Shown piece after piece: positions 1 through 64,000 of a stretch of DNA of 64,000 nt (the stretch's first letter is position 1; the number at the start of each line of letters is the position of its first letter). The notes under the pieces are model-generated. The model was given only the letters and a program-made list of their open reading frames with translations. It had not been told where the DNA came from and made no database searches. A program made the translations under genes and the position numbers. Where the stretch lies: assembly GCA_963818475.1 (NCBI GenBank), contig CAWFSF010000005.1, positions 256,001-320,000 of the forward strand. The letters are read 5' to 3'. This DNA is from Nitrospirota bacterium. GTDB lineage: Bacteria; Nitrospirota; UBA9217.

Positions 1-451
1 GCGGTCTGGAAGTTCTGGGGCGGCAGGCAGATGGTGATACCCGACCTTGCGACAAGCAGGGAGAAGTTCTTCGAGGCCATCCTGCGCGGCAACGAGGTCT
101 GCAAAAAATACTTCCCCCACTACACCCTCTACTGCGTCGGCATCAAGCTCATCGGCCCGCGCTGAGCGCTACGAGCTGTCGTGCATCCCGCCCGATGCCG
201 AAGGCATTGCCTATGGATGCGAGTTCGAGCCCATGCTGGAAGGCAAGACCTACAGCCGCGACCATCTGCAGGCGTTCAAGAACGAGATCTACGACATCGG
301 CGTCGACATGGGCACGAGCTACTACCGCTTCGGCGGCATGATGAAAGGCTACATCAGGCGCGTGTTCGGCGATGAGCTCGTTGACAAGCACCTGGCAATG
401 AAGCGGGAGGTCGACCCGGCCATGGTCCTGAACCGGGACGTGATCTTTTGA
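1..451 (+). CDS. FAD-linked oxidase C-terminal domain (5' partial, frameshift near 165)
   Basis: C-terminus MKREVDPAMVLNRDVIF resembles the K-x3-DP-x3-LNPG end of FAD-oxidase_C proteins; an Fe-S partner gene follows. Confidence 0.6.
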
Positions 452-490
452 TGAGACGCTGCCTTGGATCAACGAGCCTGCAAAGTTCCT

Positions 491-602
491 CCTCACCCCA
501 GACCTCTCCCCGAAGGGGCGAGGGTGTCTTTTAACTTCCTCTTTCGGGGCAAGGGATTGATTAAATTCCTCTCCCATCAGGGGAGAGGATCAAGGTGAGG
601 GG
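491..602. repeat. Pair of inverted REP-like units (CCTCACCCC..CCTCTCCC..GGG.GAGGG family)
   Basis: 491-524 cctcaccccagacctctccccgaaggggcgaggg and 567-602 tcctctcccatcaggggagaggatcaaggtgagggg in opposite orientation; the same unit recurs at 35262-35301 and 28776-28800. Confidence 0.7.
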
Positions 603-649
603 TGGTTGTAGTGACACAAACTGATAATGACGCACAATAACTTTAGCTC

Positions 650-1631
650 ATGAAAAAGAAGACTGCATACCATCAACCGCAGCCAGGCGCCACCGACCCT
701 TCGCAGTGCAACGGCTGCGGCGTCTGCATGCTCTCCTGCCCGGTCTGGCATCAGCACCATACCAAGGCGCTCACCTATTGCGGCAGGAACCGGGCCTTGA
801 TCGGCGGCGCTGACGAGGAGGACCTTGCTCCGGCGGCGCGCGGCTGCATCCTCTGCGGTTCCTGCGAGCCCCTCTGCCCCATGGGCATCCGCACGCAGCA
901 GGCCACGATCAGGCTCCGCAAGAACCTCTCTGCACGCGGGTTCCTTCCAAAGCCGGCCATCCAGCCTCATACGCACGAGACCGGCAACGTCTCATCGCAC
1001 CTCGTGATCCCGGGAAGAGCGCTCAGGGCGAATACACCGCTTGCTGCGTCTGTCCTTGCCTTATTAGGACAGAATAGCCGGGCTCCATTCCGATGACGGA
1101 TATGATCTTCTGCTGACCCTTGAATCGGGACAGGAACTGAACGATGACCGCATACTGGGCTTTATTTCTCCGCTGACCCGGGCTGAGGAGGTCGTTGTTG
1201 CCGATGGGCTGCTGTTCAATGTGCTCCGCTCGCTGCTGCCGTCGTCGGTCAAGGTCCGCCCCCTGGGGCAGGCGTTGCTTTCGAACCGATCCGTGCGCGC
1301 AGGCATCAAGCCCACCGATTTTTACATGATAGAAACGCGGGCGTATAACGCGCATCGCCGCGAGTTCGTAACGATCTATGACGCGCTGCGCCAGGAGACC
1401 GGCTGCTTCATGAACCTGGACCTGCAGCGCGTGGCAACGCCGACCGGAGCGGCAAGCATGCAGCACCGCGAGGGCCTGGCCACGATCATCTCTATCGAGG
1501 AACAGGTGAAATGGCTGCTTGAGGGGCGAAAGGCAGAACGCATCGTGGTCGAGAGTCTTGACGACTATGAAGCATTTGGCGCTTATACGAAGCTGCCGGT
1601 CGTGCATCTTGCCGAGGTCGTGAAGATATGA
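650..1631 (+). CDS. 4Fe-4S dicluster (GlcF-like) Fe-S protein, frameshift near 1078
   Basis: CNGCGVCMLSCP and CILCGSCEPLCP motifs; a shifted frame (GLHSDDGYDLL...) continues into ORF 1221..1631. Confidence 0.7.
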
Positions 1632-2846
1632 CGAAACCGCGGACCGCAGACGTTATTATCGTGGGCGCAAGCCTTTCCGCAGCAGCCACGGCCAAGCGGC
1701 TTGTTGACGCGGGGTATGAGACGATTGCGCTCGAACGGTTCAGCCTGCCGAGAACGAAACCCTGCAGCGGCATCATCTCTCCCCGTGGCCACCGCTTCCT
1801 GATCGAGAACTTCGGGCCCCTGCCGAAAGAAGTGCTGCATGAACCGACATCCTGCAAAGGCGTGACCTTTTACTTTCCCGGCGGCGTCGAGCTTCCCATG
1901 GAGTTCGACCACGGTTCGACGCCGCATCTGGACCGCACCTATGCCGACCACTGGGCAATGCAGCGGAGCGGCGCGGAAATTCATGACAACATGCGTTTCC
2001 TGTCAGCAACGGACCAGGGCACCCATGTCGATATCGTAGCAGGCAACGGGCAGGAGGAACGGCTCTACCGCGCGCGCTATCTCATCGGCGCAGACGGCCC
2101 CAACTCCAAGGTGGTCAGAACGCTCTATCCGGAATATCGCGACGCCATCACCTGGTTCACGGTGAAGCAGCATCTGCACGAGATCATCGACTGCCCGCTC
2201 GACCCGGCGTATTTCCACTACTGGTTTCACCCCGAGCTGGGCTACTACACCTGGAGCCACCAGAGGAACGGCCGCCAGATCGTGGGCGTGGGGCATGAAG
2301 CGAACGATGACTTCGCAGCTACGCCACGCGAAGGCCCTGCGGTATCTGGAAGAACGTCACCACGTCAAGCTCGGCCCGTGCATCACGCGCGAAACGAGCG
2401 TGAACAACTTCGGGCTGTCACTCATCAACCGCTACGTCTTCGGCAAGGGAAACATCATCGTGACCGGCCAGGCAGCAGGGTTCTTGAATATGATCGCTGA
2501 GGGAATGTCTGCCGCGCTCCATTCGGGAGCGATCGCAGGCGAGGCGACCGTGGATGCCTTCCGGCTGAACAAGCCGATCCAGGACATCTACCGGACCATG
2601 ATCCAGAGCGAAGTTCGCCGCTGCTCTGACCAGTGGAACATTCTCAAGATCCTCTTTGGCAGGCCGCACGAGGCCGACTTCATGGGCACCCTTGCGAAGC
2701 GCAGCTCACGCGAGAAGCTTATCGTGCTGAAGGATGTGGCGAAGTTTCTTGCTCCCTGGGGAAAGTATAACTGGGGACGTCAGATGCTCTGGCAGGCGAT
2801 CACTCGGCAGATTACCGGCGGGTACAACCCCAAACGATGGCTGTAA
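1628..2846 (+). CDS. Geranylgeranyl reductase-like FAD-dependent oxidoreductase, frameshift near 2315
   Basis: DVIIVGA, PRTKPCSG, LIGADGPNSKV and GQAAGFLNMIAEGMSAALHSG motifs across two ORFs; ATGA overlap with upstream gene. Confidence 0.8.
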
Positions 2847-2862
2847 CAAAACTGTAAAAACA

Positions 2863-2990
2863 TTTGGACGCGGATAAAATCTGATGAACGCGGATTACGA
2901 CAGAGAGAAAACTCCCGCCTTCTCGTGGCGTTTCTTCCAGCTTAATACTTGGGTCATATCCGCGAAAATCCGCGTCAATCCGCGTCCAAA
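2863..2990. repeat. Small inverted-repeat (MITE/REP-like) element, family A
   Basis: Perfect 13-bp TIR tttggacgcggat/atccgcgtccaaa with internal (a/c)cgcggat subrepeats. Confidence 0.8.
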
Positions 2991-3011
2991 AAATCCGTCC
3001 CGTACTCCGAA

Positions 3012-3470
3012 CTAAATCCCCACCTTCACCACGATCTTCATCACCTTGGACGGGTTGCGAAGTGCCAGTTTTGGCGCATGGCCGTCCTCCGGGTAGAGCA
3101 CCGCCATCTGCCCTGCATGCAGATGAACCGGGGTCCACTGCCCTTTTGCCACGGTGCCGAAGCCGATGTCCTTGTCAGCATCGTAGGCAGCGGTGATCTC
3201 CATCCGCTCTGCTGGCGCCCAGCCGATGATCTCGTCGCCGGACACGATGAACTGGATGTCGAGGTATTTTTGATGGCATTCGAATTTCGGCGTGGCCGCC
3301 CACATCGTCTCGAACCGCTGGACCAGAGCGAATACCCGGTCGCCGTCTATCTCCACCCTGCCGTCTGGCAGCATCTGAATATCCGGAGACCGCAGAAAAT
3401 CAATCGCTTTTTGAAGGTTGGGTGACAGTGCCGCCTGGCGGCTGATATGGTTGAGATCTGAAACGATCAT
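3012..3470 (-). CDS. YhcH/YjgK/YiaL family protein
   Basis: FECHQKYLDIQF and LYPEDGHAP motifs, C-terminal KIVVKV. Confidence 0.9.
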   Translation of the reverse strand: MIVSDLNHISRQAALSPNLQKAIDFLRSPDIQMLPDGRVEIDGDRVFALVQRFETMWAATPKFECHQKYLDIQFIVSGDEIIGWAPAERMEITAAYDADKDIGFGTVAKGQWTPVHLHAGQMAVLYPEDGHAPKLALRNPSKVMKIVVKVGI

Positions 3471-3607
3471 AATGGGCTCCTCGGAATATATTGGTATATT
3501 GGAGTTTCATGCTGGGTATGGTTCTCAGGGTCTTTGACAGGATACAGCGTACGGACAGATACCGGTCCAAAGCTGATGCTCCGGTCTCGCATTTCAACAG
3601 CCGATCG

Positions 3608-4159
3608 TCATTTCTTCCCTGCTGTCTTGCTTGTCGTGTGCAGGATCATGCCGATGTATTTATTGATAGGGTTTGATCGGTCCAGGAACGGCACCGGTGC
3701 AGCCTTTCTCTTTCCAAGCGCCCGCACTTCCTTCTGAAGATCGCGGTTGGTGTTATCGAACTTCAGTCCCTTGTTAAAAGTCTCAAGCGCATCTTTCTTC
3801 TTCCCCGCTGCAACGTAGGCCCTCCCGAGGTTGAGATAGAACACGGGATAGAGCATTTCTTCTCCAAAGGACGAGCTCTTCCTGAGCAACGCAAGTGCCT
3901 TTTTACAGGTTTCTATGCCGGTCCGGTACCGTTTGTCCACCAGCGCCTGAAGACAGCCAAAATAAGAGAGGATGAAAGGATCGTCCGGAAAATTCACCTG
4001 AGCCCGCTGGAGCAGGCCGAAGGCTTCCTTCTGCCTGCCCTTCGAAAGATTGAGCTTCACCTGCCGGAGATAATCGCGGGGTGTCAATTCCTCGGCAGGC
4101 TCGTAAGGCACCAGTTCTTTGCCGGCGGTCTGCTTTTTTGAATCGCCATTTTTTCCCAT
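3608..4159 (-). CDS. Tetratricopeptide repeat protein
   Basis: TPR-like helices, e.g. FYLNLGRAYVAAGKKKDALETFNKGLKFD. Confidence 0.75.
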   Translation of the reverse strand: MGKNGDSKKQTAGKELVPYEPAEELTPRDYLRQVKLNLSKGRQKEAFGLLQRAQVNFPDDPFILSYFGCLQALVDKRYRTGIETCKKALALLRKSSSFGEEMLYPVFYLNLGRAYVAAGKKKDALETFNKGLKFDNTNRDLQKEVRALGKRKAAPVPFLDRSNPINKYIGMILHTTSKTAGKK

Positions 4160-4270
4160 GACTTTATTTTATCATAGTTCTCAACAGACACAATAAGAGA
4201 GAAACGCCCTGGAACAGCTAGCGGAAGACTGTGCTGAAAGGCCGTCCCGTTTGCGGAGGCCCGTGATGGA

Positions 4271-4729
4271 TCAATTGCTCGTGAAACCCATAAGGTTGTC
4301 GATCCAGGTGACCAAGTCGGTCTTGTCCTTGGGTGCGCCGTCCACGCGAATGACTTCCACGGCATTTTGATACACGATGAAGGTGGGCGTCTTCGTGACC
4401 GCAAAACGCTTGGCCAGGTATTCGTCTGTCTCGACATCGACCTTCATGACCTTGAGCCTGCCTGCCCGCTTCTGCGCAAGGTCCCTTACCAGGGGGTCGA
4501 TGATCTTGCAGTGGAGACACATAGAGGCGGTGAACACGATCAGGAGGGTTTCCGGCCAGTAGGCGATCTCTCGGTCGAAGCTATCGGCCTTTGCCCAGAC
4601 CGGCTCTTGCGGGATCTCAATGACGGTCTTGCAATTGCCGCAGACAGGTTTGCTCCTCAAACGGCTCTGCAACACGCGGTTCAACACCAGGCAGTTCTTG
4701 CACCGGACAATGACGGAGGTATCGGACAT
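4271..4729 (-). CDS. Thioredoxin 2-like protein with N-terminal zinc ribbon
   Basis: CKNC..CGNC followed by thioredoxin fold with CLHC, KVDVE and TPTF. Confidence 0.85.
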   Translation of the reverse strand: MSDTSVIVRCKNCLVLNRVLQSRLRSKPVCGNCKTVIEIPQEPVWAKADSFDREIAYWPETLLIVFTASMCLHCKIIDPLVRDLAQKRAGRLKVMKVDVETDEYLAKRFAVTKTPTFIVYQNAVEVIRVDGAPKDKTDLVTWIDNLMGFTSN

Positions 4730-4882
4730 GTTTTTTATAGATAACCTTTGCGATGTTCTCTCTTCAGGAGTGATCGTGCGGAATATGTTTAGATTCTACC
4801 AAAAGAGAGCGGAAATAGTCAAGAGACCGGCGGCTCAGAGCGCGGTACAACGGACAGGGAAGGCTTCTTGCCTGATGCAAGC

Positions 4883-4939
4883 ACAGTACCTTAAAACCTC
4901 CTGAAGAAGCAAGAAAATAAATGGGGTAATTTGAGGGTA
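4883..4939 (-). promoter_or_regulatory. Sigma70-type promoter with upstream TACCC-N6-TACCC site
   Basis: Minus strand TACCCTCAAATTACCCCAT, 8 bp, TTGCTT, 18 bp, TACTGT. Confidence 0.55.
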
Positions 4940-5019
4940 ACCGGTCTTGATGGCCTGCGAAGAGGTGGTACTGCGCGGCGACGGTCAGCAGCAACAACGC
5001 CTCATCATAAAAGCGGGAG

Positions 5020-5136
5020 TCGGACGCAGATGAACGCAGATTTTCGCAGATATTACTGGGCAATCAGCAGGGAGAAATCTTCGTCTCACAGGTGAGTTTT
5101 TTTAACAGCGTTCATCGGATTTTATCTGCATCCAAA
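5020..5136. repeat. Family A inverted-repeat element
   Basis: ggacgcagatgaacgcagattttcgcagata ... gcgttcatcggattttatctgcatccaaa. Confidence 0.75.
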
Positions 5137-5150
5137 TGCTTTTCTTAGAT

Positions 5151-7680
5151 TCACTGACCCCGCGGTTTTGCGCGCCGCGTGGGCACGGCGTTCCAGGGAT
5201 CGTCGGGCCAGGGATGCTTCGGGTAGCGGCCTTTCAGGTCCTTTTTGACCAGCGGGTAGCCGGTGTTCCAGAACCCTTTCAGGTCCTGCGTGATCTGGAC
5301 CGGCCGGCGCGCCGGCGAAAGCAGGTGGAGCAGCACCCTGACCCTGCCGTCTGCAAGCAGCGGCGTATCAGCCAGCCCGAACATCTCCTGGAGCTTGACG
5401 GCAAGTACGGGCTGATCTCCTGAAGCATAATCAAGCATTACCTGAGATCCGCTCGGCACGGCAATGGACAGGGGTGCGCGCCTGTCCAGCAGCCGCCCCT
5501 GTTCCCAGGTCAGACGGGCCTTGAGCGCCGGCAGGAGTGAGAGCCCGCCGAGCCCCGCGGTCGTGCGGATATTCACCAGCCAGGGCAGCAGCCATTCCTC
5601 CGGCCTGGACAGGAGCGCGTGATCAGCAAGGTCCGGCCAGGCCTCTTCGGGAAAAGCTTTCTGTATCAGACCCACCCTGGCCTGGAACTGGCGCGCCTCC
5701 CTGGTGAACGTCAGCATACCGGGTGCCGCGCGGATCGCTTCGCACAGGATCGGGGCCGCCTCCTCGTCGGACGGCTTGAAGGGCCTGGAGGACAGCAGCA
5801 TGGTATCGAGACGCTCTTCGATCGCGGCAACGATCCGCCCCTGGCTCCGGTCCCATTCCACCCGCCGGATCGATCGAATGCGCGCAGCGCATTCGTCCCG
5901 AATCAGCTCTTCCGTCACCGGCGCAGCGAGGTGAACAACGCCTTCGGCCTTCATTCCGGCATCGACCTGCACAGCAATGATAAAGGGATCGTTGACCAGA
6001 TGGCTGTCCATGGACAGCCGTACACCCCTTCCCTGCGTCAGGATGTACACCCGGCCGCCGTCGTCGCGGCGCTTAGCGACACGGTCCGGATAGGCCGAGA
6101 GCAGCAGCCGGGACAGCGTGCCGGGATCCACACCTGTTTGCGCGGCTGTATTCCGTGTTTCCGGCAGCAGGCGCTGAAGCTGCTTTGCCGTCCTGTCCAC
6201 GGCGCGCAACGCAGAGGGGTCAGCGCCTGCGCCCGCTTCTTTTCCGTTCCGCCACTGCTGCAGCAGAACGACCCGCTCAGCGACATCAGGTTCTTTGCCG
6301 ATCCCTGCTCCAGCGTTTTTTCGCACCAGGTCCCGTTCAGAGAGAATGGCGGCGAGATCGACGCCAAGGTTTGTGCAACCCAGTTCCTTTGAGCGCAGCA
6401 GCAGGCGGCTTAAGCGCGGATGCAGCGGGAAACGGGCCATGGCACGGCCGACCGTGGTGACCGAACCGGTCCGATCCAGCGCGCCGAGGTCGATCAGCAG
6501 TTGCAGGCCCGAGCTTCCATGCCGCAGCAGGCGGCAGATCGAGCCAGGAAAGCTTCATTGGTTCCTTTACGCCCCAGACCGCGAGTTCAAGCACGAGCGG
6601 CGCAAGGTCGGACCCGAGGATCTCCGGCAGCGTAAAGGCCTGCATGCCCTTGAGCGCGAACTGATCGTAGAGGCGGTAGCATACGCCCGGCCCGAGCCTG
6701 CCCGCCCTGCCCTTGCGCTGCTCTGCCGAAGCCCGGGACAGCTCGATCGTCACGAGCCGGTTCATGCCGGTCGAGGGATCGTACTGCAGCCGCCGCGTCA
6801 GGCCGCTGTCGATGACCACCTGCACGCCCTCGATGGTCAGGCTCGTCTCGGCGATGTTCGTGGCGAGCACGATCTTGCGAAGGTCCCGCGACGGCAGGAT
6901 GGCGCGCTCCTGTTCTTCGAACGGCAGGTCGCCGTACAGCGGGTGGAGCGCAAGGCGGTCCTCGATCAGGTCCAGCGAAGCGCGCAGCTCACGCTCGCAG
7001 GCCCGGATCTCGCCGGCCCCGGGCAGGAACACCAGGATGTCGCCGTGGGTCTGGCGCAGGGCCGTCCTGACCGCGGCAGCGACGCGCATCGGGAGCGGGC
7101 CCGACCGGTCTTCGAGGTAGCGCTCTTCCACGGGAAAAGCCTTTCCCGTGGACGTGATGATTGGCGCTCCGCCCAGGAGCGCGGCAATGGGCCCGCAGTC
7201 GAGCGTGGCGGACATGACCAGCACCTTCAGGTCCTGCCGCAGACCGCTCTGGACATCGAGACAGAGCGCCAGCGCCAGATCGGCATGGATGCTCCGCTCG
7301 TGGAACTCGTCAAAGATGACCAGGGATACGCCCGTAAGTCCGGGATCGGACTGCATGCGGCGCGTCAGGATGCCTTCGGTAACGACCTCGATGCGTGTCC
7401 TGGCCGAGGTCTGCGTGTCAAAGCGGATGGAATAGCCGATCGTTGCGCCCACCGGTTCGCCCAGCGACTTCGCCATCCAGCGCGCTGCGGAGACGGCCGC
7501 GAGCCTTCGCGGCTCGAGCATGATGATGCGGCCCGCTTCAGGCCGCAGCACGTCAAGCAGCGCGATCGGCACGCGGGTGGTCTTGCCCGCCCCGGGCGGC
7601 GCGTGCAGTATGACGGCAGGATGGCGCGCCACCGCGTCCTTGAGCTTCGGCAGAATGGTGTCTATGGGATAGGAGGTCAC
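5151..7680 (-). CDS. hrpB: ATP-dependent helicase HrpB (frameshift near 6505)
   Basis: GAGKTT, DEFHER, MSATL, TNIAETSLTIEG, QRKGRAGR; C-terminal KDLKGRYPKHPWPDDP. Confidence 0.95.
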
Positions 7681-7855
7681 GGTATGGTATTGCTGCTCAA
7701 ATCGTCACTGTTCAGGTTGACAGACTGAAGGCTGAAGACGGTTAAGAAAAGTTCCATGGGCATTATAAAAATCAGGGCGAATGGAATGGAGTGACCTTAA
7801 TATCGCAGTTGATTTTCTTGAGAAACCTTCAATCTTCGACCTCAACACGTGAACA

Positions 7856-8503
7856 TCAGCGCGCGTACTTCATAAACTTTTGATACACCTCGATATGCAG
7901 CAGCTCGGAGGGTATGATGCGCAGCTCGACCACGCCGCGCTCACCGCGCAGGATATGCTCCGGATGGACCGTTGCCGCAAAATAGGCTTTGAACTTCTGT
8001 TCCAGTTCAGGCTCCGCCTCGTACAGGGAATCCTCCAGGAGCGCGACCATCTGCTGCGCCTGCGTCCGCAAGGCGATGGTGGCATGCTTAGGACCGTCTG
8101 CGGGGTAGTGGATGCTGACCAGTACAATGCTGATGTTGCTTCTGGTGCGGGCGTCGGACAAGAGCGAAAGAAACAGGCTGGACAGTTTCCTGGTGATGTT
8201 CTGTGACGATGGTTTAAGAACGCCGTCCGCAGAGAACAGGACGGACCCATTGATGAGGATCGAGCTCGACCGGACCTGGAGGCCCTTGATCTGCAGCGCC
8301 CCGAACTCCTGCTGGAAGTTCTGACTGAGATTCCTGGCAAACTCGTTCCGCGGTTGGGAAAGGGCCAGGGCCGGTTCCAGGTACCGCTGGATCTTGACGG
8401 CGCGGTAATAGAGGAGCGCGCTCAGTACCACCAGCCCGATCAGCAGCAGGCTCAGGACCGGCCCGGCAGGCGGAACGTATTTCCACCAGGTCCGGCGGTT
8501 CAT
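7856..8503 (-). CDS. Single-pass membrane protein with degenerate MotB/OmpA-like domain
   Basis: N-terminal TM helix; SVLF..LKPSSQNITRKL, IVLVSIH and RGVVELRII echo OmpA_C/MotB elements. Confidence 0.5.
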   Translation of the reverse strand: MNRRTWWKYVPPAGPVLSLLLIGLVVLSALLYYRAVKIQRYLEPALALSQPRNEFARNLSQNFQQEFGALQIKGLQVRSSSILINGSVLFSADGVLKPSSQNITRKLSSLFLSLLSDARTRSNISIVLVSIHYPADGPKHATIALRTQAQQMVALLEDSLYEAEPELEQKFKAYFAATVHPEHILRGERGVVELRIIPSELLHIEVYQKFMKYAR

Positions 8504-9390
8504 GATGCCGTCTTCTCCAGGAGTGTCATTTTCTTCTCCAGCGTTTTGAAATCCTCTTCGGTAATGGTCGTCGGCTTGTGCACCGCCTTGTTCCGCAGAT
8601 ACATGAGGTCGTTGAACAATCCTGCCCGGTAGCGGCTGATCCGGCGGCTTTGCTCCATCTCTTTCAATCCTTCGGACAGCACCGCGAATACGCGGCCCGT
8701 CGCCGCAGTGGTGAGCGCCTTCAACCGGCTCTCGATATAGTGGCCCAGCAGCAGGGCAGCGACGACCTGTTCTCCTGCGCGGAAATATTCCAGGGCCTGG
8801 TCAACGGATCCGCCGCCTTTGACGATGTGGAGGTTCTCCCGTGACTCGGTCTCGCCGGGAGCCAGTCGCTGGATCTTCTGATAAACCTCCTCGCATTTGT
8901 CCAGCATGTTCTGGTCAAGATAGGATTCCGCAAGGAGGAAGAGTTCCCGGATGTTGTCGGCGCCTTCTCGTTGTTTGGCGGCGAAATCGTGGGCGCGCCG
9001 CAGGGCCTCGGTCTTGTCGTCCTTCTTGTCGAGCACGTCGAAATGCCGGGCCCAGCGCTTGCCCTTCAGCACGTTGTCCTTGGTGAAGCGGAACAGGCGC
9101 TCCGAGACCTCGCTTTTGTCCAGTTTGCCGCTGACGACAATGATGTTCAGGTTCGGATGGGTCTCGAAAAGCTGCGGCAGGGCGTCGACGCCTTCGTTCA
9201 TCTTGTCGAACTCGATATCGAGCGTCATGAGGTCGAAGACCTGCGCGGTCAGGACCTTCACGGCATCGCGGACGCTTGCCACCTCGTGGAAGCGCAGGTC
9301 CGGCTCGCGATCGCCGAGCGCCCGCTGGATCTCCAGCTTCAGAAGCTCGCGATCCTCGAAGTCGTCGTCGGCGATCAGCACCTTAAACAT
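8500..9390 (-). CDS. Response regulator with TPR helix pair and C-terminal HEPN/DUF4145-like domain
   Basis: VLIADDD, LDIEF phosphoacceptor, IIVVSG; C-terminal IESRLK...LRNKAVH (R-x4-H). Confidence 0.75.
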   Translation of the reverse strand: MFKVLIADDDFEDRELLKLEIQRALGDREPDLRFHEVASVRDAVKVLTAQVFDLMTLDIEFDKMNEGVDALPQLFETHPNLNIIVVSGKLDKSEVSERLFRFTKDNVLKGKRWARHFDVLDKKDDKTEALRRAHDFAAKQREGADNIRELFLLAESYLDQNMLDKCEEVYQKIQRLAPGETESRENLHIVKGGGSVDQALEYFRAGEQVVAALLLGHYIESRLKALTTAATGRVFAVLSEGLKEMEQSRRISRYRAGLFNDLMYLRNKAVHKPTTITEEDFKTLEKKMTLLEKTAS

Positions 9391-9438
9391 GGTTCGTGTC
9401 CTCAAGAGCGGCCGGCACCCTCTGCGTTACATGCTTCC

Positions 9439-10497
9439 TCAATGGTGGCCAACCCCCTGTACCGTATTTGCTTCCTCAACGAAGGGCAGATTGATGATGA
9501 CCTCCGTACCCGCGCCCGGCGCAGTAAATTCCTTGCCGATGCGGATCTTGCCTGCATGAAGGCCAACGACATATTTGGTAAAATAGAGTCCCTGCCCCCA
9601 GTTCTCTCCCGTGCCCATTCCCTTGTAAAAGCACTGGTCCGCCTGCTGTTCGTCCATCCCGATCCCGGCGTCGCGGACGGAAACCGTTACATACTGCCGG
9701 GTGCCGTCCCGGTCCATGGAGCAGGACACTGCGATGCGCGCACGGGGCTGGTCCGGTTTTTTATATTTGACTGCGTTGTCGATGACATTTTCAAACACTG
9801 TTTTGAGCAGCGGCGGAGCGGCATAGAGCATGGGCACGGACCGGCATTCAGCAATGGCGATGTCCGCCAGATCAGCGTATTGCCCTGCCAGTTCGCCGAG
9901 CATGGCCTTGACATCGAGGTACTTGAACTCGACCAGGCCCGCCTCGCGCTCGTCGGAGATCTTCTTGAAAATATCGATGTCGGCAAAGAGCTTGTCCAGG
10001 TTGTCGTCGATGCGTTCCCGGGCGTCCTGAGGCAGGCCGGGCAGCAGGTTGATGCGGCGCTTGATCCGGCCGAGGTTGTTCTTGAACTCGTGCCCGATGG
10101 TAGCGGAGATATATCGGATGAACTCGTTCCGCCGGGCGATCTCCTGGTTCTTCAGCTGCAGGATCATGTTCTCGCGGGCGCGCCGCTGCCGCTGTTGATA
10201 GACAAGGGTCAGGTACAGCGTGAGGGCGGTAAAGGACAGGATCAGCCCTGCCAGCGCATACTGTGCGACATTGCCCGACGCATCGAGCATCCGCTGCATG
10301 GCCGCAAGCCGGTTATCAAGGCTGACCTCGGCCGGAAGGGTGCTCAGCGCCGTCCAGGGCATGAGCCAGAGCTCAAGGCGGTCAAAGGGCCGGACAAACT
10401 GGTCCAGGTAGACCATGCCGGCAGTGAGCCAGATAGAGACCATGAGCGCGGTCAGTGCCAGGACCTGCATTTTATGACGAATCGAGATAGTAGACAT
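9439..10497 (-). CDS. Membrane sensor histidine kinase
   Basis: Two TM segments; H-box GHEFKNNL, N-box NVIDNAVKY, DAGIGM, GQGLYF. Confidence 0.9.
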   Translation of the reverse strand: MSTISIRHKMQVLALTALMVSIWLTAGMVYLDQFVRPFDRLELWLMPWTALSTLPAEVSLDNRLAAMQRMLDASGNVAQYALAGLILSFTALTLYLTLVYQQRQRRARENMILQLKNQEIARRNEFIRYISATIGHEFKNNLGRIKRRINLLPGLPQDARERIDDNLDKLFADIDIFKKISDEREAGLVEFKYLDVKAMLGELAGQYADLADIAIAECRSVPMLYAAPPLLKTVFENVIDNAVKYKKPDQPRARIAVSCSMDRDGTRQYVTVSVRDAGIGMDEQQADQCFYKGMGTGENWGQGLYFTKYVVGLHAGKIRIGKEFTAPGAGTEVIINLPFVEEANTVQGVGHH

Positions 10498-10552
10498 CGA
10501 TGCCTTAATTTATTCCAAAGGAAGTTTTTTTACAACAAGAAAAAGGCGCATT

Positions 10553-11662
10553 TTACGAGGGCAGCACCACGCTCCGCAGCTTCTCCGCCGCATCTTCCGG
10601 GCAGACCGTGTTCACGAACAGGCCCGACCCCAGCTCGAACCCCGTGGGAATGCTCGTGCGCGGGCAGATCTCGATGTGCCAGTGAAAGGAGGCCGCGTTC
10701 CCGGCGTACTCTTCGCCATGCGGGCAGGGAATGGAAGAAGAAATTATACTGCACGCCGCCGAGCACCGTGTTGAGCCGCGCCATGGTCCTTCGGAAGATC
10801 CGCGCGAGGTCGGCGAGGTCTTCCGGCGTCGGCATCGAGGAAGTCGGCCTGATGCTTGAGCGGGAGGATATGCACCTCCCACTCATAGCGGCTGGCAAAG
10901 GGCTTGATGGCGATGAACGCAGCGGCTCCGCTCGATCACGAACTGGCCCACGTTGATCTTGCGCCGCACCTCGCCGGACTCCCGGTCGTAGAGGGTCGCC
11001 TCGAAGGTCAGCGCCTCGTCAATGGAGTTGCAGAAGATGCAGCTCTGCGAGGCCTGGTAAAAGGCCGCGCTGTTCCGCACCTCTGCCTGCACGTTGTCCG
11101 GCACGACCGGCATGGCGATGATCTGGCTGTGCGTGTGGCCGATGCTGGCGCCTGCGGCAGGGCCGAAGTTCTTGAACAGGAGCACATACTTCAGGCGGTC
11201 GTTGGAATGGTAGAGCTGCTCCATGCGGCTGCGGTACGTGGACAGGAGCAGCGCAAGATGCTCTTCGGACATCTCATGGAGCCTGATGCCGTGCGAGGCG
11301 TGGTCGATGACGACCTCATGCCGGCCGTATCCGTCGATGGTCTGCTGCATGCCGAAGGCGAAGTTCGGGTTCCGGCGGTCGTCTCCCAGCACCGGGTAGA
11401 GGTTCTCCACGAGGCGCAGCTGCCAGTCTCCGGCTGCCGGGACCTGGGCGATCGGCGCCGGCGTCTTGTCCTCGTTGCCCTTGCAGAACGGACAGGTCTC
11501 CACAAAGGTCCGCGCGTCATAGGGCGCCGGCGCTTCCTCCTTCTTGGGCCGCAGGCTGCGCGCCGTGGCCACCAGCACCGACTCCGACGGCACGATGGGA
11601 TTGATCCGTATCTCGCGGACGGCCTTGGCCTGCCCTGGTTTAGCATCTGCAGAAGCGCTCAT
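10553..11662 (-). CDS. galT: Galactose-1-phosphate uridylyltransferase (frameshifts near 10750 and 10880-10925)
   Basis: CPFCKGNE, GYGRHEVVID, NFGPAAGASIGHTHSQ, FHWHIEICPR, GFELGSG. Confidence 0.9.
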
Positions 11663-12048
11663 AATAATATTCTCCCGTGATGATCCCCGGTATCGCTGCT
11701 GGAACAGGCCGTGCCTCTTCTCTGAGCGTGCGTACAGGATCGTTCACGAGAGTACAATAGAACTGCCTGTCCGGGCAAGTGAAAAAGAAGCATTGCAGGA
11801 TGTCGTCTGCACGGCATGGACGGTCGTATCGGAAAGCGGGTAAAGACAAAGGCCGTGTGAGATCGGCTTGGAGTAGGGCATTTGACCGGAAGACCAGTAG
11901 CACAAAGAACTTTTCCGCCATTCCCGTTTAAGTGGGAATCCAAGCATGGTACCTTGGGGGGGGATGCCTCTGGATACCCGCTTTCCCGGGTATGGCGGAA
12001 TGGGGGAAAGTGTGATTTGATATGAAAGCCCGTATGAGGCCCCCGGTT

Positions 12049-12762
12049 CTATGCCGGGATGTCCCGTGCGATCTGGTCCCTGATGTAATCGCGCACGAAG
12101 ATCCTGTCCTCGGGGCGAATGCTCGTGAACCTCAAGCCCATGCCAGGTTGTTTATGCTGCCCCCCGATCATGGTCGAGCTGTATTGCACGACCGCAGACA
12201 CGCTGATTACCTTGTTCATAATGAACAGGGTAAGGGAAAGGACCGTATGTACCGGCTCAGGTGCGCTCGAGTATACATAGCAGCCTCCTTCCGAGAGGGA
12301 GGTCACCTGTTCCTGCCGAATCGCACCGGCCCTGCTCTTCACTTCGGCCTTCAGCAGCGTGTCGATCCTGATGTTCTTTCGCGGCATGCGCTCCGTTGCA
12401 GCCTGAATGGCGCCGTAGAGCACACTGAAATCAGTCGGCTTCCGGTAAAACTCCGTGCATCCTGCGGAAAAACAGGCTTCCCGCACGCTGGAATCGTTTT
12501 CAGAGGAATGCACGATCACCGGCACGGTCTTTAACTGCGGGGATTGCCTCATTTCCTTCAGCATCTCGATGCCGCTCTTGGCAGGAAGGGCGGTGTCCGT
12601 CAACACCAGCGCGGGGAGAACTTCGGTCATGGCGCGCAGGGCATCGTCGGCGTTCATGGCGGAGCGCACTTTGTAATCGAGCTTCCGGAGCATGGTCCCC
12701 ATGAAGAATATATGCGATGCGCTGCTGTCCACGACCAGGAGCGATCGTATTTCCCCGTCCAT
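12049..12762 (-). CDS. Receiver + PilZ domain protein
   Basis: Receiver (LLVVD, LTDTALP, YRKP) then PRKNIRI, SLSEGG, GMGLRF. Confidence 0.85.
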   Translation of the reverse strand: MDGEIRSLLVVDSSASHIFFMGTMLRKLDYKVRSAMNADDALRAMTEVLPALVLTDTALPAKSGIEMLKEMRQSPQLKTVPVIVHSSENDSSVREACFSAGCTEFYRKPTDFSVLYGAIQAATERMPRKNIRIDTLLKAEVKSRAGAIRQEQVTSLSEGGCYVYSSAPEPVHTVLSLTLFIMNKVISVSAVVQYSSTMIGGQHKQPGMGLRFTSIRPEDRIFVRDYIRDQIARDIPA

Positions 12763-12899
12763 CTCGTACCTCCCTGCTCGCCATGGCATGTCACCGGTTT
12801 GCCGGGATCAGGACCAGCAACTGTTCTGACCTTCAGGCCGGGGGCTGAAAAGCCGGACCTGACAAGCGCCTATGGAAGAGCGACGTTCTGATCGTTTAA

Positions 12900-12955
12900 A
12901 ACCTACAGCATTAGGCGGGTATTTGCAAGGATTCCGATGGGGTAATTTCAGGGTA
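12900..12955 (-). promoter_or_regulatory. Sigma70-type promoter with upstream TACCC-N6-TACCC site
   Basis: Minus strand TACCCTGAAATTACCCCAT, 8 bp, TTGCAA, 17 bp, TAGGTT. Confidence 0.6.
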
Positions 12956-13027
12956 TTGACAAAATGTTGCATTTATGGTGCGGACTTTTCCTGTGTACTG
13001 CTGGAGGTCCATGATCTAGTCAACCCG

Positions 13028-14584
13028 CTAGTGGAAGGTAAAGAATGCTGCGTGATTGGAAGTGAAGAGCGGCGGATCGTGCTTCAGGATCCCTGAGACC
13101 TCGCTGTGCCGTTTGAACTCGCTTTCCAGGAACTGCCGCACCAGCTTCCGGTCCCAACCCGCCGGATGCCTGAACCCGGTATAGAGCGAAAGGTCTCCCT
13201 CATAGAACTGTTCTGTTCCGAATGCTCCGGCCTGCTCGCCGCAGAGAGGCATATTAAAGATGGCCAGGTTCAGGAACGTGATCGCCTTTGCATGCTGGAC
13301 GACAAATGCGAGCGTCTTCCGCGCTTCGGCCGCGGTCTCTGCAGGTGTTCCGAAGAGCAGATAGACATACGTTGCGATGCCGGCTTTTTGCAGGTTCAAC
13401 AATACCTGCGACGCCATGGCAAGGTCGATCCCCTTCGAAAGCCTGTCGAGCACAGCCTGGTCGCCTGACTCCAGACCGAGCTTCAGCATCGCGCAGCCCG
13501 ATCGTTTAAGCGCGATGCAGAATCCGAGGTCCGTCAGTTCCCTGCTTATCCGCGCGAACCCGTACCAGGGAACGCCGGGCGGCCTCTCGGCGAGCGCCCG
13601 CATGAGCGCAGGGCTGATCGCGTTGTCGAGCAGATGGATCAAAACCGGTCTTGTTTGCGCGGTCAGTGATTCGAGCTCGGACAGTGCCTGGGGGACCGGG
13701 ACTGGGGTATAGGGATTGCCCTCTGCAGTTTCCGGACAGAAAGAACACTTGTTCCAGTAACACCCGCTTGATGCGCTGTAGGGGAGAATGTACCCCGGAG
13801 AGAGATATTCATGCGTTGGCAGCATTCCGTAGTCGGGTACGGCCCGGATCTGCTGATCACCAGGAACACCCAGCAGTTCAAGCAGAGCAGATTCGCCCGG
13901 CCCGGCAATGATATGGTCAACCAGACCGCCAAAAGGATCGGCCCATCCCGGCCTCTTCACCCATGAACTCACCAGACCGCCTCCGAGCACGATCGAAAGT
14001 CCGGGGAACTCTTTCCTGAGGTACCCGATCATGGCAAAGGTGCACAATGCCTGGCTCAGATAATTGAGAGAGAACCCGACCAGGGGCGGCGTCTTTTTCG
14101 ATCCACCCCCGTCTCCGCGCCTTTGCGTGGTAAAATGGTTTTCAATAATTTCCGGCAGACGCGTGCTGAAATAGCCATAGAACAGACTTCGTTCCGGATG
14201 TTCGGCTGCCGCAAGCAGATCAGCGCTTCTCATCGGAGACAGTATTTCATGGTGATAATCAGCCAGACCCAGGATCGCGTGATATGGTTTGGCGGACGCT
14301 TCGAGGAGGCGGTTCACGTCGCGCACTGCCCGGCTGTAGCGGTCAAGCGACAGATAGGTGCCGGGGTTTTTGAGCGCTGCAAGATTTTTTGAGCTGTTTT
14401 TTACCGCCCTGCGGGTCCAGGTATCGGACGCGGTCTGCGGCTGCTCAAGAAGAGAAAGCATCCCTTCGAGATTAGCATCCAGCAGCATGCAGGGAATATG
14501 GTGTGCCTTCAGGGCACCGGCGAGTTTTGCGATGCCGGCCGGCGGTTCACAGGCCTTGGCAGCAGGAGGAAAGATCAGCAGCAT
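13028..14584 (-). CDS. B12-binding domain radical SAM protein
   Basis: GCYWNKCSFC, LGLESGDQAVLD, IVLGGG. Confidence 0.9.
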   Translation of the reverse strand: MLLIFPPAAKACEPPAGIAKLAGALKAHHIPCMLLDANLEGMLSLLEQPQTASDTWTRRAVKNSSKNLAALKNPGTYLSLDRYSRAVRDVNRLLEASAKPYHAILGLADYHHEILSPMRSADLLAAAEHPERSLFYGYFSTRLPEIIENHFTTQRRGDGGGSKKTPPLVGFSLNYLSQALCTFAMIGYLRKEFPGLSIVLGGGLVSSWVKRPGWADPFGGLVDHIIAGPGESALLELLGVPGDQQIRAVPDYGMLPTHEYLSPGYILPYSASSGCYWNKCSFCPETAEGNPYTPVPVPQALSELESLTAQTRPVLIHLLDNAISPALMRALAERPPGVPWYGFARISRELTDLGFCIALKRSGCAMLKLGLESGDQAVLDRLSKGIDLAMASQVLLNLQKAGIATYVYLLFGTPAETAAEARKTLAFVVQHAKAITFLNLAIFNMPLCGEQAGAFGTEQFYEGDLSLYTGFRHPAGWDRKLVRQFLESEFKRHSEVSGILKHDPPLFTSNHAAFFTFH

Positions 14585-14666
14585 GGGAAACAGGGTACAG
14601 GGTCGGGCGGCAAGAATCAAGGTGAAAGTACTGGGCAGCGTATTCAGACTCAGATCGTTTTTGGGG

Positions 14667-16671
14667 TCAGGTGAACAGCTTCTGGAAGAAGCCCTTCTTT
14701 TCCTCTTCCCTCTTTTGCCTTATCGCATCCATATGCTTCAACGCGGTCTTGTTGTTCGGGTTGAGCTTCAGGGCTTTCAGGAACTCCGCCTCGGCAAAGT
14801 TCACGCTGCCCTCATCAAGGTACATCGTGCCCTTCAGCGCGTAGGAGATGGCCAGTTTTCCGAGCTGCAGGGACCGGTTGACCGCATCCTTTGCGCGTTT
14901 GATTGCTGCGCCATTCCCCTTGGTAACGGGATTGTTGTAGATAGCCAGCGCCAGGTAGGCGTGGTATTCCGCTTTATCGGGATCGAGGTTCAGGCAGTTC
15001 GTGAAGGCCCTCTCGGCGCTATCGCACTGGCCCTGCTCCAGCAGCACCTTGCCGGACTGGAACTGGACCTTTTCGTAGAACTCCTTGTCGTCGCCCTCGG
15101 CCGGTACCTGCTCCTGCTGGGAAAGGATATCGTCGTAGTTTTCCTTGGACACCACGTTGGAAAGCGTTTCGTAGGCATGGGAGGCCTTGGACAGAAGCTC
15201 CCCGGCAAGCTCCATGATCTGGCCTGAACTGCCGAAGAACTTCTCCGGACCATAGGTCCTGGTCATCTCGAAATAGGCTTTTTTCAGCTTCTCGAACGAG
15301 AAGGTCTTGGGCGTCATCCCGAACATCTCGTAGAAGTTCTTTTCCTTGATCGCTTCCCACTGGCTGCTCAGGTCCTCTTCAAGGGCCGTGAGCCCTTCGG
15401 TTGGCACTGCAGCTTCCTTCATTGCTCCCAGAGCGCCGACCTCGTCGGCAAGCTCGGCGAGCGCCCCGCCCAGGTCCTCGAACATTTCTGCAGGCGCCTC
15501 AGCCGTGGTGCGGATCGCGTTTTCTGACCGGAAAGGGAGGCAGGACCGCAGCTTGCACCGGGGCTTCGCTGTAGGAAAGCATCTTCAGGTAGTCGAGCGT
15601 GTACAGCACGACCGCGACATCTTCGGCATCAGTGGACGCCGGCGATGTCGGCGCAGGTCCTGGTGCCGTCGATGAGATCAAGCAGCTCCGGGTTTGTCAG
15701 TTCCGCGGCAAGATGGTTCTGGTGCTCAAAGAACTCCGCGGTCCTGGCCGCATAGAGCTTCCCTTTCTGTGCGACAAAGGAGCTCATGAGCGCAGGGTCC
15801 GGATGGGCGCTGAACCCCCGGTAAAAAAGCGCGGGCATGAACGCAGCTGCGGCAGGAGACCGCCGTGACGCACGATGCGCTCCACTCGAACAGGATCGTG
15901 CCGGATTTCCAGGAAAAGCATTCGACCAGCCGGTCATGCATAAAATGCGTATGCTCTTCCTGGAACGCCCGGGGCGTCAGGCAGCCCATCTTGATGAACA
16001 GGCTTCTCGAGTCCGCAGCCTCCGCCCTTCTTCAGGTCCTCATAGGCCTTCAGCTCTGCGCCGTCGATACGGTTCTTCTGCGCCAGAAAGGCGCCGAAGC
16101 CGGCATCGTCTGCGGAGAGCTCAAGTTCGACGAGCGCGCCATCGATAAAAAAGAACTTCCGCTGCAAAGGCTCGCGTGCAACGGTCAGGACGCCGGTCGC
16201 TTTTTTCTTCAGCAGATAGAACAGCACTTTTTCAAAGGGAGTTGTATCGAGCTTCGCCTGCAGGGACGTCTGCGGGGGGGGCGCTGCGGCCTCGGGTGTC
16301 CGGGCCTGCAATGCCGATGAGATCACTTCGTACAGCGTATCGGAAGAAAAGGGCTTGGTCAGAAAACCGCTGAGCGCAAGCTCCCGGGTCAGCCGCTCGA
16401 TCTCGGAGGGGTCCCTCTCGGACATGCTCATCATGATGATCGGGATGGTCCTGCCTTTTGTGCTTTCCCTGATCTTCCTGCAGACATCGTCGCCGTTCAT
16501 CATCGGAAGCTCGATATCGATCAGCAGCAGATCATAGGACGCCGCCACAAAGGAATGGACCGCGCTGATGCCGTCCGACACGATCCGGGCATCGATTTCC
16601 TTCCGTTTCAGGAACCTGGCGATAAGCTCTGAAAGTTTCTGATTGTCTTCAATGATAAGGATGTTTGGCAT
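14667..16671 (-). CDS. Receiver-DUF4388-like-DnaJ-like-TPR protein (several frameshifts)
   Basis: MPNILIIED..LIDIELP..LTKPF; KATGVLTV, FSWKSG; NFYEMFG..LKKAYFEMTRTYGPEKF; C-terminal TPRs; spread over 4 ORF fragments. Confidence 0.75.
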
Positions 16672-16718
16672 ATCATGAATACGAATACAAGAGCGCAGGT
16701 CGGGCTTAAAACCCGCCG

Positions 16719-17144
16719 CTACAAGTCGGTACTCCCCTTCTTCTGCGGCTCGCCCGGGCCGGTTTTTGCCAGGCTTTTCTGATGGAGCGACTTGAAGATC
16801 ATGTCCAGGACCCGCTTCTGCTTGCCCTCGAACTTGTTCAAAACCGCGAGGCACGTCCCCATGGGAAAGCGCTCGTGCAGATAGTCGGCATCGCGTCCGG
16901 ACACGATGACGATGCGGTTCTTGTTCACCCCTTTGGACAGGGCATAGGCAAGGACCTTGGAACCGTCCAGCGCGGGCATCTCCAGATCGATCAGCAGCAG
17001 ATCGAGGTCTGCGGTGATGGAGACAAGGCATTTTATCGGATCATTGCAAGTTGAGACATGGAGGGCGGGATAGTGCTCGGCAACATAGTCTTCGAGCAAT
17101 TTCAGAAATGCGGCATCATCATCGATCAGCAGGATATTTCCCAT
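16719..17144 (-). CDS. Single-domain response regulator
   Basis: ILLIDDD, LIDLEMPALDG, IVSGR. Confidence 0.85.
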   Translation of the reverse strand: MGNILLIDDDAAFLKLLEDYVAEHYPALHVSTCNDPIKCLVSITADLDLLLIDLEMPALDGSKVLAYALSKGVNKNRIVIVSGRDADYLHERFPMGTCLAVLNKFEGKQKRVLDMIFKSLHQKSLAKTGPGEPQKKGSTDL

Positions 17145-17262
17145 GGTTGGTCGCCAGTTCCTTTATTCTTTCTCTGCAAACGACGTATTCACGCAGCCAT
17201 GCTGATGAATAATATACCTGACATCCGCCGACAGTCAATGAGATATATTATGAAACCCGCGG

Positions 17263-18798
17263 CTACCAGTCGATCGGAAAATAATCCTTCAGAAACTTCC
17301 CGCACCAGTGCTTATTGGTCAGGATCCCGTCAAAGAAGGGGTCGCAGACCCTGGCAGCCCCGTCAACGATGTCCAGGGGCGGCTGAAAATCATGCACCTG
17401 CTGCTTGAACTGCGAAAGCTCCACAGGATCTTCGTCCGTGACCCAGCCGGTATCAACGGCATTCATATAGATGCCGTGCCGGGCAAGCTCCTCCGCCGAC
17501 GTGTGGGTCATCATGTTCAGCGCAGCTTTCGCCATGTTCGTATGGGGGTGCCGTTCGTCCTTTTTGTATCTGAAGAACTTCCCCTCCATGGCAGTCACAT
17601 TGACAATGTGTTTCTTGCCCGTATGATCGCGCTTCATCAGGGGTATCAGCCTGTTGCACAAGACGAAGGGGGCCACGGCATTCACCAGCTGCACTTCGAG
17701 CATTTCCGTGGTTGCGATCTCTCCCAGCTTCAGCCTCCAGCTGTTCACTTTGCGCAGGTCCACCTGCTGAAGGTCCACGTCCAGCTTCCCTTTCGGAAAG
17801 ACCTCCTCGGACACCAGGGAACGATCATGGCTATAGGGGATCTGCGAGAGCTGCGCGGATTCACGTAAACCGATCCCCGGGCCCTGGTCCTGCCAGGCCA
17901 GGGCAAGGGCGGGATCGTTATCCGCCGTAGCATGACAAAAAGAGGCCAGTTGTTTCTTACACGCCTCATGGCCTCGCAGGAGCTGCCGGGCCTCCGGAGA
18001 AAGGCCCGGATAACCGTTTTTTTCCTTGTCAATGAGATGCGCATAGAACCCGGCAGGGCGCCTTACTGTCTGGGCGGCATTGTTGATCAGGATATCAAGC
18101 CGCCCGTACTGCTGCTCAACATAGCTGGTGAAAAGTTCAACGCTCGGGATATGCCGCAGGTCGAGGCCGTGAATATGCAGCCTCCCTCCCCATTCCGCAT
18201 ATCCCTCTTCTTTGGCATAGCGGGCCGCAGCATCGGCAGGGAACCGGGTCGTTGCGATTACGGTGGCGCCGGCGCGCAGCATCAGAAGCGTTGCCTGATA
18301 ACCGATCTTGACGCGCGCGCCGGTGATCAAGGCGACCTGACCCTCCAGAGACGCCGTCTGAAAACGTTTTTGATAGTTCAGGTCGCCGCATTTCTTGCAC
18401 AGGGTGTCGTAGAAAAAGTGAAGCGTCGTGAACTCTTCCTTGCACACATAGCAATTACGCGGCGTTTGCAGTTTTTCTTTTTCCTGCCCGGTCCCGGAGG
18501 AGCCGTCTGCGATCTGCGCAGGTGCTGTATATACGGCATCCCTGCGAGCACTGCGAATACCCGTCGTATTCCTGGCACGCCGGTCCTTTTCAAGCCTTGC
18601 CAGGAGCTCCGGTTTTTTCGCAGCCTTATTCCTTTTCTTGGCCTCTGCCCGATCCGGACGGGATATTGCGCCGGCCGCTTTCAGGAGCGCCAGCCGCTGT
18701 GCTTCGGGAAGGTTGGCGAGCTCTTCCGTATCGTTCACCAGCTCTTTCAGCATTGAAATGCATTGCTCAATATCTTCGGGCGTATGCTTCTTCTTCAT
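17263..18798 (-). CDS. SDR family oxidoreductase with N-terminal Cys-motif domain
   Basis: [44 protein letters not shown]. Confidence 0.85.
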
Positions 18799-19108
18799 GT
18801 CTTCTTTATTCTCTTTCCTGTCCTGCATCGCAAAAGGATCAATCAGCAGCAACCCAGCGCCTTCAGGCCTGCCGGATCTTTCGGGCGTGCTTTTGCGCGC
18901 TTCCAGGTGACCAGGTCTTCGAGCGCGACCGCTGGCAGCCCCTGACTGACTTGCCATTCTATTCAGGACTGCACACTAGGTCAACAACCAAATTTCTGTT
19001 TGCGTGTCGAACGATAACAAGATCGACCTGCGATTGCTACTTCTGAGGGAAAAGGAAGGAACGACCGGGGGCGCGGCAGCGATTAACCGCAGACAGCTGC
19101 GCTCCGCA

Positions 19109-19678
19109 TCACTGCAGGGCCTCTGCCGCGAGCTGTTCCAGCGAGATGCCGAATTCGCTCTTCAGGTCCTGGAGCAGCCCCCTGGCAGTCAGGGCAGCCT
19201 GCTGCATCCGCTCAAGAAAGGGCCCGTTGCCCTGATAACGACGGCGAATGGAAAGCATCCGCAACTCCAGCGTTGTCGGACGATCAAGTTCGACCACGCT
19301 GTCGATGAGCGGCACCAGGCGCTCTTCGAGGGTGCGCGGAAGAAAGTCCTGCTCCGGAAGGCCGTAACGGACCGCCTCCGACCGCGGCATGCCGCAGAAC
19401 ACATGGGAAGCGCAGACAAAGGCCTCGCGATCGTGGCCCAGGCCCATAAGAAGATGATACCCTTCGACGCCATGCATGACCGGGTCATGCGTTTTGTACC
19501 GACCGATATCATGCAGCAGCGCCCCGACCCTGAGAAACCCGGCATCAAGGGGATAGTTCGGGGCAATGGCTCCGGACAGCCGTTCCGCTACGCGTGACAC
19601 GGCACGACAGTGCCTGATCCAGGCCGCATCCCTGCCGTAGCAGTGCAAAAGCGAGAGGGCTTCTTCATAGGACAACAT
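19109..19678 (-). CDS. HDIG/HD domain metal-dependent phosphohydrolase
   Basis: RHCRAV, GALLHDIGR, HGVEG, PRTLEE. Confidence 0.85.
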   Translation of the reverse strand: MLSYEEALSLLHCYGRDAAWIRHCRAVSRVAERLSGAIAPNYPLDAGFLRVGALLHDIGRYKTHDPVMHGVEGYHLLMGLGHDREAFVCASHVFCGMPRSEAVRYGLPEQDFLPRTLEERLVPLIDSVVELDRPTTLELRMLSIRRRYQGNGPFLERMQQAALTARGLLQDLKSEFGISLEQLAAEALQ

Positions 19679-20010
19679 ACACGACTCCGGTCCTGAAAAA
19701 ATGACATACTGCGCAGCTAAAAGACCCTGCCGAGAAAGGCTACCAGCGTGCGATGGCATTGTCAAGAGGCGGCAGCAGGACGCCGCGGTCATTCAGATTT
19801 ATGATGCGGACCATAGCTCGCTGCCTGAAGGGTACTACACTGCCGTTCATGTCAATCCCTCGTAAAAGGATCTTCACCACGCTCTCGCACTATACATCCC
19901 GGCGCGCAGGTTCGCCAGGGAATTCCAGTAATTATTTGTATTAAACTATTTGACAGGTCGGTTCCTATTTGTTATTATCCACGGACTTTTTTCGGAATTG
20001 AGGTAGCGAA

Positions 20011-20313
20011 ATGAAAAAAATGAACTGTTGGAAAGCCAAACAATGCGGTAGAGAAGCGGGCGGCAAGAATGTCCGCGAGTTGGGCATCTGTCCCGCATCG
20101 ATCGATCGGAAACTGCACGGAGTACACGGCGGCGATTGCGCCGGCCGCGCTTGCTGGATAATCGCCGGCACCTTTTGCGGCAATCAGGAGCAAGGTACGT
20201 TCGCCCAGAAGTATCACAACTGTGAAAAGTGTGATTTTTATCAGTCAGTACGGCAGGAAGAAGGCCTGAAGTTCAAGATGTCAACGCTTCTTCTTGCGAA
20301 AATACGATCGTAA
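20011..20313 (+). CDS. Cys-rich two-CW domain protein
   Basis: NCW..CGRE..CPA..GRACWIIAGTFC..CEKCDFY; GAGG RBS. Confidence 0.75.
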   Translation: MKKMNCWKAKQCGREAGGKNVRELGICPASIDRKLHGVHGGDCAGRACWIIAGTFCGNQEQGTFAQKYHNCEKCDFYQSVRQEEGLKFKMSTLLLAKIRS

Positions 20314-20365
20314 ACTGCTAGTACACTGTAAATCTAATTCTTGATGGTATCGCGTCTCTTTTTCT

Positions 20366-20443
20366 CGTCACCCCGGCATGATTTTAGCCGGGGTCCAGAG
20401 GTTTAAATCCCTGGATTCCGGCTTAGAACGTGCCGGAATGACG
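20366..20443. repeat. REP-like double-hairpin element (GTCA..CCGG / GGATTCCGGC..GCCGGAATGAC family)
   Basis: Hairpins accccggc/gccggggt and attccggc/gccggaat bounded by cgtca/tgacg; degenerate copy near 11970-12002. Confidence 0.7.
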
Positions 20444-20530
20444 GCGTTGAACCATTAACAACTAAGTTTACGATGTACTAGTTTACCAGAGCAGGCACGC
20501 CATCACGCTAGTGCATTTGGCTTGACTGGG

Positions 20531-21043
20531 CTATTTCTCCTTTGCCAGACACTGCACGATCTCTCCCGCGTACATGCGGTGATAGTCCTTCAGCGGATAC
20601 ATTTCACTGATCCCTGGATCAAGGAACTGTTCGGGGCTGATGTCCTGGAAGTAGAGCTTCCTGCAGACGAGCACAAGCCTCGCCTCTTCAAAATAGATCA
20701 CCTTGTCCTTTTTCACGGGCACAAGTCCCGCACCCTTGATCTTGTCCGTGTCCCTGCCAGAGTGCGAACCGCAGAAGGCCAGGGCCTTGCGATGCCGCTC
20801 TTCAAAGAAGGAAAGCGTGAACTCCCCGGCCTTTTCCATGAACCCATAGGTATGCCGCGTGGGCCTGATGAAGCAGAAGGCGACCTTCTTTTCCCACAGC
20901 ACGCCCAGCCCGCCCCAGCTCGCGGTCATGGTGTTGAACGACTCAGGCGTGCCCGCGGTGATGAGCATCCAATCCTTCCCGATCAGTTTGAACGGATTGT
21001 CGGCAAGCAGTTCCGGTTTTATTTCGCTAAATCCCATCTGCAA
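20531..21043 (-). CDS. Flavin reductase family protein
   Basis: NTMTASWGG, RPTRHT, CGSHSGRDTDK, DYHRMYAGEI. Confidence 0.9.
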   Translation of the reverse strand: MQMGFSEIKPELLADNPFKLIGKDWMLITAGTPESFNTMTASWGGLGVLWEKKVAFCFIRPTRHTYGFMEKAGEFTLSFFEERHRKALAFCGSHSGRDTDKIKGAGLVPVKKDKVIYFEEARLVLVCRKLYFQDISPEQFLDPGISEMYPLKDYHRMYAGEIVQCLAKEK

Positions 21044-21082
21044 TTCCTCCTCTGATTGTTATTATGATCCTGAAAACGGCAG

Positions 21083-21231
21083 TTGGCCGCAGATGAACGC
21101 AGATTTTCGCAGATAAAAATAGTAGTTCAAGTGGGAGAATCTTTCATCACAAGGATAGGCCTTCATGAATATCAAAATAAATTCTGAGAGTCTGCCTTAT
21201 CTGCGTTTATCAGATTTTATCTGCGGCCGAA
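21083..21231. repeat. Family A inverted-repeat element
   Basis: ttggccgcagatgaacgcagattttcgcagataa ... ttatctgcgtttatcagattttatctgcggccgaa. Confidence 0.8.
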
Positions 21232-21304
21232 TTTTCCTTAGTATTTATCGATCACGTAGTTAGTGCCGCATTTACTGAAGTGAGCTGCCTTTCTTGGAGC
21301 CCCT

Positions 21305-22033
21305 TCACGCGGCGGAATCAATGAATTCTATCCCCAGCGCCTCGCTAAACCCCTGCACAAAAGCCTGCCTCACCTCGTCAAGAGAAACATCGCGGCCCAG
21401 TTCCCGATTGATGGACGTGACCACATCTCCCGCGCATCCGCCGGGAATCACTTGGGCCTCCCGCTGCGGGTCGTAGTCGATCAGAATAGAGCCGTGCTGC
21501 AGGAACGCGCCTGAGGCCCGCCGCTGAGCGCTGCCGACGATCTTGCGGCCCTGCACCAGGATCTCGTACCATGACGGGGAGGAAAAACAGGCGGCGTCCT
21601 TTGCATTCTTATCCACACGCTCTGCATGTCTGCCTCCGCGCGAGACGATCTCTGCCGGGACGCCGATGTTCCTGAGCCCCGCGAGGAGTCCGGCGGCTAT
21701 GACCTTGTAGGTGCCGAGCACATTAGCGGGGAAGAGAGGATTGTCGGTCCGGGCAATGATGCTGTAGGTAAGTTCTTTATCGTGAAGCACTGCCCTTCCG
21801 CCGGTGATGCGGCGCACGATGTCGAAGCCAAGCCGCTTGCAGCCTTCGGCATTCACTGCTGTTTCGCTTTTCTGGAACCTGCCAAGCGAGACCGCAGGGG
21901 GTTGCCAGGCATAGAACCGGAGAACCGGCAGGTCCTCACCTGCCTGCGCGCGGGCCAGCAGCTCTTCGTCAAGGGCCATGTTGTAGATGCCGAGGTTGGG
22001 GCCGGTATGTATGTATCGCCATGGTTTCATCAT
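21305..22033 (-). CDS. Lipoate-protein ligase A / LipM-type octanoyltransferase
   Basis: NMALDE, RRITGGRAVLH, CF, RKIVGSAQ, LQHGSI. Confidence 0.9.
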   Translation of the reverse strand: MMKPWRYIHTGPNLGIYNMALDEELLARAQAGEDLPVLRFYAWQPPAVSLGRFQKSETAVNAEGCKRLGFDIVRRITGGRAVLHDKELTYSIIARTDNPLFPANVLGTYKVIAAGLLAGLRNIGVPAEIVSRGGRHAERVDKNAKDAACFSSPSWYEILVQGRKIVGSAQRRASGAFLQHGSILIDYDPQREAQVIPGGCAGDVVTSINRELGRDVSLDEVRQAFVQGFSEALGIEFIDSAA

Positions 22034-22038
22034 AAGAT

Positions 22039-22085
22039 TGAAAACGGCATTTGGCCGCAGATGAACGCTGATTTTCGCAGATAAA
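22039..22085 (+). repeat. Half family A element; 45/47 direct repeat of 21071-21117
   Basis: tgaaaacggca(g/t)ttggccgcagatgaacgc(a/t)gattttcgcagataaa. Confidence 0.8.
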
Positions 22086-22153
22086 GCTGGGCATCCATCA
22101 GGAAAGATCCCTCAGCAGAAGAGCAAATTTGCGGTGACTCCCCGACCCCGCGG

Positions 22154-23074
22154 TCACTTTTTACTATAGAACGAAGGCTCGTTGTTCGGCCGCGTCTTGA
22201 ACCTCCGGTACGACCACATATACTGCTCCGGCTTTTCGCGGACCAGCCGTTCGATCTCCTCGTTCATGCGCTTGGCGTCTTCGACAGGGTCCTTGCCGGG
22301 AAAGTCCTTAAGGGCAGGATGGAACCGCACTTCGCAGCCCCGGCCGTAGGGCAGAACGTGGGTGGTGCAGGGAACGACTGCCGCGTTCGTGCTCTCTGCG
22401 ATACGACTGAGCGCCGTGACCGTTGCCGCAGGAATGCCGAAGAACGGCACGAACACGCTTAAGCGCTCGCCCATGTCCTGGTCCGGGAGATAGTAGAACT
22501 GCATGCCGTCGCGAATGCTCCTGATGAGCGGCCTCAGGCTGGCCAGGTGCATCACCATGAACGCGCCGAACCGTTCCCGCCGCCGGAAGAGATACTCCAG
22601 GAGCGGGCTTCTCGACTTCCGGTACATGGATACGATCCTGCGGTCCATGGATACGCGGATCCCGCCGATGTCAAGACCCATGAAATGGGGGGCAAGCAGG
22701 ATTGCGTTCCTACCGCGTGCCAGAACAGCATCGAGATGATGCTCGTCGCGCAGGGTGACGACGCGCCGGAGCCGCCAGGCAGGCGCGAACCAGGCAACGC
22801 CGAGGTTCAGCAGCGCGATGCCGGCGGCGCGGAAGTGGCGCCCAAGCAGCCGCCGACGCTCGTCCGGGCCGAGCTCGGGGAAGCAGAGCTCGATGTTCCG
22901 CGATGCAATGCGGCGCGCCGGAGAATTGAACAGGGAAAAGAACCACCCCAGGGCATTGCCCTGGACCCAGAGCACGCGTTGGGGAAGCCAGCTGATGACG
23001 ATGACGCAGGTCAGGATAAGCAGTGCGTACCAGTTCCGGGGGCGAAGAAATGTTTTGAGGGTTACCGTGGCCAT
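22154..23074 (-). CDS. Lipid A late acyltransferase (LpxL/HtrB family)
   Basis: PHFMGLD (H-x4-D), LPDQD, VPFFG, PEQYMWSYRRFKTRP. Confidence 0.9.
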   Translation of the reverse strand: MATVTLKTFLRPRNWYALLILTCVIVISWLPQRVLWVQGNALGWFFSLFNSPARRIASRNIELCFPELGPDERRRLLGRHFRAAGIALLNLGVAWFAPAWRLRRVVTLRDEHHLDAVLARGRNAILLAPHFMGLDIGGIRVSMDRRIVSMYRKSRSPLLEYLFRRRERFGAFMVMHLASLRPLIRSIRDGMQFYYLPDQDMGERLSVFVPFFGIPAATVTALSRIAESTNAAVVPCTTHVLPYGRGCEVRFHPALKDFPGKDPVEDAKRMNEEIERLVREKPEQYMWSYRRFKTRPNNEPSFYSKK

Positions 23075-23257
23075 AGTTAGTAAGCTGCCTTGCGGCTTCT
23101 GCGTCCTGCAGGTTACGTACTTTCAGGCAGCGCTGCGGGCAGCAGTGCGCATTGTAGCCTGCCGGACCCGCCAGTTCAAGAGCAAAATGTGCATGTGCGC
23201 GTTTTGCCGGCCTCTGTCAATGGCGTCGGATCCTTTTGCCTCCTCCCTGCAAAACCT

Positions 23258-26200
23258 CTAAGGTATCACCCTGATGAAGTCCACGCCTTCGAACGTCGCA
23301 GTCCCTATCCTGCCGGTCACGTGGACAGGCACCTGGTCGCCGTCCGGAAGGATTGCGATCATTGAGCTTCGATCGAACTTCACCTTGAGCACGTCATGAT
23401 CATGCTCCGCGCGGTCTTGATCGCACCCGTGATCGTAGTGATGATAGCTGTGATCATAAGGCCGCGTCTCGGCAGGGACGACACCTTCAAGCCTGATCGA
23501 GGATAGGTCCACGTCCAATGCCCGGTATCCATGGGGTAGTTCCATCTCTACCATGACCCAGTTGCCGTTGCTCTTTTTATTGAGCGTCTCGGGCTCCACC
23601 TCGATATCGACATTGATGCCGGTCTGAGGCACATGGACCGTAAAGGACGCGTTGTTCATCCAGGGGCCGTACCGGTCGCCGTCAAAGGCCCGCGCCCGCC
23701 ACTGGTAAGCAGTGTTATCTGAAAGCGGCGCGGCAAGCGTCATGGTCGTGATACCGGCGCCGCCCTGGGGCACGCCGGAGAGGGACTGGATAAGCGCCAT
23801 GCCGCTGTAGATCTCGACGTCGTACGTGAGGTTGTCGCTGTCGGGATCAACAGCGTTCGTTACTGCAAGGAGCGGGTTAAGCGTCGCAACGGTGCTTCCC
23901 TCCGCCGGAGAAGACAGGACCGGCGCGCCCGGCGCGTCGTTCGCGGTGTTCACGAAGAACGAGGACGCGTCCGACCAGCCGCTTGCAATAGCGCCGTCAA
24001 AGGCACGAGCCCGCCAGTAATAAGTGCCGTTCTCTGAAAGCGCCACCGGAACGGTCCAGGTCGTATTGCCCGGTGTTTCGGCAAGGACCCCGGAACTCGC
24101 TGCCAGGGTTGACAGTCCCGCATCTCCATAGACCTCGAACTCATAGGTCAGGACGTCCCTGTCGGGATCAGTCGAATTCCAAACTGACAGCACGGGGTTG
24201 GACACAGTCACGCCGGAACCGTTCGAAGGATTGGCCGGAACAGGAACGCTTGGAGCGTCGTTCGCGGTATTTACGAAGATGCTGATAATCTGCGACCACG
24301 CGCTCTCGGCCGCTCCGTCGCTCACTTTCGCGCGAACAAAGTATTGCGTATTTTCCTGCAGCCCTTCCGCGTGCCAGGAAGTGGTTCCCTGTCCTTCCGC
24401 GATGCCTCCGGAACGGAAGATCTCTGCGCTGTCGAAGGTCAGGACCGTGTCGATCTCGAAGAAATAGGTCAGGACAGCTGAATCAGGATCAGCGCTGTTC
24501 CTAACGACCACATCGGCGGCAAGAAACGGTACCGTGCTGTTGTCCAGAGGCGTGGTGATCAGCGGCGAACTCGGCGCATCATTTTCCGTGCTCACGAAGA
24601 ATCTGCCCGTTGTCGACCACGGTCCCTCGATCTGTTGGTCATCGGCCTGTGACCGCCAGAAGTACCAGGCATTTTCCTGGAGGTTTACCGGGACCTGCCA
24701 GGACGTCGTACCCTCGCCACCTGCAACCTTTTTCATGGTCGCGGTGATCTGTGCAAAATCGGGATCGAGGGCCAGATCGAAATTATAGGTAAGGACCGGG
24801 CTGTCCGGATCTGCGGCGTTCGTGACCGCGAGCACCGGGGCAAGCGTGTCTACCCAGGTGCCGTCAGCCGGACTCGTCAACGTCGGCGCCGAGGGCGGAT
24901 CGTTCGCGGTGTTCACCCGGAACGATGCTGCCGCCATCCACGGGCCGTACAGCTTTTCGTCATAGGCCCTGGCCCTCCAGAAATACGTACTGTTTTCCTG
25001 CATATCGGCCGGCACGGCCCAGGCGGTCGTCCCGGTCTGCTCAGCAATCGGTCCGGACGAAGCGACCAGGTGCATAAGCCCGCCGTCTGCGTATACTTCG
25101 AACTCATAGGTGATCCGGTCGTCGTTCGGATCCGCAGCATTGCTGATCGTGAGGAACGGTGTGAATGTGTCCACATCAGAGCCGGCGCCGGGCGAGAAGA
25201 GCGCCGGGACGGTGGGCGCGCCTTCAACTCTGAAATATGTTGCTGCAAGCGTTTCTTCGGTGCCGTTGATATGCGCCCGGAGAACGACGAGATAGTCCTT
25301 GGCACTGTAGGCCGTGGTATCGATCGTTCCGCTCCCTGAATAGGCGGCACCGATGGACAACGTCGCCTGGGACGAGAGGGCATCGTACACGGTCTGGTTG
25401 ACGGCATGGACGGCCTGGGCGGAAAGCGATATATCCTGCAAGTCGACATTTCCGATGTTCGTCACTGAATAAGAGACGTTCACGGGCTCGCCGGCCATGA
25501 GGCTCTGCTTGTCCACGGACACCTGACCCCGGAGTGCGGACTTGGGCGTTACGTTATTGCTGATCACGAGGTTCTGCGTGCCTGTGGCGATGATCGCGCC
25601 TGTCGCATCTTTCACTTCAAGCGTGACGGGATAGGTCCCCGGGGAGTACGCGGCGGTGTTCCAGAATGCCTTGAACGTGAATGACGCGCCGGGCATGAGG
25701 GTTGTGATGGTCTTTGTTTCCGAATAGAGCGCGCTTCCCTCCCCTGACCCTTGATCCATGGCCCTTGCGATTGTTATTTTCGCCGTCAGGTTTTCGTGAA
25801 CACCCTCTCCGCTTTGGCTCGTGATGACGGACGTTATCGTTGCCTGTTCGTTTGCGCTGTAGGATATTTTGTCCGTGACAAGCGCAACGCTGATGCTTGC
25901 GTCGAGGCTTCCGCTGTATGCCACGGTTTTCGTTATCGTCTGGTTTAAATCGCCGGTGCAGGTCGCGGTGTACGTCATAGCGCTGGTTATCTGCTGCGAG
26001 TACTGGAACAGCTTTGTTTCTCCGGGAAGCACCATGATTTGCTCTGATGTATCTAAATTCGCGCCCTGCACTCCGCATTCCGTGCTCGCAGCTACCTTGC
26101 CGACGTTATTGAGCGTCAGGGTGACAGGAAACGGATCGTTGCCTGGCCGCATCAGGCGCGGTGAGCGTTGCCGTCACGGCCGATGAGCCAACTTCGTATT

Positions 26201-29200
26201 GGTCTGCTATTTCGGCAAGATTCGATCCGGTCTGCGTCACCGTTCCGGCAAGCGAAGAGACTCCGACAGGTCCTGCATGGTTGTCGTGGTGAACGAGATG
26301 CCTTTCTTGGCCGGCACATCGAAAGGTTCCGTATAGATTGAACTTGGTTGCCGGCCGTCAGCTGACACCGTACGCTACGATAAGCTGTCGCACTAGCTGC
26401 CAGGTTTCTCACTTCCCCGGTGATCGTCACCGTCTCGCCGGGTTTGTAAATCTTTTTGTCCGTGCTGAAGGAGAGTATGGTATTCCCCTGGATAACATAG
26501 AAGGGATATTCCGAGGTCGCGATGGTCTGCCCGGTGCTGGAGGTCAGCGCGCCCTGCAGGTAGAGCTTGCCGGGAACATCGAGCGTGCCGATCGAATTGG
26601 TAAGATTAGAAACCATGCCCTGCGCCAGATGTATCGGCGCGTCGGTCTGCCAGAGGACGTCTCCCGCGTAATAACCATAGGTAACTTTAATATCGTTAAG
26701 AAGAGGGTAGTTATCGTGTCTGTTGTCGCCAAAGCAGCTTCGATCTCGATCCAACGGCCTTGGGACTGGTTATTGCCGATCCACTGGCTGTGATATAGTC
26801 GCTCCACGTTGCGATGGACAATCCAGCGTCGGTGTCAGAACTGCGGGTGCGAAGCTTTATTGATGTGCCGAGCGGAGTAGTCGTATTGAAGGTTATATTT
26901 TCCCAATGAGACTGTTGGCCGCCGTCATATTTAGCGCGCCACGTACCGGATGAAGCATATTTTGTGTTGCGCGCAGTGAAGTTATCAAAACCTGCGCTTG
27001 CGTTTCCATTACTCCCCATCCACACCTTCATAAGAGGTCGCACCGGTTCCGCTGTAAAATTCGCTACGTTTCCAAGCATGACCCAATTTGTTCCATCATG
27101 GTAATACGTGCTAAGCTGGCTGCCTGTTCTGGCAATGCGCAGTTTTCCCGAAGTGTCAGAAGTGGGGACTTCATCCGTGTTTGCCATCACATCATTGACC
27201 TTGATACCTCGCAGATAAAATTCGCCGCTGCTGTTATGCATCCGTTTGATCATCGCAAAATTACCCGAGAATTGACCCGCGTCCGCGACAATAGCCAATT
27301 CCGGTCCTGTATCTCCAGTGGCATTGGTGCTGAACTCGCTCCAATCAACCTGGATGTCAAAATCGTTCAATAAGTAAGACCAGTTCTTTGTTTCTACGTT
27401 CTCGCCGTATAAACCGTTATTCACCTTGATATACAGCTTGCCGTTTTGGGTGACAAATGACCCCGAGTTATTCCCCCACAGATCGAGCTTTTCCCATCGA
27501 TCCATATTCAATACTCCGGGATCGTAATTGTCATTAGCCGGCAGCAGCCGCACGGAATCAACCGTCTCGTTCTTGGTTACAATCCTGCCGGAGTTGATCT
27601 TAAAATTATCAAATTTGGCGTTTGCCGAATATCCCTGCCCTCGCCATATCCATAATTGAACGGAGGGTTTGTCCGCAAACTGTGAATACGTCCTGCTTAA
27701 CATTTGAGTCCAGCCGGAACCATTCCAGTAGTAAGTCGCAATATTGCTGCCCATTCTCGTAATCCTCAAGCGGCCGGAGGAAACATAGCTTCCCGCGCCC
27801 GCCGAAGCGACCCTGCTTCCGTTTATGTTAATACCGCTTGAATAGCCGCCCGATGACATATTTTTCACAAAGACCCAGTAAGTACTCGCATATAAAGCGA
27901 ATTCAGGGCCCTCGTCCAGGGCACTGTTATTCGAATCAAAATCAACCTGAATATCGAAATCACCGTCAAGCTGCCATAAACTTTTCGCACCGGATGCAGT
28001 CGTAGCATCATTTATGTACAGTTTGCCCGACTGAATACTGACATTGCCCCACGAGGACCATTTATTGCTATCAAGAGAAGTTTTGTCGAAATCATCATTC
28101 GGTATCAGCCAGTCATTCATGCCATATGTGTCTACACCGTTTCTAACCCCCTCTTGAAAATCGTTTTGACTCGCCCAGGTCTTCGACTTCTGGCTGTCCC
28201 CTGCCGCAGTGACCTGTAAATGCAGGTTTCCATTCTGGAGCGCGGTGCCGGTGTTGGTGATCGCACCGTAGCTCGTGATATTTTCGGTCGTGAGATAGCT
28301 CGGCTTATCGGTCTGGGCTGACAGGCCGGCCTTGATGCCGGCAATCGTGAGGGGCATGCTCACAATTTCGGTCTTTCCGGTCGATTCATCTTTGTAATTC
28401 GCGATGATGCTGTAACTGCCGTCCACCGCGCCGATAGGAATGGCGAGGGATGGTGTAGCGGTCGATCCGGCCGGTACAATTTGGCTATTGCTTCCCCAGG
28501 AAATTAATGCGGCCTTTGAATCGAAGAGATCCAGCGTATACTGAACGGTAGTATCAACTCCCCCGGTGTTCGAAATAACGGGGCTGATGCTTCCGCCCGC
28601 AGTATATGCCGTCTGGTCGAGCGACAGAGACAAAGCGGATTCCGGTATTGTGAACTGCGCACTCTGGACGGTAGTCGATCCCGACGGCAGGGTGAGCGTT
28701 ATGGTTGCCGTATGCTGCCCGGCAGTCATAGTATCAGGGATTGCAAAGGAAACCGGTATCTGAACACTTCCGGCACCCTCGCCCCCTGCGGGAGAGGGGG
28801 AAGCGTTATTGTTTTCGTAAAACCCGCATCCGGGACAGCAAGCGTGATCGTCATGCCCTCCTGGCTGAAATTTCCCGTATTGCTCAGGCTGGTCACGAGA
28901 TTCGCCGTTTCCCTGATCTTGTACGATGCCTTGTCGAACATCATGGTAGCGTTCACCGTGTTCGGCAGCTGGATCGTCATCGCCTGCCCGTCCATCGTTT
29001 CATCGCTCTGCGTATATGTGAGCGTGTATGCGCCGAACTTAATCGCAGGTAGCGATGGGTCATAAGCAAGAGTTTTGGTCTCACTTGTTCCCAAACTAAA
29101 CGACTGCGTCGCGCTGGATATCACCTGGCCGTCGGGGTCCGTGAGGATCACGTTGAGCGCACCGGAGGATACGGCGTATGTGCCAGTGTTCGCAAGGTTG

Positions 29201-30988
29201 AAGGAGACAGTGTTTGCGCCGGTGATGAATGCGGCGGGCAATACGGGGGTCACTGATATCTGGCTCGTGAATATGCCGAAGTTGGTCGATACATCCCCTA
29301 GTTTCGCCGCGTTTGCGTCATAGACCTCCGCCAGAACCGTGTAGAAACCGCGCTGGGGATTTGCGGGCAGCGCAAAGTTGAGGCTCTGGACAGTCGGGCT
29401 TTTTGCGATCAGGCTCAGGTCCAGGCTCGTGTCGAATACGCTCGCGCCGGAGGGATCGCTTACCCGCAATTTCAGCGTGACCGGATATCCGATCGAGCGG
29501 TTGTTCCTGATGATGATGGAAACGCCGGCGGTGTCGCCCTTCCTGTAGATCGCCTTGTCGGTCTCGGCAAATACATTCACGAAAGCGGGAGGGGTCTTGG
29601 ACATCATGGGGTTGTAGATCAGGACCCCTCCGGCTGCCAGATCGCCGGTGATGGGCACGTTCCAGTATACGTCCCCAGTGGGTCCGGCGGGGGTCCCGAC
29701 GGTGATGGTTCCGGGATTGACGCCCGTGATCTTGTACGAGCCGTCAGCAGCGGAAATCGCCTGAAGGGCGTAGATACCCGAAGTCGCCTGTACGGTTACG
29801 CCAGCGAAGGGGATATTATTATCAGCATTCCAAACAATGCCCATGACAGTGCCGGATATGGGATTGACGGACATGACGACCTTGCCGAGGTTGATGAAGG
29901 TGCCTGCGCTGATAGATGCGGTGACGGTGAGTGGTGAATATCCGGCCAAGGAAAGGGTTATCTGCTGACTGCCGACCGGGATGCCGGAGAGCGCGAACAT
30001 GCCGCTTGCGTTCGATGTGGCGGTGTATGATGGATCACCGGTGAGCAGAATGCTGACGCCTGATAGTAGCGTATTAGTCGTTGCATCTACGATGGTGCCC
30101 ATGAGCGAGCCGGTTGTTGCTGCGGGCGGCGGCGAGGCGGGTATGTGCTCGGAGAGATAGAGCGCCTTGAGCGCAAGGGCTGTGCTGTAAGGATCGTCGT
30201 TCCAGGAACCATTGGATGATTGCGTGGTTGTGATGTAGTTCAGAGCATTGCCGAGGATCGTCGCGTCGGTTGATATGCCGACTAATGCGGAATACGCGAG
30301 AGATGTTTCATACACAGTGGATATAGGGTATCCGAACCCGCCGTCTGTGTTCTGATGACTGGAGAGATATGCCGTGGCTTTAGTGATTGCTGTGGCGATA
30401 GTCGAAGTTTGGGGGAATTGCTGGAGTGTGGCTGCGACGATTGCGGTCATGTAGATTGTGCTGGGATCGTCTTTGAAGAAACCCAAATCCGCCGTCTGCG
30501 TTTTGGCTGTTCGTGAGATAGGCGAGTCCGGTGTTGCTGACTGAGAGATCGGGGTGATTCGCGGCTTTAAGGGCTTGGAGGGCGAGGGCGGTTGAAAGAG
30601 GGTCATTTGCAGGTCCATTTTTATAATCCCAACCACCATCCATGTTTCGACGACCGAGCAATGTGCTTATTAGTCCGCTGGAATCAGTGCCGCTGCTGTA
30701 CAAGGAATATATTTGACGAGATAACTCATCGGCAGAGTTTGCAGTTTGAAGGGCAAGCCAAGTTATTCCGTTTGTATAATTTACAGAACCAGTGCTAGTA
30801 GATTTTAATGCATTGGCCACTTCAGCGCTGTATACAACAGTCAAATCTGCCTGGGAGCCCCAACTGCCATCAGTGTTTTGATTTTCCGATAGCCATGTTA
30901 TGCCGTTAACTATTGAGGTGCTTTGTGCGTAGCAAGGAATCGACCATAATGAGAAAGCAATTATCGTCAGGCTAAGAATCTTTTTCAT
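23258..30988 (-). CDS. Giant secreted/surface protein (~2,570 aa if about 7 frameshifts are repaired)
   Basis: Signal peptide MKKILSLTIIAF; prenyltransferase-like QNxDGxW/FG repeats; carboxypeptidase-regulatory-like and CARDB/Ig-like domains; two lectin-like domains; five FN3-like repeats. Fragments join in shifted frames, e.g. SPAGGEGAGSVQIPVSFAIPDTMTAG at ~28800. Confidence 0.7.
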
Positions 30989-31040
30989 ATAGACTCCACA
31001 TAATTTGAGACTGCCTTGAGCATCGGTGAATATCGTCAAT

Positions 31041-31761
31041 TTATTTGAATGGGTTTATTTTAATGACATTCAAGAAAGAATCAAAAGTATATACATTACC
31101 ATTCTTATCAAAATTATAAATCGGTCCATCTTCATCAGAAGCTATTTCAACACCATTACATTGGGCTGCTATCTTTTTACCATCTCTAACAGTAATTGAA
31201 TACAATATCTTTCCTGGATATTTTGTATCTGGGATATAAGATTCAATGTCATAAATATGATTGACGAACCTACCCTTTGGGATATGAGCAAATATGCCTT
31301 TCTGCCTATCGTCACGAGAACCGACCGACTCTTGATATTTTCCATCGGGATAGTAAATTTCTACTCTGTCTTCAAAAAAATTCCAGACATACACCTTATC
31401 ATCTTTATCAATACCTATATCCTGGATGATATGGCTAATTTCGGGCTTAATCTTTTTCACAGGTGGCTGCAACTTGAATTCAAATAATAATTTCCCCGTA
31501 TCGTTGAATTTCAAAACACGGTAATTTACCGAGTTACCAACATAGATATTACCCTTACTATCTATGGCAAGCGCGCGAGGGCTGACAGAAAATCTCTCGC
31601 CGTCCGGATCACCAAGAGTCTTTTGTAGCTTTCCGAAACCATTAGGCCCCTCCGAGTTTTTAATAACCAGCTCTTTAAAACACCTTTCTCCCTTCAGCTT
31701 GAGCATGTGATGTCATCATGCAGATTAAAATAATAGCAAATGCAATAATTGCTCTTTTCAT
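31041..31761 (-). CDS. Exported NHL-repeat/beta-propeller protein (extra T near 31676); candidate immunity protein
   Basis: GGAG RBS, signal peptide MKRAIIAFAIILICMMTSHAQA, PRALAIDSKGNIYV; AT-rich. Confidence 0.65.
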
Positions 31762-31796
31762 TTGGGCTCCATCGTTACTAACGCATCGTGCATTCT

Positions 31797-32708
31797 TTAT
31801 CTAATGAACACAGGGTTTCTCGCATCCTCAGCAACTTTTCTCTTTTGGCCTGTCACTGTGTTAACATAACTAATGTCCAAATTGACGTTTTCTGCTTGGT
31901 CCTCGTAATACAGATCATTAGACAAACCCAAGCTAAACTTTGCCGGAGCAAAGGCTGGTTGAATTTTTATTTCTTTTATTTTTTCCATTTTTTCTGCACT
32001 ATATAAACTGACGGACTCGGAACTACCAACTGCTAAGGTATTATCATCAAACCATTCAGAATAGTAGCCTTCGCCAACTTTAATTAGATTGTCATTAGAA
32101 TTTGTCATATTTTTCAAATAAACATTCCACGCTCCGGAGGCAAAAGAAATTCTTCGGCCATCTGGAGACCACTTGGGAGCTGAATATTGTTTAGGACTGT
32201 CTACTGTCAGGTCCTCTTTTCGAAGTGACTTAAGATCAATGAGCCAAAGATGCCTAACCGTTTCTTTGTAAGCTTTGTTAAATGAAGAGGTATGGAATTC
32301 TTTAAGAGAATTGCTTATAAAAACAACTTTGTCGTTTGCAGGGGAAATACTCGGATTGCTCATGTCAGTTTCTAAATCAGTTAAATATTTTTCCCTCCAA
32401 GTTGCGATGTCCAATTCGTACATCTTTTTGAAATTTCTCACGTAAACTATTTTTGTTAAATCATACGATACACAATAATTAGTTATATCCTTTTTAGCAG
32501 TCAATTTCTCTTGGGCCCTTCTAGGCATATCCATAAGCCAGATGTCACCATTTTTCAGATAAAGTAATTTTTTCTGCAATGTTGTTTTAGACGTGCGTAC
32601 ATTCTTCGAGCTTTGTATGCTCGCAGCGTAACAGATCGACATGGAACAAATTAAAGCAGTCATAACAGTAACCATTGGCATAAATGTCTTTCGAGTTAAC
32701 ATTTTCAT
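31797..32708 (-). CDS. Exported TolB-like (PD40) beta-propeller protein; candidate immunity protein
   Basis: Signal peptide; NPSISPANDKVVF, APKWSPDGRRISF; AT-rich. Confidence 0.75.
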   Translation of the reverse strand: MKMLTRKTFMPMVTVMTALICSMSICYAASIQSSKNVRTSKTTLQKKLLYLKNGDIWLMDMPRRAQEKLTAKKDITNYCVSYDLTKIVYVRNFKKMYELDIATWREKYLTDLETDMSNPSISPANDKVVFISNSLKEFHTSSFNKAYKETVRHLWLIDLKSLRKEDLTVDSPKQYSAPKWSPDGRRISFASGAWNVYLKNMTNSNDNLIKVGEGYYSEWFDDNTLAVGSSESVSLYSAEKMEKIKEIKIQPAFAPAKFSLGLSNDLYYEDQAENVNLDISYVNTVTGQKRKVAEDARNPVFIR

Positions 32709-32727
32709 TCTCCCATGAGATGTTGAA

Positions 32728-35700
32728 CTAAGGATTTCTTATAGTCCCATAACCAACGAATAGTTCACCTGCATAACAGCTTGTACATGGTTTATTTGCA
32801 AGTGCTGAATTTAGTCTTTTTCCGGTAAGAGGCGAAATATTTACATTAGGATATTCTGTATTCAAGTATTTAATCCCAACGCCTGAATTACTCGCATCAA
32901 TAAATACCACTGTTGCGTCGTCGGTGGTTGATGGCGCAATTACAATTCCCTCATGACTTAATGGATGATTCGGACCTGTGGTATCGTTGAAGAAAACGAT
33001 GTCGCCGACTAAAGGGGCACGATCACCTACACCACCATTTAAGTTTTGTGTAACTGCAATCAAATAATGATAATAGACACCATTACCATTATAAAGTAAG
33101 CCATATTGTTGCATCAGATTATTGCCGCAATTTGCCCACTCATCTAAGCATATACCTGCTGCCCAATATGCTTTCCGCACCAAACCAACACATTGGCCAA
33201 CCTGCTGATAGCCTTGCCCTAAGAGATCTGCGGCTGTCAAAACGATTGGCTCGCCTTCCTCAAGTGATGCGGCTGTAGCAATTGTATTCCTCGTTTGAGG
33301 ATCAATCCCGTCTTTCACCCATCCAAGTGGTTCTTTATGAAGCTGAACAATTTGCATCCCATCTTTTTTATTCGTACTATCACTACCCGCCAGTCCGCCG
33401 CTGATCATATAGGCACCGGCTCCGGTAAGGGTATCCTTGATAATATATCCCGCCCCGCTCCAGTCATTTATCTGCACGTTCGTCTGAGAGATAGTCACAT
33501 TTTTACCGGCGTTGACTGCATTCTGGACGTCTGTTTTGATATCCGAACTTACCTGTAATGTTGGAAGGATCTGGCTGATGTTTGCTGCATTGATGTGCTG
33601 AATCGGAATCCCACTCGTTGCCGCTGTCTGCAACGCTTTGACAGCCGAGACAGATAAGAATGCATCGATCTTCTCATAGATGTCATGCTCGTAGTACGAG
33701 CCTACCAGCCCATGCACATCCATGTATGCCAGCTCTTTATTCGCGTCCCCATCTCGCGCTGATACGATTATTCCGGTCATCGCAACGTCCATGTTTATAC
33801 CGGACGGCATAGCTGATTTCGGCAAGCCAAATACGCTTGAAACTGTAAGGGTGAATGATGTAATTCCCTCGGAAATAGTTCTAGCGATTACCGTGTTGAA
33901 GAGCTTGGCGCCGGACTTCTGGACCTTATCGTTCGCAAGAAAATAGGTCGTGGCAAGGATAAACAGATGCTCTCCAATCAAATCGTCTGTTCCGAGCGTA
34001 CCGGCTGTTTGCGATAAGACGTTAGTATTCAACTGGTATCTTCGCTTTCCGAGCACATTCTCATTGATCCCCTGAAGGTCCAGCCCAATGGCATAGTACG
34101 CTCCAGCGAGCAGTTTTTTGTCTCTGGTTTCGGTATTTCCGTTCGGCTGCGTAAACCGCATGGTCAAGCTCTGATCCGCTCCAAGAGTTGTGGCTTCTCC
34201 GGTTAGCTCGATGACACCCTCTACACGGAGTACTGGTTTGAGATTCAACATATACGCTGGCACATCATAGATAAAACCTCCATAATTCGCTATCAAGGTT
34301 TCGTCAGTAGACGTCGCAGGTATGTATGAAACAGTGATCCGCTTTCCTGCTAGTTCCGGGGTGGAAGCGCTATATGAGACATTTGAGCCTGTTGCAGGAT
34401 TCGTGAGGGTGAATGCAACTGTTGCCGCCATTTTGGCAGTGATGCTGGCAAATTTCGCCCCTTGAACAACTGTTATATAGGGCAAAGTAGATGGCAAAAA
34501 ATGATATGTCTCTTGCGTTATCTCACGATAGCCTTTCACATCCACGATTGAAGTGTCAGGCATGTTAGCGTCAAGATAGTTTTGAATTTGACTTTGATAA
34601 TAATGCACAGCGTTCTGGTTCTGGACTTGACTGAGATATGCGTCCTGGCTGAACGGCACGGCTGCAGTGATATCAAAACCGTTTGTGTAAGTGTATTGTT
34701 TGAAGCTGCCGTCCATGGGTATCCAGGTTTTGAGGCTATCATCCATCATGGTGCCTCGGTAGTTGCCGTAAGGAATGTAGGTTTCCACCCAAAAATGCTC
34801 CAATCGAAGTGATTTTATCATGCCGCCTGAAATGATCACACTAACCGGCACATTTCCGCTTGCGATAAAGTTAGCCGCAGCCCTGGCATCCGTGAAACCA
34901 CCTACCCAATTCATCGCTTTATCAATCGGCACCTCAATCGTTCCATAAGCATACTTTGCGGGTAAGTTTGATGTTCTGAGTAAGGCAATCAACAGCGATG
35001 CAGTGTCGATATCATTACACTGTTTTGACTGGAGGCACATGTCCGCGCCCTGGATGCTGCCGTAGGTAGGGACAAATTCAATATTATTCTGCACCCATTC
35101 AAGTATTTTGGTAGGTTTGTTGTCAAGTTGGGCCGCGAGGTCTATGATATCCTGGGTGAACTGTACTTCGGGGGTCTCGGCGAGGTCGTCAGCTGTTGGC
35201 GCGTTTTGCGTCAGCGCGATGAGGAATGTTGATGAATCGGCGAAGGTGAATTGCGGAATTGCTCCCTCACCCCAGCCCTCTCCTCGGACGGGTAGAGGGA
35301 GACCAAGAGATATATCGCTGTCCGGCCCGTTGAATGCAAGCTGAACAGATTTACTGGCCAATGTGGAATGCGGAATGCGGGCTGCGGAATCTACAATCCG
35401 TGTGAATTCAGGCTCAAGCGTGGCCAAATTCTTTATCTTTTTTCCCTGTGGGAAGTCTCTCTCGAATTCCTCTTTTTTCAGTCTCGGTTCGCGCGCCTTG
35501 GTTGTCTTCCGCGCACTGAAAGGAAGATTATTCGGATCGAGCTTCTGATGCTTTGACGGTGCTTTGACCTTTGCAAGATGCAGCCTTACCTTTTCTACTT
35601 TGGCCCTGCGGTCTGATTTGGTCTTTGCCTGCTCCACACCGTCGAGGTTTGCCCTCAGCTCTTTCAGATTATCTTCATAGTGCTTTACGAATTTATAATG

Positions 35701-36087
35701 CCGATCGAGGATCTCTTTCGGAAGCTTTGCGTCTTTAAGCTTCTTCTCCGTGGCGCTGAATTCTTTTTTGAACTCGACATCCGCTGATTCGATGTCTGCC
35801 CTTTTCGCCTTGATGGCATCCCGTTCCCGCGTATCGTCCTCGCCCCTGTCTTCTTTATCCCTGACCTTGTCAACATTCTCCCGGATCCCGTCGAGGGCTT
35901 TTTCAAACCGTTCCTCGGGCCGTCCTTGCCCCTTGCTACTTGCTACTTGATCCTGACTGATTCCCGACTTGCGCGCCTCCCGCTCCGCCGCATACGCAAC
36001 CGCCTGCCATAACGGCAAAAAACTCCAGCAAAAAAAGAAAAGCGTAATGGCTGAGATGTTTCTTAAGACACGATGGAACGTCCGCAT
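32728..36087 (-). CDS. Secreted transglutaminase-like domain protein with C-terminal CHAP/NlpC-P60-like domain
   Basis: GGAGG RBS, signal peptide; PTYGSIQGA..CNDIDTASLLIALLR, EHFWVE, WIPMDGS; C-terminal QCVGLVRKAY, PLVGDIVFF, SHEGIV. Confidence 0.8.
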   Translation of the reverse strand: MRTFHRVLRNISAITLFFFCWSFLPLWQAVAYAAEREARKSGISQDQVASSKGQGRPEERFEKALDGIRENVDKVRDKEDRGEDDTRERDAIKAKRADIESADVEFKKEFSATEKKLKDAKLPKEILDRHYKFVKHYEDNLKELRANLDGVEQAKTKSDRRAKVEKVRLHLAKVKAPSKHQKLDPNNLPFSARKTTKAREPRLKKEEFERDFPQGKKIKNLATLEPEFTRIVDSAARIPHSTLASKSVQLAFNGPDSDISLGLPLPVRGEGWGEGAIPQFTFADSSTFLIALTQNAPTADDLAETPEVQFTQDIIDLAAQLDNKPTKILEWVQNNIEFVPTYGSIQGADMCLQSKQCNDIDTASLLIALLRTSNLPAKYAYGTIEVPIDKAMNWVGGFTDARAAANFIASGNVPVSVIISGGMIKSLRLEHFWVETYIPYGNYRGTMMDDSLKTWIPMDGSFKQYTYTNGFDITAAVPFSQDAYLSQVQNQNAVHYYQSQIQNYLDANMPDTSIVDVKGYREITQETYHFLPSTLPYITVVQGAKFASITAKMAATVAFTLTNPATGSNVSYSASTPELAGKRITVSYIPATSTDETLIANYGGFIYDVPAYMLNLKPVLRVEGVIELTGEATTLGADQSLTMRFTQPNGNTETRDKKLLAGAYYAIGLDLQGINENVLGKRRYQLNTNVLSQTAGTLGTDDLIGEHLFILATTYFLANDKVQKSGAKLFNTVIARTISEGITSFTLTVSSVFGLPKSAMPSGINMDVAMTGIIVSARDGDANKELAYMDVHGLVGSYYEHDIYEKIDAFLSVSAVKALQTAATSGIPIQHINAANISQILPTLQVSSDIKTDVQNAVNAGKNVTISQTNVQINDWSGAGYIIKDTLTGAGAYMISGGLAGSDSTNKKDGMQIVQLHKEPLGWVKDGIDPQTRNTIATAASLEEGEPIVLTAADLLGQGYQQVGQCVGLVRKAYWAAGICLDEWANCGNNLMQQYGLLYNGNGVYYHYLIAVTQNLNGGVGDRAPLVGDIVFFNDTTGPNHPLSHEGIVIAPSTTDDATVVFIDASNSGVGIKYLNTEYPNVNISPLTGKRLNSALANKPCTSCYAGELFVGYGTIRNP

Positions 36088-36258
36088 GATTCCTCCACTG
36101 ATAGAGTGCTGCAAAAACACGATAGCGCAACTAAATGCTGAAAATGTGCGTCAGGGTAGCATAGTCTTTGTTACTTGTCACCTGTCAGAAGTGACAGGTG
36201 TGCTGAGCAGTGATAAGGAGGTTCTATGACAGGTGAGACGAAAAAGAAGTGCGCGTTA

Positions 36259-36315
36259 CTTGTATCATGAAGGCGGGTTTAGTGTCAATCACGACGATGG
36301 GGTAATTTCAGACTA
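36259..36315 (-). promoter_or_regulatory. Sigma70-type promoter of the transglutaminase operon with the shared upstream site
   Basis: Minus strand CTGAAATTACCCCAT, 8 bp, TTGACA, 18 bp, (TG)-TACAAG. Confidence 0.55.
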
Positions 36316-36393
36316 ATGATAATCACAACTTTAGAAGGCAGTCATGGCATCAATGATCGATACAGGTGAGACACGTCGCGGTGTTTTCTGCCA

Positions 36394-36429
36394 TAAAAAA
36401 ACCTGAGAATCTGTACGACTCTCAGGTTT
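36394..36429 (-). terminator. Rho-independent terminator of the RND/rhodanese operon
   Basis: Minus strand AAACCTGAGA-loop-TCTCAGGTTTTTTT. Confidence 0.75.
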
Positions 36430-36470
36430 GCGTTTTTTCTGATCCGCTCACGGCGGACCGGTCAGGTGCC

Positions 36471-36668
36471 TCAGCCGCCGCCCCAGGAATGGCCGCCGCC
36501 GATGCTGCAGCTTGAACCCGAACCGGCTGAAGAGAACTTGGATACGAGTTTTTTTGCCTTCTTCTGCTCGCAATAGGGGCAGACCGTATCTTCTTCCTTT
36601 GCGGTGATCGACTGGAGCAGCACGAAATCCTTGCCGCAGGCGCCGCACAGATATTCATAAAATGGCAT
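36471..36668 (-). CDS. FmdB family zinc-ribbon protein (may extend to 36462 through Sec)
   Basis: MPFYEYLCGACG..CPYC..KKLVS with Gly/Ser-rich tail; GGAGG RBS. Confidence 0.85.
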   Translation of the reverse strand: MPFYEYLCGACGKDFVLLQSITAKEEDTVCPYCEQKKAKKLVSKFSSAGSGSSCSIGGGHSWGGG

Positions 36669-36703
36669 ATTCAATCCTCCTTCTGACAAAACTGCACTGA
36701 AAA

Positions 36704-36928
36704 CTAGCATTTACAGCGCTCCCGTGCACCGAAAGCGTAGAGTATAATACTCATGGGACAGAACCCTGTCAAGGCAAAAATCATGAGCATAACGCCCACC
36801 AGGCCCGTAAAGATGAACCATCCCGGGTGTACAAAATACCCCAGGAGCACGCTCCCGAGCACGAAGATCCCGGCCAGCAGCCGGATGAACCGCTCCAGAT
36901 ACCACGTTTTTGTGTCTGCGATGAACAT
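36704..36928 (-). CDS. DUF2892 (YgaP-like) membrane protein
   Basis: ERFIRLLAG, FALTGFCP; GGAGG RBS. Confidence 0.85.
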   Translation of the reverse strand: MFIADTKTWYLERFIRLLAGIFVLGSVLLGYFVHPGWFIFTGLVGVMLMIFALTGFCPMSIILYAFGARERCKC

Positions 36929-36946
36929 GTTGTCACCTCCTGTTGT

Positions 36947-36976
36947 ATTTCGGATTTCGGATTTCGGATTGCGGAT
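36947..36976. repeat. Heptamer tandem array (ATTTCGG/ATTGCGG)n
   Basis: atttcggatttcggatttcggattgcggat. Confidence 0.75.
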
Positions 36977-37038
36977 CAACTTCAATGCCACAGTTTTTAA
37001 TTCGAACCCTGCTACTCTGACCCCTGTACTCCTGTCTT

Positions 37039-37467
37039 TTAAAGGCATGCGAACGGCGCTTTCCTGTCCTTTGATGCGAATCGAGAATAGTTGGGGGACG
37101 TGAAGATGTCCATCATCATGTGCCTGCTTATCACTCCCACGTACTTTCCGTCCTTCACCACAGCGACTACGGAGCAGCAGCTTTTCAGAAGCAGCGAAAT
37201 GATATCCGGGGTCGGCGTTGTTGCCTCCGCGATGATCGGCGCGGGAACCATGATAGCCGAAGCCTGGATACAGTCCAGGTCCCGATCCTCTCTGATCACG
37301 TCCAGAATGGCATTTTCCGATACAACGCCCAGAAGCTTCCGGTCGGCGTCCACGACCGGCATTGCAGCCAGTCCCGACGATATGATCTTCATCGCCACTT
37401 CACGCGCCGTGGTATCCGGCGCGACGCTGATTTTTTCCCGCATAATATGCCACGCTGCTATTGTCAT
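37039..37467 (-). CDS. CBS domain pair protein
   Basis: MPVVD..LLGVVSE and VVKDGKYVGVISR. Confidence 0.85.
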   Translation of the reverse strand: MTIAAWHIMREKISVAPDTTAREVAMKIISSGLAAMPVVDADRKLLGVVSENAILDVIREDRDLDCIQASAIMVPAPIIAEATTPTPDIISLLLKSCCSVVAVVKDGKYVGVISRHMMMDIFTSPNYSRFASKDRKAPFACL

Positions 37468-37548
37468 GTTCTTTCCTCCTTGAATGCTGGGGTCAGGGTA
37501 TTCCCTGCTACTTGACCACTGGCTACTGTGCTCCTTGACCCTGCCTTG

Positions 37549-38290
37549 TTAAAATCTCTCCCACTGCTTCGTATCAGGATTAAAGGCCTCGCTGAAAGCC
37601 GTGACCTCCTGCTGCAGTCCCACGTCGTAGCCCTCGTTCAGCCCGACAGTTGACCAGCATTTTGATCGAGCGAAGCGAGCTCAAACTGTTTCCGGCGATG
37701 CGAAGAGCAAGTTTGTTCGCCTCTTCGTCGAGCGTCTCGGTCGGAACGACCTTGTTCACCAGCCCGATGCGGAGCGCCTCTTCGGCATCAACGGTCCGGC
37801 CGGTGAACAGCAGTTCCTTTGCCCTGCCGATGCCGACGGTCTTGGCGAGCCGCTGTGACGACCCGAAGATGGGCGGCACGCCGAACTGCGCTTCGGGGAA
37901 CGAAAAGACCGCGTCCGCAGCCGCGATCCTGATGTCCGCGGCAAGCGCAAGACCCAGGCCGGCGCCCGTGGTCTCGCCTTTGACCGCGGCGATCACCGGG
38001 ACATCCAGGTTCTCGATGTGTTTGAGCAGGTTGTAGCCCACTTCGGCAAAATGGCCCGCTTCGTCCTTGGTCATTTTGACGAAGCCTGCATAATCGATCC
38101 CTGCTGAGAAATTCCTGCCCCGGGAGGCGATCAGGACCACGCGAAGGTCTGCCTGGGCAGCGTACACTTCGCTTACGGTCTTGTTCAGCTTCGACAGGAC
38201 CTCCTTGTCCAGATAATTGACCGGCGGGTTATCGATCGTGACCGTGCTGATCCAGTCTTTGCATTCTATGGTGACGCATGTGTTTGACAT
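37549..38290 (-). CDS. Enoyl-CoA hydratase/isomerase family protein (frameshift near 37648)
   Basis: IDNPPVN, FSAGID, PVIAAVKG, FPE, ELLFTG..AEEALRIGLVN; shifted frame ends ..SEAFNPDTKQWERF*. Confidence 0.85.
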
Positions 38291-38311
38291 GACGTACCTC
38301 CAAGTGCTCAT

Positions 38312-38405
38312 GGGTGAATCGGTAAAGGGGTGAGTCGGTAAATTGGTGAAGAAGAGGAAGGCTCTTTTCTCCCGATTCACCCATTCACCTATCAACCGCT
38401 TCACC
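38312..38405. repeat. Inverted octamer arrays
   Basis: gggtgaatcggtaaaggggtgagtcggtaaattggtgaa ... cccgattcacccattcacctatcaaccgcttcacc. Confidence 0.7.
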
Positions 38406-38411
38406 GTCTTT

Positions 38412-41400
38412 CTAAGTCGCTTCCCAATGCTTCTTTTCCACCATGTAGTAGAACAGCGGCACCACCACCAGCGTCAGCGCCGTTGACGCCAGCATCCCGA
38501 AGATGAGCGCCAGGGCCAGGCCCGACCAGACCGGGTCGGTCACGATCACGGCGGAGCCGAGGATCGCGGCCGCGGCAGTGAGCACGATCGGCCTGAAACG
38601 GATGGCGCCTGCCTCGAGCAGCGCCTGCTCCAGCGGCAGGCCTTCCTGCTTCTTGTCCAGGATGAACTCAAGCAGCACGATCGAGTTCCTGACCACGATG
38701 CCCGCCAGGGCGATGACGCCGATCATGGACGTGGCGCTGAAGTAGACGTTCGTCATGGCAAAGCCCGGCATGATGCCGATCATCGAAAGCGGGATCGACG
38801 CCATGATGACCACGGGAATGGTGAACGACCGGAACCTGCCGACCAGCAGCAGATAGATCGCGATCAGGGCCACGCCCATGGCAGCGCCCAGGTCGCGGAA
38901 CACGTCAAGGGTCAGCTTCATCTCGCCGTCCCACTTGATCTTGTAACCGTCAGGCACAGGGTGCTTCCAGAGATAGCGCATCATATCGATCACGGCATAG
39001 ACCTGGCTTCGGTCTCCCATCTCGGCGTACACATAGGTCACGGGTTCAAGGTTCTTGTGATGGACGGCCTTGTCCATCTCTGCGGGCACGATCGTTACGA
39101 GCGACGAGAGCGGCACCTGGCTGCCCTGCGGGTTCGAAAGAAAGACCTTGTCCATGTCCGACAGGCCCGTGCGGTCGCTTTTCGACAGCCTGAGCATGAT
39201 CGCCACGGGGTCCTTTGCTGCCGGCTGGTGCAGGGTCGATACTGCCATGCCGGCTACGGATATCCGCAGGGTCTGGACGATCTGCTCCGTCGAGATGCCC
39301 ATGAGCGCAGCCTTTTCCTTGTTCACGATAAGCTGGTACTTCTCCTGCTTCTCCTTCACGCTGTCGTCGATGTCCACGACCTCGCTGGTCTTTGCAAAGA
39401 GCGTCCTGATGTCCGCGGCGATCTCGCGCTGCTTGTCGTAATCGGGCCCGTAGATCTCGGCCACCACCGTGGCGCGGACCGGAGGGCCCGGAGGGTCTTC
39501 AACCAGCTTGATGTTCGCGCCGTATTCCTGTCCCAGCTTTGTGACGGCGGGCCTGAGCTTCAGCACGAGCTTCTCGCTTGAGGTCGTGCGGTCTTCCTTG
39601 TCGATCAGGTTCACGCGGATATCGGCAAAGTGGCTTGCCTCGCGGAACGCGCCTCCCCGGAGCAGTCCGTTAAAGTCCATGACCGAACCGGTGCCCACAA
39701 AGGTCTCGTAGTCCCTGACCTCGGGAATGCGCTGGAGATGGTCGCCGACAGCACGCGCGACACGGTCCGTGTTCTCGATCACCGTGCCTGCCGGCATATC
39801 GATGGACACCAGGAAGGTGTTCTTGTTCGCCTTGGGCAGCATGCGGAACTTCACCAACTGGAACAGGGGAAAGGTCATGGCGACAACAAAAACCACCATG
39901 ATGATGCCCAGGAATATTTTTCGCTTTTTTGCGTTCACCAGCAGCGGCGCAAGCACCTTTTTGTACAGAAGATAGCTTCTCGTCTCTTCGAGCGGCTGCA
40001 TCTTTTCGCCATGATGATCGGCCTTCATCAGCCGGTAGCTCGCCCAGGGCGTCACCACGAAGGCCACCACGAGCGAGACGATCATCGCCACGGGCACGTT
40101 AAAAGGTATGGGCATCATGTAAGGCCCCATCATTCCCGTCACAAAGGCCATGGGGATGAAGGCGAGCACCACGGTCAGGGTCGCCAGGATCGTGGGCATG
40201 CCGATCTCGTTCACCGCCATGATCGCAGCCTGGAGCCGCGAGTGCTGCTGCAGCTTGTAGTGGCGGTGAATGTTCTCGACCACCACGATGGCGTCATCCA
40301 CCAGAAGCCCCAGAGACAGGATGAGCGCAAAGAGCGTGATCCGGTTGATGGTCTGGCCCGCCACCATGCCGATGGCAAGGGTAAGGAACAGGGTCAGCGG
40401 GATGGCAAGCGCCACAATGGCAGCCTCGCGCCATCCGAGGGTGAAGAACAACAGGACGATCACCACGATGATCGAGACCACCAGATGGAACACGAGCTCG
40501 TTCACGGCATCGTTGGCGGTCTTTGCCGTCATTCCTCGTGACCGTGACACTGATCCCCGCAGGGATACTGGTCTTCTTGAGCTCATCGAGCTTGGTCAGA
40601 ATTTCGCCCGAGATCTGAACGGCGTTCAGCTTCTGCCGTTTCGCTAAGGCCACGGTCACAGCAGGCCGTTCGGCCCCGTTGCCCCCGGCCGCGAGGCCCT
40701 CATGGGCATGCGCGCCAAAGGCGATGCGCGTCAGCTTCACCGTCTCTTCGAAGCCGTCTGAGACATCGGCCACGTCGTTCAGATAGACCGGCTTGTTGTT
40801 CGCCACGCCTACGACCGCGTTCTTCAGTTCGCTCGCACTGCTAAAGAACCCGCCGGTCTCGAGGGTCAGTTTTTTGCTCCCCTGCTCCAGGTCTCCCGAG
40901 AGCAGGTTCGCGTTCGACGCCGTGATGGCGCCGGCGATCTGGAGCACCGACAAGCCGTAGCCTGAAGCGCGCAGGGGATCGAGCGTCACGCGCACCTGAC
41001 GGCTCCGGCCGCCGATCACGACCGTGTTGCCCACTCCCGGCACCTTGCGCAGTTCATCGAGCGCATGATCGGCAACGAGCCGGAGCTGCGCGTCGTCATA
41101 GGTTGATCCGGGCGCGGCCGAGAACGTGATTGCCACGATCGGCACATCGTCCACATCAATCGGTTTCACCAGCGGCTGGGATGCTCCCGGAGGCGCGAAA
41201 TCCATGTTGGACATGAGCTTGTCGTAGAGCTTCACCAGCGACCGCTCCTTGTCCTGGCCCACGAAGAACTTCACCGTGACCATGGCCATGGAGTTCATCG
41301 AGACCGAGTACACGTCCTCGACGCCCGGGATCTCCCAGAGCTTTGCCTCGAGCTTTTTTGAAACCAGCTCCTCGACCTCTTTGGCGCTCGCGCCGGGCAG

Positions 41401-41567
41401 CATGACCATCACGTTCGCCGCAGGAACCACGTTATCTGCGGGTTCTCTTCGCGCGGCGTGAACCAGAGCGCGAACAGCCCCAGGATCGTCGTTGCCGCCA
41501 TGAGCAGCACGGTGAGCTGGGAATTGATGAAGTACTGCGTTATCTTGCCGCTGATGTTGAGTTTCAT
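38412..41567 (-). CDS. RND efflux permease (AcrB/CusA family; frameshifts near 41430 and 40530)
   Basis: TPREENPQ, GLLVDDAIVVVENI, GIVVRNSIVL, RFRPIVLT. Confidence 0.9.
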
Positions 41568-41601
41568 TGTTCACACCTTTATATATACTAAAGCCGAAGC
41601 C

Positions 41602-41712
41602 AAATCTTTTGACACTGATCACGGCGGATTTACTTATGATCAAGGCGGATTAAGATCTTGACGTATCAGTGAAAATCATATTTTTATCCGACCTGATCCG
41701 TGTCAAAGATTT
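41602..41712. repeat. Family A-related inverted-repeat element (TTTGACAC ends)
   Basis: aaatcttttgacactgatc ... gatccgtgtcaaagattt. Confidence 0.7.
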
Positions 41713-41739
41713 TTTATATGAGACGTTTCATCCCGAAAT

Positions 41740-42833
41740 TTATTTCTGCGCACTGACGACTTTCCTGCCATCGAGCCGCGTTTCATGCCTGCTCACGATC
41801 ACCTGGTCGCCGGCCTTCAGACCGGTCACTGCCTCGACGCTGTCGCCGTTCACCTCGCCGAGCTGGACCATCTGAAAGACCGCGCTCCCCTCGGCTGATA
41901 CGATATACACACCTGAAATGCCCGACAGTTCCACGATCGCCGCTCTCGGGACCAGGATGGCCTCGCGCTTGCCGGTGCTGAACAGGGCCTTGCCGTACAT
42001 GCCGGTGATCAGGCTCTTGTCGGACGGGATATCTATCTTTACGATAAATGAATGGGTCCGGACATCCGACGCGGGAACGACCTGCGCCACCGTTGCCTTG
42101 ATATCCCTGCCGGGCAAGGCATCGATCTGCACGATCACGGGCTTGCCCGTCTGGATGTAGCGGAGGTCCTGCTCCCGCACCGTCACTTCGAGCCTCAGGT
42201 TCCGGTTATCCTCGATCTTGATGATCGGCTGGCCCGGCATCGCCATCTCTCCAAGATTGATATGCTTCTCGATGATCTGGCCGGAGATCGGGGCTTCGAT
42301 GATCGTGTAGCTTTCCATTGCCTTTGCACCCTTCAGGCCTGCGTTGGCTGAATCGAGTCCGAGCGTCGCCTGGTCCATTTCCATCTGGGTGGCGGCCTTC
42401 TCGTCAAAGAGCCGCTTGATCCGGTCATACTGAAGTTTGGCGTTATTGTAGGCAGCCTGCGCCTGAAAGACCTGGGCGCTGATCTCTCCGCTCTCGATCC
42501 TGAGCAGCAGTTTGCCCTGCGAAACGTGGTCGCCTTCTTTCGCGTTCAGCGCCACGACCTTGCCCATGATCTTGCTCGACAGCACCGAACTGTTCCTGGA
42601 GCTGAGCGTCCCTACGGCGGCCACCACCGCGTCGATGGTCTTCGGCGCGATCATCACGGACGATACCGGGATCGGCGCCTCGTCCTTCTTCGACGCTTCC
42701 GCATAGCTCGTGTCTTTCCCGAGCAGGCCGTACCCCACACCTAGAATCGGCCAGAGCCAGTATCAAGGAAGCTCCATAGAGCTTTATTCCTGTCGATCGA
42801 TCCGATCTTTTCTTTTATGGTCACGATATTCAT
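41740..42833 (-). CDS. RND periplasmic adaptor subunit (frameshift near 42745)
   Basis: SSKIMGKVV..KEGDHVSQG, IEAPISG, GLKAGDQV. Confidence 0.9.
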
Positions 42834-42889
42834 AATGCTCTCCTCATTCCTAAATCCGACAATCCGCATTCCGCAATCCGCATTGCCGT

Positions 42890-44251
42890 TTATAGCGTTC
42901 CCTTCGCCAGCTTCAGCTCGGCCTGGGAGATATTGTTGTCGTACAGCGCCTGGAGCGCGTTGGTCCGCGCGCGGATGAGCGAACTCTCCGCGCCGAGCAC
43001 ATCAACAAAGGTCGTCATGCCTGATTCGTACCGCTTCTGAACGATCCTGAGGCCTTCCTCGGCTTCCTGTACCGATGAGGAGGTCGCTGCAATGCGGTCC
43101 GTGGACGCCGCAAGATTATAGAACGCCTGCCTGACCTGGAGCTGCTGCCGCCGATCGGGTCTGCTCTTCCAGCGATCCTCATTCTGCTGCTCAATGCGAG
43201 TCGCTTCCTTCACCTTTGCCCTCGTCACGAGCCCGTCAAAGAGGTTCCACTGCAGCACGGCCATGACTGCCCAGCTTTTCGCATCGCTGCCCGCGAGCTG
43301 GTCGCTGTTCCAGTCCATCTGGCCCATGAGGTTCAGGTTCGGCAGATACTCGGTGCGCGCCTGGCTCACGGATTTCTCGGCGTTCTGCCGGTTCAGGCCC
43401 ATCGAGATCAGGTCCGGCCGTTTTGCCGCCGCCTCTTCAATTGCCGCGTTCAGGTCGGCCGGCGCCGGCTGGGCTGCAAGCGTTCCTTCGATCTCGTATT
43501 CCGTTCCCTGCGGCACACCCATGGAAAAAGCCAGGTTCGCTGCGGCAAGCTTGATGCCGTTCTCCGACCGGGTCAGCATCTCCTGCACCTCGGCCAGCTG
43601 CACCCGGGCGCGCAAAAGGTCGGACTGGAGCACGGCGCCCGCATTGAACCGCGCCTCGGCGAGCTTCACGTTCGCCTGGCTCGTCTCCTGCGACTGGAGC
43701 GCCACCTTGTGATATTCCTTTGCAAGCAGCAGCCCGTAGTATGCCTTCACCACGTTGTAGATGGTCTCCTGCCGCGTGCGTTCCCGGTCCTGGACCGATG
43801 CATCCCGTGCGAGCGCTGCCTGCGTTCTGCCGATATATTCCCTGCCGCCGTTGAACACCGGCTGCATCACCGACAGCCTCGTGTTGTAATTGCTGATCGG
43901 CTCGGGGTTGTTCATGATCGCGGGACTGAAATCTGCCGGGGAAACGATCTCCTGGTTCAGCTTGGTGCCGAGCACCATCAGCGGGTTGTCCGACCTGCTC
44001 CAGGTCTCGGAAAGCGTCACCTTCGGAAGAAAGCCCGACGCGGACTTGAGCACGCCTGCATCTGCGGCCTCGATCTGCGCGTCGGCCGCTTTGAGCCCGG
44101 GATTGTTCCTGAGTGCTGTTTCGATCGCCTGCGGAAGCGTGAGGCTTTCCGCTGCATAGCTGTAGATCGCCACTGCCGCCATGAGGAGCAGGAACAGCAT
44201 GGTGCAGGTAATGACGCGCATGGTTTTTCGCAGAAGCCTGTTCATGTTCAT
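42890..44251 (-). CDS. TolC family outer membrane protein
   Basis: Signal peptide, LTLPQAIETALRNNP, QPVFNGG, WNLFDG; short compensated frameshift near 43145-43195. Confidence 0.9.
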   Translation of the reverse strand: MNMNRLLRKTMRVITCTMLFLLLMAAVAIYSYAAESLTLPQAIETALRNNPGLKAADAQIEAADAGVLKSASGFLPKVTLSETWSRSDNPLMVLGTKLNQEIVSPADFSPAIMNNPEPISNYNTRLSVMQPVFNGGREYIGRTQAALARDASVQDRERTRQETIYNVVKAYYGLLLAKEYHKVALQSQETSQANVKLAEARFNAGAVLQSDLLRARVQLAEVQEMLTRSENGIKLAAANLAFSMGVPQGTEYEIEGTLAAQPAPADLNAAIEEAAAKRPDLISMGLNRQNAEKSVSQARTEYLPNLNLMGQMDWNSDQLAGSDAKSWAVMAVLQWNLFDGLVTRAKVKEATRIEQQNEDRWKSRPDRRQQLQVRQAFYNLAASTDRIAATSSSVQEAEEGLRIVQKRYESGMTTFVDVLGAESSLIRARTNALQALYDNNISQAELKLAKGTL

Positions 44252-44601
44252 CACCCTTGCGGTATGGTTGCGCAGGATCCTGCAGCAAACCCGGCGCTGT
44301 TCCAGACAACGATGCCGCCTTCGAGATTTTTAACGTTGTAGCCGAGACGCGCCAGGTGTGCGCTGGCATAAGCGCTCCGGTTGCCGACCCTGCAATAGAC
44401 AACGATCTCTTTATCCTTCGGAAGTTCCCTCACCCGGAACCCCAGTTCCTGCACTGGGATCAGGTAGGACCCCGCTATTGCCTCTGCAGCGTTCTCCTGC
44501 GGAGTCCGCACATCGAGCAGCAGGAAATCCTCCCCTGAGGTGATCTTTCTGTTCAGCTCATCAGGACCTATATTGTCGAATCCATGGGATTGAAAAAACA
44601 T
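44251..44601 (-). CDS. Rhodanese-like domain protein
   Basis: LLDVRTPQE, YCRVGNRS, NLEGGI. Confidence 0.9.
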   Translation of the reverse strand: MFFQSHGFDNIGPDELNRKITSGEDFLLLDVRTPQENAAEAIAGSYLIPVQELGFRVRELPKDKEIVVYCRVGNRSAYASAHLARLGYNVKNLEGGIVVWNSAGFAAGSCATIPQG

Positions 44602-44677
44602 TGTCTTGTACCTCCGTTACAACACGGGCCATATCTGCACTTATCAATTATAGCGGGGACTTAGCTAAGTATAAGAG

Positions 44678-44759
44678 AAGCTCGAACAATGGACACTGCC
44701 GGGGGGGTTTGCCTTTCGGGGGAAAGGAAGGGGTTTAGCAGCGTCCATTGTTCAAGCTT
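44678..44759 (-). ncRNA. Candidate structured RNA / 5' leader hairpin with C-rich loops
   Basis: 22-bp arms 44678-44699 and 44738-44759 (20/22 complementary) enclosing an inner CCTTTC-CCCC-GAAAGG hairpin. Confidence 0.45.
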
Positions 44760-44771
44760 TGCCTGTTATAT

Positions 44772-44788
44772 TACAATGTGCATGCCAA
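44772..44788 (-). promoter_or_regulatory. Sigma54 -24/-12 promoter
   Basis: TTGGCATGCACATTGTA versus consensus TGGCACG-N4-TTGC; correct spacing, C>T at -12. Confidence 0.6.
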
Positions 44789-44888
44789 ATACGTAATAGG
44801 TTGTTTTTATGATGTTTATTTGTAAGAACGAGAAATGTGCGTCAATTTCAGGAAACTATTGTCGAATTAGAACATGGTGGGAGTGCTT

Positions 44889-44901
44889 TAAGTAGTTGAT
44901 T
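44889..44901 (-). promoter_or_regulatory. IHF-like binding site
   Basis: AATCAA-CTAC-TTA matches WATCAA-N4-TTR, ~100 bp upstream of the sigma54 motif in AT-rich DNA. Confidence 0.45.
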
Positions 44902-44984
44902 TTATAATGAACACAGATTAACATGCTTTCGACAATTATTTCCGCATTTATAAAAGCTTTTGGACACGGGTGGGAGCTATTTCT

Positions 44985-45060
44985 TTTGACACTGATTTTC
45001 ACTGATTGTTTATGATTTATCCGAGGTGATCATAAGCCATCATGTTTTTTCAGTGTCAAA
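44985..45060. repeat. Family A-related inverted-repeat element
   Basis: Perfect 11-bp TIR tttgacactga/tcagtgtcaaa. Confidence 0.7.
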
Positions 45061-45172
45061 GTTTTTTTCTCCGTGCCTCAGTGGTGAAGCTTCTCCCAGC
45101 GACAAAACATACGGTTGACACAGGCGCAAACACTATGATATGGTTAGGCAAATAACGTTCAAGGAGGCGGCA

Positions 45173-45562
45173 ATGGGAAGGTATAAACCGGTCATTTTCA
45201 TCGCAGTCATGATGCTCTGCATCCTGCCGGGGCTCGGTCATGCAGCAGATGAGCTCTTTGATACGGAAGCCTCAACTGAGCTTGTGAAGAAGGGTATCGA
45301 AGACCTGAGGGCCGGCCGTTATGACGCTGCCATCGAGGCGCTCGAAGAAGCGGTCGGCATCAATCCGGAAGCGCCGGCGTTCTACTATCTCGGCTATGCT
45401 TATTACATGAAGGGCAAAAAGAACGATGGAGAGAACCGCACGAAAGCCATGGAAAATTTTGACAAAGCATATGAACTGGACCCAAACTTCACGCCCATAA
45501 AGATCAAAATCGAAGAACCGGCTGCAGCAGCGCCGGCGCCCGCAGTCCCGCAGCTGAATTAA
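45173..45562 (+). CDS. Exported TPR protein
   Basis: AGGAGG RBS, signal peptide, AFYYLGYAYY..AMENFDKAYELDP. Confidence 0.8.
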   Translation: MGRYKPVIFIAVMMLCILPGLGHAADELFDTEASTELVKKGIEDLRAGRYDAAIEALEEAVGINPEAPAFYYLGYAYYMKGKKNDGENRTKAMENFDKAYELDPNFTPIKIKIEEPAAAAPAPAVPQLN

Positions 45563-45609
45563 TCTATTCTAATATCTGACAACTCTAATACCTGACAACT
45601 CGATAAAGC

Positions 45610-45643
45610 AAAAAAGACCCGGCTGCACCTGCAGCCGGGTCTT
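45610..45643 (-). terminator. Rho-independent terminator between convergent genes
   Basis: aagacccggctgc/gcagccgggtctt hairpin with an A run on the left (U tail on minus strand). Confidence 0.75.
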
Positions 45644-45683
45644 ACCATAACCATCATAGCGTTCAGGCAGCGACCCTTTCCCG

Positions 45684-45862
45684 CTATACCACCACGATCG
45701 CCACCTTCTCGATCGCACTGCCGACCACAAAGACCTTTATATTATTACTGTCGGTGTCAGAGGGCGCCAGAAAGAATCCCGCGTCCTCAGTGCCGTCCGG
45801 TTTGGTGAGGGTAAATCCTTTTTTAAAGGGGACCTCACCGTCGTAACAATCCTTTAGTATCA
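45684..45862 (-). pseudogene. Short ORF, possibly the C-terminal remnant of a DUF6982-like protein
   Basis: GFFLAPSDTDSNNIKVFVV resembles the GFFL-P-D--SNN-RVFV end of that family (from memory); N-terminus looks unrelated. Confidence 0.35.
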
Positions 45863-45991
45863 TTTTTTCAAACTGTTCCGTCCATCTGTTGCACAAAGTG
45901 ATACACAACGTTTCATTGACTCAACAACCAAATTATGCTAATAAGAGGCTGGGTTAAAATCAAGTTTCGGGAGAACGAGCAGAAGGAATTC

Positions 45992-47347
45992 ATGCCGGCA
46001 ACACCCTATACAACACTACGAGCAAAGATCGCGCTGTTCATCATCGTTCTGCTGCTGGTCACTGCCGGCATCTTTTCCTTTCTTACGGTGCAGATCATGA
46101 ACAGCCGCATCACCGATGAGGTCACCAAACGCGCAGAAGCGCTCTGCAAAAGCACAGCAGCGCTGGCGCCGTACAGCATGCTTGCCGGCGACGTTCTCGG
46201 GATGGACAACATCGTTGCCCGGATAAAAGGGGCCAATCCCGACGTTGATTATGTTGCCGTGGCCGACGCCGGCATGCGGACCGTGGCCCATACCCGGGTG
46301 GAAGAGCGGGGCAAAAACCTGGCCCTCTCCCCGGGAGAACTGATCCGGCAGAACAGCGACGGCACCACGATCTACCGGTCGGATAAAACATCGGGCCTTT
46401 TTCTTGAGATAATGACGCCGGTTGTTTACAAGAACATACCGATGGGCAGCGTCGTCATCGGCATTAACGACTCCATGCTGCAGGCTGCCCGGACCGAGAC
46501 ACGCAGAAGGATCCTCGCGGGCTTTGTCATCGTCATTCTGCTCGGCGCGGGATGCATCGTCATCCTGTCGTCCGTAGTGGCGCGGCCCATCAAGGAGCTG
46601 ACGCTTGGTGTTGAGGAGCTCAAAGCAGGACGGTACACAAAGCTCAGGATCTATTCCCATGATGAGCTCGGCAAACTGACCGCGAGCTTTAACCAGATGA
46701 CCGAAAAGATCACCCGGCAGCAGACCAAGCTCAGTGCCTATGCCGCGGAACTGGAAGAGTCTTATGTCTCCACCGTCAAAGTGCTCTCTGCTGCCATCGA
46801 CGCGCGGGACCCTTACACGCTCGGCCATTCCACCCGGGTAGCGATGCTCGCGCGGAAGATCGGGGAGGCTTTAGGGTTCTCCCATGAAGAGCTGGAGGAC
46901 CTCGAGGTCGCCAGCCTGTTCCATGACGTGGGCAAGCTCAAGACGCCGGACGCCCTGCTGCACAAGGACGGCCCGCTGGACGTTCTGGAGCACCGCGAGG
47001 TCGCCAATCACAGCGAGCATGGGGCGGCGATCCTGAGCCGTGCACCGTCACTGCAAAAGTACATCCCCGCGGTTAGGCACCACCATGAATGGTACGACGG
47101 AGAGGGCTATCCCGACCGGCTGCGCGGCGAGGACATCCCGCTGCACGCCGCGATCATCTCGGTTGCAGACGCGTTCGACGCCATGACCTCGGTGCGGCCC
47201 TACAAGCATTCTTTCTCCCGAGCCGACGCGCTTGATGAGCTCGCCCGTTGCTCGGGGACACAGTTCAACCCGCAGGTCGTTAAGGTGTTTCACACGATCT
47301 TTGCCATGGATCCCCTGCCGACAGATCATTTTTCAAGGAGAGCCTGA
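45992..47347 (+). CDS. Membrane HAMP + HD-GYP phosphodiesterase
   Basis: Two TMs, HAMP (DELGKLTASFNQM), DARDPYTLGHS, HDVGK, HHEWYDGEGYP, ADAFDAMTS. Confidence 0.92.
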   Translation: MPATPYTTLRAKIALFIIVLLLVTAGIFSFLTVQIMNSRITDEVTKRAEALCKSTAALAPYSMLAGDVLGMDNIVARIKGANPDVDYVAVADAGMRTVAHTRVEERGKNLALSPGELIRQNSDGTTIYRSDKTSGLFLEIMTPVVYKNIPMGSVVIGINDSMLQAARTETRRRILAGFVIVILLGAGCIVILSSVVARPIKELTLGVEELKAGRYTKLRIYSHDELGKLTASFNQMTEKITRQQTKLSAYAAELEESYVSTVKVLSAAIDARDPYTLGHSTRVAMLARKIGEALGFSHEELEDLEVASLFHDVGKLKTPDALLHKDGPLDVLEHREVANHSEHGAAILSRAPSLQKYIPAVRHHHEWYDGEGYPDRLRGEDIPLHAAIISVADAFDAMTSVRPYKHSFSRADALDELARCSGTQFNPQVVKVFHTIFAMDPLPTDHFSRRA

Positions 47348-47350
47348 TCC

Positions 47351-47923
47351 ATGCGGATCGCCCGATCGCCCCTGTTGCTGGTGCTCTGCCTTTCGCTGGC
47401 TGCGCTATTGTCTTCCTGCGCCTCTTTCCAGAACAAGCGCCAGACAGTCGAGGAAACCGTGAGGCAGGCCCAGTCGCAGATCGCGCTGGGTGACTACCAA
47501 AAAGCACTCGCCCTTTATGCTGCCGCTGACGACAGAGCAGGGCACCATCCGTCCCTGCATCGTCATTATGTCAGGACGGGTGACCTGATCAGGGCTGCTG
47601 CGGATACGGCATTTGAGCAGAGGAACTTTCAACAAGCCGGCGGGATCTACCATGTCCTGCGGGAGAGCGGCATCACGGAAAGAAGTTTCCAGGAATCCTT
47701 GTCGTTTGATACAGCTTATTTATTGAGCCGGATCGGCTCATGCTCCAATGCGCTTATGGAACTCGGGCTGGTGAAATACCGGGAGGATAATCTCGACGAA
47801 GCGTTCTCGATCTGGAGCAAGGTGCTGGCATTCGACCCCGGGAACAAGACTATCGCGAAAGCCCTGCAGATAACGAACAAGCAGCGGCAGAAGCTGAGGG
47901 ACATCAGCTCGGCAGCAAAGTAA
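47351..47923 (+). CDS. TPR lipoprotein
   Basis: Lipobox LSSC; TPR-like AFSIWSKVLAFDPGN. Confidence 0.7.
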   Translation: MRIARSPLLLVLCLSLAALLSSCASFQNKRQTVEETVRQAQSQIALGDYQKALALYAAADDRAGHHPSLHRHYVRTGDLIRAAADTAFEQRNFQQAGGIYHVLRESGITERSFQESLSFDTAYLLSRIGSCSNALMELGLVKYREDNLDEAFSIWSKVLAFDPGNKTIAKALQITNKQRQKLRDISSAAK

Positions 47924-47950
47924 GCCCTTCCTTCAAACCTTAAAGAACTG

Positions 47951-48140
47951 TTGGACGCGGATGACCAAAAGTAGGCGCTTTTAAGCGACGCAGATTTTCG
48001 CAGATAAAACCCGGCCATTCAGGAGGGAAGGACTTCACTACAAGGCAATGTATCAGGATAGTTATTAAATTTGCCTTCAGTCTTTATCCGCGTTCATCAG
48101 ATTTCGCTTAGAAGCGCCTACTTCTGGTATCCGCGTCCAA
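47951..48140. repeat. Family A inverted-repeat element with extended arms
   Basis: ttggacgcggat/atccgcgtccaa TIR plus 25-bp inserts in both arms (23/25 complementary). Confidence 0.8.
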
Positions 48141-48155
48141 ATGTTCTTTTTAGAT

Positions 48156-48861
48156 CTAAACTTTCCCTTTTAAATAGCGCTGTCTCTTTGCTTCCGGGAA
48201 CCGTTCAATGGCATAGCGCAGCATGGTCCTGGGCATGGCCTGGCAATGCTCTTGTAAAAATCCTTCTTCCGCCCGCAGATCGCGTTTTCCCACTTCTCGC
48301 AGCATCCACCCCACAGCTTTATGGATCAGGTCGTGGTCGTCCTTGATCAGCATCCCTGCGATGGCAAGCGCATCAGAAAAATCATCCTCTTTGATGAACC
48401 GGAACGTGGCAAGGATGGCGATCCGCTTTTTCCAGAGATCGCGCGATCGTGCCAGCGCATAGAGCGGGTTTCTATTCCTGTTCACGAAGATATTCCCCCA
48501 CGATATTCGGCGCTGAAAGGTCCACCAGGTCCCAGTTGTTGATGTAGCGGGTGTTCTTGAGATACTCTCCGTATATGCGCTTTTTTACAGCTTCGCCGCC
48601 CTGTGCATAGGCATGGACAAGCAAAAAGAGCGCGAGCAATCGCTGTTCGTGGACTTCCGATTGCAGGAGCGTTATCGAATCAGCAACCGTGGTATCCCGG
48701 CATTCCTTTGCGAGCTTCCTGAGCAGCGGAACGGTGATGCCGAGGAACACATCGCCCTCGCCGTACTGCCCCGGCCCGGTCTTGAAAAATCCCTGCAGGA
48801 GTTTGGCTTTTTCTTTATTGGCGAGTTTGCGGAGTTTACGCTGAATTGCTGGTATGGTCAT
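48156..48861 (-). CDS. DNA alkylation repair protein (AlkD family; frameshift near 48485)
   Basis: FFKTGPGQYGEGD, NNWDLVD, DLIHKAVGWMLRE, MPRTMLRYAIE. Confidence 0.9.
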
Positions 48862-48889
48862 GATCTTTCCTTTGGTCTTTAGTTCTGTT

Positions 48890-49228
48890 TCAAAGAGGCA
48901 GCATACTTTCTTTCTCGTTTAAATATTTGTCGATCACCGACGGTAGCCTCTTGGGAGACTTAATGCGCAGCTGTTTGTTGACATTGAACCTACCGAACAC
49001 AACCTCAATGTCATTGGCTGTCACGCCAAATTCTTTAGCCAGGAAGCGGACCATGTGATCGGTTGCTCTGCCGGCCACCGGCGTTGCCGTGACACTGACT
49101 TTGAGTTGGTTACCTTTAATTTTGCCAATAGCGTCCTGCTTCGCGCTCGGCTTGCCGAGAATATTCAGCACCAGCGTTTCGCCGTCCCAGACACAGCATG
49201 AATCAGTTTCCAATCCTTTATGCGCCAC
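48890..49228 (-). CDS. DUF167 (YggU-like) protein
   Basis: KPSAKQDAI..LKVSVTATPVAGRAT. Confidence 0.8.
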   Translation of the reverse strand: MAHKGLETDSCCVWDGETLVLNILGKPSAKQDAIGKIKGNQLKVSVTATPVAGRATDHMVRFLAKEFGVTANDIEVVFGRFNVNKQLRIKSPKRLPSVIDKYLNEKESMLPL

Positions 49229-49482
49229 GCTGCCTCCGACAGTATCCTTCGATCAGGTTCTCGTGCATGATTGGCTATTCCGTCCTGTTATTATGCGGCA
49301 TTGGTAAGACATCGACGAACGCAAAACTATTCACAGGTTATGAGTATATTGAAGTTACTCTGAAAGATAAAGAACAAAAATGGGTAGATTCGGGGTATAC
49401 GGAAAAACGGGATTAGGAAGCATGGGATGGGGCTTTGGGTCTATACAATTTATTATCGTCTCGGCAGGGCACGTCGACCACC

Positions 49483-50154
49483 TCACTTCTTGATCGCAGC
49501 CTCGATAAGTGCCTTTACGCCGGGTTCAACGTCGGTGAACTTGATCCCGTACAAAAAGGATTCAGGTGCGGCCGAGACCTTCTTGACCCGTGCGATCTCT
49601 CCATATCCGCTGACGTGTGTTCCATTGGAAAGAAAGAACGAGAAGTAAACGCCATCGCCTTTCGCAAGCGGCTCCTCCGCGCTGATGAGCATCCCGCTTG
49701 CGCTGATATTCTCCGTCCGGAACGACAGCGGAATGTTCTTGAATTTTCCTGAAATAGCGACGGCAAGAGCGGCCCGGTAGGATTTTCTCGGCGCAATATT
49801 CAGGAATTGCTGCATCTTCATGTGCAGAGGCACCGGTTTGACCGGCATGGTAAAGAACGCATTGGGCTTGCATTGGCTGACGCGTTCCCGCTGCGCGAGG
49901 GTGTCCTTGCAGATAATGATCGTGGACACCTCACGCAATTCCTGGCCTTCCCTGATCAGCCTGAAAAGCTCCTCGCACTTCATGCCGGGCAGGTCGAGTT
50001 TAGTGACAATGAGGTCGACCTTTTCCTTCTTGTGGACCTTCAGGATATCATCGTTCGTGGTCGCAGTAAATACAGCAACTCCGGCCCGCTCGAGAAAACC
50101 GCTCTTCTCCGTGATCTGCTTTTTCAGTTCATGTGCCAGCAGCACTTTTTTCAT
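49483..50154 (-). CDS. Degenerate receiver + PilZ protein
   Basis: VDLIVTKLDLPGM; APRKSYRA, NISASG, YGIKF. Confidence 0.8.
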   Translation of the reverse strand: MKKVLLAHELKKQITEKSGFLERAGVAVFTATTNDDILKVHKKEKVDLIVTKLDLPGMKCEELFRLIREGQELREVSTIIICKDTLAQRERVSQCKPNAFFTMPVKPVPLHMKMQQFLNIAPRKSYRAALAVAISGKFKNIPLSFRTENISASGMLISAEEPLAKGDGVYFSFFLSNGTHVSGYGEIARVKKVSAAPESFLYGIKFTDVEPGVKALIEAAIKK

Positions 50155-50420
50155 CGGTCTCTCTCATCAGTCCTGAATCAACAGCTTCAGGTTGCAGGTC
50201 AACAGCATATGAAGGAAGCATTACTTATTGACATACTATACCACAACTTTCTGCATAGGGTCCACCGGTCTTGTGACAACCGGGTCTATCGCGAAGCTCG
50301 ATTTTTTAAGCAAGACTTTGCCCTTTTGTTTTCATCCGCCTTTATAAGAAGTACTCTAAAACAACACGGGCGCAGACCGAGAGAAGATCTGCGCCCGCCT
50401 GCGTTACTTATAGTGAGATG

Positions 50421-51232
50421 TTACTTCTTAAAGATCTCCTTCAAGAACATCGTCATATCAGCCCACGACTCCTTGTCAGCCTTTGCATTGTAGGCCAGCG
50501 GGAGCTTAAACTTCAGCCCGTTTTTTGTCGCATCGGGATTCGTGAAGGAGTGAACAGCGCCGGGATAGGAAAAAAACTTGAAATCGGCCTTGGCGTCCGT
50601 CATTTCCTTTTTGAACGCTTCAACTCCCTCAGGGGTGGTAAACTTGTCGTCACCGCCGTGATAGACCCTGATCTTCGCCTTTACGCCGCCGGGCACTGCC
50701 GGCTGAAGCGCTGCAAGGGGGGCGTGGAAACTGGCGGCGCCTTTGAGGTCTGCGCCCTGCCGCGCCATGTTCAGGACCACAGCGCCGCCGAAGCAGTAGC
50801 CGATGGCCGCAATATTGTCAGGATCGACGGTTGGCTGCTTCATTAAAAATTCCTGAGCAGCAAGGAACCGCGGTTTGCCATATTCGTTGAAATGATTCAT
50901 GACCTCGGATGAGAGTTTCCCCGCTTCATCGGGATGTGGGGCCAGCTTGCCGTCGCCGTACATATCCACGGCCAGGGCGGTATAGCCGAGCTGTGCCAGC
51001 ATGCGTGCGCGCTTGCGTGCATATTCGTTCTGCCCCCACCATTCATGAACCACGAGCACTCCGGGCCGCTTGCCCGTGACGTTCTCGTCATAGGCCAGAT
51101 AGCCCTTCAGGACCGTGCTGCCCGTGGTGTATTCCACCGGCTCCCCTTTGATCTTCTGGGCAGCGTTCGCGCCAAGCCAGCCACAAGCAATACGCTTACC
51201 ATACTGATGATTGCCAGCAGCAGCTTATTCAT
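50421..51232 (-). CDS. Dienelactone hydrolase family protein (frameshift in signal peptide near 51172)
   Basis: VVHEWWG, GYCFGG, SFH, HSFTNP. Confidence 0.9.
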
Positions 51233-51437
51233 GACGTCCTCCTTTTTGGGGGAACAGGATGTATCAAAAGCGTGCTTTTCTCCCCTGTCGGTATTGATGA
51301 TCCCGTAACAAGTCTTTTAATCCGCGGAGACGCAGAGACTCATTATTTTCCATATGCTCTTCTCGGCGTCTCAGAAGACAGCTGCCTCTCACTTCTATAG
51401 TTTAGCACGATAAAAAAGTGGATGGGGGGTGGGAGGG

Positions 51438-51906
51438 TTACGCGGTTCCGGTCCTTCATGACGCGCTCTATTTCCCGCTTGGATTCCTTTTCCTTGATCG
51501 TGTCCCGTTTGTCAAAGGCCTTCTTGCCTTTTGCGAGGCCAATCAGCACTTTGGCCTTGCCGCGCACGAAATAGATCTTGAGCGGGATGAGCGTGAAGCC
51601 CTTCTGCGTCATTTTCCAGGTTAGCTTGCGGATCTCTTCCTTATGCAGCAGAAGCTTGCGCGTCCGGAGCGGGTCGTGGTTCGCCAGATTGCCCTGGGGA
51701 TAGTGGCTGATATTCCCGTTCAGCAGGAACATCTCCTCGTTCTTCACGATGGCGTAGCTGTCGGTCAGGTTCGCAAGCCCCAGACGCAGGGACTTCACTT
51801 CCGTGCCCAGGAGCGCGATACCTGCTTCAACGGTCTCTTCGATGAAGTAGTCGTGGTGGGCTTTGCGGTTCGTGGCTACTGCGGTATCATGTTTCTTTTC
51901 AGTCAT
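51438..51906 (-). CDS. smpB: SsrA-binding protein (indel next to the true stop)
   Basis: NRKAHHDY, EAGIALLGTEVKSLR, RTRKLLLHK, AKGKKAFDKR; an out-of-frame TAA sits at 51438-51440, where SmpB normally ends. Confidence 0.95.
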
Positions 51907-52128
51907 TGGATTGCCTATTGTTTATCGTATTTGCTGATGAGCCGGTACGTTTCCTCGTAGATCCGGTCCCGGAGGCGGGTCGAATGAACTTCGTTCAGGT
52001 CAACCAGAATAGTGACCAATGATACCATTCGGAGCTCTCGACGTCAAGCAATGGGACGTACAGCAATGCATTTGGAGAAATGGGGAAGTGACAGGCGAAA
52101 GGGTGAAAGAACTCTGGAAAAAGCAACT

Positions 52129-52494
52129 TCAAGCCTTGTCCAGCTCTACTCTTCGCACATCAAGTTTATAAGTTCAAAAATTGATCAGAAGTCCTACAGG
52201 TCGCCGTAAGGCTTTCAGATATGATCTTACTTGGGCATAATGCTTTTTATTGAGTTCGTCCACTGTCTTAAGTTCTAATACAATCTCGTTTTCAATAACC
52301 AGGTCAATTTTATGAACACCGACAGGAGAGCCATCGTAAGAGATAATAACTTCTTTTTCAGACTCGAAGACAATGCCCTGCTTCTTCATTTCGATCAACA
52401 ATGCATTATGGTAAATATTTTCCAGGAAACCGGGCCCTAATTCTTTATGGACAAAGGTACAGGCATTTATGATCTTATTCGGTAAGCTCTGCAT
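52129..52494 (-). CDS. GxxExxY protein with in-frame TGA at 52174-52176
   Basis: LGPGFLENIYH, DLVIENEIVLELK, AQVRSYLK, GLLINF*TYKLDVRRV; AT-rich. Confidence 0.85.
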
Positions 52495-52552
52495 TCCCCC
52501 ATTTCTCCATTCTTTTTCTCCCTTTCCCCTTAAAAGGTTTTATGCTTTTCAA

Positions 52553-54725
52553 TTACATCAAATTCACCGGGTCCACATCCACGAGCACCCGGCACTTCCT
52601 GCCGAACTTCTCCTCGACCGCGTTCCTTCCCTCGGCAGCGAGCATCCGGATCTTCTCCCGTTTGGTCGACAGCAGGAGCAGCTGGAAGCGGTACTGGCCG
52701 CGGACCCGCGCGATCGGTGCCGGGGCCGGGCCGAGCAGCGTAGTTTCCTTGCCGCGCATCAGGAAGCGGATGCGGTCCCGGGCGACCTGTGCGGCCTCTG
52801 CGGCGCGGGCCTCGTCGGGGCTTTTCACTTCGAGTTTGATGAACCGGCCCACGGGAGGATAACCGAGTTGGATGCGGTAGGCGATCTCTTCGTTGTAGAA
52901 TCCTTCGTAGTCGTGGGTCCTGCTGTGGATGATGGAGTAGTGGGCCGGGTTCATGGTCTGGATCACCACCTCGCCCGCGGCCTCGCCCCGCCCCGCCCTG
53001 CCCGCGGCCTGGGTGATGAGCTGGAAGGTCTTTTCGGCTGCCCGGAAATCGGGAAAGTTCAGCCCCACGTCGGCGTCCACCACGCCGACCAGCGTCACGG
53101 CCGGGAAGTCGTGGCCTTTGGCGATCATTTGCGTACCGAGCAGGATATCCACTTCGCGCCGGTCCACCTGCTGCAGCAGCTGCTCATAGGCGTCGCGGCC
53201 CTTGACCGAATCGCTGTCCATGCGCCGCATCCTTGCTGCGGGGAACAATGCCTGCAGCTCCTCCTCGACCTTCTGCGTTCCCGAGCCGAGCGGTTTGAGG
53301 TCCACGCCGCTGCAGGAAGCACATTTGTCAGGCGGCCGCGTGAAAAAGCCGCAGTAGTGGCATTTCAGGTTCCCCTCGTTCTTATGGAACGTGAGCGACA
53401 CGCTGCAGCTCGGGCATTTGATCACGACCCCGCATTCCTGGCAGATGATCACCGATGAAAAGCCCCGGCGGTTCAGGAGCAGAAGCGTCTGCTCGTTCTT
53501 CTCAAGCCGCTTTGTGATCCCTGCAAGAAGCTGGGGAGCATAGAGGGTCTGCTTCGGCAGGCTCTTGACATCAATGATCGCGACGTCCGGCATGGGACGG
53601 TTGTCAACGCGCTGCGCCAGACGGAGATGCCGGTACTTGCCGTTCTTTGCGTTGTAAAAGCTTTCGAGCGAAGGCGTTGCCGAACCGAGCACCGCAACGG
53701 CGTTCTGGAACTTCGCCCGCATGACCGCCACGTCCCGCGCATGGTAGCGGAGCCCTTCGTCCTGTTTGTAGGAGTTCTCGTGCTCCTCGTCGACGATGAT
53801 GAGTCCGACGCGGTCAAAGGGGGCGAACACGGCAGAGCGCGCGCCCACGGCGACATCGACCTGGCCTGCCTGAATGCGCCGGTATTCGTCGGCCCGCTCG
53901 CGATCAGTAAGCCCGCTGTGCAGCACGGCCACGCGGCTGCCGAAGCGGCGCTGGAACCTGCCCAGAAGCTGGGGCGTCAGCGCGATCTCGGGAACGAGCA
54001 CGATGGTTCCCCTGCCCAGGTCCGCCTGCTGCTTGATCGAATGGAGATAGACCTCGGTCTTGCCGCTGCCCGTAACGCCGTGCAGCAGGAATACGCCGAA
54101 CTGAGACAGCGCCGCTGCCTCGCTGATGCTGCGCACCGCATCGGCCTGCTCCGGCATCAACAGGGGCGGCATGCACGGCACGAACGCCTCAGGCATTTCA
54201 GTCCTTTCTGCAGCCTTCTCGATGATAGTCGCCATCCCGGCTTCGCACAAAGCCTTGATCGTTGCAGGAGAAAAGGCCTTCAACTCTTCCAGGCTTACGA
54301 TCTGGCGTTCGCACAAAAGCAGCAGCAGTTCTTTCTGCTTCGGCCCGCGGACAGCATCCATATCGTGGTTGCCGTCAGCAAGCGTGAGATACTTTTTCTT
54401 TTTGGGTTTTGCACGGGATACGGCTTTGGGCACCATGGACTCGATGGTCAGTCCCAGGGGATAGAGGTAGTAGTCGGCCATCCAGTGCGCCAGGGCAAGG
54501 AGATCCGGCGTCAACGGGCTGTCCGATGATCTCAATGATGGACTTGAGGCCGATGGCGTCGTTCTTGTCCGGAAAGCCAAGCACCGTGCCGGTCATGGTC
54601 CGGCTGCCGAAGGGCACCAGTACGCGCGATCCTTCCACAAGACGCTCCTGCAGCGCTTCCGGGGCGCTGTAGTGGAACGTTTTGTTGACGGAAACACCGA
54701 CAGCTATGTCAACGATTAGATTCAT
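52553..54725 (-). CDS. priA: Primosomal protein N' (frameshift near 54525)
   Basis: GVTGSGKTEVY, DEEHE, GSATPS, LNRRG, four CxxC pairs, QAAGRAGR, DVDP. Confidence 0.95.
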
Positions 54726-54873
54726 TTCGGATTTCGTATTGCGGATTTCGGATTAACAGCTCGAGTCGCTACCATGGAGTGGTGCTAATAACGTCAGGTA
54801 CATACTTCCGAGGGGTGAGAGGATTGGTTGTTTGGACTGTTAAAATCCGCAATCCGAAATCCGCAATCCGCAA
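54723..54873. repeat. Inverted heptamer arrays enclosing ~90 bp
   Basis: atttcggatttcgtattgcggatttcggatt ... aatccgcaatccgaaatccgcaatccgcaa. Confidence 0.8.
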
Positions 54874-55356
54874 TTAAACGTTGTCTTTCAGCGCTTTCAT
54901 TTCCTTGCTGCCCAGAATGTCCTTGAGCTCGCTCATGAACTCGTTGATGTCCTTGAAGGAACGGTAGACCGAAGCGAACCGGACATAGGCAACCTCGTCC
55001 AGTTTGTGCAGCCGCTCCATCACCTCTTCGCCCACGACCGTGCTCGGGATCTCCTTGAGCCCCTTTTCCTGGAGCGACTTCTCGATCTCTTCCACGGTCT
55101 TTTCGAGCATCTCCATGCTGATGGGGCGCTTTTCGCAGGCTTTTTTGAGGCCGCTCAGGATCTTCATCCGGTCAAAGGGTTCGCGCCGGGAATCTTTTTT
55201 AATGACCAGCGGCAGCATTTCCTCGACCCGTTCGTAGGTCGTGAACCGCCCCTCGCACTTGAGGCATTCCCGTCTCCTGCGGATGGATTCGCCTTCCTTC
55301 CCCATCCGGGAGTCCACCACTTTATTGTCGAGGCTGGTGCAATAGGGGCAGCGCAT
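54874..55356 (-). CDS. nrdR: Transcriptional regulator NrdR
   Basis: [37 protein letters not shown]. Confidence 0.97.
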
Positions 55357-55364
55357 TTGTGACA

Positions 55365-55477
55365 AACTCCAAGCACGAATTTCGAAGCTCCAAACAATCT
55401 CAAAATTGAAATGTTTGAAGCCTTGCAATTTTTATATTCGATATTATTTCGAATTTAGAGATTCGAATTTCGGATTT
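55365..55477. repeat. Degenerate inverted heptamer arrays
   Basis: aactccaagcacgaatttcgaagctccaaac ... atttcgaatttagagattcgaatttcggattt. Confidence 0.6.
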
Positions 55478-55938
55478 TATATCTGCCTTTTATACTGCGT
55501 TATCTTAATGCCCGATTCCTTCAGCATCTCCGCAGCCAGCGCATCCGGATAGCCGTCCTCGAAGATGATGTGCTTGACGCCGGAGTTAATGATCATTTTT
55601 GCGCAAATGCCGCAGGGCTGGTTCGTGCAGTAGAGCGTTGCGCCGTCGATGTTCGTTCCGTGCTTGGCTGCCTGGATGATCGCGTTCTGTTCGGCATGGA
55701 GCCCCCTGCAGATCTCGTGGCGCTCTCCCGAAGGGATGCCCATCTGCTCGCGCAGACAGCCGCGGTCAAGACAATGCTCAATGCCCGACGGCGTGCCGTT
55801 GTACCCGGTGGCGAGGATGTTCTTGTCCTTGACGAGGACAGCTCCGACCTGGCGGCGGAGGCAGGTTGCGCGCCTCTTCACCAGGTGCGCGATCTCCATG
55901 AAATATTCGTCCCAAGAGGGGCGGACATGCTTAGACAT
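55477..55938 (-). CDS. dCMP/cytidine deaminase (ComEB-like)
   Basis: [25 protein letters not shown]. Confidence 0.92.
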
Positions 55939-57184
55939 TCGCTTTTTCCATCGCGAACAGAGGGAACTTGCTGCAGAACGCGCTGGTCCGCTCCTTGATC
56001 GCTTCGAGCTTCTCGGGCGACTTGCCGTTGGCCAGCACTTCGCAGATAAGGTCGCCGATGATCTTCATTTCCGGCTCGCGCATGCCGCGCGTGGTCACGA
56101 TCGGCGTGCCGAGGCGGATGCCGCTGGTCACCACCGGCGGTTTCTGGTCGTAGGGGATGCTGTTCTTGTTGCAGGTGATGCCCGCCGCATCGAGCGCCTT
56201 CTCGGCCTCGTTGCCCGTGATGCCCTTGGGGGTGAGGTCCACGAGCATCAGGTGGTTGTCCGTGCCGCCCGAAACGATGCGGAAGCCGTCCGCCACGAGC
56301 ACCTCGGAAAGCGCCTGGGCGTTCTTCACCACCTGGCGCTGATAGTCCTTGAACTCCGGCTGGAGCGCTTCCTTGAACGAGACGGCCTTGGCCGCGATCA
56401 CATGCACCAGCGGGCCGCCCTGGATGCCGGGGAAAATGACCTTGTCCACGGCCTTGCCGAACTGCTCTTTGCACATGATCATGCCGCCGCGCGGTCCGCG
56501 CAGTGTTTTGTGCGTCGTGGTCGTAACGAAATCGGCATAGGGCACCGGGCTCGGGTGCACACCGGCTGCGATGAGCCCGGCGATGTGGGCGATGTCGACC
56601 ATGAGCAGGGCGCCGACCTTGTCCGCGATCTTCCGGAACCGCGCGAAATCGAGGATGCGGGAATAGGCGCTGTAGCCGGCCACGATCATCTTCGGCTTAT
56701 GCTCGACCGCGAGCCGCTCCACTTCGTCATAGTCGATCAGTTCTGTTTTCTTATCCACCCCGTAGGAGAAGGATTTATAGAGCTGGCCGGAGAAGCTGAC
56801 CGACGCGCCGTGCGTGAGATGCCCGCCGTGCGGCAGCGCCATTCCAAGGATCGTGTCGCCAGGCTTGAGCACGCTGAAGTACACGGCCATGTTCGCCGTG
56901 GACCCGGAATGAGGCTGGACGTTCACATGCTCGGCGCCGAAGAGCTGCTTCGCCCGTTCGATCGCCAGCGTCTCCACGGCATCGGCAAACTCGCACCCGC
57001 CGTAGTAGCGGCGATTGGGGTATCCTTCCGCATACTTGTTCGTGAAGACCGAGCCCTGCGCTTCGAGCACGGCCTGGCTCACATAATTCTCGGAGGCAAT
57101 GAGAACGATCTTGGAAAGCTCGCGTTCTTCCTCTCCTTGAATCGCATTGTACACATCGATATCTGCAGCTTTGAGTTCTGACAT
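55931..57184 (-). CDS. glyA: Serine hydroxymethyltransferase
   Basis: [34 protein letters not shown]. Confidence 0.98.
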
Positions 57185-57259
57185 GATTCGTTCCTTATAG
57201 AATAATAGGGTCAAGGATCAAGCAGCAAGGAAGCCCACACCTTGCCACTTGCTACTTCG

Positions 57260-57710
57260 CTACTTGCTACCCGTTGCTATCTGGTCTATCTTGTTGAGCC
57301 GCAGCTGATGCCTGCCGCCGGCAAATTCCGTTTCCAGCCAGGTTTTCACGATCTCAAGAGCGACGCCTTTGCCGATAACTCGCTCGCCCATGACCAGGAT
57401 GTTGGCATCATTGTGCTCGCGGCTCATCTGTGCCGTGAAATGGTCATGGCAAAGCGCTGCGCGGACCTTTGGGAACCGGTTCGCGACGATCGACATGCCG
57501 ATGCCCGTGCCGCAGATCAGGATGCCGCGGTCCATCGCGCCCCGGGCCACGGCCTCCGACACCTTGGCCCCGTAGTCCGGATAGTCGACGGAATCCTTGC
57601 TCCCCACTCCGAAGTCAGAAACCTCGACATTCTTAACCGTCTTGATATATTTGAGGATTTCTTCCTTCAGTTCGAAAGCCGCCGTGGTCGCAGCCAATCG
57701 CCAATTTCAT
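57260..57710 (-). CDS. rpiB: Ribose-5-phosphate isomerase B (extra T near 57676)
   Basis: MKLAIGCDHGGF in one frame, then DYPDY, CGTGIG, HNDAN, GGRH. Confidence 0.95.
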
Positions 57711-57847
57711 GAAAAACCCTGCCTTTCGTAGAGGGTGATATTAACATCTCAGCTGTTTTTGTGTCAAGGAAAATACCTCATCCGGCCCGTCAGGAGGGCG
57801 CGCAAACAGAACAAGACTCTTCGTGGTGGATGCGACAGGGGGGCGAG

Positions 57848-58579
57848 TTACCGGAATTCGTAGCCGATCATGGAGAGGACGGCAATGGCCGCGGTCTCGG
57901 TGCGCAGGATATTCGGCCCGAGGCTCACAGCATGGAAGCCCTTTTCCCGCGCCAATGACGCTTCACCAGACGAGAACCCGCCTTCGGGCCCGATGAGAAC
58001 GATGATATGCATGGCCGGCGTGCGCTTGAGAACTTCCTTCAGGGGCTGCGTCCCTTCCTCCCACGGAAGGAGAAGCAGTGTGCCGGGGCCGGGGTTCAGG
58101 GAGGATATAAAATCGCGCAAGGACCGGATTGTTTCGACCTGCGGGATGTCGGGTCGGTTGCTCTGCATGGCCGCTTCCCGGCAGATCTTCTGCCACCGGC
58201 CGATGCGCTTTTCTTCGTCTCTGATCTTCACGATCGTTCGCTCCGTCACCAGGGGGACGATATTCGTCACCCCGAGTTCCGTGGCTTTCTGCACGATCCA
58301 GTCCATCTTGTCGAACTTTGGCAGTCCCTGGCAGAGCGTGATGCGGGGAGCGGTGGTCTCCCGGTGCCTCTGGCTCACGATTTCGGTCTGGATCGCCGAC
58401 TTGCTGATCTCGGAGATGGTCACCTGATACTCAGCGCCCCGGCCGTCGCACAGAAGGAGCGCATCGCCGGTCTTCATGCGCAGCACCGCAGCAATATGGC
58501 GCACATCTTCGTCCGTGATGCTGATCCGGGAGCCGGAGACCTGGGAGGGGGCTATGAAAAACCGAGGGGGTCGTGACAT
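57848..58579 (-). CDS. rsmE: 16S rRNA m3U1498 methyltransferase
   Basis: HIAAVLR, QKATELG, EAAMQS, IGPEGG, LRTETA. Confidence 0.95.
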   Translation of the reverse strand: MSRPPRFFIAPSQVSGSRISITDEDVRHIAAVLRMKTGDALLLCDGRGAEYQVTISEISKSAIQTEIVSQRHRETTAPRITLCQGLPKFDKMDWIVQKATELGVTNIVPLVTERTIVKIRDEEKRIGRWQKICREAAMQSNRPDIPQVETIRSLRDFISSLNPGPGTLLLLPWEEGTQPLKEVLKRTPAMHIIVLIGPEGGFSSGEASLAREKGFHAVSLGPNILRTETAAIAVLSMIGYEFR

Positions 58580-58621
58580 AGAAGCCTGATCCTGATTTAG
58601 AGTTAACAGTTCGGATCCGCA

Positions 58622-58706
58622 TCTTTGACACGGATAGGAGCGGATGAAAAGCTATAAAGAATCATGATTTTTCATAGCCGTTGTCAGATGTTATCAGTAT
58701 CAAAGA
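58622..58706. repeat. Degenerate family A-related element
   Basis: tctttgacacggatag ... ttatcagtatcaaaga. Confidence 0.45.
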
Positions 58707-60193
58707 GGTTGACTGGGTTTCGGCTTCGGGGCCTGTCCTTCATTTCTGCCTCGGCCGCCCCGTCTCCGCCTGCGCCGCTTTGGCTGTGCTTTTTTCTCGA
58801 CGATCTTCTGTATTTCCTTTTCCTCGCCAGGCGCGAGCGGGTGGGCCTTGATGAACTCTTTCCACCAGGCGCGGATCTCTTTTTTCTCGCCCGTGGTCTC
58901 GCTCGTAAAGCGCAGGTATTCGAAGGCGTCGGCAAATCCGGGCCTGCGCAGGAAAAAGCGCGGGTGCCTGCCTTCCCGCTTCTCGAAGCGCTGCTGGTTC
59001 CAGTACATATCGCGCATGATCAGCCCGATCTTTTTCGGTATCTGGACCCGCTGGGCCTGGTCAATAAGGACCTCGGACACTGCTCTGGTCATGGCATCGA
59101 GCGCATTGGCTCCCGAGGAACGGTACTGCGCGGCTTTTTCTTCCATATACTGCCCGAACATAAGCCCGAAGAGGATGTGGGGCGGCACCTGCCTGCCGGC
59201 CAGAACACAGGCATCCACCCACTCCAGCGCCTTGCCGATCCAGATATGCGGGAAACCGTCCCGTTCCGTGTCCACCCATCGGTCGAGCTTCGGAAAGATC
59301 ACGCCGAACATTCCGGTCTTGCGAAGCAGCTGATAGGTCTTCTCTCCCTCACCGAGCAGGAAGAGCTTCAGCACTTCCTCGTACATGCGGGCAGGAGATG
59401 CCAGGGCAACCTGGTCCTTGAGTTCGAGGAGGGCTTGGTAGGTTTTTGCCTCGATCTCGAACCCGAGCAGCGCTGCAAAACGGACGGCGCGCACCATGCG
59501 CACCGGGTCCTCGGTGAATCGGACCAGGGGATCGCCGATGATCCGTATGAGCCCGCTCCTGAGGTCCTGCATGCCGCCCACGTAGTCGATGACCGAGTAA
59601 TCGGCGATGTTGTAAAAAAGCGCGTTCACCGTGAAATCCCGCCGGAGGGCGTCCTCCTCGGGCGTGCCGAAGACGTTATCGCGCAGGATCATGCCGCCTT
59701 CGGTCTTAAGCATGCGCGGCGGTTTGGGCTTTGCCTCCGGGGACGCTGAGACGACCTCAGTGACTGGCGGAGCCGCCTCTTCGCGAGCGGGTAATTCCGG
59801 TTCAACAAGATCCATTACCTGCCCGTTCACCGGAGCCGCCTCTATGACCTCAGGTTCATCGGACACCATGGACCGGAAGGTCGCGACCTCGACAATATCG
59901 TTATGGAAGTGAATATGGGCGAGACGGAACCTGCGGCCGATGAGCCTGCAGTTGCGAAAGACCTTTTTGACCTCGTTGGGCGTGGCGTCCGTAGCAATAT
60001 CGAAGTCCTTGGGTTCACGGCCGAGCAACAGGTCGCGTACACCGCCGCCCACAAGATAGGCGTAGTATCCGTGCTCCTTCAGTTTGTACAGCACGCGGAC
60101 TGCGTTGGGGCTGATCCACTTGCGGGAGACACTGTGTTCCTTGCGAGGAATGATGGTAGGTTTAATAGGCGTCACGGATTGGTATATTAACAC
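58700..60193 (-). CDS. pcnB: Poly(A) polymerase I
   Basis: VGGGVRDLLLG..PKDFD, LIGRRFRLAH (PAP signature), RRDFTVNAL, EDPVRM; basic C-terminal tail. Confidence 0.92.
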   Translation of the reverse strand: MLIYQSVTPIKPTIIPRKEHSVSRKWISPNAVRVLYKLKEHGYYAYLVGGGVRDLLLGREPKDFDIATDATPNEVKKVFRNCRLIGRRFRLAHIHFHNDIVEVATFRSMVSDEPEVIEAAPVNGQVMDLVEPELPAREEAAPPVTEVVSASPEAKPKPPRMLKTEGGMILRDNVFGTPEEDALRRDFTVNALFYNIADYSVIDYVGGMQDLRSGLIRIIGDPLVRFTEDPVRMVRAVRFAALLGFEIEAKTYQALLELKDQVALASPARMYEEVLKLFLLGEGEKTYQLLRKTGMFGVIFPKLDRWVDTERDGFPHIWIGKALEWVDACVLAGRQVPPHILFGLMFGQYMEEKAAQYRSSGANALDAMTRAVSEVLIDQAQRVQIPKKIGLIMRDMYWNQQRFEKREGRHPRFFLRRPGFADAFEYLRFTSETTGEKKEIRAWWKEFIKAHPLAPGEEKEIQKIVEKKAQPKRRRRRRGGRGRNEGQAPKPKPSQPL

Positions 60194-60263
60194 ATTCTCG
60201 CGGGAAAGGTAAAGCAGGAAGTTGCGAAGCAGGCCGCCGGCGAGGAAGCGCTACATGCCGAAG

Positions 60264-60291
60264 AAAAAAGGGAGGGCAATGCCGTCCCTCC
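60264..60291 (-). terminator. Probable terminator after the TRL-like genes
   Basis: ggaggg/ccctcc hairpin preceded by AAAAAA. Confidence 0.5.
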
Positions 60292-60320
60292 ACCATGACC
60301 CGAAGGCATCTGGTTGTCGT

Positions 60321-60638
60321 CTATTTCCCGTAAACGTGGACCGTATACTGGTTCCACAGGCGAAAAATGCTCAGCGTTTCAAGATCGGCAAAGTACACTT
60401 CCTGCAACCCCTGTTTTTTAGCGATGTCGCCGATGGCAGCGCTGTCCCAGGCAACAAGCTGATAGGAGCCGGTCAGCGGCGGGAAGGTGATCAGCTTCAG
60501 GCTGCCCGATTTTTCCACAGCAGCAACGGGCGTACGGTCCATGTTGAGCGTCAGCGGCTGCACGGTATGAACATACACACAGCCCGGGAGCAGGAGGAAA
60601 AGCGTCAAAACCAGGAACAACAAACAATAGGGCTTCAT
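60321..60638 (-). CDS. TRL-like family lipoprotein
   Basis: Lipobox LPGC; AW..AAI..IAKK.G..V.FAD..TVHVYG, parallel to the neighbouring gene. Confidence 0.6.
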   Translation of the reverse strand: MKPYCLLFLVLTLFLLLPGCVYVHTVQPLTLNMDRTPVAAVEKSGSLKLITFPPLTGSYQLVAWDSAAIGDIAKKQGLQEVYFADLETLSIFRLWNQYTVHVYGK

Positions 60639-60647
60639 GGACACCTC

Positions 60648-60945
60648 CTACTCGCCATACACGATCGTCGTCGTCTCGGTGTAGATGCCGAAGAAGACGC
60701 TGTAAATCTCCCTATCCATATGGTTCACCGTGGTGATGCCGCCGTTCTTGGCCGCGGCCGCCGTGCCCGCGTCACCCCAGGCGGCTGCCCACAGCACCGA
60801 ATAGGACGCGGCTTTGCCCGTTTTCTGGCCGAGCACTGTCTTGTCGAGCGTTGGTGTCCAGAGGGGTCAGCACGTGAGCGTAGAAACATCCCGACAGCAG
60901 AACCGCGGAAACGAGAGCTGTTGCTATCATCCTTATTGATCTCAT
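60648..60945 (-). CDS. TRL-like family lipoprotein (frameshift near 60850)
   Basis: Lipobox LSGC; KTGKA..AWGDAG..AAAKNGGIT..D..TTIVYG. Confidence 0.7.
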
Positions 60946-61003
60946 AGCCATTCTCCTTGCTCCTGGGATTTTTCGAACAGAATGGTATTAGTATAGCACG
61001 GTT

Positions 61004-62071
61004 TTACAGGGCGACGGCTTCAATACCTGCCAGGAGTTTGAACTGCACGCGCGCCCGATGCAGATTATGCAAAGGGTAGGCTACCTTGAAATAGGTGTCT
61101 CCACTCAGATAGTCCGTGAGAAAACGCAGCCCCAGTTCGAACGTGATAACACGTACGGAGAGCGGGAGCAGGTCCGTCTCCTTCCGGGTGAGGAACGATG
61201 ACGCCTCGCTCAAATATCCGCGCGTCACCGCTTGAAAGAGTTGAAGATCGAAGATTACCCGGTCCAGGTCCCCGTCCTCCCCTGCCGGGTTCGCAACGGA
61301 GCGCACGCAGTCGCCGAAGTCAAAGTGCACGATCCCCGGTTTCACCGTATCCAGATCCAGCATGCAAAGGGCTTTTCCGGTGACCCGGTGAATCATGACG
61401 TTGTTCACCTTGGGGTCGTTGTGCACCACGCGGAGCGGCAGCTGACCGGAATCCATCAGCTCCGTCAACATCGGCGCCAGGGACCTCCTGCGGGCAACGA
61501 ATTCTAATTCTACCGCGGCCTCGGCCGCCCGGCCCCCAGCGTTCCTGGCGACCGAGTCGTCATACGCTTCGAGATAGCGCGGGGTGTTATGGAACCCCGG
61601 GATCGTATCATGGAGACGGGAAGGCGCGAGGTCCGAGACGAGCGACTGAAACCTGCCGAGCCCCCTGCCGATCTCATAGGCATGATGAACATCCTTGACC
61701 TGGTCGAAAACCGTCCCGTCCTCGATAAAATGAAATACCCGCCAGCAACTGCCGGAGCCGTCAACATGGTGAGAACGGCCGCTCTGTGCGTGGATCAGCG
61801 CCGGAGTGACGGTGTAAGGATCAACCACCCCCTGTGCACGCAGCCTGGCAGCGATATGTTGCGTCACCAACTCTACGTTCTCCATCACGTCGACCGGGCG
61901 TTTGAAAACCGCGACATTGATGCGCTGGAGCACATACTTGCGGATCTCATTGCCGTCCCTGAACGTGCAGAGGTAGGTATCATTGATCAGTCCGGAGCCG
62001 AACTTTTCGATCGTCGCGAGCGCGCCGGGAAGCGGGAAGTTGAGGATAATGTCTTCGGGCCTGTGAACCAT
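61004..62071 (-). CDS. APH-family phosphotransferase (N-acetylhexosamine kinase-like)
   Basis: GSGLINDT, LQRIN, HNDPKVNN, DLDT, GLRFLTDYL. Confidence 0.85.
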   Translation of the reverse strand: MVHRPEDIILNFPLPGALATIEKFGSGLINDTYLCTFRDGNEIRKYVLQRINVAVFKRPVDVMENVELVTQHIAARLRAQGVVDPYTVTPALIHAQSGRSHHVDGSGSCWRVFHFIEDGTVFDQVKDVHHAYEIGRGLGRFQSLVSDLAPSRLHDTIPGFHNTPRYLEAYDDSVARNAGGRAAEAAVELEFVARRRSLAPMLTELMDSGQLPLRVVHNDPKVNNVMIHRVTGKALCMLDLDTVKPGIVHFDFGDCVRSVANPAGEDGDLDRVIFDLQLFQAVTRGYLSEASSFLTRKETDLLPLSVRVITFELGLRFLTDYLSGDTYFKVAYPLHNLHRARVQFKLLAGIEAVAL

Positions 62072-62230
62072 GCAGAATTATAGCATTTCCTCCGATTGAA
62101 TCCATGATTATTCAGGGCGAGAAAAAAAATAGACGCACATGACTTTTTCATGCAATTAAATGATATACTGTGTCAGAAACGCTCATTACTATGGTTTGGT
62201 TCACTCATTTCTATGATGGCGGGGGCACCT

Positions 62231-64000
62231 ATGGATGATCGGCAATCTTACCGGAGCAACTCATGGAAGCTGCTGCTGATCGGGGTCGTACTCGGCCTTC
62301 TGGCGTGGAACCTGGACGTTAGCCTGGATGCTGCCGTTGGCAAGTTTTCCGGTTTTCTGACAGAACTGCGCACTCCTTTCTCCATGAACTTTCTGAGCCA
62401 TCTCTTGCTCCTGGCGGCGTTCATCCTCTTCGGTGCATACGGCGCCCGGCTCCTTGCCCGGACCAGGCGTTCGGAAAAAAGATTCCGGGCCGCAGAGGCA
62501 CAATACCGGAACCTCGTGGAAAGCGCCTGGGACATCACCTACTCTATCTCAAACAACGGCACGATCTCCGCGATCAGCCCCTCCTGCCAGGCTGCCACAG
62601 GCTGGACCCCTGAGGAGCTTTCCGGAAAACACTTTCTCTCGATCATCCACCCCGATGACGTGCAGCAGGCAACCGAAATGTTTCACGCGGTATTGAGCGG
62701 CGGGCAGAGCGACCGGTCAATGAAGGAACTGCGGGTACGGGCGCGGTCAGGCGATTACCGCATCGAGGAGTTCCGGTCCACGCAAGTACTGCAGGACGGA
62801 AAGGTGATCGGGATCTTCGGAGCGGTGCGCGACATCACGGAGCGCAGGCGGATGGAGAAGGAGCTTCTGGAAAGTGAGGTCAGATACCGGGACCTGTTCG
62901 AGAATGCCAATGACCTGATCCTGAGCGTGGACATGGACGGCCGGTTTCTGTACGTCAACCGTGCCTGGTTCAGGACGCTGGGCTACAACGAAGAGGAGGT
63001 CGCCGGCCTCACCCTGGCAATGATCATTCACCCGGATTACGAAATGCAGTGCGCTGCGGCGTTCGAGAAAGCACGATCGGGCGAAGACATCGGACGCATC
63101 GAGGCCGGATTCGTGGCAAGGGACGGAAATACCGTCATTGTCGAGGGCAGTGTCAGCTGCCAGCTGCAGCAGGGAAAGCCTGTGGCGCTCCGCTGCATCT
63201 TCTCGAACATCACCGGGCGCCGTTCGGCCGAAGAGTTCAACAAGAAAATCCTCGAGAGCGTTGACGAAGGCTTCATTGTCGTGACCCCTGACTACCGCAT
63301 CACGCTGGCGAACAAGGCCTTCTGCGCAGGGGTCAAAATACACCCCAAGGAGGTCGTTGGCAAACACTGCTTCGAGGTCTCCCACCACACAAGCCGCCCC
63401 TGCTTCGAAGAAGGCGAGGCCTGCGCTGTCCGGGAGGTCTTCAGGACCGGCGAAGTTCATACGGCGACCCACATGCACTTCGACAGCAGGGGGAACCCCA
63501 TCTACATGGAGATCAAGGCTTACCCCATGCGCGACTCCCTCGGCAAGGTCGTTTCCGCCATCGAGGTCCACAACGATATCTCAGAGCGAAAACAGCTTGA
63601 GGAACAGCTCCGGCATTCCCAGAAGATGGAAGCCATCGGGACGCTGGCCGGGGGTGTTGCCCACGATTTTAACAATATTCTGACTGCCATTATCGGATAC
63701 GGCAGCCTGCTCCAGATGAGGATCGATCCCGCAAGCCCGCTGCGGTCCAGTGTGGACCAGATCCTCGCATCGACCGAGCGGGCGTCGAACCTGACCCGGC
63801 GGCTCCTTACGTTCAGCAGAAAACAGAACGCCGTGCTGAAACCTGTTGACCTGAACACCATCGTCGGGCGGGTCAACAACCTCCTGGGCATGCTGATCGG
63901 CGAGGACATCGAGATCAAGCTCCAGCTGCACCCGACGGGACTGGGCATGCAGGCCGATGCCGGACAGATCGAGCAGGTGCTGATGAATCTCGTCACCAAT
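62231..64000 (+). CDS. Multi-PAS sensor histidine kinase, 3' partial (absent from the ORF track)
   Basis: Translated by hand from ATG 62231: two TMs, three PAS domains (IHPDD, RDITER), QKMEAIGTLAGGVAHDFNNIL, QIEQVLMNLVTN at the window end. Confidence 0.92.
   Translation, partial: MDDRQSYRSNSWKLLLIGVVLGLLAWNLDVSLDAAVGKFSGFLTELRTPFSMNFLSHLLLLAAFILFGAYGARLLARTRRSEKRFRAAEAQYRNLVESAWDITYSISNNGTISAISPSCQAATGWTPEELSGKHFLSIIHPDDVQQATEMFHAVLSGGQSDRSMKELRVRARSGDYRIEEFRSTQVLQDGKVIGIFGAVRDITERRRMEKELLESEVRYRDLFENANDLILSVDMDGRFLYVNRAWFRTLGYNEEEVAGLTLAMIIHPDYEMQCAAAFEKARSGEDIGRIEAGFVARDGNTVIVEGSVSCQLQQGKPVALRCIFSNITGRRSAEEFNKKILESVDEGFIVVTPDYRITLANKAFCAGVKIHPKEVVGKHCFEVSHHTSRPCFEEGEACAVREVFRTGEVHTATHMHFDSRGNPIYMEIKAYPMRDSLGKVVSAIEVHNDISERKQLEEQLRHSQKMEAIGTLAGGVAHDFNNILTAIIGYGSLLQMRIDPASPLRSSVDQILASTERASNLTRRLLTFSRKQNAVLKPVDLNTIVGRVNNLLGMLIGEDIEIKLQLHPTGLGMQADAGQIEQVLMNLVTN

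Follow-up and report, generated by a model that had tools for sequence, protein, structure and literature searches.

What kind of system is encoded by four closely spaced genes, read in one direction, whose middle is markedly poorer in GC than the DNA on either side? We examined this locus within a 64,000-nucleotide stretch of DNA (the window), for which the first-pass annotation had proposed an undescribed polymorphic toxin system. Our comparisons favor, with somewhat better than even confidence, a previously undescribed polymorphic toxin-immunity-like conflict module in which a carrier of a new type would be accompanied by a conserved giant protein.

Layout and integrity of the locus

All four genes lie on the minus strand and are packed as tightly as had been claimed. 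Gene 1, the carrier (32728..36120), is an open reading frame of 1,130 aa from a GTG codon or, as originally given, 1,119 aa from the ATG at 36087. After 19 bp it is followed by gene 2 (31797..32708), a 303-aa DPPIV/TolB-type propeller with a signal peptide, and 35 bp further on by the signal-peptide start (31761) of gene 3 (31041..31761), an NHL/SBBP-type propeller by Pfam. Another 52 bp separates gene 3 from the ATG (30988) of the giant partner (23258..30988), which spans ~2,577 codons on read-through. Open reading frames, transmembrane segments (counted with a Kyte-Doolittle threshold) and signal peptides were called with simple heuristics. GC content is 55.8% for the window, 48% for the gene 1 core, 41.6% for its tail, 36.4% for gene 2 and 36.8% for gene 3, followed by 42.6% for the first 150 codons of the giant and 55.6% for its remainder. 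The AT-rich block that had been noticed from the toxin tip through both small genes is therefore real, and it runs on into the 5' end of the giant. The low-GC variable cassette (30592..33400, no strand assigned) runs from the tail through genes 2 and 3 to about codon 150 of the giant. It has no DNA similarity detectable by blastn to the paralogous locus on contig C6 of the same genome, although the flanks of this unrelated low-GC center are conserved: the 5' end of gene 1, including its helical domain, is 91% identical (blastn 36206-35436), and the C6 giant paralogue, which is open for 1,991 aa, is 97.6% identical over 7,342 nt.

Two of the four genes are interrupted in the assembly. The giant, taken at first to be a single ORF of ~2,570 aa, is instead split by four frameshifts into five open frames (31054-30380, 30666-28726, 28999-26711, 26769-26152 and 26173-23258); intact giants in other loci are 2,300-2,994 aa long. 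Gene 3 is frameshifted as well: its signal peptide (MKRAIIAF...HAQA, 31675-31761) and its body (31041-31706, 221 aa) do not share a reading frame. Since both genes are broken in the assembly, the window copy may not be fully functional. That it is a decaying remnant, non-functional whatever the family does, is possible if doubtful. Such decay would account for five frameshifts in ~8.5 kb (one in gene 3, four in the giant) in a genome where rpoB and rpoC are intact over ~8 kb with no frameshift and where the other two family loci are frameshifted too, with at least three frameshifts in the C6 carrier and at least two in that of C2. Yet the sequence comes from a metagenome-assembled genome in 7 contigs (91% complete, 6% contamination), and the window contains a split AcrB pump gene as well. 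The giant repeats the C6 copy at 97.6% identity, and consensus or polishing errors are likely at the single-base gaps between the two. Genes 1 and 2 are intact, as are homologous loci in other genomes, which also argues against decay.

The carrier and its variable tails

The 1,119-aa form of gene 1 is identical to database protein P0001. It runs from an N-terminal signal/anchor through a helical domain, a disordered linker, a transglutaminase-like core, a middle region and a junction to the tail, and its AlphaFold2 model has a mean pLDDT of 78.1 and a pTM of 0.71. The helical domain (35566..35919, minus strand; ~residues 68-185 of the 1,130-aa form, with helices at 57-174 of the model in 1,119-aa numbering) is conserved, and L122, P123, R129, L144 and L171 are invariant. 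The papain-fold, transglutaminase-like core seen in the first-pass annotation (34711..35160, minus strand; residues 321-470) matches Pfam Transglut_core (PF01841) at 39.5 bits against a cut-off of 23; its fold matches were FXIIIa and 3isr, none at E<=0.001. In the window's protein the Cys, His and Asp columns of the core are all occupied. The nucleophile column holds Cys in 38/50 sequences and Gly in 12/50, and across the family (n=112) the site reads CC in 74, TG in 34 and CG in 4. The conserved, beta/alpha-rich middle region (33427..34710, minus strand; residues 471-898) is confidently modeled, with pLDDT mostly above 85, and has no Pfam match at E<=1; for the carrier outside its tail there was no structural match in PDB or BFVD.

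An "inactive transglutaminase" domain occurs in Sec-type toxins where, in the available part of the survey by Zhang et al. 2012 (PMC3482391), it sits right after the signal peptide, is followed by RHS repeats and has a degenerate triad. Relative to that description, gene 1 is similar in its signal peptide, in the transglutaminase fold in its N-terminal half, in the variable C-termini of its relatives and in the loss of the nucleophile from part of the family (Gly in 38/112). It is unlike these toxins in that the core starts only at ~residue 321, behind a helical domain of ~120 aa and a linker of ~100 aa, that no RHS repeats come after it, and that the window's protein, like 74/112 relatives, has a complete triad. 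Domain position, the lack of an RHS match and the intact triad rule out gene 1 as an inactive-transglutaminase/RHS toxin of the kind described there.

The Gly-rich junction that had drawn attention to gene 1, TGAGAYMISGGLAGS (33382..33426, minus strand; residues 899-913), forms the end of a block W.G.GY..D..TG.GAY.ISGG, and the form W.G.GY..DP.TGAGAYMISGG is present in 120/120 close homologues. The motif marks the boundary between the constant carrier and a variable tail. Nine of ten plotted pairs are 85-97% identical up to it but 17-45% identical over the 40 aa that follow, falling for example from 95% to 36% in P0010/P0020, from 94% to 35% in P0028/P0030 and from 91% to 17% in P0031/P0091; the tenth pair, P0004/P0020, has a tail in common. 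Between the window's protein and P0002 the fall is from 81% to 39%. A profile of the junction module matched 4,417 cluster representatives at E<=0.001 (3,048 at E<=1e-10) from Nitrospirota, relatives of Geobacter and Smithella, Nitrospinota, Acidobacteriota and other groups. The distribution is patchy and multi-copy, with the family in 13/41 related genomes and up to eight matches in one of them, and it is patchy even inside one bacterial family (11/24).

The window's tail (32731..33381, minus strand) is an NlpC/P60-CHAP-like cysteine peptidase and a predicted peptidoglycan hydrolase. The first-pass call of a C-terminal peptidoglycan-hydrolase-like domain stands as to its type, but the scores fall under the Pfam cut-offs (CHAP 19.6-21.7 bits vs 26; NLPC_P60 16.4 vs 23); P0059, from the same tail cluster, is above cut-off at 35.4 bits. 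The catalytic residues are present, Cys in GQCVG and His in SHEG, and these residues, C966 and H1045, are invariant in 25/25 tails in the unpermuted order Cys then His. Foldseek returned 6bim, 9ubf and 7cfl at probability 0.99-1.00, none at E<=0.001, with a target TM of 0.64-0.65 at probability 1.00 for 9ubf and 7cfl, and the structural matches in BFVD are CHAP endolysins. As modeled, the tail has a papain-like NlpC/P60 fold with a conserved Cys and His. Peptidoglycan hydrolases serve in self-remodeling too, which counts against a toxin reading.

C-termini beyond GAY(M/L)ISGG prove to be unrelated among homologues, as the first-pass annotation had anticipated, and include several peptidase classes and multi-transmembrane segments. 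The 119 tails break down into 44 that are NlpC/P60-like, 7 with an SLT-like motif, 65 with hydrophobic segments and 3 short ones; the multi-transmembrane tails of relatives are bundles of about three transmembrane helices. A wider sample added Peptidase_M23 (93.7 and 79.3 bits) and Peptidase_M15_3 (46.3 bits), together with PLA2-like and caspase-like matches that are weak and under cut-off. Every recognizable tail is predicted to act on the envelope, and no nuclease or other cytoplasm-acting tail was seen among those classified. Tails have also been exchanged between carriers: the tail is more similar than the core in 7/6,555 pairs (in P0012/P0050, 58% for the tail and 39% for the core), and the nearest neighbors of tail and core are clearly discordant in 10/73 proteins. 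Broad tail class tracks carrier clades, with three changes on a tree of 108 proteins, which places most exchange within classes. Among 95 junction modules in 71 loci there are five orphan junction-plus-tail ORFs, in L011, L027, L071 (two) and L076, and a Met start is found in 91/102 short motif-bearing representatives, which were taken as clusters without genomic context. Orphan cassettes had not been foreseen by the first-pass annotation, and they add support to its reading.

Genes downstream of the tail

Genes 2 and 3 had been described as exported propellers. Both have modest Pfam matches to propeller families, gene 2 to DPPIV_N at 29.1 bits (cut-off 22) along with TolB-type matches and gene 3 to NHL at 22.2 bits (cut-off 20) and SBBP at 25.3 bits (cut-off 20.5), but in the window gene 3 is shifted out of frame with its signal peptide. 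Homologues of gene 2 lie directly 3' of related tails in L010 and L018 and are also found in L026 and L027; no second copy was found in the genome. Those of gene 3 are 301-348 aa long, have signal peptides and come after group-A CHAP tails in L009, L010, L011, L012, L015 and L069. We regard gene 2 as a candidate periplasmic immunity protein and gene 3 as a second candidate. Among the loci the small downstream genes vary as had been predicted, with families that differ and that agree with the type of tail. A soluble tail is followed by a signal-peptide-only protein in 17/18 loci and a multi-transmembrane tail by a multi-transmembrane protein in 25/33 (Fisher p = 7e-8, for loci that are related and not independent). 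Tail subfamilies co-vary with downstream gene families, and a locus with an M23 tail, L083, has the same order of carrier, two signal-peptide proteins and the N-terminus of a giant.

A precedent for such a pairing comes from Pseudomonas aeruginosa, where the peptidoglycan hydrolase Tse1, which acts in the periplasm, is neutralized by Tsi1, an exported immunity protein that the available part of its published description presents as a partial beta-propeller closest to DPP IV propellers (PMC3391265). Gene 2 is likewise a DPPIV_N-type propeller directly after an NlpC/P60-like tail. Unlike Tse1, a small free-standing effector that a type VI system injects (PMC3391265), the hydrolase here forms the tip of a Sec-exported carrier of 1,100 aa. 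Type VI genes, another point of difference, are not linked to the carrier locus.

The giant begins with a signal peptide and a prenyltransferase/TED-like alpha/alpha toroid, followed by CarboxypepD_reg, MG2/CARDB Ig-like, two LamG-like (DUF1583) and FN3-like repeat regions and a C-terminal domain; among giants the middle modules are either LamG-like or FG-GAP propellers, with FN3-like repeats C-terminally. Bacterial alpha-2-macroglobulins (ECAM/YfhM with PBP1c) are also very large, exported proteins with MG2/CARDB-type Ig domains and a TED, encoded beside a peptidoglycan-acting enzyme. The giant shares with them its size, export, Ig domains, TED-like toroid and peptidoglycan-acting neighbor. 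It differs in that the toroid is at the extreme N-terminus, the middle is LamG-like or FG-GAP and the C-terminal part FN3-like, and the neighbor is a hydrolase-tipped carrier rather than a synthase. There is only one MG2 match (39 bits vs a cut-off of 32.8), TED_complement is near cut-off, and the overall architecture is unlike that of an alpha-2-macroglobulin. Within the N-terminal 420 aa of 34 giants no Cys column is conserved; the toroid therefore lacks a thioester (CxEQ), and the giant is rejected as a thioester alpha-2-macroglobulin.

A transglutaminase-fold protein encoded with a giant adhesin-like protein also recalls LapG, the periplasmic transglutaminase-like cysteine protease that processes the giant adhesin LapA. 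LapA is secreted by a type I system, and LapG is a small single-domain protease under LapD control, whereas both proteins here have Sec signals and the transglutaminase-like one is 1,100 aa long with a variable tail. The nucleophile of its core, unlike that of LapG, is dispensable in a third of the family.

Proposed conflict module and alternatives

In the reading we favor, gene 1 would be a Sec-exported carrier whose constant part ends at W.G.GY..DP.TGAGAYMISGG and whose following segment is an exchangeable effector tail. We infer that the tail is toxic: that of the window, as an NlpC/P60-CHAP cysteine peptidase, is predicted to cut peptidoglycan stem peptides. It would be neutralized by the products of the genes directly downstream, here genes 2 and 3, predicted cognate immunity proteins that would sit where the tail acts, in the periplasm for soluble tails and in the membrane for transmembrane ones. 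The adhesin-like giant, of 2,300-3,000 aa, is predicted to scaffold, display or aim the carrier. The reading further presumes release of the tail and passage across the outer membrane.

Conservation of the giant, which the first-pass annotation had correctly expected, bears on a different possibility, namely that the module is directed at the producer's own envelope and the carrier serves the giant as an accessory enzyme or an anchor. A giant is present in 28/38 loci with at least 5 kb of downstream sequence and within 5 kb in 12/12 soluble-tail loci (it is absent within 5 kb in 8/19 multi-transmembrane-tail loci), and tandem carrier copies each have their own. The tail might then open the cell's own peptidoglycan (NlpC/P60, M23, M15 or SLT-like) or, in the case of transmembrane tails, fix the carrier in the inner membrane, allowing the giant to be assembled or held, and the small downstream proteins might be regulators or inhibitors restraining the hydrolase. 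Envelope-spanning machines are known to include dedicated peptidoglycan hydrolases, the tracking of carrier clades by tail class would fit such a role, and strongly hydrophobic tails of a Sec substrate would be expected to lodge in the producer's inner membrane, perhaps as stop-transfer anchors, a behavior as compatible with an anchor as with a toxin. We nevertheless consider a self-directed role unlikely. For a housekeeping anchor, an identity break from 95% to 17-36% at one motif is unexpected, as are tails more similar than their cores, orphan cassettes and a swapped low-GC center; the PLA2-like and caspase-like tails, though under cut-off, are ill-suited to peptidoglycan remodeling, and the family is patchy within a single bacterial family. 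Very unlikely is a kin-recognition system in which tail and cognate partner are matching identity determinants displayed with the giant, comparable to Proteus IdsD/IdsE: the pairing of hypervariable transmembrane tails with small multi-transmembrane partners and the inclusion of the giant's first ~150 residues in the cassette swapped between the window and C6 would suit it, but the soluble tails are enzymes with conserved catalytic residues, which points to damage over recognition.

The export of its effector is a point against the conflict module. No known secretion or trafficking domain (TPS/CdiB, PAAR/VgrG, LXG/WXG, MafB-N, PVC or others) was found in the window's proteins with Pfam or NCBIfam, and no such family recurs in 74 loci, across which the carrier, the giant and sigma-54 regulators make up all the recurrent families; this leaves export from a diderm cell without explanation. 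PADLOC anti-phage defense models gave no family for seven proteins or pieces at E<=0.001. One speculative possibility is that carrier and giant make up a new, Sec-dependent pathway by which diderms deliver envelope toxins on contact, without type V or type VI machinery. The carrier's N-terminal helical domain would dock on the giant, whose N-terminal toroid would co-vary with the cassette; the giant, once at the surface, would bind neighbors through exchangeable LamG or FG-GAP modules, and the tail would be freed at the TGAGAYMISGG junction into the target's envelope. That all of these steps hold jointly seems improbable.

If the conflict-module reading is correct, these loci would constitute a large uncharted arsenal, with thousands of sequence clusters across several phyla that are matched by no family model beyond a generic transglutaminase. 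The polymorphic toxins would gain a new type of carrier and of delimiting motif, together with a catalog of envelope-acting effectors and candidate immunity proteins, many of them beta-propellers. It would raise the questions of how a Sec-exported toxin exits a diderm cell and what the conserved giant does, in lineages that are important to sediments and groundwater and to the cycling of nitrogen, iron and sulfur, settings in which the mechanisms by which bacteria antagonize one another are little known.

The classical polymorphic toxin systems surveyed by Zhang et al. 2012 are Rhs, CdiA/CDI and MafB (PMC3482391). As far as they are described in the available part of that survey, the present loci share with them a constant N-terminal carrier, a motif that opens a variable C-terminal tail, a putatively cognate gene directly downstream, orphan motif-plus-tail cassettes and a swapped center of deviant GC (PMC3482391). 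Unlike them, gene 1 has a Sec signal only and no RHS/YD, TPS, PAAR, VgrG, LXG or MafB-N domain, in agreement with the first-pass remark that RHS, haemagglutinin, VgrG and PAAR are missing (none of these families matched), and the motif TGAGAYMISGG with the ~430 aa before it matches no Pfam family. Broad tail class here tracks carrier clades, whereas free mixing is typical of Rhs or CDI. The tails are all of envelope-acting types, and a conserved partner gene of 2,300-3,000 aa lies downstream.

Gene layout and paralogous loci

The four genes of the locus all lie on the minus strand, co-oriented as the first-pass annotation had described, and are flanked by housekeeping genes (enoyl-CoA hydratase, an RND efflux operon, lipid A acyltransferase and lipoate ligase). 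Gene 1, the carrier (32728..36120), encodes 1,130 aa from a GTG start, and the earlier length of 1,119 aa is recovered with the ATG at 36087, in which form it is identical to a database protein, P0001. Gene 2 (31797..32708, minus strand) encodes 303 aa, and gene 3 is composed of a 221-aa body (31041..31706, minus strand) and a signal-peptide ORF (31675-31761, minus strand) in a different frame. Gaps of 19, 35 and 52 bp, in line with the range given previously, hold only if gene 3 starts at the signal-peptide ORF (31761) and the giant, gene 4, at the ATG at 30988. The single ORF of ~2,570 aa proposed for gene 4 had to be abandoned: on the minus strand we find five open frames (31054-30380, 30666-28726, 28999-26711, 26769-26152 and 26173-23258), equivalent to four frameshifts. 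The AT-rich block noticed by eye is real, with a GC content of 41.6% in the tail of gene 1, 36.4% in gene 2 and 36.8% in gene 3 against 55.8% for the window; the core of gene 1 has 48%, the first 150 codons of the giant 42.6% and its remainder 55.6%. A hairpin with a 13-bp stem and a T-run (36399-36429, minus strand) lies ~280 nt upstream of the gene 1 start, after a CBS-domain gene; this match to a consensus alone is consistent with gene 1 beginning its own transcription unit. A promoter and terminator scan of the window gave signals not above those of shuffles, and the sigma-54 promoter consensus has no match within it.

The genome contains two further loci of the family. The second (contig C6, ~1629393-1641693, minus strand) shares 91% DNA identity with the window over the first ~770 nt, comprising the upstream region and ~230 codons at the 5' end of gene 1; a further 7,342 nt within the giant, up to its stop codon, are 97.6% identical. 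Between these blocks, from window position 34985 to 30592, no DNA similarity is detectable; in the window this dissimilar centre takes in, among other parts, the low-GC tail, gene 2, gene 3 and the first ~150 codons of the giant. The C6 centre encodes a different, canonical NlpC/P60 tail and, after it, a signal-peptide protein of 364 aa whose C-terminus is YARHG-like. The third, more distant locus (contig C2, ~548000-560400, minus strand) has a ~1,900-aa carrier that contains an additional beta-rich insert and ends in an NlpC/P60-like tail. ORFs of 219 and 174 aa come next, then a giant of another kind, at least 1,720 aa long and bearing prenyltransferase-type and propeller-like repeats.

Frameshifts recur in these loci. 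Five fall within ~8.5 kb of the window, in gene 3 and the giant, and there are more in both other carriers, at least three in that of C6 and a split over three frames in that of C2; the C6 giant is open for 1,991 aa and has one frameshift, and rpoB and rpoC have none. The window's giant, a 97.6% repeat in a 7-contig metagenome-assembled genome, shows scattered single-base gaps against its twin. The frameshifts may reflect either real decay or consensus error; public runs offered no suitable reads, one DNA run containing 6% of the sampled words and no RNA run being listed. In the neighbouring pump operon, an AcrB-type RND pump (38412-41643, minus strand) is split into overlapping ORFs (38412..40586 and 40294..41643) that represent its C- and N-terminal parts (Pfam ACR_tran positions 323-1020 and 41-321), another frameshift. 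The same operon includes an HlyD-type adaptor (41740..42738) and an outer-membrane factor (42890..44254).

The carrier and its tails

The transglutaminase-like core read by the first-pass annotation in gene 1 is recognized by Pfam (Transglut_core, residues 321-470, 39.5 bits against a cut-off of 23). Residues 470-910 have no Pfam match even at E<=1, and no pre-toxin Pfam family was found near the junction at that threshold. An AlphaFold2 model of gene 1 built with 50 homologues (mean pLDDT 78.1, pTM 0.71) consists of an N-terminal hydrophobic helix, long helices (57-174), a disordered stretch (178-293), the transglutaminase core, a well-modelled beta/alpha middle region and the tail. With the whole model, Foldseek returned transglutaminase-fold proteins only, none at E<=0.001, and a family profile run against solved-structure sequences gave marginal NlpC/P60 and 3isr matches. 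In a second model of residues 470-1130 (pLDDT 78.5, pTM 0.82) the middle region matched no fold among solved structures and viral models, and a comparison with a protein atlas gave no usable match to it.

The transglutaminase nucleophile position is Cys in 38 and Gly in 12 of 50 aligned proteins, and the Cys co-varies with a second Cys six residues upstream (gene 1 residues ~362 and ~368 in the 1,130-aa numbering), the pair being CC in 74, TG in 34 and CG in 4 of the 112 proteins, from 120, in which the motif was locatable. The pairing may reflect a disulfide, or a function that the two residues perform together, as opposed to a lone free nucleophile. The replacement of the nucleophile by Gly (TG 34 and CG 4 of 112) also shows transglutaminase catalysis to be dispensable in about one third of the family.

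The junction motif W.G.GY..D..TG.GAY.ISGG is present in all of the best 120 of 769 homologues. What follows it is indeed unrelated between homologues, as anticipated: blast sorts the 119 tails that reach 30 aa into 46 clusters, and by type they comprise 44 NlpC/P60-CHAP-like tails (the window's included), 7 with an SLT/lysozyme-like motif that Pfam does not confirm, 65 with hydrophobic segments and 3 short ones. The window tail matches CHAP in Pfam below the cut-off. Through this tail the model of residues 470-1130 matches NlpC/P60 cell-wall hydrolases (6bim, 9ubf and 7cfl; probability 0.99-1.00, target TM up to 0.65) and, among viral models, CHAP or NlpC endolysins, in neither case at E<=0.001; the tail alone gave nothing meaningful against solved-structure sequences. 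Its Cys (in GQCVG) and His are invariant in 25 relatives of the same tail class. A predicted complex of the tail (residues 905-1119) with mature gene 2 scored 0.01, which counts neither for nor against binding. The best 150 matches of a junction-module profile add further soluble tails, with Pfam confirming Peptidase_M23 in P0216 (93.7 bits) and the full-length P0252 (79.3 bits) and Peptidase_M15_3 in P0262 (46.3 bits); caspase-like and phospholipase A2-like matches are sub-threshold. The recognizable tails are all predicted to act on the cell envelope. A weak match of the P0111 tail to Tox-ART-HYD1 (E = 0.002) was set aside as below the cut-off and absent from P0089 of the same tail cluster. 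Of the hydrophobic tails, 55 have two or more segments (medians: 114 aa in length, three segments); a glycine zipper is ruled out in these by a median of 0 GxxxG per 100 aa.

Downstream genes, tail exchange and interpretation

A scan of one genome per species identified 584 relatives, from which we fetched 74 loci. Just two protein families recur throughout, the carrier in all 74 loci with 109 ORFs and the giant in 49 loci with 66 ORFs; no secretion component recurs across the 74 loci. Conservation of the giant was borne out, as its N-terminal domain is encoded within 5 kb downstream in 28, and at any distance in 31, of the 38 loci with at least 5 kb of downstream sequence (12/12 for soluble, 5/6 for one-TM and 11/19 for multi-TM tails). 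Many giants are single ORFs of 2,300-2,994 aa. At L010, genes 1-3 are intact, and the giant there stays open as far as the available sequence extends. They have in common an N-terminal prenyltransferase/TED-like toroid and CARDB repeats and differ in their middle modules, LamG-like domains in the window and FG-GAP propellers elsewhere. A thioester in the toroid was excluded, there being no conserved cysteine. A sigma-54-dependent response regulator (Response_reg + Sigma54_activat + HTH_8) lies near the carrier in 10 of the 74 loci (for example, L010:815-2284).

The small downstream genes vary and match the tails, again as expected from the first-pass annotation. ORFs directly after soluble-tailed carriers encode 199-428 aa, with an N-terminal hydrophobic segment and no other in 17 of 18, and the ORF after a multi-TM tail is itself multi-TM in 25 of 33 (Fisher p = 7e-8, a value that overstates support as related loci are not independent). 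Tail subfamilies also co-vary with downstream families: CHAP group A tails are accompanied by propellers resembling gene 3 or gene 2, SLT-like tails by a PD40/YNCE-type propeller family and NlpC/P60 group B tails by YARHG-domain proteins. The same order of carrier, two signal-peptide proteins and giant occurs in a metagenome locus with an M23 tail.

Block-wise identity profiles place the drop in identity exactly at the motif, and there are pairs in which tails of only 16-57% identity follow 300 carrier residues that are 81-95% identical. A FastTree phylogeny of 108 proteins, built from the final 600 residues of the carrier, shows just three changes of broad tail class, which therefore tracks carrier clade, a linkage that counts against free mixing. 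Tails are more similar than cores in 7 of 6,555 pairs (for P0012/P0050, core 39% and tail 58%) and nearest neighbours by tail and by core are clearly discordant for 10 of 73 proteins, which argues for tail exchange within classes and not just for faster drift. Five orphan ORFs among 95 junction modules in 71 loci (one each in L011, L027 and L076, two in L071) lack an upstream transglutaminase core and retain just the final 100-250 residues of the carrier, the motif and a tail; a sixth candidate, at a contig edge, was excluded from the count. In the wide junction-module search, short representatives (<650 aa) account for 102 of the 118 new ones with a pattern-found motif, and 91 of the 102 have a Met start. 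In one locus (L011:14538-16543) the main carrier and a gene 3-like protein precede a 355-aa orphan ORF, in which ~115 residues from the carrier's end lead through the motif into a different NlpC/P60 tail. Next come two small ORFs, one of 94 aa with two TM segments and one of 158 aa with a signal peptide, and then the giant, an arrangement reminiscent of the orphan toxin-immunity pairs found at CDI and Rhs loci.

The signature that defines polymorphic toxin-immunity systems is seen here as six features in combination: the carrier is constant; its boundary at a conserved motif is sharp; the enzyme tails alternate and are predicted to act on the envelope; the exported or membrane partners match the tails; orphan cassettes occur; and the centre is a low-GC mosaic. 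On these six features and two precedents we therefore favour, as the somewhat likelier account, a polymorphic toxin-like module whose carrier is new and whose giant partner is conserved. Zhang et al. 2012 (PMC3482391) describe Sec-type polymorphic toxins that have N-terminal "inactive transglutaminase" domains followed by RHS repeats, which are absent from the window carrier. Tsi1, the immunity protein of the peptidoglycan hydrolase Tse1, is a partial beta-propeller nearest to DPP IV propellers (PMC3391265); gene 2 matches DPPIV_N, and Tsi1 is a close functional precedent for it. The main rival, which we consider rather improbable, casts the carrier as an accessory to the giant that acts on the producing cell itself, in anchoring or remodelling. 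Several points weigh against the favoured reading. Our search for a known trafficking domain or outer-membrane route for the system found none, and tail class is linked to clade. Hydrophobic tails exported through Sec would lodge in the membrane of the cell that makes them, and peptidoglycan hydrolases serve self-remodelling too. The giant's part in such a module is purely inferred.

Occurrence of the family

We found no description of the carrier, the motif or the carrier-giant pairing in full-text literature searches, a result that does not prove the absence of one. Pfam, NCBIfam and PADLOC have no model for the system beyond Transglut_core, and PADLOC run on the window's proteins and pieces gave no matches. 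The word-indexed search that supplied the homologues used residues 250-930 and returned 769 proteins at E<=0.001, the best 120 being kept, from Nitrospirota, Thermodesulfobacteriota, Smithella and Nitrospinota among other named sources. The junction-module profile (126 positions), searched against 1.84 billion cluster representatives, has 4,417 matches at E<=0.001, 3,048 at E<=1e-10 and 856 at E<=1e-30. Among related genomes the family is present in 13 of 41, the window's own counted; with that genome left out, it occurs in 11 of 24 of the same bacterial family and in 1 of 16 from other families of the phylum. The loci have record titles that mostly name Nitrospirota, the others being Geobacter and Geobacteraceae, Smithella/Syntrophaceae, Nitrospinota, Deferribacteres, Thermoanaerobaculia and a few proteobacteria. 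One culturable organism with the family is Geobacter argillaceus ATCC BAA-1139, whose locus (L031) is of the transmembrane-tail type. The family is often multi-copy, with up to eight matches per genome, and tandem arrays of two to three carrier-partner-giant modules per contig (L019/L049, L011/L030, L071 and L040) extend over up to ~36 kb.
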